Source: Azolla caroliniana
Lineage: Eukaryota; Plantae; Polypodiophyta
Assembly (NCBI GenBank): GCA_043228905.1
Contig: JBHGNT010000021.1
Coordinates: 10,850,001-10,914,000, forward strand
Direction: 5' to 3'
DNA: 64,000 bases
The notes under the pieces: model-generated
The model's input: only the letters and a program-made list of their open reading frames with translations
Database searches by the model: none
Told to the model about the DNA's origin: nothing
Program-made: the position numbers and the translations under genes
Part shown: positions 1 to 64,000 of the stretch, piece by piece
Layout of the letters: the number at the start of each line of letters is the position of its first letter
Numbering within the stretch: position 1 is the stretch's first letter

Positions 1-11
1 AATGTGATTTA

Positions 12-491
12 TGTTGGCCGGTGGCCGGTGGACGGATGATGAAAGACAAGTGGGGGACGAGTCCGAAGTAGAATTTAAGTTATTAGTATTAGTTATTAAT
101 TAGCTAGAATTAAAATAGGAACCAACAGATCTAGAAGAGTTGCACCGATCCGGATCCGGACCGATTCGTAACCGGTTGCTGATATGGCACCGTTTTGTAA
201 ACAGAACCGAATGCCTATAAAAGGATCCAAAGAACGATGTACTAAAGGGACGAAATTAGTATAAGTAAAGTTGACTTTAAGATTATTATGTATCTACGTA
301 CTTTCCGTTCTGTGCTTACTGTCATATCTTACGCGTGTAATCAACCTGTGTAAGTTGTTAATCTGGAACCGATCCAGAACTAGTCGGATAAAGTGATATC
401 TATGTCGGAAGCATTACCTGTAACCACTCCTTTCGTGAAGTGATCCGAAAGGATACCTTGTGTTAGTGGCTAGTCCATCCCAGGATTAACA
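12..491 (+). repeat. Element A 5' LTR
   Basis: TGTTGGCCGG...GGATTAACA; matches 42613-43078 with many substitutions and indels; TATA-like CCTATAAAAGG at ~214. Confidence 0.92.
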
Positions 492-497
492 CAATTT

Positions 498-514
498 TGA
501 TGACCACGATTCCT
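498..514 (+). promoter_or_regulatory. Element A primer-binding site (decayed, tRNA-Arg type)
   Basis: TGATGACCACGATTCCT versus TGGCGACCACGATTCCT in B and C; same 6-nt spacer after the LTR. Confidence 0.8.
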
Positions 515-539
515 CTAGAGCGCAATGAACATTGGGGAA

Positions 540-3500
540 TGGATGACTAGAACGATGAACAACCCAGTCATCGAACGAGCGAGAAGACTAGTTGAGAGAC
601 TACGGAAGCGGAAGGCTTACCAACAGGCGACTAAAGAGATCTGATAGGACCAGTCTTTTCCCAGGACGATTCAGCGGGTCACGGACGAGTCACTCCGGTT
701 GCATAAACAACAATATACCGACGAAGGCAGTAGCCTGAGTAGTTTACCGTAGATAGAATCGATACTACAAACCCTCGCCACATGCACCGGAGAATCAGAA
801 GCCTTTTCCAATTTTGAGTCGGAATCGGACAATGAGCACAACATGTAGTTGAATTATTGAAGCAGTCACGATACTACTTACAATCCGGCGGAGGACGGTT
901 TGGAGCACCTATTGACACCAGAGTCGGGGACAACGTTACCCACATCACCGGACCACGAGTCAAACCAAGACCAACAATCGGAGAGAATGACGGAGCACGG
1001 AACACCACCACCAGACCAACAATATGAGAAAAAGAACGATCGCGTACCAACGCCATCACCGAACCGGAAGTCGGAGAAAGAAGAGGATCAAACACCGACA
1101 CCACTCCCAGTACTACCTTTCGATGATGACACCATGCCATACCCGTACTCGAAGTACTGGAACAAACCGGATGCAGAGGTGCATGCATATATGCTTTCCT
1201 ACATACATGGGAAGCGAACCATGTCTCGCAATGGTTGACAAAAGCAAAGTTAGGACGTTCAAAGATCGTGGAATTTGGAATGATATTGGAGGCACTAGCA
1301 GCTAGGTGGCACAAAAAGCACCTTCTCGGGAGCTTTGCCACCTTCAAGGCCTTGCGGGAAAAATTCCTACCATTGTTCCACTGACAGTTGGAGCAAAGAC
1401 ATCTACTCGGCATGTTCTATATGGTCTACTAGGAGCCCAATGAGACATTCCTGCAATTCATCATCCGTTTCCAGATAGTGCACAACGAGCTAACAAGGGC
1501 ACCTTCGAAAGACGAGGCAAAAGCGGTCTTTCTGGCCGCACTCCGGGAGCCGCTACGAACAATGTTGTAAGTATTAGACTTCTGGCCCAACACCATCGAT
1601 GACGTTGTCAACCGGGTGCTTGAAATGCATAGGGCCCAGAATAGCAATCACATGGCGATGGGAGCCCTACAATGAGCGCTACCTAGAGAAGAGAACTTAT
1701 GGTTTCGACAAGTAGTCCAATGTAAAACGTGCCTCAACCCCAATCACTCTACATTAGAATGCACGATGCGGACACAATGCATGTTGTGCCACTCCCGGAC
1801 CCACACCATGGACCGGTGTGAGTACAACCTATTCAATCGGTAAGCGACACCAGTTCGACATATTGAGCCTCGGAGCGAGTAGCAACCAGAAGAGGAACGG
1901 TTCTGGAGGGAAGAACGATATCGACCAGAATGAACGGACCGGTATGACGACAGAAGACGAGAGGAGTACGACAGAGGCCGTAACTACTGGCGAGAGCAAG
2001 ACTACAATCGAGATTGTTACGATCGCGACTACACCCCAGATTATGATCGAAGGAGAGACGACAGAAGATACCTGGAACGATGGGAGTACCCAGATTAGGA
2101 TAGACAGTACCCAGAATGCCAAGGGCATTGGAACCACCGCCGCCACAACCGTAAGGGAAATTATCGCCGAGAAGAATGTCGGGAACCGGCCAGAGAATAC
2201 TGACGGGAGCCGAATAAGCCGAAGAAACCAGCCGGATGAATTCCGGTATTAAGCCGGGAATGATAGAAAAAGGAGAATCAAGTGATAACCGGAGGGTTTA
2301 CTCCTACTATTGCTGGAAGGAAGGACATTACAATAGCCAGTGCCCAGTCAAGTCCAATCAGAAGTAGGTTGTGGTAAACATGGTGACCACCAAGGTGATT
2401 GATGTTCAACAAGTCACAACAAGATCCAAAGGAAAAGTTGCCAAGTGGGCGACCCAGGAGGCCATTAGGAAGCAAGCCACCGAATGGATACTAAAAACAA
2501 TTGAACGGAATGTGGCCGAAGTAGAAGAATAGATTCAGCCTCCAGAGGAACCATTACAGAGCACAAACAACGGCCCCACTTGGCAGGCGTTACAACAGTG
2601 TCATATCATGTTGCCTCTAGGACGCCTATTGCAATTAGTTCCCCGATTCACTGAAGGACTTAAATCGGTGGTAACATCACCAAACCCGGAACCGACACCA
2701 ACATTCTTCTCCAACCCGATGGAAGGACCGGCAGTAGTGGACACCAATAGTCCGGCGATAATAGTGATTATCTAAGAAAAAAAGATACCCGGAACAATTG
2801 TGGATGGAGGTTTCTGAGTAAACGTGATAAACCAAAGAACTTGCAACACCCTTGGTATCAGAGAATGGGAACCGTGCCCGTTCTGGTTGCAAAAGGCAGA
2901 TACTAGTTCGGTTCAGCGAACCAGACTCATCCGGAACTTGGAGATTACAATTGGTGGGCATGCATTCTGGATATCCGCAGTAATCTTGCAACTCAACGTG
3001 TAGGGAGCTTATCCCTTGTTGTTAGAGAGACCATCGCTAAGGACAACACATATAAAGCAAAATTGGTAGAAGAACGTCATTACCTTCTGACGAGGAAAGA
3101 CGAAAGTGCGGGTACTGACCCAACCACATGCGGGTACTAGTAAGGAGCTGACACCGATGTACGTAGAGAGCATAAACATGTTGGATGGATTAGTAGAAGA
3201 TGAAGTCAACTGGTACCTAGATGAACATCTGAAGGTAGTACCGCTATTTGAGGTGATGTCGCCGAAGCCGTCACACCGTACATCGTACACTTAGAGGAAG
3301 TATTTGACGAACCAGATTAGGAGGCGATCCGAGAACTGCGACGAGAACGGGAAACGATGGTATCTCAACGAGTGAAGGCATCTCAATTAGAAGAGGTGGA
3401 CCTCGGCACCGATGGAGCACCGAAACTGATGAATGTGGCAAAAGAATTGCCACAGGAAGAGAAAAGGGCAATGATTGAACTGCTAAAACAATTCTGAGAT

Positions 3501-4146
3501 GTGTTTGCCTGGTCATATGAGGATATGCGAGGAATGGATCCCCAATTGTACCAACACTAGATCAACCTTAGCAAGGACGTGAAGCCCGTGGCGCAACGAC
3601 GTTACCGAATGAACCCAAACTATGCAGCAAGAGTTAAAGAGGAAATCGATAAGCTACTGAGAGTTGGTTTCATCCGACCGGTAAAACAAGCAACCTAGCT
3701 CAGTCCAATAGTCATCATACCAAAGAGAAAAGGTGAATGCCGCCATGATGACGGATGTGTTCTCGTTGCCATTCACGGATGGGGTGTTTGATGTGGTAGC
3801 TAGTCATGAGGTATATAACTTCTTGGACAAATTCAGTGGTTATAATCAAATCCAGATGCACTGGGCCGATCAGGAGAAAACAACGCTCGTTACGCAATGG
3901 GAAGTGTTCATCGCGGTAGTAATGATGTTCGGACTAAAGATGACACCAACGACATTCCAGAGGATTATCATGGAAATATTCAAGGAATATATTCCAGCGT
4001 TCATGCAGGTCTTTTTGGATGATTTTGTTGTTTATAGCCGGAAGGGAGAACATTTGGACCATCTCTAGATGTGTCTAGAGAAATGCCGGCGATCCCGACT
4101 AAGCTTGAATCCGACGAAATGTTTTTTCGGGGTAACTAGCGGGGTA
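540..4146 (+). pseudogene. gag-pol: Element A gag-PR-RT (5' part), many stops and frameshifts
   Basis: Fragments such as MPYPYSKY..DAEVHAY and FSGYNQI..MMFGLK..QVFLDDF align with B polyprotein; homology breaks off after GVTSG at ~4146. Confidence 0.9.
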
Positions 4147-4257
4147 CAGGGGAAGAAATGCAGAGTTCATTGTAGTGGTGGGTCATACAAATTCTCACAA
4201 ACTTTGAGAGCTGTAAAGTTAATGAGTTAGACTAAGACCACGTGCTTTTGTTGTTAG

Positions 4258-5315
4258 ACAAGGAAGAAACGTTTAATGAAAATGGAGATACCGATTCAGA
4301 GCCACAACATGAAGAAGAATTTATCGTCCTCGTAGGTACATGTTGTGAACCCTCTTATATAATAGTTATTTTGACCATATCACCCAAGTGACAATAATGG
4401 TTTTGGTCTATTAATATATAGAAAATGATGTAAAATCTTGGCATGATTCAGAGCCCCAACCTGAGACTCGTACCATCCCAAGCAATAATGAAGAGTGTGA
4501 TACCAATGCAAACCAGGACTTGCAGCACATGACAAACACAATCATCTGCAAAGACTCATCTTCAAAATTTCCGGATGGAGATGTAACAGTAGGTAAACGA
4601 TTGTCCCTTAATCTAGTATGTTAATTGATATGGCTAGGTTCCTTCACTTTGTAAGAAGGTGAATTGATATTGTTCTTGTTATTTGGGATAGAAGAACATG
4701 GAGATTCCCAAATAGGATCAGATGATTCAGGTAGTCTATGGAGCAATCTTGATTTTTTAGACTCAGATAGCACCACACATGAGGAATGTGAAATCACCCA
4801 AGAAGAGGAGCTGAAGAACTTTGACAGTATCGTAAACGTGGGGCAAGACTGTATCATTAAGGGAATTGTAGCTACCACCCAAGAAGAGGAACAAGGTGGT
4901 ACTACGAATCACATGTATTACCAAAACACTCCAAGTAGCCTGCACATGGAACAAGATTGTACAAAGAACCAGGTGTCTAGCTTCAATCATGAGGAGTTGC
5001 AATGAAGATGGCAACCACCCAAGAAGGGGAACATGTTTGTACTATGAATACCGTGTTACTGCAGAACACTGGTTCTACCCATGAAGAGTAGATTGATGCT
5101 AATACTATCGACAAGATCTTCTTGGAAGTGTGTGCGTCTCAGACAGTTGCAGTAGAGCACAAGGTTCCCTCAAGCTTGCCTCCCCCCTCTCCGATGATGA
5201 ACTGCCACTCAGTAGTCTACTACCTCGTGGCTTTAAGATGATGAAGAAGAAGGGTGTGGAATCTGAGAAGAGTGTAACAAAAAATAGACGCATTACAAGA
5301 TCTAGAAAAAACTAA
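4258..5315 (+). pseudogene. 3' part of a spliced gene for an acidic low-complexity protein with a basic C-terminus; probable accessory gene of the DNA transposon
   Basis: Exons 4258-4335, 4422-4592 and 4692-5315 joined by GT-AG introns of 86 and 99 bp, all phase 1, reading open across the junctions (DKEETFNENGD.., ENDVKSWHDSEP.., EEHGDSQIG..); frameshift/stop after ~5000; ends KNRRITRSRKN*. Confidence 0.55.
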
Positions 5316-5808
5316 AAACAAAGTTTTTTGTATTTAGATCGTTGTTTGTAATTGATTACCATATGAGCAAGTCTTTGATTAACTGCTTCTTGACACTGTT
5401 TTGGTTTACTTATCCTGAATTTGAACTTGATACTATTTGAGTACTCATCTTAGTGACTAATTTAGTACCAACTTGATATGAAATGTACTAACTTTGATAC
5501 ATATATTTGTAAGAATGTGAATTTGATACTATTTGAGGTCTCATCTTAGTAAGAATGTCACTTGTTATGCACACATATGACATTGACACTTGTTATGGAC
5601 ACATATAGACAGGATATGTCTAGGTTAGTAAACACTTAGCACAATATTAGTACTATATTTTAATGCATATGAACATGGTATGTATACTTGAACGAACCAT
5701 TTTATTAGTACTAGCAATTAACATGTTCAATCTGTTCCCTCATCTAGTCAACCACACCCTCATTAGTGTACCACACACTAGAAACATGTGTGGAATGAAC
5801 ACTCCTAT

Positions 5809-6227
5809 TGTTACCGGCCGGCAAGGAGTCCAAAATACGGAGTGAAGGAATTAATTAAGTATGGTTGTAAGTAAGCATAGTATGGACGGACGGACTGGAA
5901 ACGGTATGCCGTTCCAGATCCGGACGGATCCCGAATAGGTGCGATAGGCACCGTTTTGTACTACGGGCCGGAAACCTATTTAAAGGCCCGGACCCCATTG
6001 TAATCGCAGCGGATAATTAATAGAGCATATGGTGTTTATACTTCTGTGTTGATTTCCGTTCTGTACTTACTGTTATATCTTACGCGTGTAATTAACAAAA
6101 GCGATCTAATCGTGTAACCTACGTAAGTCGGTGTAATCGTTGGATCTTAATCCTATGCCGTAATCACCCTTTGGTGAAGTGTTTCCGTGACACCTTGTGT
6201 TAGGCGTTGTCCGGTCAGAGAATAACA
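5809..6227 (+). repeat. Element B 5' LTR
   Basis: TGTTACCGG...AATAACA; near-identical to 15247-15665. Confidence 0.97.
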
Positions 6228-6233
6228 CAGTTT

Positions 6234-6252
6234 TGGCGACCACGATTCCTGC
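6234..6252 (+). promoter_or_regulatory. Element B primer-binding site, probably tRNA-Arg(UCG)
   Basis: TGGCGACCACGATTCCTGC, 6 nt after the LTR and identical in C. TGGCGACCAC is complementary to the recalled ..GUGGUCGCCA end of eukaryotic tRNA-Arg(UCG). Confidence 0.75.
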
Positions 6253-6280
6253 TTTCTCGCAGCGAACGACGGCTTAATGG

Positions 6281-9200
6281 ATGACGAGACCAACGCACGA
6301 CCTGGTTACAGACCGAGCTCGACGCCTCGCCGAACGGCAAAGACGACGTGAGACTTTCCAGCAAGGAGCGCACGAAATTCGCTCGGATCGTTCGTTCTCC
6401 AACGAGATCCGGAGAGTCGCGGAGGAATCTCTTCGGTTACAGCAAACTCGCGACCAGGACGACGGAAGCAGTCTAAGTAGTCTCCGGGAAACCGAACGCC
6501 TCCTCGAGGCGCTGGCAAGCGGAGAAAACGAGGCAGAAGCCTTTTCAGCCTACGAATCGGATTCCGAAGGGGGATACAACGTGCACACGAACTACCGGAG
6601 CAACAACGATACCCCCGGCGGCCCGGAGGACGACGGGTCGGAGACCGTGCCGACTCCAGAACCGGAACCGTTCGACCAGGGCTATCCGGAACCGCAAACG
6701 GAAGCCGTCAACCCACCAACACCGGAAGTGGAAGAAGCAAAGCCACCGACACCAACTAAAGAGCCGGCGAAAGTACCGGAAGAAGAGCCGGTGAAGGAAC
6801 CGGAAAAAGAACCGGAAAGATATCAACAAACGCCACTAAACCACGGCCTAATACTGGACGACGACATGCCGTTCCAATACTCAAAGTATCGCGATGATCC
6901 GGACGCGGAAGCGCATGTTCATGCCTTCGAGCAGACATGGGAAGCAAATCACACGTCCCAGCGAATGACACCGGAGGAAGAAGAACGCTCGAAGATAGCG
7001 GAATTCGGGGTCACGTTGGAAGGACCAGCGACACGATGGCGGCGGACGCAGGACCCGGCGACCATCACAACCTTTGCAGAATTAAAAGCAAAATTCTTGC
7101 ATTTTTTCCACAAGGAGGTCGACCAGATGACAATGGTGGGCCTATTTTATACGATCCAACAGGAGGCAGGGGAAAGCATTCCCCAATTCGTCATCCGTTT
7201 CCAACGAATGCATAGCCAGCTTGCCCGTGCACCCCCGGAGGAGGAATTACGGACGATATTCTTAAACGCACTCCGGGAACCATTACGCACGGTGTGCACG
7301 GTGATCGACTTTCGAGGAAGCACCATTGACCAGGTCATTGACCGGGTCAGAGAAATGGAAAAGTCAAGCTCATGGCTTACACTGGGAGCGCTGCAACGGG
7401 CGTTACCCACAGATGAAGATCTCCGGTTCCGGCAGGCAATTCAATGCACAATCTGCTTGAATGCCGGACACTCGGCAGTGGAGTGCACCATGCGAACCCA
7501 GTGTGTAATTTGTCAATCCAAGAGTCATACAACGGACCGGTGCGAGTATAACCTGCTAAACCGACAAGCACCACCCGTCCGACGGATCGAGCCAAGAAGC
7601 AACCAAGACGAAGATGAAGATCGTTGGCAAAGAATGAACCGGTACCGACCGGCACAGGATGTCCGGTACGGAGACAGACAAGAGAATGATGGCCGGTACA
7701 GGGATCGGCATGATAACTACGACCGGTATGAGCGATCGGACCGTTATCGGGAGTCCAACAGACGACACGAGCAATACGACAGAGACCATTCCCCTTGTTA
7801 CCGAAGGCACCAGGAGGACTACGGCCGATTTTACGATCCACCACGACAGGACTACCGAAATAAAAATAAGAATAATAAGAAACGTAATTTCAAGAAAGGT
7901 GGTCACCCTAGGGACCCGGAACAGGGAACCCCAAGGAGCCAACCGGCACAGAACGCACCACTCACTACGGGACCGGCTACCAGCAATGCTGAATCCAGCA
8001 ATACCCGTAAAGAGTATTGCTACTACTGCAAGCAGGAAGGCCACTACAGTAACCAGTGCCTGGCAAAGAGCTACGATAAACGACCAGCAGTTAATATGGT
8101 GGTTCCGGAAGTGGCGGATTTACAGCAAGTAACCACACGGTCGAAAGGCATGGCCAAAGAGTGGGAAACACAAGAGGCCATACGAAAACAGGCGACGGAA
8201 TGGGTGAAGGAAGCCAATGAAAGGAACGTCGCGGACGCGGAACGGCAAAAGGAGAATACCATAGGGAGTGCCGGCGGTAGCCACCCAGAAAACGAGACAT
8301 GGCAAGCACTGCAAGAATGTCAGATCACGTTGCCATTAGGGAGACTCTTGCAGCTCGTGCCGCGATTTACGGAGGGACTAAAAACGGTCATGACAGACGG
8401 TATAGTCCCACCGGCACCAGTCCTCTTCTCGAATCCGGAGGAGGGACCGACGGTGGTGGACACTAGTAGTCCGGTGATTACAGCTATTGTCAAAGGGCAC
8501 GAACTTCCCGGCACAGTAATCGATGGAGGTTCCGGGGTGAACGTAATAAGCCTCCGCACGTGTGATGCCTTGGGTATACATGAATGGGAGCCATGTCCGT
8601 TCTGGCTACGGATGGCGGATACGAGCTCTGTACGGCCGACGGGCTTAATACGGAAATTGGAAGTCACCATAGGAGGTCACAAATTTCACATCTCGGCTGT
8701 AGTGCTGCAGCTACAGGCGCAAGGCGCGTACCCACTGTTGCTGGGCAGACCATGGTTGAAAACAGCACACATCAAGCAAAATTGGCGGAAAAATATGATT
8801 ACCTTCCGGCGCGGAAAAGCCAAGGTCCAGGTACCGACACAACCACGGACGAGCAACGGTAAGGAATGCACACCGCTGTATGCGGAATGCGTGAACATGC
8901 TTGAAGGGTTGGCAGACGACGAAGAAGCCCAGTACTTGGAGGAACACCCGAAGATCGTACCACTTTTCGAGATTGACGTGGCTGAAGCCGTAGCGCCATA
9001 CTTGCCGCAGCGGGACGAAACCGAAGCCGAACCAGACAAAGATTCGATTCGGGAATTACGGCAAGCACAGGAAGCGTTGGAACGGGAAATGGCCGTTTCC
9101 CAACGGGTAAAAACATCCCAGCTTGACGAAGTAAACCTAGGAAGCAAGGACGAATCAAAGCCGGTACACATCGCCAAAGAAATGAAGCCGGAAGATAAAG

Positions 9201-12096
9201 CGGCGATGATCAAACTTCTCACGGAGTTTCGCGACGTATTCGCCTGGTCATACGAAGACATGCGAGGGCTGGACCCTCAATTATATCAGCATCAGATCCA
9301 CTTAGGCAAGAACGCGAAACCAGTGGCGCAAAAACGTTACCGAATGAACCCCAACTACGCCGCCAAAGTGAAGGAGGAAATCGACAAACTCCTAAGAGTG
9401 GGCTTCATCCGGCCGGTAAAGAAAGCGACGTGGCTGAGCCCCATCGTCGTCGTCCCAAAGAAGAACGGTAAAATCCGAGTGTGTGTAGATTACAGGAAAC
9501 TAAATGCAGCCACAATTACGGATGCATTCCCTCTTCCGTTCACGGATGGAGTACTGGATGCCGTCGCCGGCCATGAAGTCTATAGCTTTTTAGACGGGTT
9601 CAGCGGATACAATCAAATCCGGATGCACCCTGACGACCAGGAGAAGACAGCGTTCGTCACCGAATGGGGGGTGTTTGTGGCCGAAGTAATGATGTTCGGA
9701 TTAAAAACGGCACCAGCAACTTTCCAGCGAATCATCATGGAGATCCTCGGCGAATACATTCCAGCCTTCATGCAGGTGTTCTTGGATGACTTTGCAGTCT
9801 ATAGCCGGGAAAAAGACCATTTGCAGCACCTACGGTTATGCCTTGAAAAGTGTAGGTTATACCGGCTAAGCTTAAACCCAGCAAAATGCATCTTTGGGGT
9901 TTCAAGTGGAATCTTACTGGGACACATTGTAAGTAAGGAGGGCATTGCGGTCGACCCGGACAAAGTAAACGCGATACTAGGGGCACCGCCGCCGAAAACG
10001 GCCAAAGCACTAAGCCGATTCTTAGGACAGATCCGGTGGCACAGCCGGATGCTCCGTCACTTGGCTGACTTGGCTACACCATTACACACCGCGGTACATC
10101 GGACACCGTTCCAATGGACGGATACGGAGGATAAGGCGTACAATGCCCTGAAGGTACTTTTGTCGCAAGCACCCGTCGTGCAGCCTCCGGATTGGAGCAA
10201 GGAATTTCATGTGTTCGTTGACGCTTCCGACATCGCTATCGGCAGCGCCTTAATGCAACTTACGGAGCCTAAATGGTACCGGCCGGTATATTACGCCAGC
10301 CGGAAGCTGTCCCAAGCGGAGAAGAACTATTCAACGACGGAACGGGAGGCCCTGGGCATGATCTACAGTGTAACAAAGTTTCGTCATTACCTATTGGGAA
10401 GGAAGTTCTCCTTTCATGTGGATCACTCGGCGCTCCTGTACTTAGTGTCCAAGGCGTCCTTGACCGGTAAGTTGGCCCGTTGGACCTTGCTGTTGCAGGA
10501 GTTCGAATTCGAGATCTTTCACCGGCCCGGTATCCAGCATGTCGTAGCAGACTACCTGAGCCGGTTAGAGTCCGGAGAATCAGGCGATGGAGTATCGGAT
10601 GAATTCCCGGACGCAGAGTTATTCCGTATCACCCCGGAAACGGCAGCGGATGACACGGTGGCATCAGAAGATAGGTGGCTGACAAACATGCACCAGTTCC
10701 TAAGCACGGGCCTGCCACCGGAGGAAATGAACCGGGACGAGAGGAAACGACTGGCGGTGCAGAGCCGCAATTTCTGTCTGTTACGGGACACTCTCTACCA
10801 CAAAGGAGCAGATGGAATATGGAGACGGGCAGTCCGTAGTGACGAGAAACAAGTAATCTTACGGGAAGCACACTGTGGGGTTGCCGGAGGACACTATGCC
10901 GGGGAAGCGACGGCAAGGAAAGTATGGCAGAGCGGCTTATGGTGGCCCACGACGTTAAAAGACGCCGTCAAGTATGCTAAGGAATGTGACCTATGCCAAC
11001 GAATGGGCCAGCCTACGGAGCAAGCACGGATGCCACACCAACCGGTACTTCCACTAGAGCCATTCCAGAAGTGGGGGTTGGATTTTGTCGGACCGTTCAA
11101 GCCACCGGCAATGAGAACGGGTAATCGTTATGTCATCGTGGCAACGGATTATTGCACTAAATGGGTGGAGGCTAAGGCCTTGAGAGACAATACCGCGTCA
11201 TCCACAGCAAAATTCCTGTACGAGAACATTTGGTGCCGATATGGATGTCCGATTGAATTAATCAGCGACCAAGGAGGGCACTTCCTCGGCCAGGTAGTTG
11301 AAAGCTTAACAACGTTCTATGCCGTGGTCCATAAACGGAGCACACCGTACTACCCACAAGCGAACGGGTTAGCAGAGTCAACCAACAAAACGCTCCAGAA
11401 CATCCTCCGCAAAATAGTGAATGAAAACCGGACGGACTGGGATACAAAGCTCCATAGCGCGCTGTGGGCGTACCGAACGGCATACAAAACAAGTATCCGG
11501 ACAACGCCGTTCCGGTTAGCGTTCGGCTTAGAGGCGGTCATGCGGTGGAATTTCAGGTACCAAGCTTACGGATCCAACTACGGGAACGGTTGAATGAAAA
11601 GGAGTCGGAGGAAATGCGGCTAGCAGCACTATGCGAACTGGAGGAGCAACGGCTGGCCAGCATCCTACACATGGAACTGGAGCAACGATGACGGAAAGCG
11701 TTCGTTGACCGTCACCGGAAAGGTAATGAAAAGATGTTCGAAATCGGAAAGCCGGTGCTAGTATTCCAAACGAGGATGGGCAAGATGCCGGGTAAACTCC
11801 GGTTTAGATGGACATGCCCGTATTGGCTGACACGGGAATACAACGGGTCCTATCAGTTAGGGACACTTGCCGGTGAAGTGCTAGGCAAGTGGGTCAATGG
11901 ATTTAGACTAAAGCCCTATAAAGGACCGATGCCAAGTAACCCGTTTATGCAGCCCACCGGCACTATACCGGGAACCTGTCCGGGAGCGGTACGGATGGAA
12001 GAAAAAGACGACGGGGAACCCGTAGCAGAGGCGAAGGAAGACGCGGCAACCCGTAAGGAACGCGGTAAGGGTCCGAAGGGACCTACGGATGTGTAA
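6281..12096 (+). CDS. gag-pol: Element B Gag-Pol polyprotein (gag, 3 CCHC knuckles, PR, RT, RNase H, integrase); C-terminus disrupted
   Basis: CTICLNAGHSAVEC, CVICQSKSHTTDRC, CYYCKQEGHYSNQC; PR VIDGGSGVN; RT LDGFSGYNQI/FLDD; RH VDAS..NYSTTERE; INT HHCC and WGLDFVGP..SDQG..NGLAE. A 1-nt deletion at ~11543 and a TGA at 11689 break the tail, which ends at 12096. Confidence 0.95.
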
Positions 12097-12109
12097 GATC
12101 ACACACCGT

Positions 12110-12114
<5 letters not shown>

Positions 12115-12142
<28 letters not shown>
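12115..12142 (+). repeat. Poly(A) run in the pol-ORF2 spacer
   Basis: ~28 A; shorter A runs sit at the equivalent position in A (~33385) and C (T run ~22365). Confidence 0.85.
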
Positions 12143-12144
<2 letters not shown>

Positions 12145-12469
12145 ATTAAAAATCGAGGTATGAACGGACGTGAAAGCAAGGAGCGAAAAGGTACGTAGTG
12201 GGCATTTAAGAGCCGCCACATTGCTTAATACTAAATTGGTACACGACGTGCGCATGCTCGAAAAAGGCGCCAAGACGCACAGAGAAAAAGAAGAACGCAT
12301 GGAGACCTTTTTTTTTCGTGAGCCAAGAAGCACAGAAGCACCAAGGCAGTGGAAGCTTAGCAAACGCGAACCTGCACTCAGAGAAACCCCACGTTCGGAA
12401 CGCTCTCTCTCTCACTCTCACTCTCATCACCACTCTACCTCGCCATCTTTCCTCGACCTCGAAGCAGAC

Positions 12470-15194
12470 ATGGAACCACAAACGCTGTCGGAAGCGGCCA
12501 GGAAATGGTTCAGGCAACACGGATTGGATGGGTTCTTGACCATCATGGAGGCACCACCGCACAAAGAAGCCGACCGGGTCATCAAGGAGCTCGACACGGA
12601 AGTCATCACCGAGGAAGCGATCCGTGCGCTAACAGGCCTTCCGGAGGGAGGTATTTTTCAGATTGATAACCCAACCTCGGAGCAACTCATCCGATATTTC
12701 GGTGAGTACTCTGTAGCCGGCAAAGGCTATCGAACGCAGGGCGGCGAAGATCCGCTATTCAGGGAGATAGCTCGAGTGCTCCATGAGTACGGCCACGTGT
12801 ACCCCCGACCCCCTGTCATGCCAAAAAATCGGGGCAGGGATGATCATAGCCACCTATGAAGGGATCAAGGTGGACTGGCCGATGTTGATTGCAGACGGTT
12901 TGTGCGCGGCAATCGACATGGTACGAGGGAAGGACAGTAAGGAGGGCCGGAAGCTGTGGCATGCCGTAGCTCAGTGGATAACATTGCTCGTGCCGCCGGT
13001 CGAGACCGTTCAGCCAAAGAAGCGGCCAAGATTATCGGAAGGAAGCACTTCGAAACCCGCGTCCAAACGACAGCAGCTGCTGGCGTCAAAGGCGACGAAA
13101 GGGAAGAAACGGCTCCCAGAACCGGAGGAGGTGTCACCGGTGGGACCCGTTAAGATAACCATACGGCGACCAGGACAGAAGGAACCGGAACCCCTGAGCG
13201 CACAGAAACATGCCGTTACCCAGGAAGAGAAAACGGAGGAGCCAGAAGAGCACCTCCAACGACGGTCAAGAAGTAGGACCGCCGGGACAGAGGGGGAGCG
13301 TTCGGACCCGCAAAAGGAAGAAACGCCCCCAACTCAACCTGAGCAAACCACAAGGGAGGAACCGGAACCGGTGCGTATAGAACCGGCCTTGTCGACTTCT
13401 ATACCAGAAGTCATTCCAACGGCTCCGGAGACGGCGAGAACCGGAACTCAACAGCCGGCGAGCCCAGCCAGCACACACGGCGGCCAAGGAGTAGAACCAG
13501 AACGACAGATACAGGCACTCAGGCCAGACAATTCCACAGTGAACGAGCCGACCCGACCAGTACAGCAGCAAGGCACCAGTAGCATGTGGCTACGGTGGGT
13601 AGGCGAGCAGATCGCCGGAGCGGTCGAGTACATAGAGGCGGAGGAGAGAGCGCACCACGAACGGTTGCTCGTCACAACCGTAGATCTAGAGACGGCCCGA
13701 TCCAGAATCCGGAGCCTTGAACAAGACTTGGACAGGGTCACAAGGGAAATGGCTCAATTGGCTTTGACAACACAAGTCCAAGCACCGGTGACTCCGGGCA
13801 ATGTACAGAATAAAGCGTCAGATCAACCTGTACATAGCAATCAGACCCCGGCAACGGAAACCGTTCCGGAGAGAAATGCGGCACAAGCCCAAGAGCTTGC
13901 GGACTTAAAGGATGAGCTAGCTGCCCAAGAAGCGCTAAGGAGCCGCGAAAGAGAGTTGAAGACGGCAGCGGAGGCAGAACTCAAAAAGACTGCTGAGAAT
14001 CTACGCCGGGCCGAGGAGAGCTTACGAAAAGGCCACCAAGCGTACGACCGGCTCAAGGAGGATAAGGAGAAAATGCTGCAAGAGAAGGACAGGCTCCGGA
14101 GAAACGCCGAAACAGAAGTAGAGCGCCTGAAAGAGGAACTCCGGCAGCTAAAGGAACGGGAGGACCGGAACCATCGCCAGATCAACGGCAAGCTCAAACA
14201 AAAAACGGAGGAATTTGAGCACTTGCACCGGGAGTATAAACGGTTGCAAACGGAGCACAAGGAATGGACGGATGAGCTCCGGCAAGTAGTTGATCGGACC
14301 GCAACGGCATACGCTAAGGAACAAGCGGAAACCAGAAGACGGTTGGAAGAGGCGGAGAAGGTTCGGACAGAGCTCCTCAGGCAACAGCAGGTGGAAAAAG
14401 AAAGAGCGGCGGAGGTACTGCAGAGGCTGCAGACAACATATCAAGGGCAGCTGACGCGCTACAGAGAGCAGGCGGAGGATACGGCGAATCTCATCAAGCA
14501 GTTGAAGGAGGAACGACAAGTTGTGGAAAGTAGAGCGCAAATGGGAGCAAGTCGCATCCAGGATATCATGCGGGCCTGGTTGAACCAGACCAAGAGCTTG
14601 ATTGACAACGGTTCCGTCAAATGGTGGACCAAGTGGGCCACGAACGCGGCGGAACTCCAATTGCTCCGGGCCGACGTAGAGAACCGGCGGAAGGAGGGAG
14701 ATGATTGCTATATGCTGACTTCCGAAGACTTCACCGGTATAAGAGATGAGCTGGCCGAAGACTTTCAAGCCTTGGCAGAGGACCAACTAGGGCAAGTCCG
14801 GCAACTTGTAGCTCAGCTGGATGACGACAGGCTGGAGGCGCAGATCCAGTTTGAAAGCTACGAGAGGTCCCGGATCCGGGAACAGAAAGCACGAGAACCG
14901 GTTACGGTCAACCTCAGTGATGAGGAACCGTTACTGGAAGGAGACCGGACCGGAAGCAGTCAAACGGAGATGCCGGAGTCAGAGAAACAAACGGAGCAGC
15001 CGCCTATAGAGCAGCCGGAGCAGTCTCAGTCCCAACCGCAACCACAGCAGCAGCAGCAAGCAGAGCAGCCGGAGCAGCCTCAGTCCCAACCGCAACCACA
15101 GCAGCAGCAGCAAGCACAACCGCAACAACCACAACCGGAAGAACAAGTGGAAACTCTGGAACAAAGTATTTTGGACAATTTGGGTGAACAATGA
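12470..15194 (+). CDS. Element B ORF2 (~900 aa): conserved N-terminal domain, Pro/Glu linker, long coiled coil, Gln/Glu tail; one frameshift at ~12830
   Basis: MEPQTLSEAARKWFRQHGLDGFL..YFGEYS..KGYRTQGG..MPKNR|AGMIIATYEGIKVDW; homologues in A, C, G and H. Confidence 0.88.
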
Positions 15195-15206
15195 AGGGGC
15201 CGAGAA

Positions 15207-15246
15207 GGGTTCGACGTACAAGGTACTGTCCCACGGGCGTGCCATG
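15207..15246 (+). other. tRNA-Arg 3'-end-like motif (inverted PBS) at the PPT position of B
   Basis: GGGTTCGA CGTACAAGGTACTGT CCCACGGGCGTGCCA TG, then the LTR; no purine tract adjoins the LTR. Confidence 0.85.
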
Positions 15247-15665
15247 TGTTACCGGCCGGCAAGGAGTCCAAAATACGGAGTGAAGGAATTAATTAAGTAT
15301 GGTTGTAAGTAAGCATAGTATGGACGGACGGACTGGAAACGGTATGCCGTTCCAGATCCGAACGGATCCCGAATAGGTGCGATAGGCACCGTTTTGTACT
15401 ACGGGCCGGAAACCTATTTAAAGGCCCGGACCCCATTGTAATCGCAGCGGATAATTAATAGAGCATATGGTGTTTATACTTCTGTGTTGATTTCCGTTCT
15501 GTACTTACTGTTATATCTTACGCGTGTAATTAACAAAAGCGATCTAATCGTGTAACCTACATAAGTCGGTGTAATCGTTGGATCTTAATCCTATGCCGTA
15601 ATCACCCTTTGGTGAAGTGTTTCCGTGACACCTTGTGTTAGGCCTTGTCCGGTCAGAGAATAACA
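15247..15665 (+). repeat. Element B 3' LTR
   Basis: Matches 5809-6227; followed by TSD CCTAT. Confidence 0.97.
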
Positions 15666-16845
15666 CCTATCTTAGATATCTCTAGGTTAGGAAACACTTA
15701 ACACAGTTTTAGTACTAACCAAAGATACTTTTCACCATAAATTGTATGTAAAAGATATCTAAACAAAACACCGAGATTAAGAGCTTTGTCATTGCAAACT
15801 CATAAGAAAACCAAAGATGATATATTTCCATTCATTTGTAGGCCAGAATTTACGATACATGCGAATGTTACATATGAACAGTGTTTGCCATTCTAAGAAT
15901 TAAAGAGGGAGACCTCCCCCAATATGTGTTCGTGAACCTCTTTGGGGAACTTGTAGACAGTGTTGTATCCCTTAACCTTGTGTTTTGCTTGACTCATAGA
16001 GAACTTGATTGCGTTGACAACATTCAGATAGATTATTGTAGTGGGTGCATCTTTTAATAATGCATACGTGTTCTTGCATTGTGGTAACTTTGCATAGTAG
16101 TTGCCATACATGACACACTCACCAACGTTGAACATGTTGCCCCAACCGTCCCTCACGACTTCTTCCAATATTGTATTTCCTTGATTGCACACCACAATGT
16201 AGTAGTCTTCAAAATCTTCATTTTGAGGAGATTTGAGCACTGCAAAATGATCTCCAACTTCCAATAATACTGTCAAGTCCTCACATTGGTTGTAGTGTAC
16301 AATATTGTCTGCATGTTCGTCTTCTTGGATATCCACACATTGTTCAATCTCAAGCTTCTGTAGCTTCCATGGCTCCACAATTGATAGATTGGTGCATTCA
16401 TCCCAAGCTTCATCTAAACACATGGAACAAAAGCACGATAAACTGCGGAATAACAATTGTGTTGTGTCCCTGCAACTAAACCCTAAAACACAATGGGTCT
16501 TGTGCGTCCCTTTCATAGTTTTACAACCATACGATTTACTCTTATCCACCTCATTAGCACCAACCTCAATAAACAATCTATTCTTACCATCATTTGACAT
16601 CTTCCATGTTAGCCACTCCACAACATCATGTGCATTTTGTAACTTCACACCTTTATTATCCAACTATTCACTTGTAAGAGCACGCTTGATCACAGACCCC
16701 GCACCATCGTGCTCTCCTTTTCCATTGCATCCTAATATTTGTCAATGAGAAGTATCTGGGTGTTTTGCATGACAGTTAGCCAACAAATAGAGTTAGTGCA
16801 TTACTAGAGCTTACATATCTTAACATAACTTAAACCAAAATTTCC

Positions 16846-17500
16846 ACTAATGCATGAGAGAGGACAATACTAAGTTATAAATTAAAAGAAATGAACGAGA
16901 GAGGACAATACTAAGTTATAAATTAAAAGAAATGAACGAGAGAGGATAGTACTAAGTTATTGATTAGTACTAATGCATGAGAGAGGACAATCCTAAGTTA
17001 TAACTTGGACTTAATGAGCAAAGTTGGACAGTACTAAGTTAATAATTAGTAGTAATGAACAAAGTTGGACACTCATAAGTTATAAACTTGTGTTAATGAA
17101 AAAAGTTGGACAATACTAAGTTATTATTTAGTACTAATGCACTAGAGAGACCCATCCTAATTAGTACTAATGAACAAAGTTATAAATGAGTAGTAATGAC
17201 TGAAAGAAGATAGTACTAAGTTATTCATTAGTACTAATGCACGACAGAGGACAATGCTAAGTTACAAATTAGTACTCCTACATGTGGGATGACACCACAA
17301 AGTTATCAATTAGTACTTGTGAATGCGGGATCTGAGTACTAAGTTGTAAAACATAGTCAGTGCTTGTGCATGTGGGATGATAGTTCTAAGTTGTAAAATA
17401 AGGGTACTTTACAAGGCGTTGAACCGTAGTCAGTACTTGTGCATGTGGGATGATACTACTAAGTTGTAAAATAAGGATACTTTTCAAGGCTTTGAACCAT
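16846..17500. repeat. Degenerate ~41-42-bp minisatellite inside a transposase intron
   Basis: Recurrent unit ~ACTAATGCATGAGAGAGGACAATACTAAGTTATAAATTAGT, roughly 13-15 copies. Confidence 0.85.
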
Positions 17501-18689
17501 ACATACAACACTTACACCATAATTAGTACAAACATTTCAAGACAGTATTGGTGCATGTAGTAGGAGAATTACTAATTATATTTTATACAAACATTTTTTA
17601 TGACTGTTCATATAATATTCGTACTGGTAGGAAACTCAAGCAATAGATGATGTACTATGAAGTATTACCAAAATAGACTTCCAGTTATAAATACCAATCA
17701 TATGGATTATTTCCTTACCTTGCAATAAAGTAGAAGGACCGAGCCACCTTAAATTGCGAGGCAACACCATCAGGCTAGACCCAATGGCGATAAAAGTTAA
17801 CACCCAAGGACAATAAATCTGCGTGGTGAAGCTTAAAACAATGTTGAACAAATAGCGTATCATATTTTTTATCATCTGAAATATAGAATATTGCTTTCTT
17901 ATGTAACTCACCATCTTTTCTCTAGTAGCAAATATGTACAAGTATTGTACATTGGTCATTGTACCAATGCATTGACTGAACCTCATTTTGAACTTTAAAG
18001 GTATAGTTCTCTGCAAAGTCAATAATAGATACCATAACATCCGGTGGTAAGTTATTTATACATTCCTTGAACTGTGAATTTTGCCAATAACTCCTAAAGT
18101 TATGTGGAATGAACTCCCCGAGTTGCTTCTTAAACTCTGAGACAAGGGTAGCAGCACATGTCTCCTTATATACTTCATTGATACGCTTACTAATGAGACC
18201 CTTACCTATATTTTCTGTCACATACTCTAAATATTTCCATTTCACAATATGACAGTTATCCACGTCAACCTCCTGTTTACAAAATAACGGTTGTGGGCAA
18301 ACCTTACATGTTCTGACAAGACATGTACGATTATGCCACTCAGATGACAGTTGTTTTTCACAAACAAAAGACCTCCATAGCTCAAAAACTGTTGCATAAG
18401 TCATGTTTCACGCATTACATCTATTGCCACTCCCATTTGGTCTACATACCTCACAAGTGCAAACACACCCATCCCTGTGTATACCCTTAGAATCAGTACG
18501 CATACTGTTCACGCCAAGCCTTAACATGTCCATTTTAATGTGGTGCACACAACAACATGTGTTCCTCTCCTTTAACTTTCTAACAAAAAATGGTTTCAAA
18601 CCTTGGAACATGCAAAATCCAAGATTGATGTTAGGATGTTGGTCTTTGAAGTTCATGAACAATTCAGCCTACATCACTCAATAAATAGG

Positions 18690-19069
18690 TGTTGTCTGTC
18701 TGGCCGGACTAGCCTCAACACAGGTGTCTACCCGACACTTCTCCAAAGGGGTGGTAAGGATTGGATGCTAGGTTACACGCATAAGATAATTATAATTAAG
18801 CACGGACGGCAAAAAATACGAGATACAGATAAATACACAATGATTACTATTGTATTACTTCCGTCGAAACACTTTACAAATCATCGGATCCTTTTATAGG
18901 CATCCGGCAAGGTTACAATCGGTGCGCTTAGGCAACCGACATCCGAATCGGTTCGGATCCGGATCGGTACAACTGTACCGAATCCGTCCCTCCGAATAAT
19001 AATTCTACTATTACTTCCTATTATCCGATCCGCCTTCCCACTTGTCCTTGCTCTTCTAACCGGCCAACA
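18690..19069 (-). repeat. Element C 3' LTR
   Basis: Matches 28361-28740. Confidence 0.97.
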
Positions 19070-19112
19070 CATGGCACGCCCGTGGGAAAGTGCCTTGCAC
19101 TTCGAATCCACA
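19070..19112 (-). other. tRNA-Arg 3'-end-like motif (inverted PBS) at the PPT position of C
   Basis: Minus strand GTGGATTCGA AGTGCAAGGCACTTT CCCACGGGCGTGCCA TG, then the LTR. Confidence 0.85.
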
Positions 19113-19119
19113 CCTGGCT

Positions 19120-22023
19120 TCAGTCTTCCTCCAAAATATCGAGCACACTTTGCTCGATAGTGTCAAGTGGTGCTTCTTCCTCCTGTTCCTGTTCCTTGCC
19201 TGCCTGGTCTCCGACCTCCTGTTGGGTAGGCTGTTCCGTAAAAATTTTCTGCTCCGGCTCTACTTGATTCCGTGGTGCCGGTGCTTCCTCACCGCTTCGT
19301 CCGGGTTCTTCCTGTTCTCCCTCCGTTCCTGGCTCTGTTCTGTTACCGGTGTCGCTTTCTCCGGTCTCGACTGGTCGACTTGATATGCCTCCTTCCTCTG
19401 CTCTGGTGTCTTCCGGTCTCAGCTCTTCTTCTTCTCCGGCATCGGTCCGCTCCTGCTCTTCTTCGAGTTCGTCTTCAGGTATTCTTTGTCGGGGTTGTTC
19501 GGTGTCGGTTGGTTCATCTTCATCCGGTCGTGTTCCCTCACCAATAGTGGTTGGCGTCGTTCTTCCCTTAGCTTCCTGTCGTACCCGGTCCTGCTCGTAT
19601 CTCTCCAACTCCAACTGAGTTGCGAGCTGCCCGTCATCCAACCTCTCTACCAACCCTCGGATTTCTTTGAGGTGTTCTTCTGCTAAAGTGTAGAAATCCT
19701 CCGACAATTCCTCCCGAATGGCGACGATACTTTCTTCATCCATCTTGTAGAACCTGTCGCCGGTCTTCTTCCGATTCTCGGCATCCGCTCGGAGTGTCTG
19801 CAGCTCGGCTGCCTGTTGTGACCACTCCTTCCATAGCTTTTCCGTACTTTCGTTGATACTTGCCTGAGCTCGGGTACTCCATCCTGACATGATGAGCTTG
19901 ATCCGGTCAACTCCTGACTTAGCATGCACATAAGCTTCCTGCTTTTCCTTCCTTGCCCGTTTTGTAATGTTGGCCATTATCCGAGCCTGGGCCTCGTAAT
20001 CTGCTTTCTGCTTTTCATAGGTACTCTGCAGTTTGCTGATCGTGAAGGTCGATTTTTCCTTTTCTTCATTCCTGATCTTGGTCAGGTCCAGCTTTTCCTG
20101 CCTTAGCGCCTCTAATTCCTTCCTTCCCTCCGTTGCTTGGGCTATTTCCGCCGACAATGCTTCCTTGTTGGCACTGACCTCATCCATCGCCTTAGCCAGG
20201 TCTAATCGGGTCTCCTTGAGCTGCTCTTTCAGCTTCTCTATTTGCCGGTCATAGTCTGCTGCTCGTTTTTTGTTGTCCGACTCGGCCTGCTTGTGATCTC
20301 TGTAGAGACGGTCGAAGTCCTCCGTCTTCTGCTTCAGGCGTCGGGTTGCCTGAGCTCTTAACCGATCGTCCCGGTCCTTCTGTTGTCGGAGTTCTTCCTG
20401 CAGTCGTTCTATCTCTTGTTCAGCATGTCGACGTAGTCGGTGCTTCTCCTTCTGCAGCTTCTCTTTTTCTTCTTGCAGTCGGTCATTAGCGGCTCGACCT
20501 TTCCGGAGGCCTTCTTCCATTTTTCGTCTGTCATCCTCCACCGCTTTCCGCTGCTCCCTTTCTCTTTCCCTTAATGCCTCCTGAGCTTGTAACTCCTCTC
20601 GTAAGGTTTCTATTATTTTTTCGGTCTCAGGGCCGGTTTGCAAGGCTACCGGTTCTGGTTCTGGTTCTGGTTGCTTCCTTGTTGTCCCGACCGGCTCGGT
20701 GACAGCTTGTGCTTGTTGGATTCCTTCCCTTGCCTGCAACAGCTCCCCTTGCATTTCCTCGATCCGTGTTCGGAGCGCGACCAACTCCTGCGTTGTTGTA
20801 TGCGTCAGCTGTTGCCGACACGTTTCTTCTTTCTCTAACTGGTCCGCTACTCCCGATAACTGCTCCGAAAGCCATCTCAGCCATTGCGGCTTTGTTCTTC
20901 CGATTTCGGGGTGGCCTTGCTCACTTAAGCCAGGCTGATTTTCCGGCCTCTTCTCTGGCTCTGGCTCCAGCGCTCGTTCCTTCTTCTTCTCTGGGATGAC
21001 CGGTTTTCTGAAGTCCGGCCCAACCGGTGTCGGTGCTGCTTCCCTGGGTACAGGTTCCGGTGCTATTTCCGCCTCGGCTACTGGAGATGGTCCTTGCGCC
21101 CTCTGTTGAGTTCTGTCCACTGGTGGAGCCGGTCCTTTCGCCCGTTTCTCCCGACCTTGTCTTGCTGGGAGTCTTACCAGTGGTTCGGATGAGTCTTCTG
21201 TTTCAGTTTCCTCCTCCGGTGCGGGTACCAGACGAACCTTTTGTCTAGAGACCTCTGGTTCCGGTTCCGGCCGTCGCAGCGTTATATGGATTGGTTTGCG
21301 CACTACCGGTTCCTCCTCAGCCGCTTTCCCTTTGCCTTTACCTGCCGGTTTTGCCTTTGTGGCCGGTTCCTGTTGCTGTCGTGATGGTCCTTCCCCCTAC
21401 TGTTCTGCTTCTTGCGGGGTCCATCCGGGGGTGTGTTTCTCCAAGATCTGTCGGCGCTTTGTGACCTGTTTCGGCGTCGTCTCCTGCCGACCTCTTTTCT
21501 TTTGTGTGATGGGGAGTACCGATGGGACTAACACCGTTAGCCATTGTGCTATCCCGGCCCATGGCCTTTTTCCTTCCACCAGATTTTTGATGGCCTCCTT
21601 CAATCCTTCGGTTATGAAATGGAGCCAGTCTATTTGTAAGCCCTCGTACGCTGCTATCAAGAATGCTGCCCGATACTTGGCTATGGCTGGGGGACGGGGA
21701 TTCACGAATCCGTATTCCATCATAGCGCGGGCTACTTCTCCGAACAGCAGGTTCTCTCCGCCCTACATTCGGTTCGCCTTGCTGCTGATAGAGTATTCCC
21801 CGAAATATTCGAACAGGATTTCACTCGAAGGGTTTTCGATTGTTTGCAGTCCTCCTGCTTTGATCCCCGTGATTGCCTGCACCGCTCCTTCCGTGACTTC
21901 TGATATATCGATCGATGTTGCCGCCTGCTCTGGTTCTGCGTGTGGTGGAGCGTCGGCGATCCGCAACAAGCCTTTTAACCCGTTCTCCCTCATCCATTGG
22001 CGTGCCTCTTCCGACAGTACCAT
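19120..22023 (-). pseudogene. Element C ORF2 (~968 codons, coiled coil) with two in-frame TAG stops
   Basis: ORF pieces 21763-22254, 21397-21723 and 19120-21303 share one frame; MVLSEEARQWMRENGLKGLL..YFGEYS..AYEGLQIDW. Confidence 0.88.
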
Positions 22024-22392
22024 TGCTTCGAATTCTTCGTCTGCTGCCTGGTGTTCGGGATCGCGCTGTGTGTGCTCTGTGCGTCGGGTCGCTCTTCTGT
22101 GCTTCTTCGCCTGTATGTAGGAAAATTCGTAAAACGTGAGCCCTTCGTAGGCGTCCTTTTTCGTTTCCCGCGCATGTTCCTCTCCCGCCATAATTAGTAT
22201 GTCCTTTCTTGTTTGCTGCGTGTGAGTGCCCACGTTCTCTGCTTTAAATAGCAAGTGCGCACACGTCCTTCTTTAATGCATGGCGCCTCTTCGTTGCATG
22301 GTGGCGCTCCCACCTCTTGTGATCTCCCCATCATTACGATGATTCGCGTCGATTCTGCCCACGTCTTTTTTTTTTCTTTTGCTTGGACCACG

Positions 22393-25300
22393 TCATTTGC
22401 TGGTCCCCCCCGCTTTGTTCGGGTCGGTTCGGGTCGGTTCGTGTCGGTTTTCCGGGATGGTCCTCGTCAGTATCGGTGTCGGTTCTTCCTCGGTCCGAAT
22501 GTCTTCAGCAGCGTCTGTCGGTGTCGGTTCTTCCTCGGTCCGGATTTCCGGGTTTCGCTTGAACGGGTTGGCTGGCATATTTCCTTTATACGGCTTTAGC
22601 CGAAATCCGTTTGCCCACTTGCCGATGACAACTCTAGACAACGTGCCGAGCTGATATGACCCATTGTACTCCTCGGTGATCCAGAACGGTCCGGTCCATC
22701 GAAACCGCAACTTTCCCGGCATGTTCCCCATCCTTGTCTGGAATAGTAGCACCGGTTTCCCGACTTCGAACTCCTTTTCATTGCCACGCCGGTGTCGGTC
22801 CACGAAGGCTTTTCTCCTCCTTTGCTCCAGTTCGAGTTGTAGTAAGCTGGCTATTCGGTTTTCCTCTAATTCCAACAGCGTTGCCAGTCGGATTCGTTCG
22901 GACTCGTTCTCACTTAAGCGCTCCTTTACCTAAATCCGTAAGCTGGGGATCTGGAACTCTACCGGCATGACCGCTTCTAACCCGAATGCTAGTTGGAACG
23001 GGGTTGTCCGGATGCTGGTTTTGTACGTTGTTCGGTACGCCCATAGCGCGCTTTGCAATTTCGTATCCCAGTCGGTCCGGTTCTCGTTGACGATTTTTCG
23101 TAGGATGTTCTGCAGAGTTTTGTTCGTTGATTCCGCTAGTCCATTGGCTTGAGGGTAGTAGGGTGTACTCTTTTTATGTACCACCGCGTAAAATGACGTC
23201 AGGCTTTCTACTACCTGCCCGAGAAAATGCCCTCCTTGGTCACTTATAAGCTCGATCGGGCAACCATACCGGCACCATATGCACTCGTACAGGAACTTTG
23301 CCGTGGACGCGGCCGTGTTGTCCTGTAAGGCCTTTGCTTCTACCCATTTGGTGCAATAGTCGGTTGCCACTATGACATACCGATTTCCGGTTCGCATTGC
23401 CGGTGGCTTGAAGGGACCGACAAAGTCCAAACCCCACTTTTGAAACGGTTCCAAGGGCAAGACCGGGTGGTGTGGCATCCGGGCCTGCTCTGTGGGTTGG
23501 CCCAGTCGTTGACACAAATCGCATTCTCTGCTATACTTCACGACATCTTTTAGGGTGGTCGGCCACCACAGTCCGCTCTGCCATATTTTCCGAGCGGTTG
23601 CGTCGCCGGCATAATGCCCGCCGGCAATTCCACAGTGGGCTTCCCTGAGGATTAGATCCTTCTCATCGCTCCGCACTGCTCGCCTCCAGATGCCATCTGC
23701 CCCCTTGTGATAGAGGGTGTCTCCAACCAAGCAGAAATGTCTACTTCTTACTGCTACCCTTTTCCTTTCATCGCGGTCCATGTTGTCCGGGGGAACTCCG
23801 GTGCTCAGGAACTGGTGCATCTCAGTTAGCCATGTGTCTTCGTCGGCTACCGTTGTATCCGTTGCCGGTTTCGTCGTGATCCGGAACAATTCGGCGTCGG
23901 GAAACTCATCCTGGATGCCGTCCCCTGCTTCTCCGGATTCAAGTTTGCTTAGATAGTCCGCTACCGCATGCTACGCCCCGGGTCGGTGGAAAATGTCGAA
24001 TTCAAATTCCTGTAGTAGCAGTGTCCACCGTGCAATTTTTCCCGTCAGGGATGCCTTCGAGACCAGGTAGAGTAGTGCCGAATGGTCGACATGGAAGGAA
24101 AACTTCCTTCCGAGCAGATAGTGCCTGTACTTTGTGACACTATACACCATTCCCAATGCCTCGCGTTCCGTCGTAGAGTAATTCCGTTCGGCTTTTGAGA
24201 GTTTCCGGCTTGCGTAGTACACTGGTCGGTACCATTTTGGCTCTGTGAGTTGCATCAGAACGTTGCCGATTGCTACGTCCGACGCGTCGACGAAGACGTG
24301 AAAGCTTTTACTCCAATCCGGCGGTTGCACCACCGGAGCTTGCGACAACATGACCTTCAACGCTTTGTAGGCTTCCTCCTCCGTCTCTGCCCATAGGAAG
24401 GGTACCCTATGTATGGCGGTATGTAACGGTGTAGCGAAGTCCGCGAGGTGCCGTATCATCCGGCTATGCCACCTTATTTGGCCCAGGAACCGGCTTAAAG
24501 CCTTTGCGTTACTTGGTGCTGGTGCATCGAGAATCGCCTTGACTTTATCCGGATCTACCACGATTCCTTCCTTACTCACCACGTGCCCTAGCAAGTTGCC
24601 GCTTGCCACTCCAAAGACGCACTTGGCCGGATTCAGGCTCAATCGGTACTCGCGGCACTTCTCCAAGCACAGCCGGAGGTGATCGAGATGCTCTCCGTGC
24701 CGGCTGTAGACCGCGAAATCGTCAAGGAAGACTTGCATAAAACCGGGGATATATTCCCCGAAAATTTCCATTATTATCCTTTGAAAGGTCGCTGGAGCCG
24801 TCTTTAGTCCGAACATCATCACGACCGCGACGAACACTCCCCATTCCGTCACGAACGCTGTCTTCTCTTGGTCGGCCGGGTTCATTCGTATTTGGTTGTA
24901 GCCGCTAAATCCATCCAGGAAGCTGTAAACTTCGTGCCCGGCTACCGCATCTAACACCCCGTCCGTAAATGGTAGTGGAAACGCATCGGTCACTGTCGCG
25001 GCATTTAGTTTTCGGTAGTCCACGCATACCCGGATTTTTCCGTTCTTTTTCGGGACCACCACTATCGAACTTAGCCAAGTTGCCTGCTTGACCAGTCGGA
25101 TAAATCCGACCCGGAGGAGCTTATCAATTTCCTCCTTCACCTTTGCCGCATAATTCGGATTCATCCGGTACCTGCGTTGAGCAATCGGTTTCGCGTCCGT
25201 ACTTATGTGAATTTGGTGCTGATAGAGCTGGGGGTCCAGCCCTCGCATGTCTTCGTACGACCACGCGAACACATCCTTGAAGTCTGTTAACAATGCTACC

Positions 25301-28300
25301 ATTGCCTTCTTTTCTTCCTTCGGCAATTCCTTTGCAACATTTACTGGTCGGGGCTTGTCTTCTGTGCCGAGGTCCACCTCCTCGAGTTGGGATGCTTTTA
25401 CCCTCTGGGATATCGTCATTTCCCTCTCTAGGGATTCCTGCGCTTGTCGTAGTTCCCGTATCGCCGCTTGGTCCGGTTCTTCCGGCGTCGTAATGTACGG
25501 TTCTACTGCCGCCGTAATATCCACCTCAAATAGTGGGACGATTCGTGGGTGTTCCTCTAGGTACCGCTCGACTTCCTCGTCCGGTAATCCCTCCAACATG
25601 TTAATGCTTTCCGCATATAATGGAGTTGCTTCCTTACTGGTGATCACCCGTGGTTGCGTCGTTACTCGTACCTTTGTTTTCCCTCGCCGGAATGTGATCA
25701 TGTTCTTTTGCCAGTTCTGCTTGATATGCGCCGTTCGCAGCCATGGTCGTCCTAGCAGTAGGGGGTACGCGCCTTGTACATTTAGCTGCAGCACCACGGC
25801 CGATATCCGGAATACGTGGCCTCCGATCGTGATTTCCAAATCCCGGATAAGCCCGATCGGTCGGACTGAGCTAGTATCCGCCATGCGTAACCAGAAGGGG
25901 CATGGTTCCCATTCCCGGATGCCCAGGTCGTTGCATGTCTGTTGGCTGATGACATTTACCCCGGAGCCTCCGTCAATAATCGTTCCAGCAATTTCCTTTC
26001 CTTTGACGATTGTTGTGATTGCCGGGCTACTTGTATCGACCACCGTCGGTCCTTCCTCCGGGTTGGAGAAGAATGCCGGTGCTGGCGTCGGCTTCGGTTT
26101 GCTGACGGATGCCTGTAGGTCTGCCGTAAATCGTGGCACTAACTGTAGTAGTCGTGCTAACGGCAGCACGATTTGACAGTCCTGTAGCGCTTGCCACGTC
26201 GGGTTCTCGCCTGGCTGTATGATTTCTTCGTCTTTTGGCATATTTTGGTCTCTTACTTCTGCCGCATTCTGTTCATTGGCCTCCTTGATCCATTGTGTCG
26301 CTTGTTTTCTGATTGCCTCCTGGGCCTCCCACTCGGCGGTCTTTCCCTTTGACCGGGTTGTGACCTGCTGTACTTCTGTTATTTCGGCTGTAACCATGTT
26401 GACTTCCGGCTGCTTGTCATAGCTTTTGCTTGGGCATTGGTTACTATAGTGGCCTTCCTTGCGGCAGTAATAACAGTACACCTTGTGACTGTTGCTCGTT
26501 TCTCCTTTGTCCCCGGTTTGGAGGGTGGGTATGCTCCGGTGGTCGTCTTCGGTTTTTCAGTTATCCCGTACGGATACCGGGTTGTCATTCCTTGCTGCCT
26601 CCCGACGTTCCTCTCTTCGGAAAAATCCACGCTTCTGATTCCGTCGGAAATTTCGGTTCCCTTGTCGCCTCTCTTCTCCGCGTCGGTCGTATTCCGGGGC
26701 TCCGTCTCGGTCGTACCGGTCCCGGGGGTAGCTTTCTTTGCGTCTCTCCTCTCGGTCATAGTTGTCGCGTCTTCTATCAGCGTATCCTTGTCGCCTCTCT
26801 TCTCCGCGTCTGTCGTCTTCTGGGGATTCGTCTCTGTCATACCGGTCCCGGGGGTAGCTATCTCTGCGTCTCTCCTCTCGGTCATAGTTGTCGCGTCTTC
26901 TATCAGCGTATCTATTACCGCGTTCGCGTTGGTAGCGGTCGTCTCTCCGGAATCGATCCTCGTCCGGGTTTTGATTGCGCGGTTCTATGTGTCGAACCGG
27001 TGCTGCCTGCCGATTTAACAGGTTGTATTCGCATCGGTCCGTTGTATGGGCTCGAGAGTTGCAGATCACACATTGTGTCCGTAGGGTGCAGTCTACTGTT
27101 GAGTGCCCCGAATTTAGGCATGTTGTACATTGTAAGGCCTGTCGGAACCTCAGGTCTTCCTCTTTTGGGAGTGCCCGGTGTAACATCCCCATCGACAAGA
27201 AGGGGCTAGTCTTGTCCATTTCTAAAACCCGATCAATAACTTGGTCCATTGTGCTGGTTTGGAAATCAAGGACTCCGCACATTGTTCGAAGTGGCTCTTT
27301 CAGTGCGGACAGAAAGACTGCTTTGGCTTCGTCTTCGGGTGGTGCTCTTGTCAGTTGGCTATGCAGGGTCTGGAACCGAATGATGAATTGTGGCATAGTC
27401 TCGTTTTCTTCCTGCCGGGTGGTGTAGAACTGCCCGACCAATTCCCTTTGCTCAAATTGTCTGTGAAAAAACCTGAGGAATCTGGCCTTCCAGGCATTGA
27501 ATGTGGCAAAGGTGCCTGGTAAGTGCTTTGCATGCCATTGGGCCGCCGGTCCTTCTAAGGTTATGCCGAATTCGGCGATTTTGGATCGTTCGGCTTCGGG
27601 CTCCGTCAGTCTTTGGGAGATATGGTTGGCTTCCCATGTTTGGAGGAATGCGTACACGTGTGCCTCCGCGTCGGCCTCATCCCGGTACTTTGGGTATGGG
27701 TACGGCATCGTGTCGTCCAACTGGCTCTCTTGTTCCCTATCCGCTGTTGGCGTTGGTGTGCGAACCTTTGGTTCCTCCGCGGGTGTTGCCGGTGTCCGGT
27801 CCGTTGGTTCCTCTGCGGGTGTTGTCGGTATCCGCTCCTTCGGTTCCCTCGCGGTTGTTGTCGGTATCCGGTCAGCCTTCCTCGGCGGTTGCCGGTCACC
27901 GAATTCCAGGGTTATTTCTTCCTCTGGCGCCGGTGTTACTGAGTCTTCCGACCCCTCGTCCTCCCGGTCGTTTGGTGTGTCGTGGCTGCTTTTATACCGG
28001 GATGCAACGCTTCCGTCGCTTTCCGACTCCGCCTCAAGTGTTGCGAATGCTTCCGAGTCCCCGTCGCCCGCGGCGAGCGTCTGCAGTATCGTTTCCGCCT
28101 CTTGCAGGCTTGTTATGCTACTGCCTTCGTCGGGGATTTGCAGAACCCGGAACTGTAGTGCTTCTTCTGCGACTCTCCGAAGAGTTTTGGAGAATGACCG
28201 ATCCCGCCGGATCTCGTCGACGGCTTGCTGCAGGGCTTCCCGTCGTTGCTCGCGTTCGGTGTATCGTCTCCCTCGTTCGGTGATGTGGTCGTCGTTTGGT

Positions 28301-28308
28301 CTAGACAT
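22393..28308 (-). pseudogene. gag-pol: Element C gag-pol with premature stops (26557, 23971, 22930) and a frameshift near 26481
   Basis: Same domain motifs as B (IIDGGSGVN, FLDD, VDAS, WGLDFVGP). Confidence 0.95.
26660..26911 (-). repeat. 126-bp in-frame tandem duplication in the R/D/Y-rich gag segment of C
   Basis: YADRRRDNYDREERR..DRRGEERRQG, 42 aa, twice. Confidence 0.9.
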
Positions 28309-28335
28309 CCATCCCCCGGTTGTCCTCTGCACTTT

Positions 28336-28354
28336 GCAGGAATCGTGGTCGCCA
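28336..28354 (-). promoter_or_regulatory. Element C primer-binding site
   Basis: TGGCGACCACGATTCCTGC, 6 nt from the LTR; identical to B. Confidence 0.8.
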
Positions 28355-28360
28355 AAATAG

Positions 28361-28740
28361 TGTTGTCTGTCTGGCCGGACTAGCCTCAACACAGGTGTCT
28401 ACCCGACACTTCTCCAAAGGGGTGGTAAGGATTGGATGCTAGGTTACACGCATAAGATAATTATAATTAAGCACGGACGGCAAACAATACGAGATACAGA
28501 TAAATACACAATGATTACTATTGTATTACTTCCGTCGAAACACTTTACAAATCATCGGATCCTTTTATAGGCATCCGGCAAGGTTACAATCGGTGCGCTT
28601 AGGCAACCGACATCCGAATTGGTTCGGATCCGGATCGGTACAACTGTACCGAATCCGTCCCTCCGAATAATAATTCTACTATTACTTCCTATTATCCGAT
28701 CCACCTTCCCACTTGTCCTTGCTCTTCTGACCGGCCAACA
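28361..28740 (-). repeat. Element C 5' LTR
   Basis: Matches 18690-19069. Confidence 0.97.
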
Positions 28741-30835
28741 ATAGGCAACATTAATAGAAGCATTTAGTAAACAACAAAATATTTAAAACCAAATAGATAA
28801 AAAATTGAATTACCACAGTCATCTCCAAGAAGTGTCTTGGGTGAATCTGGTACCTACCCCGACTTATACGTTGTCTACATACATCTTTTTTATTTGGTGA
28901 GACACGTGTGTTTTTTGCCCAAAAGGAACCCACTTCCTCAATAATCTCATGAGACAATGCATCACATCGTCGTCTACGGCCTAACCCCAACCACTTAAAT
29001 TGATTTGATTGTATATTTGTCCGATGCTTGCTCAAGTTCCTTCTTTGGATACCAAGTGCTAAGGCAACTTTAGTATCACTATATTTTTCTTTAGTTGTAC
29101 CATTTACAACCATGTGAAGGGCTGCTCTCTTTGCACCAATCTTATCTATGCTCTCTACCTCTTTCACTAAGTGTAGGGATGACTTCATACACTCTACAAT
29201 TTCCTCTGAAACACATTGGTCCCTAAACTTAATATTCTCCATGTCTTCATTCAAAAGTTAATGGTACAACACACTAGAGATAATATCCCTACGATCCTCC
29301 AAGCTAAATCTCTCAATTTCTTCTAGTAAATAACGGACTATGTGAAGAACCAACCGTCTCTTGCTCCTCTCAGACATAGATTTGCTAAGGGACACCTTGC
29401 TCTCCTCATCGACGACCATTGTCACTCTCATATATTCTAGCACCTAATTTCTTGTTATTTCAGCACCTAATTTCTTGTTATTTCAGCACCTAATTAATCA
29501 GAATAAGTGCTTAATACATCATAAAATAAACATAGTTAATACCCCATAGCATAAACATCAACCGGAAATCGGATAAACATTTGAGAGTTGCCACAGTCAT
29601 ATATTCCTTTTCCAAAACAATTAACTTTTAAGAAATAATTGCATCAATTAACTTGTTGTTTGGAATCATAAGTTTTATGACTCACAAGATGATGAGATGC
29701 ATGGATACTATTTACATCATGAAGTATTCTTAACTAGAGTTTAAGACTAAGATAAGTATAACATAACTCATGTTATGCATGAGTTCATAACACAAACACC
29801 ATTCATTTGCTTTTTCCATCAAAAACGTCCTCATCAATGAAATTCAAATCTGCTGATTCTTCAAACCGTTTATCAAGCCTTATTAACAGATTGGTATTCA
29901 TGTTAAACATTTCAACCCATATAAAACCTTAACATGGATCAATTTAAGACTCCCCTGAAGATTACCAGAACATACAAAACAAATTTATGTTTAGCGTTTT
30001 CCATGGTGAATAACTTATGTCAACTCAAACTGTATATGTTGCTGCTCTTGGTTGGTCATTTTACAAGCCCAACCTGGATGTTGCTAATCCATTATATCAT
30101 TAAAACATCCACAATGATCAGTAAAATGACCAGAAGCACTTGGTTGAAACCATTGGTCAGAACATTGTAGACTCCAAATATGCAGGTTCTAACCACTTGG
30201 CTGGTGTAAATATTTCAAATTCATGTTATCATGTCATGTTTACATTATTTTAAGATTCCTATTCAACATTAATCTTCATACGTGCCAATTTAAGATTGCT
30301 AGAGTATACATTCAATTAATAGTATTGTATAGAAATAATCACTTTATAGAAATAGGCGTAGACATACCGAGTGAAAGAGAAGATGGAGAAGACATACCGA
30401 TGGAAGGAGAAGATGGGGAAGACGAGTGACGCAGAGAACAAAAAATCGGGTTTCGAGTGTGTTGTGAAGACCTGAGTTGGAAGGCGGAAGACTAGAGAGC
30501 GATGTGAAGACCTGAGTTGGAAGGCGGACGACTAGAGTGCGCTGTGAAGACATGCGTTGTCTCAGTTGGAAGGTGGAAGAGGAGAAGCGCCAAAAGGATT
30601 TAATGTGGCATCCTAAATTAAACGTGAGGGGGAAATAGCCCCAAAAACAGTCCTCAATACGCAACAACTGCCCCCCCACCCATTCCCTGACTTTAATGCA
30701 ACGTACACCACTCCCTAAAAAGATTTTAATTATTTTCGATTTTTTTAAAATCACTCAGTACTAACAGTACTCGTGTTTTTTTTGGCCAAAAACAGTACTT
30801 TTTTGGTACATCGTAGCATGCTTCAACCTCGTAAA

Positions 30836-31221
30836 TGAACGTGGAGGCCATGCACAACTAAAGTAAATTTTATAAGGACTAAAGTAAAGGGCATGTGGAT
30901 GCATGCAATGGAGCTGAAGATGCAAACTGGAGTTCCTCATGCAAGTGTATCTTCGTGTGGTAACGGAGAATCTAAAGCGAAGTGTGAGAAGGGAGGAGAA
31001 AAGCGTTCGGATGGACAAGACTGGAACGGACAAACAAATTGGATCGGATGGTGCACAAGCCATAACTGAACGTGGAGGCCATGCACAACTAAAGTAAACT
31101 TTATGAGGGATTAAAGTAAAGGTCATGTGGATGCATGCAATGGAACTGGAGAGGCAAACTGGAGTTCCTCATGCAAGTGTATCTTCGTGTGGTAACGGAG
31201 AATCCGAAGCGAAGGGCGAGA
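30836..31221. repeat. Two ~150-bp direct repeats at 231-bp spacing
   Basis: TGAACGTGGAGGCCATGCACAACTAAAGTAAA...GGTAACGGAGAATC at 30836 and 31067. Confidence 0.9.
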
Positions 31222-31231
31222 CGGGGGGGGA

Positions 31232-31650
31232 AAAGCTATCTCTCGATAATCTATAGATCCTAATGGTCCTTAGGGGGATCGAAGCCATCTTCTCAAAAAA
31301 AAACCTAATTTTATTATGGAAGCCATCTTTTGGAAAAAAAATCTCTCTTAGGGATGAAATCCATCTCTCGCATAAACTCTAATTTTCCTTACGGAAGCTA
31401 TCTCTCACATGAATCCTAATTTTCTTATCGAATCCATCTCTCACATGAATCCTAGTTTTCTTATCGGATCTATCCCTCGAGGAAACCCTAACCCTAGTTT
31501 TCTGAAGCCATCTTTCGAATAAACCCTACTTGTTTTTGATTGAAGCCAAAAACCCTAATTTCCTTATTGAAGCCACAACACTCAAGAACCCTAGTTTTAT
31601 GAAGCCATCTTTCGAATAAACCCTAATTGTTCCTTATCGAAGCCATATCT
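31232..31650 (+). repeat. ~36-39-bp tandem array with telo-box (AAACCCTA) motifs
   Basis: About 11-12 units resembling GAAGCCATCTTTCGAATAAACCCTAATTGTTCCTTATC. Confidence 0.85.
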
Positions 31651-31879
31651 CCGTTTCTTCTAATCTATTATTACTCTATTAATCTCTGTAAGCTAGAAGT
31701 TTTGGAATCCCAATCTCGAGATACATTGCAATATTTCTTTTTCTTTGCTAATGAAAATTACTAAATTTTCTCATTTCCGTTAATTTGTAGAATGTAAATG
31801 CATGAATTTGATATCCTCTGGTCGGAGGCCCCGGGGTCTTGCCTCAAGTTCACGTGTATTTGTTGTTTTTTTCGCGACA
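31232..31879 (+). mobile_element. Element J: 3' part of a truncated LTR related to element E (5' limit uncertain, possibly ~30831)
   Basis: Ends TTCGCGACA exactly where A pol resumes (GCG GAC TAC = ADY). The last ~70 bp (ATCCTCTGGTC..CCCCGG..GCCTCA..CGACA) align with the reverse complement of 39339-39410. Confidence 0.65.
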
Positions 31880-33366
31880 GCGGACTACTTGAGCCGGCTG
31901 GAATCCGGAGAGGCAGGTGGCGGAGTCCGGAATGACTTCTCGGACGTTGTGAGCTATTCAAAGTCACCGCGTAAATGATAGTGGATGAGAGAGTGGGAGA
32001 CGAGGATAAATGGCTCATGGACATGTATCAGTTCCTGAGTATCGGACTACCTCTGGAAGAGTTGAGCCGGGATGAACAAAAATAGTTGGCAGTTCAAAGT
32101 CACCATTTTTGTTGAATATAGGATACATTGTATCAGAAGGGAGCGAACGGAATCTAGTGGCGCACGGTAAGGAGTGATGAGAAGGAAGCGATTTTATGAG
32201 AGACCCATTGTGGCGTTGCCGGAGGCCACAATGCTGGAGATGCCACCGCCCGGAAGATTTGGAGAAGTGGGCTATGGTGGCTGACAACCCTGAAAGACTC
32301 GATCCGGTATTTGTAAAGAATGTGATCTTTGCCAAAGGATGGGTCAACTTAAGAACAAGCGTGGATGCCCCATCAACCCGTATTGCCACTAAAACCTTTT
32401 CAGAAATGGGGATTGGACTTCGTGGGGCCATTCAAACTGCCGGCAATGCGAACAAGAAACAGGTACATCATTGTCACGACCGACTATTGCACAAAATGGG
32501 TAGAAGTGAAAGCGCTCAGGGATAACACCGCGGCATCAATGACGAAATTTTTATACGAATACATATGGTGTCAGTACGGATGCCCGATTGAGCGGATCAA
32601 CGACCAAGGTGGTCATTTCCTAGGGCAAGTATTGGAAAGCTTGACGACATTCTACGCGGTAGTGCATAACACGCCTTACTATCCGTAGGCGAATGGATTG
32701 GCGGAGTTCACAAATAAAACTCTCCAAAATATTCTTTGGAAGATCGTCAATGAGAACCGAATAGACTTGGACACAAAACTACACATCGCGTTATGGGCAT
32801 ACCAAACGGCGTACAAAACAAGTATCCGGACGACACCGTTCCGATTGGCATTCGGATTGGAGGCAATTATGCCTATGGAGTTCCAAATTCCCAGCTTACT
32901 AATACATGTTAGGGAACAGTTAAGCGAGAAGGAATAGGAAAAGATCCGGTTAGCAACATTGTGCCAACGAGAAGAACATCGGATAGCCAGTGTGTTGCAG
33001 TTGGAGCTCGAACAACATAGGAGAAAAGCTTTTGTGGAGCGGCACATACGATGAAATGAGAAGGAATTCGGCATCGGCAAGCCAGTGCTAGTATTCCAGA
33101 CCCAGATGGGCATGATGCCGGGGAAGCTGCGGTTCCGGTGGAGCAAGCCGTTTTGGATTACGAGGAAATTCAATGGATTGTACGAACTAGTCATGCTAGC
33201 CAATGAAGTATCGGACAAGGGGGTGAATGGTTTCCGATTAAAACCATACTAAGGACGAAATGCCGAGGAACTCGTTGAAGCAACCGGAGACCGACACAGA
33301 AGAGGTAATCGGGGGGAGCCTACGCTGACAATGGAGCCCGTACCTTCAGGTACAATGGACAAGTAG
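31880..33366 (+). pseudogene. pol: Element A integrase region (decayed)
   Basis: ADYLSRLESGE.., KWGLDFVGPFK, TNKTLQNILWKIVNENR. Confidence 0.9.
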
Positions 33367-34167
33367 TACATTAGGCCGTACATTAAAAAAAAACCATCAT
33401 GTAGAGACAAGGAAAAGATACTATTCAATACGATGAATGGTCACCACGAAAAGCGTGACATCAGCCATTTAAAGCGCACCATGCGGCGTACTCATACTAT
33501 TATGGTACACGATGTACATGCATGGGAATCAAGAAAAGGCAGTTGGAATAATGGGGGCACAAAACTTCCGGAGGATAGAGAGCCTGTCATTTCGCGAAAG
33601 AAGGCTTTTGAGAATGCATCAGAGCACATAGGCTTCCGGAAAAGCACAGGCAATAAACCAAGCCCAAGCACATCACCACAACAATGCAGTCGAAGAAGAA
33701 GACACAAAACCTATGGCACTCTCGACCGTGATAAGGGACTGGCTCACCAAACACGGATTGGAAGGCTTCCTTCGAGTGGCAGACGCGCCACCGCATGAAG
33801 AACTAGAGAAGTTCACGTTAAAAATCGACCTTGAAGAAATCAGCAAAGGCATAGTGCTCATCGGATTTCCTGCCGGAGGGCTGCACTCCATGGAGAAACC
33901 CTCCACCGTAATCCTGACAAAGTTCTTCGGGGAGTACTCCATCGCAAGCAAGGCATACAAAACACAAGGCGGGGAGGATCCCCTATTTCAAGAGGTGGCC
34001 TGTGTTTTATTACAATATGGTTTTGTGCACCCTTGCCCACCGGCCATGCCAAAGAACAGAGCCGGTTTTATCATCGCCACATTCGAATTCCTCAAGGTGG
34101 ATTGGCCGGTAATTATAGCAGACTCTCTACGAGCATGCATCACATCTGTAGTGGACGAGAAGAAGGT

Positions 34168-37100
34168 TGTGGGGTGTCGAGTGCTATGTGCGGAAACGTG
34201 TATGGATCTGTAGTCGGTACTGGACAACAAACAACACATATAGAAAATAGAATAGGCGTGGAGACTTATACAGATGGAGCTTTAATGGAAAGCTTCTTAT
34301 TACTTCGTTCTTTCTCAGAGATATGATAGTCTGCGCGTCATCACTCATTACAATGTTAGGTATTCACTTATATACTAAGCCCTAACTTATTAACGAGTTC
34401 ACACTCGGATGGATACAATTTGGAAGGAGTCGCCCTTTTATGCCAACAAACTCCTCCATAAAAGGACTACTCTTTCTTGCATGTACAAGTGCTTGGGGTT
34501 ATCTCCCCCATAAACCTAGATTACAAATTTAACTAGATCTTATGTTACAAGTCTGTCGGCAAGTAGCCGAGTCAACAGAGCTATAATATGAGTGTCAGTC
34601 AGCTCTTACCTTCTGCTCCTTGTTCGCCTTTCTTCTACTCGGTCGCTTGTCGTAGCCCCATCTTCGTACTTAGCATTCCGAAGCGTTGTTCAGGCAATTG
34701 GCGATGTTCACCTCAGTGTCGATGTTTCGGACTTCGAGTTTCTTTTTGGTCATGAGCTCCCGGATATGATGATACTGCACCTCAATGTGCTTCATCTTCG
34801 CATGGTAGAAGGTATTGTTGATGAGGTGTATTGCGCTCTGTGAGTCACAATAGATAGTCCGCAGTCAATCGGTGCAGCCAGATTGCTTCCTCCCCTGCTT
34901 CCGATGCTGCTATATACTCGGCTTCTATAGTAGACAGAGCCGTGCATTGTTGAAGCTTCGACCTCCATGATATTGCACTGCCACCATAGGTGAAGATGTA
35001 GCCTGATGTCGATTTCCGATTGTCCGTGTTCCCGGCATAGTCGGAGTCGGTGTAGCCTTCGATTTCGGCTGAGATTGTCAGTCTAAAGGTTAGTTGTGCA
35101 TTTGTGGTTCCTTTTAGATACCTAAGGATGTGCTTGACGGCCTCCCAATGCTTCTTTCTTGGGTTTGACATGTACCGGCTAACCACCTCTACGACATAGG
35201 CTAGGTTGGGTCGGATTGCCACCATTGCGTACATGATACTTCCTACTGCCAATGCGTAGGGTATCTTTCCATTAAGCTCTCTCTCCTTGTCCGTTGCAAG
35301 AGAGTCTCTATCCGATATTCTGATTGACATCGGAAGTGGTGACTGTGTTGGCTTCGTGTTCTCCATGTTGACTGGGAGAGTCGGTGTTGGTGTTGGCTTT
35401 GCGGTGTCGGTGTTGGCTTCGTGTTCTCCATGTCGGTGTTGGTGTATTTGAACTGGGAGAGTCAGAGAGTGTTGGTCGTCCGAGTTCCTTCATGCCCAGT
35501 ATGTGTCGGGCTTGTCTGAGTTCCTTCATCACGAACTTTGTGTGAAGGCTCTGCTTCAGCTTACCGATGTTTGCTTGATTGCTCCCTACAATCAACATGT
35601 CATTGATGTATAGGATCAGATAGATCCTTGACTCATTGGCTAGTTGCTGAACATACATGCATGGGTCGGAGTCTGATCTGTTGTATCCAAGCTACCGTAT
35701 GTAGGACTCAAACTTCTGGTACCACATTCTCGGTGCTTATTTTAGGCCATATAGACTTTTCTTTAGTAGACATATGAGGTGACTGTCCTCCCCCGTAGCC
35801 ATGAAGCCTGCTGGTTGAGACATGTATATGTCTTCTTCCAAATCTCCGTGTACGAATGCCATCTTTACGTCCATCTGCTCGAGCTCAAGATTTTCTGTCC
35901 CCATGACTCCTAGTAGGAGTTGGAGGGTGGTCATCTTGACTCCTGGTGAGAATATCTCGTCGTTGTCGACCTCGTATTCCTGTTTGAATCCTTTCGCGAC
36001 AAGCCGAGCTTTGTACTTGGGTTTCTCTGAGTCGAATACATAGTTGTATCGGAACACCCATTTGCAAGGTAGCGGCTTTCTTCCTGTTGGTAGTTCGACC
36101 AGCTCCCATGTCGATTCTGATGAATCGAGTCCATTTCGGATTTCATGGCCTACAACCATGTTTCGGTGTCTGGTGCGGCCATAGCTTTATCATACGTGTG
36201 TGGTTCGCCTGCATCCGTGTAGTGGACATAGTCGAGGCACGGTTGATAAAACTCTGTTTGCTTTCGAGCTCGTCTAGATCTCCTTGGTGCGATAATATCT
36301 GGTTCGGATTCTTCGATTGGTTCGGTATTTGTTGAACTAGTTGTGTCAGGAGTCTTGTTAGGTATCCCACCCTCGGTTTGGGATTTCAGTGGTGTCTGGT
36401 TGTTCTCCCATGTGGTTGTTGTCAACTCGATTCTGACTGGCCTTTTTCTTTGTCAACTCTTGTCGATTCGGCTGTGTCTTTGATTGCTTGGTCTTTGAGT
36501 TCGACGTTAGGACTTGTTGCCAATTCGGTGTCGGTAGGGAAGTTGGGAATTTGTTGGAGTTCGACTATTTGTCGAGTCTCCGATTCGGCCCGTTGGGTCG
36601 GTTCTTCTACGACAGTGCTGTCATCTTTGAAGGATACCTTCTTACCGACTGTTTTCTGTTGGTTCCGTTGAGAGAAGATAGAGTCTTCATTGAAGACTAC
36701 GTCGCTGCTCCGGATCAATTTCCGGTTCTCAGGGTCCCATAGCTGGTAGCCAAAGTCCCCATTGGTTCCATAACCGAGAAATATGCACTTTGTTGCATGG
36801 GGTGCCAACTTCGTCCTTTTGTCCCTAGGGATGAACGCATAGGCTTCGCATCCGAATATATGGAGCCTATTGTAGGTCGGTTGTTTTCCTGACCATAGTG
36901 CATGTGGCCATTCGAGCCTGATTGCTTTTGACGGCGCCAAATTTATCAGGTACACTGCCGTCTATAATGCCTCGGCCCAAAATTCCAGCTTCAGTCCGGC
37001 TTGCTGGAGCATTGCCGTCACCCTCTCCTGGATCATACGGTTGATCCGTTCAGCCACCCCATTCTGCATGGGTGTGTAAGGAACGGTCTTTTGATGTCAG

Positions 37101-39282
37101 ATCCCTTTTCTGGACAGCTACTGTTTGAAGGCTTTGGAGGTGTACTCACCTCCGTTGTCGGATTGGAGTGTCTTCACTCTATGTCCCGACCGGTTCTCCA
37201 CTTCAGATATCCATTGAGTGAAGACCTCGAGCGCTTCATCTTTGGACTTGATGGAGTATGCTCAAACTTTCCGTGTATAGTCATCTACGAATGTGATGAA
37301 GTACCGGGAGCCTCCTAGTGATCACTCTGGCATGGGCCCACATATGTCTGTGTGCACAAGCTTGAGGGGTTGTCGTACCATCTCGTAGTGGAGAGAGTGT
37401 AGACTTCAGGTTTGTTTCCCATATCGACAATGCTCGCAAAAGTCCGTCTTTGCCTAGAGTTTCGGGATGTAGCCGACCGACATCAGCCGATCAAGTCCGG
37501 CTTGAGACATGTGGCCAAGTCGGCCATGGCATAGGTTCGGGTAAGTTTTCTCGGCTACGTTCACGGCCCCTTCAGGGTTGATCGCCATTAATGGGTATAA
37601 ATTATTATAGTTATGCCCACTACCGATTTTGAGGTTTCCTCGGCTGATCACCCATGTCGACTAGTGTAGAGTTATTCGATACTCGTCTTCGGCTAACATG
37701 CCGATGGAGACCAGACTCCTCTTTAGATCGGGTACGTGCCAAACTCAGTGCAAGATTATTGTGTTCCCATTTGGAAATCTGATGGGAACCTCCCCGGTTC
37801 TAGCTATCTTGCACTCCTGCCCGTTTCCCAGTCAGACTGTGCTGTTGGCGTCGGCTGAATAGTTCAAGAACCATTCAATGTTGGGGGTCACGTGAAATGT
37901 GGCACCAGAGTCTAGTAGCCACGTGTGTGCAACTTGTGCAATGTAGAGGACTTCGCCGATCATTGAATCCTCTAGGGAGAGGATTTGTCCGGGTCGGGTG
38001 TCGGCAACATTGATCTGGTTGCCGACTGGAGAGTGATCCAAGTAGGAACGTCCCTGATGCCGCTCGGATCGCCGACCACTCTCTTTTCTTTTTATTGACT
38101 AGTAGTCAGAAACATTGTGGCCAGCTTTCCTGCAATGTGTGCAATACTCACTTGTTCGGCTTGTTCTCGACTTCGATCGTTGTCAGTCACCCCTTGTTTT
38201 CGATCGACTGTAGCAACGACCAGTTCTGTCAGCTTGTTCTTTAGTTCGACTCTGTTGGTCTAACTACTCGGTCGGTCTAACGACTCGGTCGAGTGATGGG
38301 CTTTTGCCGACTCATCGATGGTTAGTCCCATCGATTTTCGCCTGATGTCCTCTGTGAGGACTTGGCTGGTGGTTTCGTCCAGATTTAGGATCGGTCGGCT
38401 ATTGGCGTAAGTTGTACAGAATATCTCCCAACTTGCCGGCAAGCTCGATAGGAGGGCAAGGGCTTTCACTTCTTCTTCGAAGTTGATCCCTTGTGACGAG
38501 AGCTCTAACAACACCCTGCTGAAGGTGTTGATGTGGGGGGTTGCCGGATCAGTCTCTTTAATCTTCATGTTGAACAATTGTTTGATCAAGATCAATTTCA
38601 AAGATGAGGACTTCTTCTCATAGACGACTTGTAGTTTCTCCCACAATGAGAACAATGTCGTCTCTTTCGCCATGCTGAAATAGACGTTTTCGGGCAGATG
38701 CATTAGGATGGTGGAACGTGCGATTTCGTCCGTTGATCTCCACTCCTCGGCTGTCATTTAAGCAGGTTTTTCGCTGTGCCGTATGGCTTCGACCTGTCTT
38801 TGAATGATCAGCACATCCTGCATGATCTCCTTCCACAAGGCAAAGTTTTTGTCGTCAAATTTTCTGATTTCTACTCCTGTTCTGGATGTTGAAGCCATAT
38901 TCTGTTTGTGAAGCTGAGATTTTAAACCTGGTCTTTTCTTTCAGCTTTTTCTATTTTCTATTGCTGTCGAACAACAAAGATTCAACTCTGATACCAGTTG
39001 TGGGGTGTCGAGTGCTATGTGTGGAAACGTGTGTGGATCTGTAGTCGGTACTGGACAACAAACAACACATACAAAAAATAAAATAGGCGTGGTGGAGACT
39101 TACAGAGATGGAGCTTTAATGGAAAGCTTCATATTACTTCGTTCTTTTTCAGAGATACAATACTCTGCTTGTCATCACTCATTACAATGTTAGGTATTCG
39201 CTTATATACTAAGCCCTAACTTATTAACGAGTTCAGACTTGGATGGATACAATTTGGAAGGAGTCAGTCTTTTATGCCAACA
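34168..39282 (-). mobile_element. Element D: degenerate Ty1/copia (Tnt1/Tork-like gag N-terminus)
   Basis: LTRs 34168-34448 and 38999-39282 (~20 substitutions and a 3-bp indel). TSD AAGGT/AAGGC. PBS TGGTATCAGAG (iMet) at 38986-38996. gag KFDDKNFALWK, PR WLLDSGAT, RT KARLVAKGF/QMDVKMAF, RH YTDSDYAG. Confidence 0.95.
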
Positions 39283-39338
39283 AAGGCATGGTGTGGGTTG
39301 GTCTAGTGGCTAACATATTTGGTACCCCCAACACACGC

Positions 39339-40302
39339 TGTCGTGAAGATCCGTCACTACGCGCGGATCGTGAGGCGGAACCGCCGGGGTTCTGGACCAG
39401 AAGGATTTAGAATCGATACAAGCTTTGGCAGGAAAGTACTTAAGATAGATTGGGAAAGAGAGAAGATGAGATTACACGATTGATTTGATAACGAATTTCT
39501 TCTTCTTAATTTTCATAAAAAAACCCGTCTTTTTCTCCTCCCCCCTTCCCTCTTTTATAGATGCTCTCATGCATATGATGCATGTGAGGGTACAAGACAT
39601 GCATAAATTGCATGTTTGCCATTTGGCGCTTAAGTATTACATGTGGTGCATGCTAACCATGTCACTCATTTTAGCACTCATGGATGAGAATTTACATGTA
39701 AAAGTACAATGATAGAAATATAATTTCAACTAAATATTATGGCTTAATGGTAAGCCATTTGACTCCTAACTTGGAGGTGCAAGGTTCAAATCCATACTTG
39801 GCCTCCTTGTATATGTATATATTTTTATATATTTATTTTATCTAGTCGTCGGTTCGCCGGATACCGTCGCCGGATACCGATGCCGCCGTCGGATTGCCGT
39901 CGGATCACCGGCTCCATCACCGGTCCGGTTTTGGTTGGCCAAAACCCTTTTCGAGTAGCTAGCCACCTCCATTCTAAGTTCAAGTTACCTTGAACTCTCT
40001 ATGCTCCACACATAGACACAAAGATAATATCTTTTGCTCCACCTTATATATGATGAGAGCCGTATTTGTCGTGCCTATGTGGGATATCTCACAATTTTCT
40101 CTTTTCTTTTCACAAACTTTATACCCTCATATCTTGACATTTAGTTGTCCATTTCTCGTGTAATAAAGTGCATTCGAAACCTCCATCATTTTGTACTTAG
40201 ATATTAAAAATGTTATCTTCACAATTATTGTATTACATGATTAATACTCGATTTTGTACGTTTTATGGGATTTTCACACTATTGCCGAAAATCTTCACGA
40301 CA
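39339..40302 (-). mobile_element. Element E: 964-bp non-coding insertion, probable solo LTR, with a 12-bp terminal inverted repeat and 4-bp TSD
   Basis: TGTCGTGAAGAT...ATCTTCACGACA; ACGC on both sides; removing it restores A ORF2 VPPTHAIKPKK; TATA-like CTATAAAAG on the minus strand at ~39552. Confidence 0.8.
39740..39797 (+). other. Degenerate tRNA(Arg)-like segment with A and B boxes inside element E
   Basis: TGGCTTAATGGTAAG (A box), TTTGACTCCTAA (anticodon-loop-like, CCT), GGTTCAAATCC (B box); no acceptor stem. Confidence 0.5.
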
Positions 40303-42571
40303 ACGCCATCAAGCCGAAGAAGTGGACTTGGCTGGAAACTACACCAAATAAGGCATCCAAATGACAGCAACTCCCAACCCCGGATGGACAGCAGGGGAAT
40401 CATCTCAGTAGGAAGGACAAACAACCTTGGAACAAGAGTCGGTGGAGCCAGTTCTGTAGCAAACCAATCAAAATCAAGCTGCGCCGGCAGAACACGGACA
40501 TGGACATGGATGACCTGGTCCGGAGGATGAACCAAGAAACCGCGGAGGAAGAGGTTGAAGATAAACTAGCTAAGGCCCTTCGACATTGCCCAAAGAAGTA
40601 CAACACAGAGCAGCAAGGGGAAGGATCAGGCCTGGAGCAGGCTAGTAATCCGAAGACCCACTCAATGGAGGTAGAACCCAAGATGAAAGAAGAGCCGGTA
40701 ATAAGACCAGAAGCGGTGACAACGGTTCAACAAGAACCCGCTATAGAGGAACTTATCCCACCGGGTCTTGAAACGCAGCAACACAAGGAACGCCGTCCAG
40801 AGTGAACACTAGAACCACTGACCCAATGGCTTAGGAAGGAGCACAAACCAAGACTGGAGCCAGGGCAGTAGTTTGTTGTCCTAACATAACAAGGAACATG
40901 CCACCAATGGTTAAAGTGGTTCGGAGAGCAAGTATCCGGTGTGGCCGACCGAATGGAGGACGAGCAATAGGAAGTACAAAGCCAGGTGGAACGGTTGCTA
41001 GCCACAACCAAAGAATTAGAGAAGCCAGGGGCACAAATCCGGAGCTTGGAGGAAGAGTTGAAAAGGGCCAAGGAATACGCGGTCATCATGGCTAACATGG
41101 GTCAACAAAGTGTAGTAACGGCCACCGACTAATCTACAAAAGGAAGCTCTGGAAATGGATGCGCAACCAGTGGTTAGTACAACCCCAAAAAAAGATGCTG
41201 AGCGAGAACAGGAAATGTTAACCTTAAGGGAGGAATTAATTGCTCAAGAAGCATTGCGAGAGAGAGAGAGAGAGAGAACGCAAAAGCAGACAACAGAAGA
41301 AGAGAAGTGGAGAATAGAAGAAAATATCTCAAAAAGTCACGCAAACAACAACCGGCTAAAGGAGGAAAGAGAAAAACTGATGCGAGAGAAGGAGAATGGT
41401 GGAGACAGATATAGAGCGGTTGAAAGAAGAAATCTGGCAGTAGAAGGAAAGAGAGGATCGAGCGCGCTCCCACATAAACCGTCGGCTAAAGCAGAAAACA
41501 GAGGATTTTGAAAAGTTGCACTGAGACCACAAGCAACTAGATGCCGAACATAAGAAGCTTGGGTCAGAAATTGGCCGACAGCAAGAAAATTTGAAAGAAA
41601 TATGGAGGGAACTGGCCAAGAACACGGAGGCGCTAGTGGATGAACAAACCAAGATGCTTGCTACTGCGAAGGCACTCGTAGAAGCGGCAAAGGCAAAAAT
41701 GGAGCTAAACAAAAAGCACTATGAAGAAGTAGAACGAGCAAAAATGGCTTTGGATAGGGTCCAAACAACCTACCAAACCCAGTTGGTGAACTATGAAGTG
41801 CAGGCTCAAGCTATCACCGCCCTCATTAAGAAGCTGAAGGAGGACAAGCAAGTTGCGGAGGACAAGACAAAGCTCAGAGTGGGCAATATCCGGGCAATGG
41901 TGAACGCATGGAAAGACTGGACAAAGAAGAATATCGACGACAACTCGGTGCGCTGGTGGACTGAATGGTCGCAACAAGCGGCGGAATTAGAGGTATTTTG
42001 ATTAGATGCAGAAAACCGAAAGAAGGCCGGTGACAATTTTTACAAGATGGATGAAGAAAGTATTGTCACCATCCGAGAGGAGTTGGTAGATGACTTCTTT
42101 TCCTTGGCAAAAAGTATTGTCAACTTGAACCTATCCAGAGGCTGATGGAAAGACTTGATGATGATCAGGTCAGAACACAACTTCAATTTGAGCAATTTGA
42201 ATGGGAACGTCAATGGTTGGAAGCAGAAAAAGGAACGACGGCTATAAAAATAAGTGATGAGGAGCAGATTGTGTAACTACAACTGCAACAGGAGGAGCTG
42301 CCAAATAAAGTTGAAGGTAAACAACCAAGGGGAGCTGGTGGGGACGAGAACAAAGTGACCGGGTCGGAGCAGCAAGCAGGTACCGGAAATAGAGAGAATG
42401 CCGAAACTGGCACAAGAACGGAGATGCCTTAGACGGAAGAAGCTGGGGAGCAACAATAGGCGAAACAAGGGCAACAACAACCAGAAGAGTATCAGCAGAA
42501 TGAAGAACCACTCGAACCCCTAGACCAAAGCATATTCGACATACCCGACGAGGATTTACGAAGCTACCCTA

Positions 42572-42612
42572 TGGGTTTGACATACAAGGCACATTCCCAC
42601 GGGCGTGCCATG
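42572..42612 (+). other. tRNA-Arg 3'-end-like motif (inverted PBS) at the PPT position of A
   Basis: TGGGTTTGA CATACAAGGCACATT CCCACGGGCGTGCCA TG, then the LTR. Confidence 0.85.
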
Positions 42613-43078
42613 TGTTGGCCGGTGGCCGTAGTATGAAAGACAAGTGGGGGATGAGTCGGAAGAGGAAATTAAGTTATTAGTATTTGTCATTAATTAGCTA
42701 GAATTAAAATAGGAATGGACAGATCTTGAAGAGTTGCACCAATTTGGATCGGGACCGATTCATCACCGGTTGCCGATATGGCCCTGTTTTGTAAACAAAA
42801 CCAGATGCCTATAAAAGGATCTGAAGAATGATGTATTAATGGACAGAATTAATATAAGTAAAGTTGGCTTTAAGATTATTGTGCATCTACTTACTTTCCG
42901 TTCTATGCTTACGATCGATCATATCTTACACGTGTAATGAACTTGTGTAAGTTGTTAATCCGGAACCAGTCGGATAAAGTGATATCTGTGTCGGAAGCAT
43001 AAAACTGTAACCACCCCTTTGGTGAAGTGATCCAGAAGGACACCCTGTGTTAGTGGCAAGTCCAACCCAGGATTAACA
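42613..43078 (+). repeat. Element A 3' LTR
   Basis: Homologous to 12-491; followed by TSD ATTTA. Confidence 0.92.
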
Positions 43079-45510
43079 ATTTATCCTAGAGAATGGGCCA
43101 ACCGATGAAGCAAGCACAGATGCCCCACTAGCCGGTATTATCACTGGAGTCATTTCAAAAGTGGGGACTTGATTTCATCAGACCGTTCAAGCCGGCAACA
43201 ACACGAACCGAGAACAAATACGGACTATTGTCATTACGGGACAATTCCGTGACATCGATGGTGAAATTTCTGTATGAGTGTATATGGTGCTAATTCAGAT
43301 GCCCGATTGAAGTCATCCGTGACCAAGGCGGGCACTTCATCGGTCAGATGATGGAAATTTTGACACTATTTTACATCGTAGTACACAAGAAAAGCACGTC
43401 ATACTACCCACAACCAACAGAGTGGCAAAATCAATGAACAAGACACTATAGTCAATACTAAAAAAGATAATCAACGAAAACCAGACGGATTGGGATACGA
43501 AACTTCAGAGCGCACTATGGGTGTATCGGGCAACATACAAGACAAGCATGGCAATGATTGAAAAGACAACTAAAACCACGATGTCAACAGGGCACTTAAT
43601 AAACACCACGTGTCATTATCATGTAATAATTGACCACGACATGTAGGTGTGAGAACCCAAAATAGGCGGTGACGTGAGGATAGAGGACGCAAAGTGACAT
43701 GGGAATAGAAGGTTGCAAAGGAAGCGAGGGAATCTCATTTCGTGACAGAAAAATTTCAAGAAGCGGCGTGTGAGAAAAACTCAAAGAACCGGCAAAGAAC
43801 AAACAACTCTTCTTCGGAAAAACCTCGAGGAAGATAACACAAAACCAATGGTGCTATTTGTAGAAGTGAAGGACTGGCTACAGAATAACAGGGTTGAAGG
43901 CTTCATCCGAGTAGCTGAGGCGCTGCCGCACAAAGACCCGGAGAAGATTGCCAAAACGATTGACGTCGAAGATATCTCTGAAGCAACTATCTAGGCAGCT
44001 ATCGAGTTTCGATCCGAAGGATTGTAGTCAATTGAGAAGCGTCCACAAAACTTTTGGACAAATACTTCGGCAAGTTTTCCATCACCAATAAGGCTTATCA
44101 GACTCAAGGAGGAGAAAATGTCTTGTTCTAGGAAATTGCTAGAGTATTGCTTGAATATGGCTTCATGCACCCCCCAACCCGCAATGCTTCTCAACATCTT
44201 TGTCATCTCCATCCCCATTACTACCCTATTTTCATCATAATCATAAACCCTAACCCTAAAACCGATAACAATATTTTGGCACATCCAATGGGACCACTCC
44301 CGACCACTCGCAACATCTTTTGAAGGCTTACGGGTCAACTGGCCCTTGATTGTAGTAGAGTCCCTCTGGATTGCCATAGCCGCAGTTGTAGTCGGGAAGA
44401 AGGTTTGGACCGGTGTGGCACAGTGGCTAACTATCCTCGCACCGCCGCAACTCACCATCAAGCCGAAGAAGAGGGAACGAACAAAGACGATGCTAGAGTA
44501 GCCGACGAAGGGGCAACAACTGCTGGCCAAACACACCCTTGGTTGGGTTGAAGAAGAACCTTGACGATCGAAAACGCCTCCAACTTCTATGAAAGGAGCA
44601 ATTCTGGGACCAACAAAACCCATTCGGCTCAAGCTGAAAAGACAAGACAAGACACAGGAACAACCAAACAACACAACACACGAGGAGACCGTAGAGGCGG
44701 AGGATCTGGAAGAAGAAAAGGAGGATCTGGAACGGGTAGTCGAAGATGAAAAACGGAGGATGGAAGGACTCTGGTGATTACAAAGCAACATGTAGCGATT
44801 GAATGAGGAGAAAGACATGTTGCAGTAGGACAAGGATAAGCTCCAAAGGATTGCGGAAATGGAAATCACATGGTTTAAATAAGAGCTCTGCCAACAAAAA
44901 GATCAGGACAATCGGTTTTAGGGACAAGCCAACAGACGCCTCAAAGAAGAAATAGAGGACTTTGAAAAGTTGTACTGGAAGCACAAAGAGCTCGAGAAAG
45001 AATACGACTAGAAGCGTGACAAAATAAAAGAGGCCCGTATGCAAGTGAAAGACAAAACGGAGGCCCTAGCGGTGCAAGAGAAGGTGTTGGGGAAACAACG
45101 ATGAAGCTATTGGAGGACGCGGAAAAGCAATGGATGGAGTTGATGATGGAGCATAACCGGGTAGTAGAATGGTCGAATATCGTATTAGATAAGTATAAAG
45201 AACCTACCAGACCCAAGCAACGAACTATGAATTCCAAGTAGCGGTTGCCACACAACTGATCAAGTAGCTGAAACAGGAAAAGCAAGCCACGAAGGAGAAG
45301 GTAAAAATGGGCATCCAATGCATCTAGATGATTATCGGAGCTTGACGAGAACAGATGCAAGCGAGGTTGGAAGAGTGTCCCGCAGCAGTATGAGAACAAT
45401 GGTTGAAGCAGGCAGCGGAGCTCCAAATCCTTCGTGCCGATGTACAGAACCAAAAGAAATCCGACGAAAACTTCTACAAGATGAACCAGGAAAGCATTAA
45501 CACAATCTGC
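43079..45510 (+). mobile_element. Element H: oldest, heavily decayed copy of the same gypsy lineage (integrase remnant and ORF2); host of A and probably F
   Basis: Joining 1-11 (AATGTGATTTA) to 43084 onward approximates ECDLCQRMGQP. INT remnant to ~43550. ORF2 from 43848 (MVLFVEVKDWLQNNRVEGFIRVAE) to ~45510. Confidence 0.85.
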
Positions 45511-46053
45511 ATACTTGTTGTACGCATGTGAATCTACAATAGAGCATGTAGGTATGCATGCGTGTGCCAAGCGTAAATACTACAAGGAAGCAACTATGCA
45601 CATGATGCTAGAAAAATAATAAGGACCAATTACATACATAGCTATGTACTAGATATCTTGGTTAGCTCATAATACTAGATTATAACATGGTCGTGTCAAG
45701 AGTTCGAATCTTGACATTATCCCCCCTCCTACGCCGCCTTCCCAAATCGGTCGTTGGTTTGTGGGGATATTGGTGATGAAAATCTTGGACGACCTCTGGG
45801 GCATTTTGTAAATTTGCCGATGGTTCCCACGTGGCCCAGAATGGACGACCTATGGGGCATTTTGTACTTGGGGTAACCTCTCCATAGGACGAGGTATTGC
45901 AAGTGTCGACGGTGCCAATGTGAGTCAAGGATTTGGTCGACCTCGTATTCCTCCTCTGTCGTCAATTGCACAGGTGGTGGTGGTGGGGCCTGGCGTGATG
46001 GGAGTTGTGAAGCATAATGGGATTCGAGGAGGGAGACATGAAAAACATCGTGA

Positions 46054-46411
46054 ATCCGGAAGTGGGATGGAAGGGCGAGCCAAAAGGCGACGGGATTGAT
46101 GCACTCGATGATACAGAATGGTCCCAACTTCTTGTAATCAAGTTTCGCACATGGACGAGTAGTAGAGATGTGTCGACGTAACAACCAGAACATGTCTCCA
46201 ACAACAAAGTGTGGAGTGGAAGATCGATGGTGATCCGGAAGTGGGATGGAAGGGCGAGCCAAAAGGCGACGGGATTGATGCACTCGATGATACAGAATGG
46301 TCCCAACTTCTTGTAATCAAGTTTCGCACATGGACAAGTAGTAGAGATGTGTCGACGTAACAACCAGAACATGTCTCCAACAACAAAGTGTGGAGTGGAA
46401 GATCGATGGTG
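46054..46411. repeat. 179-bp tandem duplication in the F integrase C-terminus
   Basis: ATCCGGAAGTGGG.. at 46054 and 46233; one substitution; ATC microhomology at the junction. Confidence 0.93.
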
Positions 46412-49400
46412 ATCAACCTGCTTCTTGTATCGTTCACTAGCAAGACTAAGCTCCAAGGATAAATCATGATGTAGTTCTTCCAAAATGCGGGCGCAATCCT
46501 CCGCCGAAGGGTTCACGGAAGTGGTAGGAAGGGAAATGTTGAAGCGAGGATGTAAACCATAGTTGGCAAAGAAGGGAGTGACCCCAATCGATGCATGGAG
46601 AGAATTATTGTAGGTGATGTCCGCAAGCGAAAGTAAGTTGACCCAATCATCTTGTTGGTAACTAACCGAGCACCGAAGATACTGCTCAAGGATTTGGTTG
46701 ACACGCTCTGTTTGCCCGTCAGTTTGGGGGTGATAAGCGAAGGACAACTTGACAGAGATGCCTAAAGTTTGTAGTAGGCACTGCCAGAAGTGAGAGACAA
46801 ACTGGGGTTTGCGATCCGAGATGACATCATTGGGGAGTCCATGCAAGTGTACCACATTGTTGAGTAGTAGATGCACCATTCCTTCTCCGGAAATGGTTTT
46901 GGAGCATGGAGTGAAGTGAGCCATCTTCGTAAACCAATCGACAATGACCAACACCAAGTCATAGCTATTGACCAAGGGTAGATCAGTTATCAGGTCCATA
47001 GAGATAGAGGCCCAAGGACGACGAGGACATGGAAGCGGTTGTAGTAAGCCGTATGGCCGATGATGAATATCTTTGGAGCGAGCACAAACCTCATAACTCT
47101 TTATGTATTCTTTGACCAACTTCCATGGTTGTGGCCACCAATAGCCCCGAGAGATTAGCTCGAGGGTTTTCGCGACCCCGAAATGACCTGCAAGTGGGTC
47201 ATCGTGGCATTCCCGCAACACCCAGGTGCGACATGGGCCCTCTAGGACGTATAAGAGATGATCTCGGAACAACAAACCCTCTTGTATGGTGAAGGTGTCA
47301 AGATCCTTCCTTTTGGTCGCCTTGGAGGGGTTTTGCAGACTATCTAGAATCTCGTTAGCGAACGCATCGGTCTTGGATGCATCAGTGATTTGTTGGAGTA
47401 AAGAATCATCCTGCAACATACAACTGGCAAAAAGATGCAATTGGTCGGGTTTCAACAAACGTCTAGATTGTTAAGCATAAGCAGCATCCCCAGGGTGGAG
47501 TGCAAGGTCAGCTCGGCGAGAAAGGGCATCAGCCTTCCCATGTTGGCCATCAGGTCAAAATACGATCTCAAAATCGTAGTCAGCGAGAAATGTCGACCAA
47601 CGGGCCTGCCTTCGATTCAAAGTACGAGTGGTGGAAAAATAAACTAAATTTTTATGATCAGTCACTACCTGGACACGATGTTGTGCGCCGGCCAAGTAGG
47701 GTCGCCATTCTTCAAAGGCAGCAATGATAGCAGCAAGCTCCTTGTCGTAAATGGGATAATTGATTTCGGATGCCGTAAATTTTCTGGAATAGTAAGCCAC
47801 TGGGTGCATTAGGTTGTTGTCGTCTACTTGGGATAAGATGGCACCAATGGCAAAGTCAGAGGCATCGGTTTCGACTTGGAAGGGTTTTGTGGGTCGGCAT
47901 GTAGCAGCACCGGGGCAATGACGAATGCATGTTTGAGTGAGTCGAACGCATTTTGCGCCTCCGAGGTCCATAAAAATGGAGTGCCTTTATGGGTGAGAGC
48001 GATCAGAGGTTGTGCTAGGGTGGAAAACTACTTGATGAAGCAACAGTAAAAATTCGCGAAGCCGAGGAAGGATTGCACATCTTTAAGTCGCCTTGGAGTC
48101 GCCCACGCTTGAATGACAGAGACCTTCTTCATATCCATGGTGATGCCAGTAGGCGAGATGATGTAGCCCAGAAATTCGATCGAGGTACGGTCAAACTCGC
48201 ATTTGTCGCCTTTGGCATAAAGGCCATGCTCGTGAAGTTTGGCAAGAACTAATCGGACTTGGTGAGTGTGCTCCTCCATGTTTGGCAAGAAAATGAGAAT
48301 ATCATCGAGGTAAATGACAACAAAAAGATCAAGATATTCCCGGAATATATCGTTCATCATATGTTGAAAAATTGCGGGAGCGTTAGTAAGACCAAAAGGC
48401 ATTACCTTGTATTCGAAATGCCCATACCGTGTTCGAAATGCGGTTTTCCATTCATCCCCCGGTTTGATGCGTACTAGATTATACACTCCACGCAGATCAA
48501 CTTTGGAGAAGACACGCGCAACTCGGAGCCGATCAAGGAGTTCGGGGATCAGAGGTAGCGGATAGCGGTTGCGCACAGTGAGTTTGTTGAGACCTCGGTA
48601 GTCGATGCATAAGCCTAGAGAGTCATCCTTCTTCTTCACAAATAAAAAGGGGGCTCCGGCTGGTGACTTAGAAGGTTGAATAAATCCTTTCTCGAGGTTC
48701 TCATCGAGATACACATGAAGGGCCTTCAACTCTGCTGCAAACAATGCATATAGAGGACCAAAGGGTGGACACGCACCTTCTTGAAGATCAATCAAACAGT
48801 CGTAGAGCTGGTGTTCAGGCAAACGATCAGCATTACATTTCTCAAATACATCGGAGAAGTGTTGGTATTTTTCGGGAATAACATGGAGTGTGTTAGAAAT
48901 GGCGCCACAAACAAACCCATCCTGGACCGATGATGGGGTAGTCAATTCGAAGTCGACCGTCTCCGAAGGATAGGAAACTGAATTTACCTTCATACTTTTG
49001 CACGAGCATCTTGGCTTGCTAAATGTGATCGAACAGTTGCACCAATGCACTATTGGATTGTGCGCATTCCAACCACGTTAGTCCTAAGACGATCAGATGT
49101 TGAGGAGATGCGATGAGGTAAAAGGCGAGCTCCTCCTGGTGTGAGCCCACTCAAAGCCGTAATGGGATTGTAGCTTGAGTAATTGCACCTAACGAGAGGA
49201 CGCACCCGTCGATGGCTTCAACTGGAATGGGTTTTGAGAGGCCAACGACAGGTACGCCATGTGCTTGGGCCAACGCGACGTCGATGAAGCAAGAAGATGC
49301 CCCAGAATCAAGTAAAGCAATAGACTGAATGGAACTAGAGTTAAACGAAAGCCATACCTCCAATGTGAAATTGCCTAATGGTCCAGCAATGGAACCAAGA

Positions 49401-50068
49401 GAATGTGGGCGACGGGAGATGTCCAGTTGCATGGCTCCTACTACAACCGAACGATGTCGTTTTCCAGATGTTGGGGTCCGTTAGCTCGATCGAATTGTGG
49501 GCGAGTACTCCTAGGACAATGGCGAACGACATGACCGGAGGTGCCACAATACATGCACAAGCCATTAGCCCGCCGAAATTGTCGTTCAACATCAGTCAAT
49601 GGCCGAAATCGGGCTTGATCAATTTCCATGGGGATAGGAGCATCTGCCAAAGTAGGCGAGTGTGAGGATGCCTGGGGTTGTATGACCGGGGCGTGGCGTG
49701 GAAGTGAATGAGGTGGAACCCAAGTTCGGCGCTCTTCTTGGCGAAATTTGAAAAGACGATTGTCACAACGGACTGCTTGTGAAATCTCTTGGGATAACAA
49801 GGTGGGCTCTGGAAAGTTTAAGAGAAGATTCTTGACATTGCTTCGAAGGCCGCGCCGAAAGTGATCAGCTAAAGCTTGATCATCCCAATTGACGTCGCAT
49901 GCTAGTTGTCGAAATTCTGAAGCATAGACTGAAGCTGCACGCGAACCTTGTTCGAGTGCATAAATCTTGTTAAGAGTTGTACGTCGTCGGTCTGTCTCTC
50001 CAAATGTGGCCTCTAACTCGGCGAGAAAGGCGGGAAACTCCTCCAATAGAGGTGATGAGGTTTCTACC

Positions 50069-53000
50069 TGTGGAAAATAGGGGAATATGGAATGGAAAGA
50101 GAGGGAGAGAGAAAGAGAGAGAAAGAGAAGAAGAAAACTGAATTGAATGATAGTTTCTGTCTCTCTTACAACCAACCGACCACACAGAGAGCAAATGTGG
50201 TGGTTATAGGTGCACCCTATTTTTGGGGTGCACCTTTTCATATCATAAGGTTACGTTTTTATTATTTAGTTTCCTATTTATTTATTCTACACTAATTAGT
50301 TTATTACAACAGCCCCCCATAAACTAATTAGTTGTGTATCGTTGTAATCCTAAATTTTCACAACAAGCTTCAAATTTGTCCGAAGGTAGAGCCTTTGTTA
50401 GAAAATCAGCTCACATATGATTTGTCGATGTAAACTCTAAGGTAAGCTTGTTTTCTTCGGCCAACTCTCGTATAAAGTTATATTTTAAATCCACATGTTT
50501 TGTTTTCTCCGAGTGCTTTGGATTCTTCGTTAAGTAGATACATGATATATTGTCGCAGAAGATTTTCAATTGAAGTGCTTCACATAGTTGGAGTTCTTTT
50601 AACACTGTTTGCAACCATAATCCTTCTTTAGCAGCCAATGCCACTGCTACGAATTCAGCTTCAGCAGATGAGAGTGTCATAGATTCTTGTTTTTTTGATT
50701 GCCACGTCACTGTTGCTCCTACCATTATAAAAGAAAAACCAGCAGTAGATCTTCGAGAATCAACGTCCCCCCCCCCAATCCGAATCAGACCAACCAACAA
50801 GTGATTTGATTGGTCTTTCGAATTGGGATCGTTTATATGTTAATCCATACTTAGATGTGTGTTTTAGATATCGCATAACTCGTTGAAGTGATTTCCAATG
50901 CATAAGGTCGGGGTTATGCATAAAGCGCGATAGATAATTAATTGCCAAACAAAGGTCAGGACGAGTTCCTGTGACTAAATATCGAATTTTTCCTATTAAT
51001 TGTTTAAAGGGAAATTGTTGCATAAAATTAATATCTCTTTTTGTGGTTGGACCATCGGATATGCTTAAGTTACATGTTAGTGATAAGGGAGTAGGGCAAG
51101 GTTTAATGTTTAACATTCCAAAGGATTTCAAAATTTCATTAATGAATTTATTTTGATGAATGATCAAGGTGCCCATACTACGATTACGTGTAACTTGCAT
51201 GCCTAGAAAATAAGATAGGGGACCTAAATCTGTTATTGAAAATGCTTTGGAAAGTTCTAGCTTTGCTTGAGTAATTTCAGATGGTGTTCCAACTATAGGA
51301 ATGTCATCCACATATAGTGCTACCACTAACAACCGATTAGATGTATGATTATGTCTAATGTATATATTTGGTTCTGATAACAATCTAGAATAGCCATGTG
51401 AGAGCATAAAATTGTTAAATTTTTGAAACCATAACCTAGGAGATTGTTTGAGTCCTTAAAGTGACCGATGTAACCGACACACATAGTTTGGTTGAGAGTG
51501 TGACTCAAACCCAGGGGGTTGTGACATGTAGATTTCTTCGGGTAAATCACCATGTAGAAATGCCATTTGTACATCCAAATGATGTACCTCAAGATCAAGA
51601 ATGGTGGCCAGAGCCATTAGGAGCCGAAAAGATGCCATGCGAAGAACGGGTGAGAATGTCTCAAAATAGTCAAGTCCTTCAACTTGAGAAAAACCACGAG
51701 CGACAAGTCGGGCTTTGTAACGTGCAACAGTACCATCAAGGTTTAGTTTTTTCTTCAACACCCATTTGCATGAAATAGGTGAGCATCCCATTGGGAGTGG
51801 TACTAGGGTCCACATTTTGTTGGCCTCAAGAGATTCAAGTTCCTTTGCCATGGCAGCTTGCCATTCATTATGATCTGGGCTTTGCAATGCCTCATTGATA
51901 GTTAAGGGATCATCAGACATGTCTGATGTGGTTGAGGGGGAACCAAGAGCCGAAAATGCAAACTCAGGTTCAAATTGATGGTCCGCAACAAGAGCGTCTA
52001 TTTTTTTTGTGTGATCATAAAGATCTTGAATAGTACGAACTTTCTTTGGAGTAGATGTAGAGCTAAGTGAACTAGGTGATTTCACAATGTCAAAACTATT
52101 TGTATGTTCTACATGTTGATTATTAGTGGAATATGAAGTATTTCTACATCCTATTTTAATTACGTTTGCATCATTGTGACCAATGGTTTTCAACTTGCCA
52201 TTAAGACGTGAGGATCGTCGTAGTGGAATAAGGAGATTTTTGATAGGATGGGAGCATGAATAATCAATATGAGTCAGTTCTGTTCCATCTAAAAGTTTTT
52301 CCTTATGAGTGCTATGGTGATTATTAAGGCTCTTTTTACTTTGGTTGGGGTTACTGTGTAAAATTGGAGTGTGTACATCAGTTTGTTGGGATTGTTTGGT
52401 TATTAAAGGCAATAAGTTGGAGTCATTGGTTGAACCTGAGACTTGTGGGAGGACCTCTAGAGATGAGGGCATTAATGGAGGAGAGTTAATTGTGACTTGT
52501 TGAATTTCCGAGGACATTTGTGGAGCCCGCCAAGAATTAGTAGGTGATGATATTACTTTATTGGATTCAGTGTTAGACATCGTAGTCGCGTCTTGTATCT
52601 TTTCATAGCCATGATGTGAATGAGGATTAGATATCAATTTGTCTTCATCAAATATTACTCGTCGGCTAAATATAAATCTTTTGTATTTTGGGTCGTATAA
52701 TCGATAACCCTTATAGCCATGAGGTTCGCTATACCCAACAAATATTGTGCGAACTGCGTGATTATCTAATTTTGATCGAGTTTCTAGCGGTACGAGTGCA
52801 TATGATGGACATCCAAAGATTCTTAGATGTTTATAATTTGGATTTTTTCCAAACCACAAGGAAAATGGAGTTGTCCTAATTGATCGACTATATGTTCTAT
52901 TGAATATATAACAAGCGGTCGAAACAGCCTCTTCCCAATATGTTCGGGGAAGGTTTGCAACGCGAGCATGCAACGAGTGGCATCCATATACAACCGGTTT

Positions 53001-55292
53001 CGTCGTTCAGCCCTTGAATTGTGTTGGGGTGTATATGGAATGGTAAACCGTTGTTGAATCCCATGATTTTGGCAATACGTTTGGAAGTTTTGGGACTTGA
53101 ATTCTCCACCATTATCTGATTGGAGTACTTTAAGGGGTAATTCTTGTTGATTTGTTGCAAGTTTATGATAGGCTTTGAATTTCTCAAGGACTTGATCACT
53201 ACATTTTGTCTTGAGAAATGTGACCATCGTGAAACGAGTAAAATCATCGATAAATGTTAGGAAATATACATTTCCAGATAGGGATGGGGTAGACAAAGGA
53301 CCACATATATCTGTGTGCACTAGTTGGAGGGGTTTAGTGGTCGTGGTAGGATGGGATGGAAATGGCGAGTTAGAGAGTTTTCCAAATATACACCCTTCGC
53401 AAAGGGATAGTTTCGATTTACTAGGAAGAGTAAAACCATCTGCTATATGTTGTCGGGCCATGTGAACCATTGTTTGATGGTTTAAGTGGCCTAATCGATA
53501 GTGCCATAATAAGGCCATATAGTTGGGTGTGTTTGAATCATCCATGTGGTGTGCTTCTTCGGCAGGTACCACAGAGCGACCTAAGAGGTAAAGACATCCT
53601 TGTCTTAGACAGTTAATGACATAGCCTCGTCCAGAGGGTGTCTTATGACGAATGATACAATATTTATGATAAAACTCGACGGATGTATTATCATTTGTGA
53701 GTTTATTGACAGATATCAAGTTTTTTGCTATGTTAGGTATATAGTAAACTTCATTGATTTCAATGAAGTTCCCATCAGAAAGTTCAAGATGGGCCGTCCC
53801 ATGTCCAAGGGCATATTCAACCCCATTGTTCCAGAATCTAACCGGGAAAGGATGCTCTAAGACCTTATAGTCTTTGAGCCATTCAACTCTTGAGGTGAGG
53901 TGACATGTGGCACCTGTATCAAGAATCCACGTTGAAGTGGGAGAGTTATTAAATGAAGTGAGGGCCATGAAGGCAATGAAAGAGTCTTCATTATCCTCAT
54001 CGGAATTTTGGTCACCATGACATATGTCATTATTTTGATCGTAGTCATCACGTGATGCATTGTAAGATTGGTCTTCTTTATATGTTCTTTTCCCATTGTT
54101 AGGATTCCTAGAACAATCTTTTGTTTCATGTCCACTCCTTTGACAATTTGTACAAAAGGATCTAAGAAACCTAGATTTGTTATGATTCCTTGAATCATTA
54201 AATTTAGAAGTCCATGAATAAAATTTGGAGTTATTAGGTTGGTATGTTGATCTAGGTTTATTGTAAGGTTTTTTATTGTAATTTGGATGTTTGTTATAAA
54301 GTGCGGCGTGAGATGAGGAGGGTTGATTTATTCCCCTACGAAGTATATTTTCTTGTGAGATTGATGCCACTAATGTTGGGACACTAATGTTGGCTGATGT
54401 GGACTTTGTACTTATAAATGGTTGCCATGATGGGGGTAGGGCGGCTAACAAGAGGGCGGATTGAACGGAACTTGGCAAACTAAGTCCTGAAAGGATCACG
54501 TCATCAAGTCGAAGTCTCCAATTTTTAACAAATGTATCAACATCATCATTTTCATTCATATTCATATTTATTAAAGTTTTTAAATTTGCAACTTGGGACG
54601 TAATGTCCGTATGGAGGTAATCAGCCTCTAATCTATCCCATATTTGTTTGGAGGTAGTCAAGGTTCTCACACTTTGCTTAGGTGTGTCCTCCATATGAAG
54701 GAGAAGTTCTAAGTGAGCGTATAAATCACGCCGCTTCCATGTTTGCACGTCAAGTGCATTTCTGGGGACATTAATGTCGGGGCACACGTCGGTTCCATCG
54801 ACGATATTTAACAAGTCATGTTGTTCTAATATAATTTCCATGGTCATACGCCACGGTTGATAGTTTTTATCATTTAATTTTTCAATGTGATAAGTACGAG
54901 ACGATACCTGGGCGGCATTTGCCGCCACATTTGCTATCACTCCACCGTTTGACATGGTCGAAAAACGTTTCTTTAATTCACACGTTCGTTATTAACACCA
55001 CGACACAATTCTTATTGGGGTTGGACTCCTTCACCGCTCTAATACCATGTGGAAAATAGGGGAATATGGAATGGAAAGAGAGGGAGAGAGGAAGAGAGAG
55101 AAAGAGAAGAAGAAAACCGAATTGAATGATAGTTTCTGTCTCTCTCTTACAACCAACCGACCACACAGAGAGCAAATGTGATGGTTGTAGGTGCACCCTA
55201 TTTTTGGGGTGCACCTTTTCATATCATAAGGTTATGTTTTTATTATTTAGTTTCCTATTTATTTAGTCTACACTAATTAGTTTATTACAACA
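50069..55292 (-). mobile_element. Element I: full-length Ty1/copia (single gag-pol, few lesions)
   Basis: LTRs 50069-50311 and 55048-55292 (~6 substitutions and a 2-bp indel); TSD CTACC; PBS TGGTATTAGAGC at 55036-55047; PPT ATGGGGGG next to the 3' LTR. Confidence 0.97.
50325..54955 (-). pseudogene. gag-pol: Element I gag-PR-INT-RT-RH with frameshifts and stops
   Basis: CTNCQRSGHETKDC, WILDTGAT, LWHYRLGH..CEGC, VHTDICGP, SDNGGEF, KARLVARGF, LYVDD, WSDSDW. Confidence 0.93.
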
Positions 55293-56078
55293 CTACCAAT
55301 GGTGCAAACCAAGCTTGGGCCGGACCGGAGACAAGGGTGCCCACAAGGCCGACTTGTCGAAGACCATCTCCATAATATTGAGGTTGTAACTGAATGATAA
55401 GTCGAACTTGGTTGATCAACCCTCGGAAACGCAACCTCGTTCCATCAAATTTTTCTGGGAGGCTAACCTTAGGCTCAAGAAACTATGACGAAGCTAGGCT
55501 AGATGTTGGTAGAAGATCGGGCTCTAGGCTAGGTTGTTGTGGGAGACTAAGGTTCGGGGGTTATGAGGATAGGGAGGTACCGACTTGACGTGTTGTCCAG
55601 AGGACAGAAATGTAAATTAGGAAATTAGCGAACGGTGGTAGTGTAACCAAGTAGGTAAGAACGCCAGCGAACACCGAGTCCGAGTATCACGGGCTCGGCT
55701 GTGTATTAGGGAAACATTATTTAAACGAGGTCTAGTACCTCAAAGAGAGGGCAAACAATATAGGCGGAAGCACTAGCATAGTCCATCGTAACTAGATAAT
55801 CCTGTAAGGTCACCGGTCGTAGGCCGTGTTTTGTAATCCTTTTGGTGTTGCAGTAATATATCTGATTTGTGCCCATCTTGCTCCATGTGTCTATGCTTTG
55901 GCTCGTACTTATGATTTCAGCACCGTCCATGCCTATCAAGATCTCACTAGTGTTTTATCTCTGATTATTTTCTTCCTCACGACGCCTCTGTTTACGAGCC
56001 TTCACGTACCACGCCCTTGGATACCGATAGCCGCAAGTCTATCGAAGGTGTTCACCCAAAGGAACGGGTAACACAATT

Positions 56079-56090
56079 TGGCACGCCCGG
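56079..56090 (+). promoter_or_regulatory. Element G primer-binding site, probably tRNA-Arg(UCU)
   Basis: TGGCACGCCCGG, 5 nt after the LTR; complementary to the recalled plant tRNA-Arg(UCU) end ..CCGGGCGUGCCA. Confidence 0.75.
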
Positions 56091-56129
56091 TTACAGCTGT
56101 GAGTGCACAACGAACTTCGTTGAAGGTAA

Positions 56130-59100
56130 CCACTAGCCGCCGTTACGGCGCCCCCTCGCACCACGAGGTCTCGGCCACCTGCCCGATGCCAAGAGCCAGT
56201 CGAAGGAACTTCCGACTCGGCGGTCACTGACCAATCCTTTCCTGAGCAATCAGAGGCTTCCCCAGTGCAATCCTCGCCACCGGACACTTGATCGCGAGTT
56301 GATTCACCACCAAAACCCCCGCCAAGCCCTCCGGAGGTCAATCAACCGGAACTAAACCCTTTCCCGATGCTACCAGAAGACCCAGAGTACGAAATCATGT
56401 CGTACCCATACCCACGATACACCGATGGACCAGACGCGGAGTCACACATCCGTGCCTTCATATCCACGTGGCAGGCCAACCACTCAACGCACCGCCTCAC
56501 GCCGGTTGAAATCGATGCCTCAAAGATTGCCGACTTCACACTCTCCCTCGATGGACCGGCCGCACGATGGTACTCTCACCTCGAAATAGGAGAGGCCACC
56601 ACTTTCCAAATCGTGGCACAAAGTTCCTTGAACTTTTTCATCGCAAGGTGCCTAAATGGGAACTGCTCCGGCAATTCTTCTCTATATGCCAAGAACTGCA
56701 CGAAACAGTCGCGCAGTTCACGATCCGGTTCCAGGATCTCTACAGACAAGTGGCCGATGATGTCTCGGCACAACATATACCGGACACTTTCCTGTCCAGT
56801 TTACGAGAGCCTCTCCGAACGACTCTCGCACTTACAAATTTCGCCAACCATACTATCGAACAAGTCATAGCGCGGGTTCTCGCCCTTGATCGGACCCAGC
56901 ACGGCGCGGCCTTCTCGATGACATCCTTACAAAACGCTCTTCCCCAAGAGGACAATCGCTTTCGCCAAGCTCTCCAATGCACAACGTGTTCAGGATCAGG
57001 GCACTTGGCTCTCAAATGTCCCCACCGACCATAGTGTCCGATCTGTCAGTCTCGAGCTCACACTGTCGAGCAGTGCGAATATAATATGGTGAACCGCACA
57101 ACGGCGGCACCGGTCCGCTAGATCGAGCCAAGAAATACATACTCTCGGTAGGACGAGCGATATGCCTATCGAGACCAGGATAACGACCAACCGCGATCCC
57201 TGGATTGACGGCGCCGAGACGACGACTACCGACGTGATGACCGCCGTGATCACTATCGCGATGATCGGCACGATGATTATGCTCGATATGATGACGATCG
57301 AGATGACCGGTATGACCGATGGAACTCGCGCAATGATCGGCGAAAGAGCAATCGCAACTCACGCAACAATAGAAGACATAATGACAACCGCCGACGGGAC
57401 GCTTCTCAAAATGACCAGCGCCACTCCAACGCACCTCGGACCAACCCACCACCAAACGAGACTGGGAATCAACAGCAACAGCTTCCACACACAGACCGAG
57501 CGGACACCAGCAGCTCGGCCAACGTGACGTGTTTTAAATGTAACCAACCAGGCCACTACGCCACGCAATGCCCAACAACCGACCGTGGCAAAGCACCCGC
57601 AGTGAACAGTATCATGGCCGATGTTCAAACCGTCACTACCCGGAGTAAAGCGCAGACTACACAATGACAAATCCAGGATGAAGTTCATCAGGCAGCAAAA
57701 GAATGGATCGACACGGCCAATAAAAATAATGCCGTGCGAATGCAAACTGACATGAGAGACGGGCCCAGTGGAGCACCACAAACCTCAGTATCATCCACGT
57801 CGTCGGAGGACGACCAGCTATGGGATGCTCTTACCAACTCCCGCATCTCGTTGCCCCTACATAAGTTGTTACCACTCATGCCGAGATTTCGGGACACCCT
57901 GGCTGCACTCCAGGCCAATACTAAGCCCGTAATGCCACCGATTCACCTCAACAAACCAGGCACAGGTCCACCACTCATGGATTCTCAGAACCCAGCCGTG
58001 AAAATCATCATTAAAGGAGAAGACTTGCACGAATGCATCATAGACGGCGGATCTGGCGTAAACGTTATTAGCGAGACAACTTGTCACAACCTCGGCCTAA
58101 ATCAATGGGAACCGTGCCCCTTTTGGCTTCGGATGGCCGACACCCGCTTCGTTCGCCCCATTGGTTTAATCCGCCACCTCGACTTCACACTCAGAGGCCA
58201 CATGTTCACAATCTCGGCTGTCGTGCTAAGACTAGAGACACAAGGCGCCTACCCAATGTTACTAGGTAGACCATGGTTGTGTACAACAAATATCAAGCAG
58301 CATTGGCAACGCAACATGATCTCGTTCCGCCGAGGCAAGACAAAGGTCCGAATTATCACGGAAGAACGCGTCCCTGCGGTCCTCAACACTTCGCCGTTAT
58401 ACGCGGAGGGGGTCCATATGCTCGACGGTTTGGCCGATGAGGAGGTCGATGACTTCCTAGAGGATCATCCCACGATCATCCCACTCTTCGAAATCAACGC
58501 CATACCAACCATCGAGCCACCTAAAGACGAAGAAGTCACGGAGGAATCACTGCCCCAAGATGAACTGGATCCAACCACAGTTGCGGAGCTACGCCATGCG
58601 CGGGATGCTTTCGAATGCAAGCTCGCCATTTCACAACGGGTCAAAGCATCAACATTGGAAACGATAAACCTGGCTCGGATGAGAATCCTCGTACATTACA
58701 AATTGCGAATAATCTACCAACCGGGGAACGGGCATCCCTCGTACGATTGCTCACCGACTACCAAGATGTTTTCGCTTGGTCTTACACCGATATGAAGGGG
58801 CTGGACCCTCAATACTACCAACATCAAATCCACCTCTTACCCGACACTCGGCCGGTTCAGCAAAGGCGCTACAGGATGAACCCCAACTACGCCGCTAAAG
58901 TTAAAGAGGAAATCGACAAACTACTCCGAGTTGGTTTCATTCGCCCTGTCAAACGAGCCACGTGGTTAAGCCCAATCGTAGTCGTCCCAAAGAAGAACGG
59001 AAAAATCCGAGTCTGCGTCGACTATTGGAAGCTTAACGCGGCCACGGTGACCGACGGTTTCCCTCTCCCATTCACAGACAACGTCCTCGACACGGTAGCA

Positions 59101-61508
59101 GGCCACAAATGCTATAGTTTCCTCGACGGGTTCAGCGGCTATAACCAGATAAGAATGCACCCGGAGGATCAGGAGAAAACCGCATTCGTCACAGAATGGG
59201 GTGCTTTTGTGGCAGAAGTAATGATGTTCGGTCTAAAAACGGCGCCGGCTACATTCCAGCTCATCATCACCGAAATCTTTCACGACTACATCCCGACGTT
59301 CATGCAAGTCTTTCTCGACGATTTCGCCGTGTATGGCCATCAACGAGAACACATGACCCAGCTGCGACTCTCTCTCGACCGATGTCGCCAGGCTCGATTA
59401 AGCTTAAACCCGGCGAAATGCGCATTCTTAGTCACTAGCGGCAACCTTCTCGGCCACATTGTCAGTCAAGAAGGCATCGCTATGGACCCGGATAAAGTAA
59501 AGACCATCCTGACCGCCCCCACACCCTCGAATGCAAAGGCATTAAGCCGATTTTGGGGACAAATCAGGTGGTACAGCCGAATGATACGGCATCTGGCCGA
59601 TTTTGTGACACCTTTACACGCGTCAGTCCATCGCCTTCCCTTCCAATGGACGTCAACCGAGGACACGGCTTACCAAACCTTGAAACTATTGCTCTCACAT
59701 GCCTCGGTGGTCCAGCGCCCGGTTTGGTCCAAACCATGCCATGTCTTCGTGGATGCCTTAGACATCGCCATCAGAAGCGCCCTGATACAATGTACACTCC
59801 CGAATTGGTATAGGCCCGTGTACTACGCCAGCCGACGACTGTCAACCGCAGAAAAGAACTAGTCCACCACTGAGCGAGAGGCCCTCGGTATGATTTATAG
59901 CATCAATAAATTCTGGCATTACCTCTTGGCTCGGAAGTTTACCTTTCACGTGGATCACTCAGCCCTTCTTTATTTGGTCAATAAACAAGCCCTAACCGGA
60001 CGGTTGGCTCGGTAGATGCTCCTACTCCAAGAATTTGATTTCCAGATTCAGCATCGACTCGGGGTCCAACACGCCGTCGCCAACTACTTGAGCCGTCTTG
60101 AATCATGGGAATCGGCGGAAACAACGTACGACGATTTACCGGATGCCAACTTATTTAACCTGACCACGATGCCAGACGATAACGAAGATGAATGGATCAC
60201 GGAGATGACCCATTTTCTCAGTACCGGCCTACCTCCCAAGCACATGCCCCTTGACGCGAGGAAACGCCTAGCAGTACACAGCCGGAATTTTTGCCTCATC
60301 TCGGACATTCTTTACCACAAAGGCTCGGATGGCATATGGCGCCGAGCGATTCGGCATTTCAAGAAGAACACCGTTCTTTAGGAGGCCCACCAGGGAGTAG
60401 CGGGGGGACATTACGCTGGGGATTCCACGGCAAGGAAGGTTTGGCAAAGCGGATTGTGGTGGCCGACAACGAAGAAAGATGCTCACAAGTTTTGCCGACA
60501 GTGCGATTTGTGCCAACGATTGGGGCAACCAATGGAACAATCACGGATGCCACACCAGTCGATTCTCCCGTTGGACCCATTTAAAAAATGGGGTTTGGAT
60601 TTTGTAGGCCCTTTCAAGCCACCCGCGGCCCGTACAGGGAATAGGTATATTATTGTGGCCACGGACTACTGCACCAAATGGGTCGAGGCTAAAGCTCTCC
60701 GAGACAACACGGCGGCATCCACAGCTAAATTCGTGTACGAGCATCTTTGGTGCTGTTACGGATGCCCAATCGAGCTCGTTAGTGACCAAGGTGGACACTT
60801 CATCAATCATATAATACGTGAGCTTACACACCACTACGCGATGGTGCACAAGAAAAGCACACCATACTACCCGCAGGCGAACGGCTTGACAGAATCGACC
60901 AATAAAATCCTCCAAACCATACTGAAGAAAATCGTCAATGAAAACAGGACCGATTGGGATGACAAGCTCCAGAGCGCACTTTGGGCATATCATACGACTT
61001 TCAAAACGAGCATCCAATCAACCCCCTTTCGAATGACGTTCGGGTTAGAAGCCGTGATACCCGTCGAGTTCCAAGTCCCGAGCCTCCGAGTTCAAGTCAA
61101 AGCACGGCTCCACGAAGCCCAATCCGAGCAATACCGTCTGGAACAACTCCACGAATCGGCGAAGATAGGATAGAGAGCATGGCCCAACTCGAACAACGCC
61201 AACGACATCAAAAAGGGCTGGAGAAGGAGCTCACCCTCGGCAAACCTGTTCTTCTTTTTCAAACACGACTCGGGTCAATGCCGGGAAAGTTAAGATTTCG
61301 GTGGACCGGTCCATTCTGGATTATCGACGAGTTCAACGGGACATTCCAGCTCGGCACACTCGCCAGCGACATTGTCAAGCGCTGGGCCAATGGTTTCCGA
61401 CTTCGACCATATCGAGGCACTACACCACTCAACCCGTTTTCCGAGCCGCACGACACAAACGAGCTTCGGGAGACCACCACGGAGGACGCCACGTGTCCCC
61501 CTCGATAA
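56130..61508 (+). pseudogene. gag-pol: Element G gag-pol, several stops and frameshifts (start approximate)
   Basis: YPYPRYTDGPDAESH, IIDGGSGVN, FLDD, WGLDFVGP, GKLRFRWTGPF. Confidence 0.92.
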
Positions 61509-62008
61509 GGACCCACCCACTTTGAAATTAATAATGTAGGTAGGATTAACCATAGTTTAGCCGTCAATTAGCTACACCTACACCACCCACCTAGGCACCC
61601 ACAATTTAGGAGCACCCCTAGCCACCTCTCATTTAGTACCTATTTGAGGCCCATGCATAGCACTCGAAGCACCCCACTCACCTTCAGGACACGTGGCGCT
61701 AGTCACTTATTATGGCACCCACGCCTCAGAATATTCAGGATTCGTTTCTGGCACAAAAGTCTAGGAGTAAGATACTAAAAACGTTTCCAAAATGCAGCAC
61801 ATGCACAGAAGCTCATTATCGCTCCCAACCTCCATCGCTATCAAGCTCTGAAGCTCCTTCTCGCTCTCATCGCCCTAATCGCTCTTGCTCTCAAGCCCTC
61901 TTTCGCCCCCACAGCCCCTCCGCAACACCTCGCCTGTCATCTGTTCCTTCTTTGTCTCAACCTCCACTCATCACTCTGCCTCATTCTTCCACGCAGGCAC
62001 ACTCCATC

Positions 62009-64000
62009 ATGCCTCTCACTGCTTCATCAGAAACCCGCGCCTGGCTTCAGGAACGAGGAATGGAAGGTTACCTGAAGATCATCGATGCCCCCGCGCACCC
62101 GGACACCCAAGCAGTGGCTAGAAGTATTTCTCCCAAAGCCATCACCAACAACGTGCTTCGGGCTGCTTTGGACCTGCAACGGGGAGGCGACCATGATGTC
62201 AACATACCCCCGGAAACGAAGCTGAAAGAGTACTTCGGTGAGTACTCTGCCTCAGGGAAGGCATACCGCACGTATGGTGGCCCTAGCAGAGCTTTCGGGG
62301 AGATTGCTCGGATATTGATGGAGTATGCGTTCGTGCATACGAACCCGACGAGCATGCCACAGAACCAGGCCGCCATCATCATTAGCGCCTGTGAAGGGAA
62401 CAGAATCGACTGGGGAATCATCACAGGCGAAGGACTCCGTGCCGCCTTAACCTCACTCCAGTCAGGTAAGAAGACGTTCTCTTCTCTTCCTTCCCCTCGG
62501 GCACTCACGTCCCCACCACCACCACGAAGGAAGAAGGAGAAATTGGTTGCCCTCAGCCACGAAGCATGGGAAGAGCCAACACCGCCTTCACCTCCTGCCG
62601 CCAACCAAAACCTCACATCGGCATCACCACCCACCCAACCCCAACAAAAAAGGGCAGTTCCCTATACCTGCCAAGAATGGGAGGAGACAGGCACCGAGGA
62701 TAACACGACTGACGATGTCACCATTCGACAGCCAACGCTGCGTCCCTCGGTAACTCCCCCAGAGCCAAGCCCACGCCCCAACACTCAGCAGGCAGCACCA
62801 CCACGGCCCCTGAAAAGGTAGCAGGCGGAGGAAACGACACCACCGGCCCCGGAAGCCCAAACGCAGCCTTACAAGAAAAGACGACTCAACTGCGAGCCCT
62901 CGATTGAACAGAAAGGGCCACAACATGAGCAAGCTTTAGTTGTCAGCCAGAGCAACCTGGCCATCGTCCCTTTAGAGGCATCACTTAACCAGGGAAAGAT
63001 CGAGCATGGGCAGACAACGCAGATCTCGGAGGATGAAGTCATCGGTTATAAAGACCTCCCCGCGGAGGCATACGAGTTCAGTGCGCTGCTCCGCATCGGC
63101 ACAACATTCGAGCTGGTCGACTTCCTCGCCAGAGCACAAGTCGCGGCAGCCGCTCGAATGGCAGAAGAGCATGCTGAAACAAAAATGATTCAACGCGCGC
63201 TATTAGGTGAAATTGAGCCCAAGGACGATAGGGATCTACAAAAAATAGGGAGGAAGAAGCAGGCAAAACACGTCGCTCTCCTCATGGAGGTCCCCGAGCT
63301 GAAGACGGCCCTAATCGAGGCATATAGGGACCTGGATCACACTATGCAGGTAGCCAAAGACATGGCCCGAAAGATCAAAACAGCCCAACAACAGGGCAAG
63401 GTGGCTACGGAGTTATGGCACGTTGCGGAACGGAAACTGGCAGCCTGGGAGCAAAACCAGCCAGAACAGCAACTCTTGCACCTTCCGGCCCCGACAACCA
63501 AGGCACTCCCAGCCCCCTCCCCGAAACATAGCAACCAAGCCCCTCCAAGCATAATGATGATAGATGGAAGCACCGTCATGGATTCAATCCTGACAATCCA
63601 GGCCAGCACACTAACGGACTCGTTACAAATGGTCGATGCCTTCACAACAACCGAGTCGGTCACGCCCATGGAGAAGACAGAGACACCACCCCGTCCAACC
63701 AAGGAGGTGGCAACCCAAACAGAACCCCCGCTCCAGGATTACCGAGCGGAGCTTAAAGAAGAACAACGACGGACCGAGCAACACGAACAACGGCATCAAG
63801 ACGCTATGGCTCGCTTAAAAGAAGAAGCCTCGAAACGGATGGCTGAGCTTAAAGCCCAGGCCGAGCAAAGGTTACAAGAGCAAGCTGCAGTCAAAGAAGC
63901 AGAACTCAAATGCAAGTTGGAGGAATACGTGGCCACCATGGCAGAGAAAGAGAAGGAGGTCCTAGACCTACAGGCCGCACTCGACTATGCGAAAGAATGG
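62009..64000 (+). pseudogene. Element G ORF2 (partial)
   Basis: MPLTASSETRAWLQERGMEGYLKIIDAP..YFGEYSASGKAYRTYGG..CEGNRIDW; coiled-coil-like sequence near the window end. Confidence 0.85.

Follow-up and report, generated by a model that had tools for sequence, protein, structure and literature searches.

Ty3/gypsy elements from the fern Azolla caroliniana carry, immediately before the 3' long terminal repeat (LTR), a conserved block that matches the 3' end of a host tRNA-Arg(UCU) and stands where the polypurine tract (PPT) would be expected. Judged from its position and its conservation, the block is most likely the plus-strand primer site of this gypsy lineage, used in place of a PPT, and it points to an undescribed way of starting the plus strand. 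All described retroviruses and LTR retrotransposons, to our knowledge, start that strand from a purine-rich, RNase H-resistant tract. If the block is a primer site, an abundant plant lineage would have arrived at a new solution to a step thought to be universal, whichever RNA does the priming. The first-pass annotation of this DNA knew of no such description, and none of a tRNA-like or inverted primer binding site (PBS) serving the plus strand was found in the searchable full-text literature, subscription-only journals lying outside that scope. A scan of viral contigs for the motif gave 0 matches. The survey of Neumann et al. (2019) deals with PBSs, and PPTs are not covered in it (PMC6317226).

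Elements and their 3' LTR junctions

The window, meaning the whole 64-kb stretch of A. caroliniana DNA analyzed here, contains nested Ty3/gypsy elements A, B, and C, delimited by self-comparison and by reading of the junctions (Table 1). Element A is old and decayed, and B, C, and further insertions are nested within it. The LTRs of the three are mutually only 59 to 64% alike, which bears out the strong divergence claimed earlier. Direct TG...CA LTRs, 5-bp target site duplications (TSDs), and the order gag-PR-RT-RNase H-integrase are all those of Ty3/gypsy elements, and so are the PBSs, TGGCGACCACGA in A, B, C, and seven public contigs and TGGCACGCCCGGT in the related element G. The PPT that a Ty3/gypsy element should have at its 3' LTR is missing from A, B, and C. 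Tat/Ogre/Athila-like non-chromoviruses have an extra open reading frame (ORF) between pol and the 3' LTR, no chromodomain, and a non-Met PBS, and some have a second (archaeal-type) RNase H. Element B has the extra reading frame, ORF2, which matches no Pfam family; a chromodomain and a second RNase H were looked for in B, and neither is present.

Table 1. Coordinates of the features in the window (minus-strand features of element C are given in element orientation)
Feature	Position	Strand	Details
Element A	12-43078	+	LTR pair 84% alike; TSD ATTTA
A, TSD	7-11, 43079-43083		ATTTA
A, 5' LTR	12-491	+
A, LTR-PBS spacer	492-497	+	CAATTT
A, PBS	498-509	+	decayed
A, block	42571-42612	+	hairpin minus two pairs; 17 nt before LTR intact
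A, motif CCCACGGGCGTGCCA	42596-42610	+
A, 3' LTR	42613-43078	+
Element B	5809-15665	+	LTR pair 419 bp, 99.3% alike; TSD CCTAT
B, TSD	5804-5808, 15666-15670		CCTAT
B, 5' LTR	5809-6227	+
B, LTR-PBS spacer	6228-6233	+	CAGTTT, 6 nt
B, minus-strand PBS	6234-6245	+	TGGCGACCACGA
B, gag-pol ORF	6281-11593	+	1770 aa; gag, CCHC knuckle, RT, one RNase H, integrase
B, ORF2	12783-15194	+	803 aa; stop 36 nt upstream of motif
B, block	15207-15246	+
B, T-arm 5' side	15207-15214	+	GGG+TTCGA
B, hairpin HP1	15213-15230	+
B, motif (tRNA-end copy)	15230-15244	+	CCCACGGGCGTGCCA
B, spacer	15245-15246	+	TG
B, 3' LTR	15247-15665	+	TGTT...AACA
Element C	28740-18690	-	LTR pair about 98% alike; TSD CCTAT
C, TSD	28745-28741, 18689-18685		CCTAT
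C, 5' LTR	28740-28361	-
C, LTR-PBS spacer	28360-28355	-	CTATTT
C, PBS	28354-28343	-	TGGCGACCACGA
C, block	19111-19070	-
C, T-arm 5' side	19111-19102	-	GTGGA+TTCGA
C, hairpin HP1	19103-19086	-
C, motif (tRNA-end copy)	19086-19072	-	CCCACGGGCGTGCCA
C, spacer	19071-19070	-	TG
C, 3' LTR	19069-18690	-
Element G, 5' LTR	55591-56073	+	3' end of G outside window
G, LTR-PBS spacer	56074-56078	+	CAATT, 5 nt
G, minus-strand PBS	56079-56091	+	TGGCACGCCCGGT; complementary to tRNA-Arg(UCU)
G, in-frame stop in ORF2	62819-62821		single
Other ORF2 copy	19120-21720	-
Other ORF2 copy	40890-42273
Other ORF2 copy	44316-45507
Other ORF2 copy	61703-64000
AT-rich stretch of A	4147-5808, 15666-18689, 28741-31880		GC 35-41%; hosts B and C
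Tandem repeat array	16821-17383		41-nt unit; within AT-rich stretch
Head-to-tail duplicate	46047-46414		179-nt unit, 98% alike
Gypsy fragment	46550-48861	-	adjoins the duplicate

The window contains exactly three copies of the 15-mer CCCACGGGCGTGCCA, against 0.07 matches expected by chance even if two mismatches are allowed. In A, B, and C alike, TG separates the motif from base 1 of the 3' LTR (TGTT...); these three sites are those reported in the first-pass annotation as an invariant 17 nt before the LTR. These 17 nt are 47% purine, with GGG as the longest purine run, whereas GGAGGAG and GGGGGG adjoin the 3' LTRs of the unrelated elements F and I, which served as controls from the same window and have Met-type PBSs at their opposite ends; the contrast drawn earlier between the two groups is therefore real. 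The 3' end of element D is too decayed for its junction to be read. A conserved PPT at some other place that maps to plus-strand starts had been named in advance as one finding that would speak against tRNA priming of the plus strand. The nearest purine runs lie 38 to 95 nt upstream, at variable distances, and are not conserved. LTR edges are set by the start points of both DNA strands. With an LTR that begins TGTT and the usual order of primer, dinucleotide, and TG, the plus-strand primer should end in ...GCCA. The position of the block at the junction, taken with the lack of conservation in the upstream purine runs, makes it the best candidate for the primer site.

The reverse complement of the motif, TGGCACGCCCG, is the start of the element G PBS, so the identity noticed earlier with the first 11 nt of that PBS holds. 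Minus-strand DNA at the motif reads AACA-CA-TGGCACGCCCG, which is the layout of an LTR-PBS junction. On that opposite strand the motif resembles an ordinary PBS, and a true PBS annotated on the wrong strand would be one explanation of it. However, the gene order, which fixes the strand, contradicts this, as does the separate PBS at the true 5' end.

Conservation across lineages and plant species

Relatives were fetched, with ORF2 as the handle, from public contigs of plant-associated metagenome assemblies. All ten that reach the 3' junction carry the motif, which with A, B, and C gives 13 junctions; contigs L002, L004, and L005 end or break before the junction and stand outside this count. One of the ten is B-like (L001), and another has an ORF2 that is 58% identical to that of B (L003). 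Six are C-like, with ORF2 about 35% identical to that of B (L006, L007, L008, L093, L094, and L095). L096 is of the G type, its ORF2 being 89% identical to that of G in the window and its LTR start equal to that of G. In L030, on the minus strand, the motif is followed by a G-family LTR and then by a 34-nt PBS. The motif ends 2 nt from LTR base 1 in 13 of 13 junctions, the spacer being TG, GG, or CG. In the alignment of the 13 sequences, TCCCACGGGCGTGCCA, the 2-nt spacer, and TGTT are essentially invariant, while the deeper LTR and the upstream sequence vary. The 21 nt from TCCCAC to TGTT are invariant across lineages with LTRs that are about 60% alike and ORF2 proteins that are about 34% identical.

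The sequencing runs that contain this DNA bear the labels of a plant, its relatives, or leaf or plant metagenomes, and its atlas neighbors are Streptophyta. Logan contigs of four runs were also aligned to the window at a likeness of at least 80%; these are contigs and not reads with molecule ends. Summed contig depth rises 10- to 70-fold over bins 15199 to 15267 in the four runs. No variants at a share of at least 5% were listed for positions 15190 to 15296 in any of them, and many were listed to either side of this interval. In dozens of contigs the match begins only at position 15207 or stops at position 15253, with heterogeneous sequence beyond. The depth peak and the points at which contigs diverge delimit a conserved unit of about 15207 to 15253, which is common to many diverged lineages and to at least three plant species. 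A comparison of the motif with its flanks, proposed in the first-pass annotation, thus comes out with the motif far more conserved across lineages and species, in the 13-sequence alignment and in the contigs alike. Some assembled contigs give the order ORF2-motif-LTR-PBS-gag, which we read as paths through collapsed LTRs and not as proof of tandem elements.

A nonfunctional relic or hitch-hiker does not fit perfect conservation beside LTRs that are about 60% alike, in at least four subfamilies and several plant species, and is ruled out on that ground. Taken together, a relic without function and an error of orientation or annotation are left with a negligible share of our expectation.

Identity and origin of the block

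The block is collinear with tRNA-Arg(UCU) from position 48/49 to position 76, about the last 28 bases including CCA. The 25 to 29 identities exceed those of 300 out of 300 shuffles. Two differences separate it from the tRNA: a 13-nt insertion right after A58 in the T-loop, and the loss of one C at the border of T-stem and acceptor stem, a 1-nt deletion that is universal among the lineages. The tRNA end given in the first-pass annotation is real. A metagenome scan for ends in ...CCCACCGGGCGTG gave 84 loci, nearly all of them tRNA-Arg according to ARAGORN and mostly with anticodon TCT. Plant-type tRNA-Arg(UCU) genes lie in contigs L043 and L079, which come from the same samples (ERZ1034375 and ERZ1034377) as the element-carrying contigs L006, L030, and L096. 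The extra C ascribed to the tRNA is there as well, since the motif equals the tRNA end with CCA minus one C.

A genuine tRNA gene or a complete tRNA-like structure can be ruled out. ARAGORN finds no complete cloverleaf in the window, L030, or L096, the block has no Rfam match even at an E value of 10, and a complementary 5' strand of the acceptor stem was not found within the element. CCA is added to tRNAs after transcription, so its presence in the block means that the copy derives from a mature tRNA. Reverse transcriptases stop at A58 when copying a tRNA primer, and the 18-nt segment beyond it is what is normally copied into a PBS. The insertion in the block lies at A58, and the 17 nt that follow it are this 18-nt segment less one C, which suggests that the block began as a reverse-transcribed copy of a tRNA primer.

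The motif, as CCCACGGGCG, is in addition complementary to positions 1 to 10 of tRNA-Arg(UCU), with a G1-U pair followed by 9 Watson-Crick pairs. The missing C makes this complementarity 10 pairs long instead of 7. It may reflect a functional contact, or it may simply follow from the symmetry of the acceptor stem.

A covarying hairpin upstream of the motif

The 13-nt insertion and two flanking pairs form a 7-bp hairpin, HP1, which has a triloop and a single bulged U. Compensatory changes occur at three of its pairs (four haplotypes, 9 cells), the covariation score was reached by 0 of 500 shuffles, and slid controls collapse. Broken pairs occur only in the decayed element A. HP1 tolerates one G-U pair, and does so on the plus strand only, where the minus strand would have a C-A mismatch. 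Its distance to CCA is fixed, and it lies 14 nt upstream of the proposed cut. The 21 nt from TCCCAC to TGTT, by comparison, show no covariation and are simply unchanging. This difference suggests that HP1 is constrained as a structure and the 3' part as a sequence, either through an invariant host partner or through direct recognition by an enzyme.

The block does not stand out in its thermodynamic z-scores (0 to -1), and this holds for RNA and DNA folds alike. Two other pairings were considered and set aside. A T-stem-like GUGGG/CCCAC pairing keeps its inner three pairs and has lost the outer two, without compensation, in B, A, and L030. The columns of a second hairpin placed by RNAalifold across the CCA/TG junction are invariant, and one of its pairs is broken in L096.

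Relation of the block to the 5' PBS

Element G and its relatives have a minus-strand PBS for tRNA-Arg(UCU), with a complementarity of 13 nt in G, 34 nt in L030, and 76 nt in L046, and L096 and L030 show that the G family also carries the 3' block. Elements A, B, and C and the seven contigs have the same 3' block together with the different PBS, TGGCGACCACGA, which we take to be that of a tRNA-Arg. The use of two Arg isoacceptors, as suggested in the first-pass annotation, is thus substantiated for the tRNA-Arg(UCU) end; a tRNA gene matching the A/B/C PBS was absent from the 95 fetched loci. Self-priming of the Tf1 type was also considered for the minus strand, and no sense-strand complement of the A/B/C PBS is present in A, B, or C.

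The same block occurring with different PBSs indicates that its function is independent of the minus-strand primer tRNA, and this speaks against a role in primer bridging or PBS pairing. Such a role belongs to a wider reading, in which the block is an RNA (or single-stranded DNA) signal for strand transfer, Ty3-like bridging by the primer tRNA, dimerization, or packaging, and the plus strand is primed in some other way. The ten-pair complementarity to the tRNA 5' end, lengthened by the missing C, would suit this reading, as would the conservation of HP1 as a structured hairpin and, in G-type elements, the complementarity of the motif to the element's own 5' PBS. However, A, B, and C keep the motif despite their different PBS and presumably different primer tRNA. 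Nor is there a conserved partner within the element: a search for an intramolecular (cyclization) partner of the motif in B and C gave best duplexes no better than those of shuffles, at sites that differ between B and C. The plus strand would still need a primer 2 nt from TGTT, where nothing is purine-rich, the nearest purine runs being the distant and variable ones described above. We regard a role of the block at another step as unlikely.

Proposed plus-strand priming from the block

The reading that we favor, tentatively and at somewhat less than even chances, is that the 47-nt block is a cis-acting plus-strand signal from which the element's own RNA, cut after CCA, would prime. Minus-strand DNA would be synthesized across the block, and the element's RNA ending in ...GGGCGUGCCA would remain annealed. 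RNase H would then cut directly after CCA. In sequence the RNA:DNA hybrid at this place equals the tRNA:PBS hybrid, which the same RT/RNase H already has to recognize, extend, and cut at the CCA junction. RT would elongate the new 3'-OH through TG into U3, and integrase would trim the 2-nt TG afterwards. HP1, in the RNA template, might act as a pause site or as a ruler by which the primer is positioned or delimited. We know of no LTR element with a non-purine cis primer, and such primers are normally disfavored by RTs. The exact retention of the T-arm part (GGGTTCGA) and of CCA is not explained by cis priming alone.

The first-pass annotation had instead proposed double tRNA priming. Packaged host tRNA-Arg(UCU) would anneal to TGGCACGCCCG-TGGGA on minus-strand DNA, once RNase H had cleared the genomic RNA, and its 3'-OH would be extended into U3. 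Both strands would then be tRNA-primed, by one tRNA in G-type elements and by two different ones in A, B, and C. We know of no retroelement with a tRNA-primed plus strand, and the replication scheme that would follow is likewise known for none. The observations behind the proposal, namely the tRNA end, the PBS-like layout, and the conservation, all hold; the host tRNA itself as the primer we consider somewhat less probable than the element's own RNA, although the retention of CCA, the PBS-like geometry, and the invariance suit it well. The minus-strand site is arranged as in a genuine LTR-PBS junction, with AACA followed by a short spacer and then TGG.... It offers 11 perfect pairs to a verified host tRNA, CCA included, and 5 more past one bulged C, and 11 to 13 nt is the match length of the genuine PBSs in these elements. 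The copy came from a mature tRNA, and pairing with an unchanging host partner predicts total invariance. G-type PBSs already use tRNA-Arg(UCU), so that this tRNA is in their particles, and the motif is mostly unpaired beside HP1 in DNA folds.

Against a tRNA acting in trans, the missing C has been restored in no lineage, and an inserted C at the motif was seen in no contig, contigs being prone to drop rare forms. The annealed RNA segment of identical sequence would have to be removed first, and A, B, and C would have to package a second tRNA species. The single G-U pair of HP1, moreover, becomes a C-A mismatch on the minus strand. Either RNA would yield an identical DNA product. We prefer cis priming because HP1 behaves as a plus-strand structure, because the C was never regained, because the cis RNA is already in place, and because no second tRNA needs to be packaged. 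A cis RNA signal accounts for HP1, directly upstream, and for the 1-nt deletion seen in all lineages at least as well as a tRNA primer does. What primes is directly testable, since the tRNA (...CCCACCGGGCGUGCCA), which has the extra C, can be told from the element RNA by that one C and by the upstream sequence.

Comparison with known systems

The block occupies the position of a canonical PPT, set off from the TG of U3 by a dinucleotide, presumably serves the same purpose, and is likewise more tightly conserved than its flanks. It differs in being tRNA-derived, 47% purine with a longest run of 3, terminated by CCA, and preceded by a covarying hairpin. Read on the minus strand, it resembles a minus-strand PBS in having an LTR end, a short spacer, TGG..., and an 11-nt match to a host tRNA. 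Unlike a PBS, it lies inverted at the U3 side, its template would be DNA rather than RNA, and it is not refreshed from the tRNA in each cycle, as the persistence of the missing C implies.

Tf1 self-primes its minus strand from its own 5' end, and hepadnaviruses translocate a capped oligomer. In both, element-encoded pieces of RNA from RNase H cuts replace the standard primer, as would be the case here, but neither has a tRNA-end mimic at the U3 border. Ty3 is said to have a bipartite PBS, a finding credited to Gabus et al. in 1998, and Ty1 reportedly has CYC5/CYC3 interactions between its 5' and 3' ends, credited to Cristofari et al. in 2002. What they share with the block is a sequence, related or complementary to a tRNA, that lies toward the 3' end of the genomic RNA and might join the ends of the genome. 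In Ty3 and Ty1, however, the 3' sequences are complements of the primer tRNA or of the 5' end, and the block has the same sense as the tRNA. A bipartite PBS of the Ty3 type also does not match A, B, and C, which carry the block although their PBS fits another tRNA.

Sirevirus junctions show the usual layout of primer, dinucleotide, and TG attachment site (PMC2829016). They share with the present elements a microdomain at the 3' LTR that is conserved across divergent elements, an inverted repeat at the primer, and an unusually long spacer between U5 and PBS (PMC2829016). Sireviruses, however, are Ty1/copia elements that keep a true AGGGGGAG tract, and in them the inverted repeat extends across the junction into the LTR (PMC2829016). 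HP1 lies wholly upstream of the junction.

Annotation tools that seek a PPT will miss or down-rank elements with the block, and tools that take orientation from the PBS will find one that faces inward at each LTR. The block may also bear on host control by 3' tRNA fragments, as the element has one tRNA end in sense and antisense copies.

Additional features of the elements

A tandem array of at least four units occupies L046:1-2055 (ERZ1034377). Each unit consists of a G-family LTR of about 480 bp and a whole 76-nt tRNA-Arg(UCU) that includes CCA, with a 3-nt spacer on either side. In the sense of the LTR, the array runs from LTR to a PBS extended to the full tRNA complement and on to the next LTR. 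It may have arisen from a primer read-through product, as a satellite or as a minimal non-autonomous unit.

The spacers between 5' LTR and PBS are unusually long and conserved in A, B, C, and G (Table 1). With spacers of this length, integrase would need to trim 5 to 6 nt at the U5 end and only 2 nt at the U3 end. The large ORF2 (800 to 1,100 aa, without a Pfam family) is conserved in five diverged copies in the window and in many public contigs; that of G has a single in-frame stop.

B and C, which are independent insertions of different subfamilies, have the TSD CCTAT in common, each in its own orientation and between otherwise unrelated flanks. The probability of this by chance is about 1 in 1,000, and a target preference is possible. 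Both lie in an AT-rich stretch of element A, which also contains an array of 41-nt tandem repeats. Elsewhere in the window, two head-to-tail copies of a 179-nt unit adjoin a minus-strand gypsy fragment.

Follow-up and report, generated by a model that had tools for sequence, protein, structure and literature searches.

A tRNA-Arg-like motif with a covarying hairpin takes the place of the polypurine tract in Ty3/gypsy retrotransposons of Azolla caroliniana

Introduction

What primes the second DNA strand of an LTR retrotransposon when the sequence before its 3' LTR is a partial copy of a tRNA? LTR retrotransposons and retroviruses are generally taken to prime their plus strand from a polypurine tract (PPT). 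The question is raised by three related Ty3/gypsy elements (A, B, and C) of Azolla caroliniana, which lie in a 64,000-nt stretch of one contig that was analysed as a whole and is called the window below. A sequence-only reading of the window noticed that their pre-LTR motif resembles the 3' half of a tRNA with a hairpin inserted in the T-loop. It proposed that this RNA structure is under selection and that the element may encode its own tRNA mimic, which would serve as a plus-strand primer or as a docking site for reverse transcriptase (RT). Here, we examine the motif in the three elements and in related metagenomic copies, and we weigh the host tRNA, the element's own RNA, and other explanations for it.

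Results

Elements that carry the motif

The window is a nest of plant LTR retrotransposons, and the motif was found in three of them (Table 1). The LTRs of all three elements end in TG...CA, and each element is flanked by a 5-bp target duplication. The Pfam matches in the Ty3/gypsy elements follow the order gag, RT, RNase H, and integrase, and the protease gave no Pfam match. The acidic residues of RNase H are visible in the translated gag-pol. In Pfam, the gag-pol of element B matched neither a chromodomain nor an archaeal-type or second RNase H, and the gap between RNase H and the integrase zinc finger is approximately 110 aa. Judged from this domain content, the elements do not belong to the Tat clade because the additional archaeal-type RNase H is absent. 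In a quick tree of RT-RNase H sequences (102 rows, with 18 near-identical angiosperm-type rows excluded and without reference sequences for the Athila, Phygy, or Selgy lineages), elements B and C clustered with liverwort and fern proteins (Riccia, Marchantia, and Adiantum), apart from the angiosperm clade. The elements are Ty3/gypsy by every tested feature but the PPT.

An extra ORF region of approximately 1000 aa (12164-15194 in B and 22035-19120 in C) has a long coiled-coil-like part and is conserved in the clade at approximately 27-60% identity. The 758-aa frame of this region in element C had no match in a Pfam search, and the part tested against the ESM Atlas had none there.

The target duplication CCTAT is common to B (5804-5808/15666-15670) and C (28745-28741/18689-18685), and their flanks are unrelated. 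The duplication of A is ATTTA, and seven other LTR-end junctions in the metagenomic loci show different 5-mers; the coincidence between B and C is probably due to chance. Three further decayed or cut clade members lie at 31879-34150, 43078-45507, and 56397-62371, none with an intact 3' LTR junction in the window. A nested Ty3/gypsy element of a second type (SH3_Tf2 domain, minus strand) and a Ty1/copia element (minus strand) were found at 45962-49077 and 51456-54988. An array of a 41-nt tandem repeat (16821-17428) lies between B and C, and the left flank of B has a similar sequence.

Table 1. Coordinates of the elements, their parts, and the motif copies in the window
Feature	Positions	Strand	Remarks
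Element A	12-43078	+	oldest of the three; LTRs 84% identical
5' LTR of element A	12-491	+	
Decayed minus-strand primer binding site (PBS) of element A	498..507	+	
Decayed motif copy of element A	42571..42612	+	stem with two A.C mismatches
3' LTR of element A	42613..43078	+	
Element B	5809-15665	+	LTRs 99.3% identical
5' LTR of element B	5809..6227	+	
Minus-strand PBS of element B	6234..6243	+	10 nt matching tRNA-Arg(UCG)
gag-pol of element B	6278..11593	+	single open frame, 1771 aa
Extra forward ORFs of element B	12164..15194	+	231 and 807 aa in overlapping frames; no Pfam matches
Motif copy of element B	15205..15246	+	stem GTAC/GTAC
3' LTR of element B	15247..15665	+	
Element C	28740-18690	-	LTRs 98.7% identical
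5' LTR of element C	28361..28740	-	
Minus-strand PBS of element C	28345..28354	-	10 nt matching tRNA-Arg(UCG), 6 nt after LTR
gag-pol of element C	22930..28398	-	gag, zinc knuckle, RT, RNase H, integrase; interrupted by two stops
Extra forward ORF region of element C	19120..22035	-	coiled-coil-like; stop 8 nt before motif
Motif of element C, tRNA-Arg(UCU)-like 3' half with hairpin insert	19070..19112	-	at PPT position
T-stem 5' strand copy GTGGA	19107..19111	-	tRNA 49-53; one G>A here
T-loop copy TTCGA	19102..19106	-	tRNA 54-58
15-nt segment	19101-19087	-	
Covarying hairpin, 4 bp with 3-nt loop	19090..19100	-	within 13-nt insert, tRNA positions 58/59
Tail CCCACGGGCGTGCCA	19072..19086	-	T-stem 3' strand, acceptor 3' strand (position 66 missing), and CCA; window + strand reads as PBS
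2-nt spacer from CCA to LTR	19070..19071	-	TG; 3' LTR follows from 19069
3' LTR of element C	18690..19069	-	TG...CA

The PPT position and the primer binding sites

No PPT was found before the 3' LTR in A, B, or C, and purines make up 8 of the 15 nt before the LTR in both B and C. The LTR starts exactly 2 nt after the CCA in all 93 copies, and the spacer itself is variable (TG, GG, AG, TT, TA, CG, or AA). The start of the LTR marks the 3' end of the plus-strand primer; therefore, the primer should end in CCA, and it should be either a host tRNA or RNA of the element.

On the opposite strand, the motif reads as an LTR end, 2 nt, and TGG, which is a textbook PBS. It could accordingly be asked whether the elements are inverted, so that the motif is an ordinary PBS and the genomic RNA is antisense to gag-pol; the REM1 element of Chlamydomonas has an inverted layout. 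However, a second PBS in the forward orientation follows the 5' LTR in A, B, and C and in loci of both PBS types, the 5' LTR end bears no purine tract on either reading, and TATA-like sequence is located on the coding strand of the LTRs. We consider inversion to be scarcely credible.

The forward PBS is not the same in all relatives. A sister non-autonomous family has an ordinary PBS that is the complement of the same last 10 nt as the motif copies (Arg(UCU)), located 2 nt after the 5' LTR. In the window elements, the Arg(UCG)-type PBS is separated from the 5' LTR by a spacer of 6 nt (6228-6233, 28360-28355, and 492-497), which is 7 nt in several loci and ends in a run of T; the corresponding distance is 2 nt at the other end of the element and in the sister family. 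In one locus (L061:1901, oriented), two mismatches after the Arg(UCG)-type PBS are followed by TGGGA, so that the tRNA match, lost beyond 10 nt in most copies, is regained. In the sister family (L008, L022, L029, L051, L055, L079, L080, and L014), an 8-mer in U5, approximately 60-76 nt before the PBS, is complementary to the tRNA T arm. It occurs with at most one mismatch in 8 of 11 PBS rows, which as one family amount to one event, and it was absent in all five Arg(UCG)-type rows tested. This 8-mer resembles the U5 contact of Rous sarcoma virus (RSV). Six loci (L004, L008, L011, L022, L051, and L080) contain non-autonomous elements, 2.2-2.6 kb long, that carry the motif together with an Arg(UCU) PBS and are repeated head to tail with LTRs in common; these are either tandem arrays or the product of assembly collapse.

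The motif as a copy of tRNA-Arg

The motif corresponds to tRNA positions 48-76, with 13 nt inserted between positions 58 and 59 and with base 66 missing. The order seen by the sequence-only reading (T-arm-like sequence, 15 nt, CCCAC tail, and CCA) is the same in A, B, and C, and its hairpins in the three copies were found as described. In the window, the 15-mer CCCACGGGCGTGCCA occurs exactly 3 times, and 6 times when up to 3 mismatches are allowed, against a mean of 1.19 in shuffled sequence. When the insert is left out, the motif agrees with plant tRNA-Arg(UCU) at 27 of the last 28 nt. A search of prokaryote and phage collections with this insert-free pattern, in which one base after CCCAC was left free, gave 15 matches, all of them tRNA-Arg genes. 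In the supplementary rows of PMC8662596, the 3' 28 nt of angiosperm nuclear tRNA-Arg(UCU) are identical to those of the insert-free motif except at base 66, and no reference tRNA in those rows has the one-base-short form of the element. Thus, the suggestion that removal of 13 nt leaves a near-tRNA holds for the 3' half of tRNA-Arg, with the reservation that it is still one base short and that the 5' strand of the T-stem is eroded in all three window copies (AAGGG, ATGGG, and GTGGA).

Among 65 distinct rows, T is retained at tRNA position 48 in 46 and at position 47 in 41. The largest clade, which includes element C, mismatches G59 of the tRNA. The clade of element B has an extra base (A) between the T-stem and T-loop copies, which would bulge in a duplex with the tRNA and adds a pair to the internal stem.

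tRNA-like structures, such as those at the 3' ends of plant viral RNAs and mascRNA, have an acceptor stem and either end the RNA or are cut out of it. The motif shares with them the T-arm-like sequence and the CCA end; however, it has neither an acceptor 5' strand nor base 66, and it is located inside the transcript. No strict partner for the acceptor 3' strand was found in B or C; when wobble was tolerated, just 12 of 89 copies had a partner within 130 nt, at scattered positions. As a tRNA-like structure, the motif therefore fails at the acceptor stem, where a conserved 5' strand and base 66 are missing. The T-stem is 83% paired in a 60-row alignment, in which its 3' side was fixed by the query and its loop is interrupted by 13-14 nt. 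The sense RNA folded no better than shuffled sequences (z-scores of -0.55, +0.36, and -1.40). ARAGORN predicted no tRNA over the window, and none in any of the 60 loci on which it was run out of the 84 metagenomic loci described below, and a search of 14900-19400 against Rfam gave nothing relevant or tRNA-like.

Conservation of the hairpin and the insert length

Metagenomic contigs were scanned with a pattern in which TTCGA, the 15-nt tail, and TGT were fixed and the insert was free at 10-22 nt. This gave 85 matches on 84 loci, 83 of which came from one assembly series and are not independent hosts. Because the query fixed TTCGA, the tail, and TGT, their conservation in the loci reflects choice by the query, and covariation of the T-stem is invisible for the same reason. 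To form a set of 91 copies, one locus (L056) and two contig-edge copies were dropped, and four further copies from the same contigs and the three window copies were added.

Although 10-22 nt were allowed, the insert segment is 15 nt long in 83 of the 91 copies and 16 nt in the other 8. The 4-bp stem is entirely Watson-Crick in 77 copies, with the versions GTGC/GCAC (57 copies), GTAC/GTAC (15), GGGC/GCCC (3), and AGGC/GCCT (2). The loop is AAG in 53 copies, AAT in 25, AAA in 8, CACG in 3, and TTA in 2; the hairpin of the earlier reading was consequently retained, while the AAG loop that it took as fixed was not. Shuffled 15-mers contain a comparable 4-bp hairpin approximately 5-6% of the time, so that the hairpin in any one copy is weak evidence; the family data are clear.

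In a 60-row MAFFT alignment (three 16-nt rows of which are misregistered), changes on both sides were found at four of the five inner pairs, amounting to 40 cells. None of 500 shuffles reached this value, and registers slid along the alignment gave at most 6 cells. The number of double-changed pairs by itself was not above the shuffles (125 of 500). In the RNAalifold consensus, which leaves out the T-stem, the hairpin is bulged, and G57 and A58 are paired with C61 and T60 as well. On a tree of the extra ORF, which covers 51 of 87 copies, GTAC/GTAC, GGGC/GCCC, and an A...T base pair fall on different branches; the AGGC/GCCT copies are absent from this tree because their contigs contain no ORF. 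GGGC/GCCC and AGGC/GCCT were not seen in the window and are thus out-of-sample confirmations, with a crude chance of approximately 1 in 1300. A double change at the pair that forms the hairpin base occurred once, on the branch leading to the clade of C, and can alternatively be explained by a shift of pairing. Taken together, the data show that the hairpin exists and is under selection. The covariation predicted by the sequence-only reading is therefore present, as double changes at four pairs on different branches, and the constraint that it expected on the insert length was also observed.

A separate line of evidence does not depend on the motif query. The contigs of all four runs (four organism labels) pile up on 15204-15254. 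In each run, 51-84 contigs begin to match at 15207, many leave at 15250-15253, and both flanks are unlike. Since the matches begin and leave around the motif, it is an island common to otherwise unlike families. In all contigs with ORFs, the extra ORF is followed by the motif and then the LTR, and several contigs continue with a PBS and gag.

The encoded CCA shows an origin from a mature tRNA. Therefore, the motif might be a relic, namely a reverse-transcribed tRNA end captured by accident, with plus-strand priming being sloppy or located elsewhere. This explanation is very improbable and is largely refuted by the covariation; the compensatory changes at four pairs and the constant length speak against it. 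The motif is also retained across families that differ in their LTRs and have an extra ORF only approximately 27-60% identical, it follows all 54 ORF ends found in the loci (which were chosen by the motif), and young copies have precise LTR ends and target duplications.

Several other candidates were discarded. The dropped locus L056, with a 19-nt insert and neither ORF nor hairpin context, scored 28.9 under the covariance model, compared with at least 50.9 in full copies, and is likely a chance match. A match in a viral contig (L001) lies inside a phage ORF and is due to chance, and relatives of the pol region were not found in the viral contigs. A search of the window and 87 loci with the covariance model detected no additional diverged copies. 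An alternative fold suggested by the folds of A and B, in which the insert pairs with the CCA/LTR junction, is 87% paired; it showed no covariation above shuffles (179 of 500) and is broken in the GGGC/GCCC and AGGC/GCCT versions.

The strand on which the motif acts

The covariation cannot decide the strand because a Watson-Crick hairpin forms on both. Hence, it supports the earlier proposal with respect to selection on the hairpin, and it cannot place the hairpin in the RNA. Folding energies of the RNA and DNA hairpins on either strand did not separate the models. Among the one-sided changes at the level of lineages, four fit a G.T wobble on the minus strand or with the tRNA, and one (L033 and L049) is compatible with G.U pairing in the RNA but not with pairing on the minus strand. 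This 4:1 lean towards the minus strand is not significant (p of approximately 0.19); the background of G>A (0.314) and C>T (0.313) is symmetric.

The RNA of the window elements is identical to the tRNA; therefore, only the minus strand can bind it, and two segments complementary to the 3' end and the T arm of the tRNA are indeed present on the minus strand. We cofolded the last 30 nt of tRNA-Arg with the minus strand. Pairing on both sides of the looped-out hairpin was obtained in 7 of the 7 copies listed, and the real insert was better than most of 200 shuffles in 5 of them (2-25 shuffles were as good), the exceptions being two decayed copies. This calculation is approximate, with RNA energies used for the DNA strand and a non-host tRNA-Arg (L093, whose 3' 28 nt are the same as those of the plant tRNA).

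On balance, with a probability of roughly 0.55, we favour the reading that the motif is a two-part site on minus-strand DNA for a second host tRNA-Arg, which would prime the plus strand by means of a predicted three-way junction. This reading is also favoured by the sister family, in which the complement of the same 10 nt serves as an ordinary PBS, and by the T retained at tRNA positions 48 and 47 in most distinct rows. RNase H would clear the genomic RNA, and Gag/NC would anneal the tRNA. Its last 16-17 nt are predicted to pair with the LTR-proximal part, with base 66 bulged, and the 5' half of its T arm with the distal 10 nt, while the hairpin would be looped out as the third arm of the junction. 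RT would then extend from the CCA through the 2-nt spacer into U3, and the spacer would be trimmed later by integrase. Points against the host-tRNA reading are that a tRNA on DNA is a substrate of RNase H, that the largest clade mismatches G59, and that the extra base of the B clade would bulge in the tRNA duplex. The least certain steps address the first of these points: the bulge and the hairpin, which is inserted at tRNA position 58/59, where m1A58 is unable to pair, may split the RNA/DNA hybrid into short pieces, and the fixed distance of approximately 17 nt from the primer end may keep RT polymerising and protect the primer from RNase H. The idea of an RT docking site survives inside this host-tRNA model.

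The primer could instead be the element's own RNA, with a T-arm-like stem and an extruded hairpin, cut by RNase H at the CCA and used as a PPT would be. RT would pause at the hairpin or recognise it, and RNase H would cut approximately 16 nt behind; the tail of the sister family could also prime the minus strand through its PBS, to which it is complementary. A T-loop is possible only on the RNA strand, and both the hairpin and the insert length are conserved, as this route would have it. The hairpin base is 16-17 nt from the CCA end, near the spacing between polymerase and RNase H (approximately 13 bp in Ty3). An RNA stem is consistent with the single G.U change at the level of lineages and with the extra A in the B clade, and it could be extended by the pyrimidines at positions 47-48. 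However, the missing acceptor 5' strand, the incompletely paired T-stem outside the RNAalifold consensus, the ordinary folding of the sense RNA, and the ARAGORN and Rfam results all speak against a tRNA-like RNA, and the tail of the window family does not pair with its own PBS, which is of the Arg-UCG type. Moreover, an RNA primer left from the element pairs with the minus strand whatever its sequence, and identity to a host tRNA would not be needed. Priming by the element's own RNA thus appears doubtful. The self-encoded tRNA mimic of the sequence-only reading is less supported than the host tRNA on the same grounds, and the fuller proposal, in which a mimic tail cut at the CCA primes the plus strand and in the sister family the minus strand as well, seems marginally less probable still.

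A third possibility divides the motif, so that the tail is a tRNA site or primer and the hairpin and the T-arm copy serve another step. Candidates for this step are hiding the site until the minus strand is done, RNA dimerisation or packaging, strand transfer, and disruption of a Pol III B-box, from which the insert removes the C expected after the T-loop. When no tRNA is bound, a bulged hairpin of 7 bp can form on either strand, with part of the site buried in it. The single double change at the hairpin base, with its other possible readings, leaves room for such a role, and the abstract of PMC1635307 describes the second tRNA site of Drosophila Gypsy as dispensable for cDNA synthesis. By itself, however, a mixed role leaves unaccounted for the exact tRNA register of the T-arm copy across the insert and the near-fixed length, and we regard it as unlikely.

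Discussion

The elements can be compared with several known systems. According to the sections of PMC6317226 available, the plant non-chromovirus Ty3/gypsy elements (Athila, Tat, Phygy, and Selgy) share with them the TG...CA LTRs, the 5-bp duplication, a tRNA-Arg PBS, the order gag-RT-RNase H-integrase, and an extra ORF after pol. Unlike these relatives, the window elements have no PPT and carry a tRNA copy with a hairpin instead. In the same sections, Neumann et al. (2019) describe three types of minus-strand primer and a PPT for the plus strand, and no such replacement is described there. A literature search, with most subscription papers outside its reach, returned no description of tRNA-primed or mimic-primed plus strands or of the motif.

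The closest parallel in form is the split PBS of Ty1, which consists of a 10-nt PBS with Box 0 and Box 1 (partial texts of PMC3592414 and PMC5371799). As in the host-tRNA reading, two segments of the template hold the tRNA, with a short spacer looped out between them. However, the Ty1 site is on genomic RNA and primes the minus strand, whereas the motif is assigned to the minus strand at the position of the PPT, and its two parts are separated by a hairpin whose pairs covary. The PAS of HIV-1 and the U5-T-arm contact of RSV likewise add to the PBS a short stretch of template that is complementary to the T arm; in the portion of PMC3185550 covered, these contacts serve minus-strand initiation on RNA, larger structures lie between the two contacts, and the plus strand starts from a PPT. 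Second tRNA-related sites near the 3' LTR are reported for Ty3 and Drosophila Gypsy. In contrast to the motif, these sites are complementary to the tRNA in the RNA, and they coexist with a PPT, as shown for Ty3 (PMC5371799 and PMC1635307, both in part).

An abundant clade with young copies has a structured tRNA-type site in place of a PPT. Either of the two leading models, a host tRNA on minus-strand DNA or a primer cut from the element's own RNA, would amount to a different route to the second strand. This clade can be overlooked or read in the wrong orientation by annotation tools that require a PPT or that rely on the PBS to orient elements. The selected hairpin at a fixed distance from the primer end makes the question of priming directly testable, and the covarying hairpin offers a precise 45-nt handle on how RT tells a primer from a substrate of RNase H.
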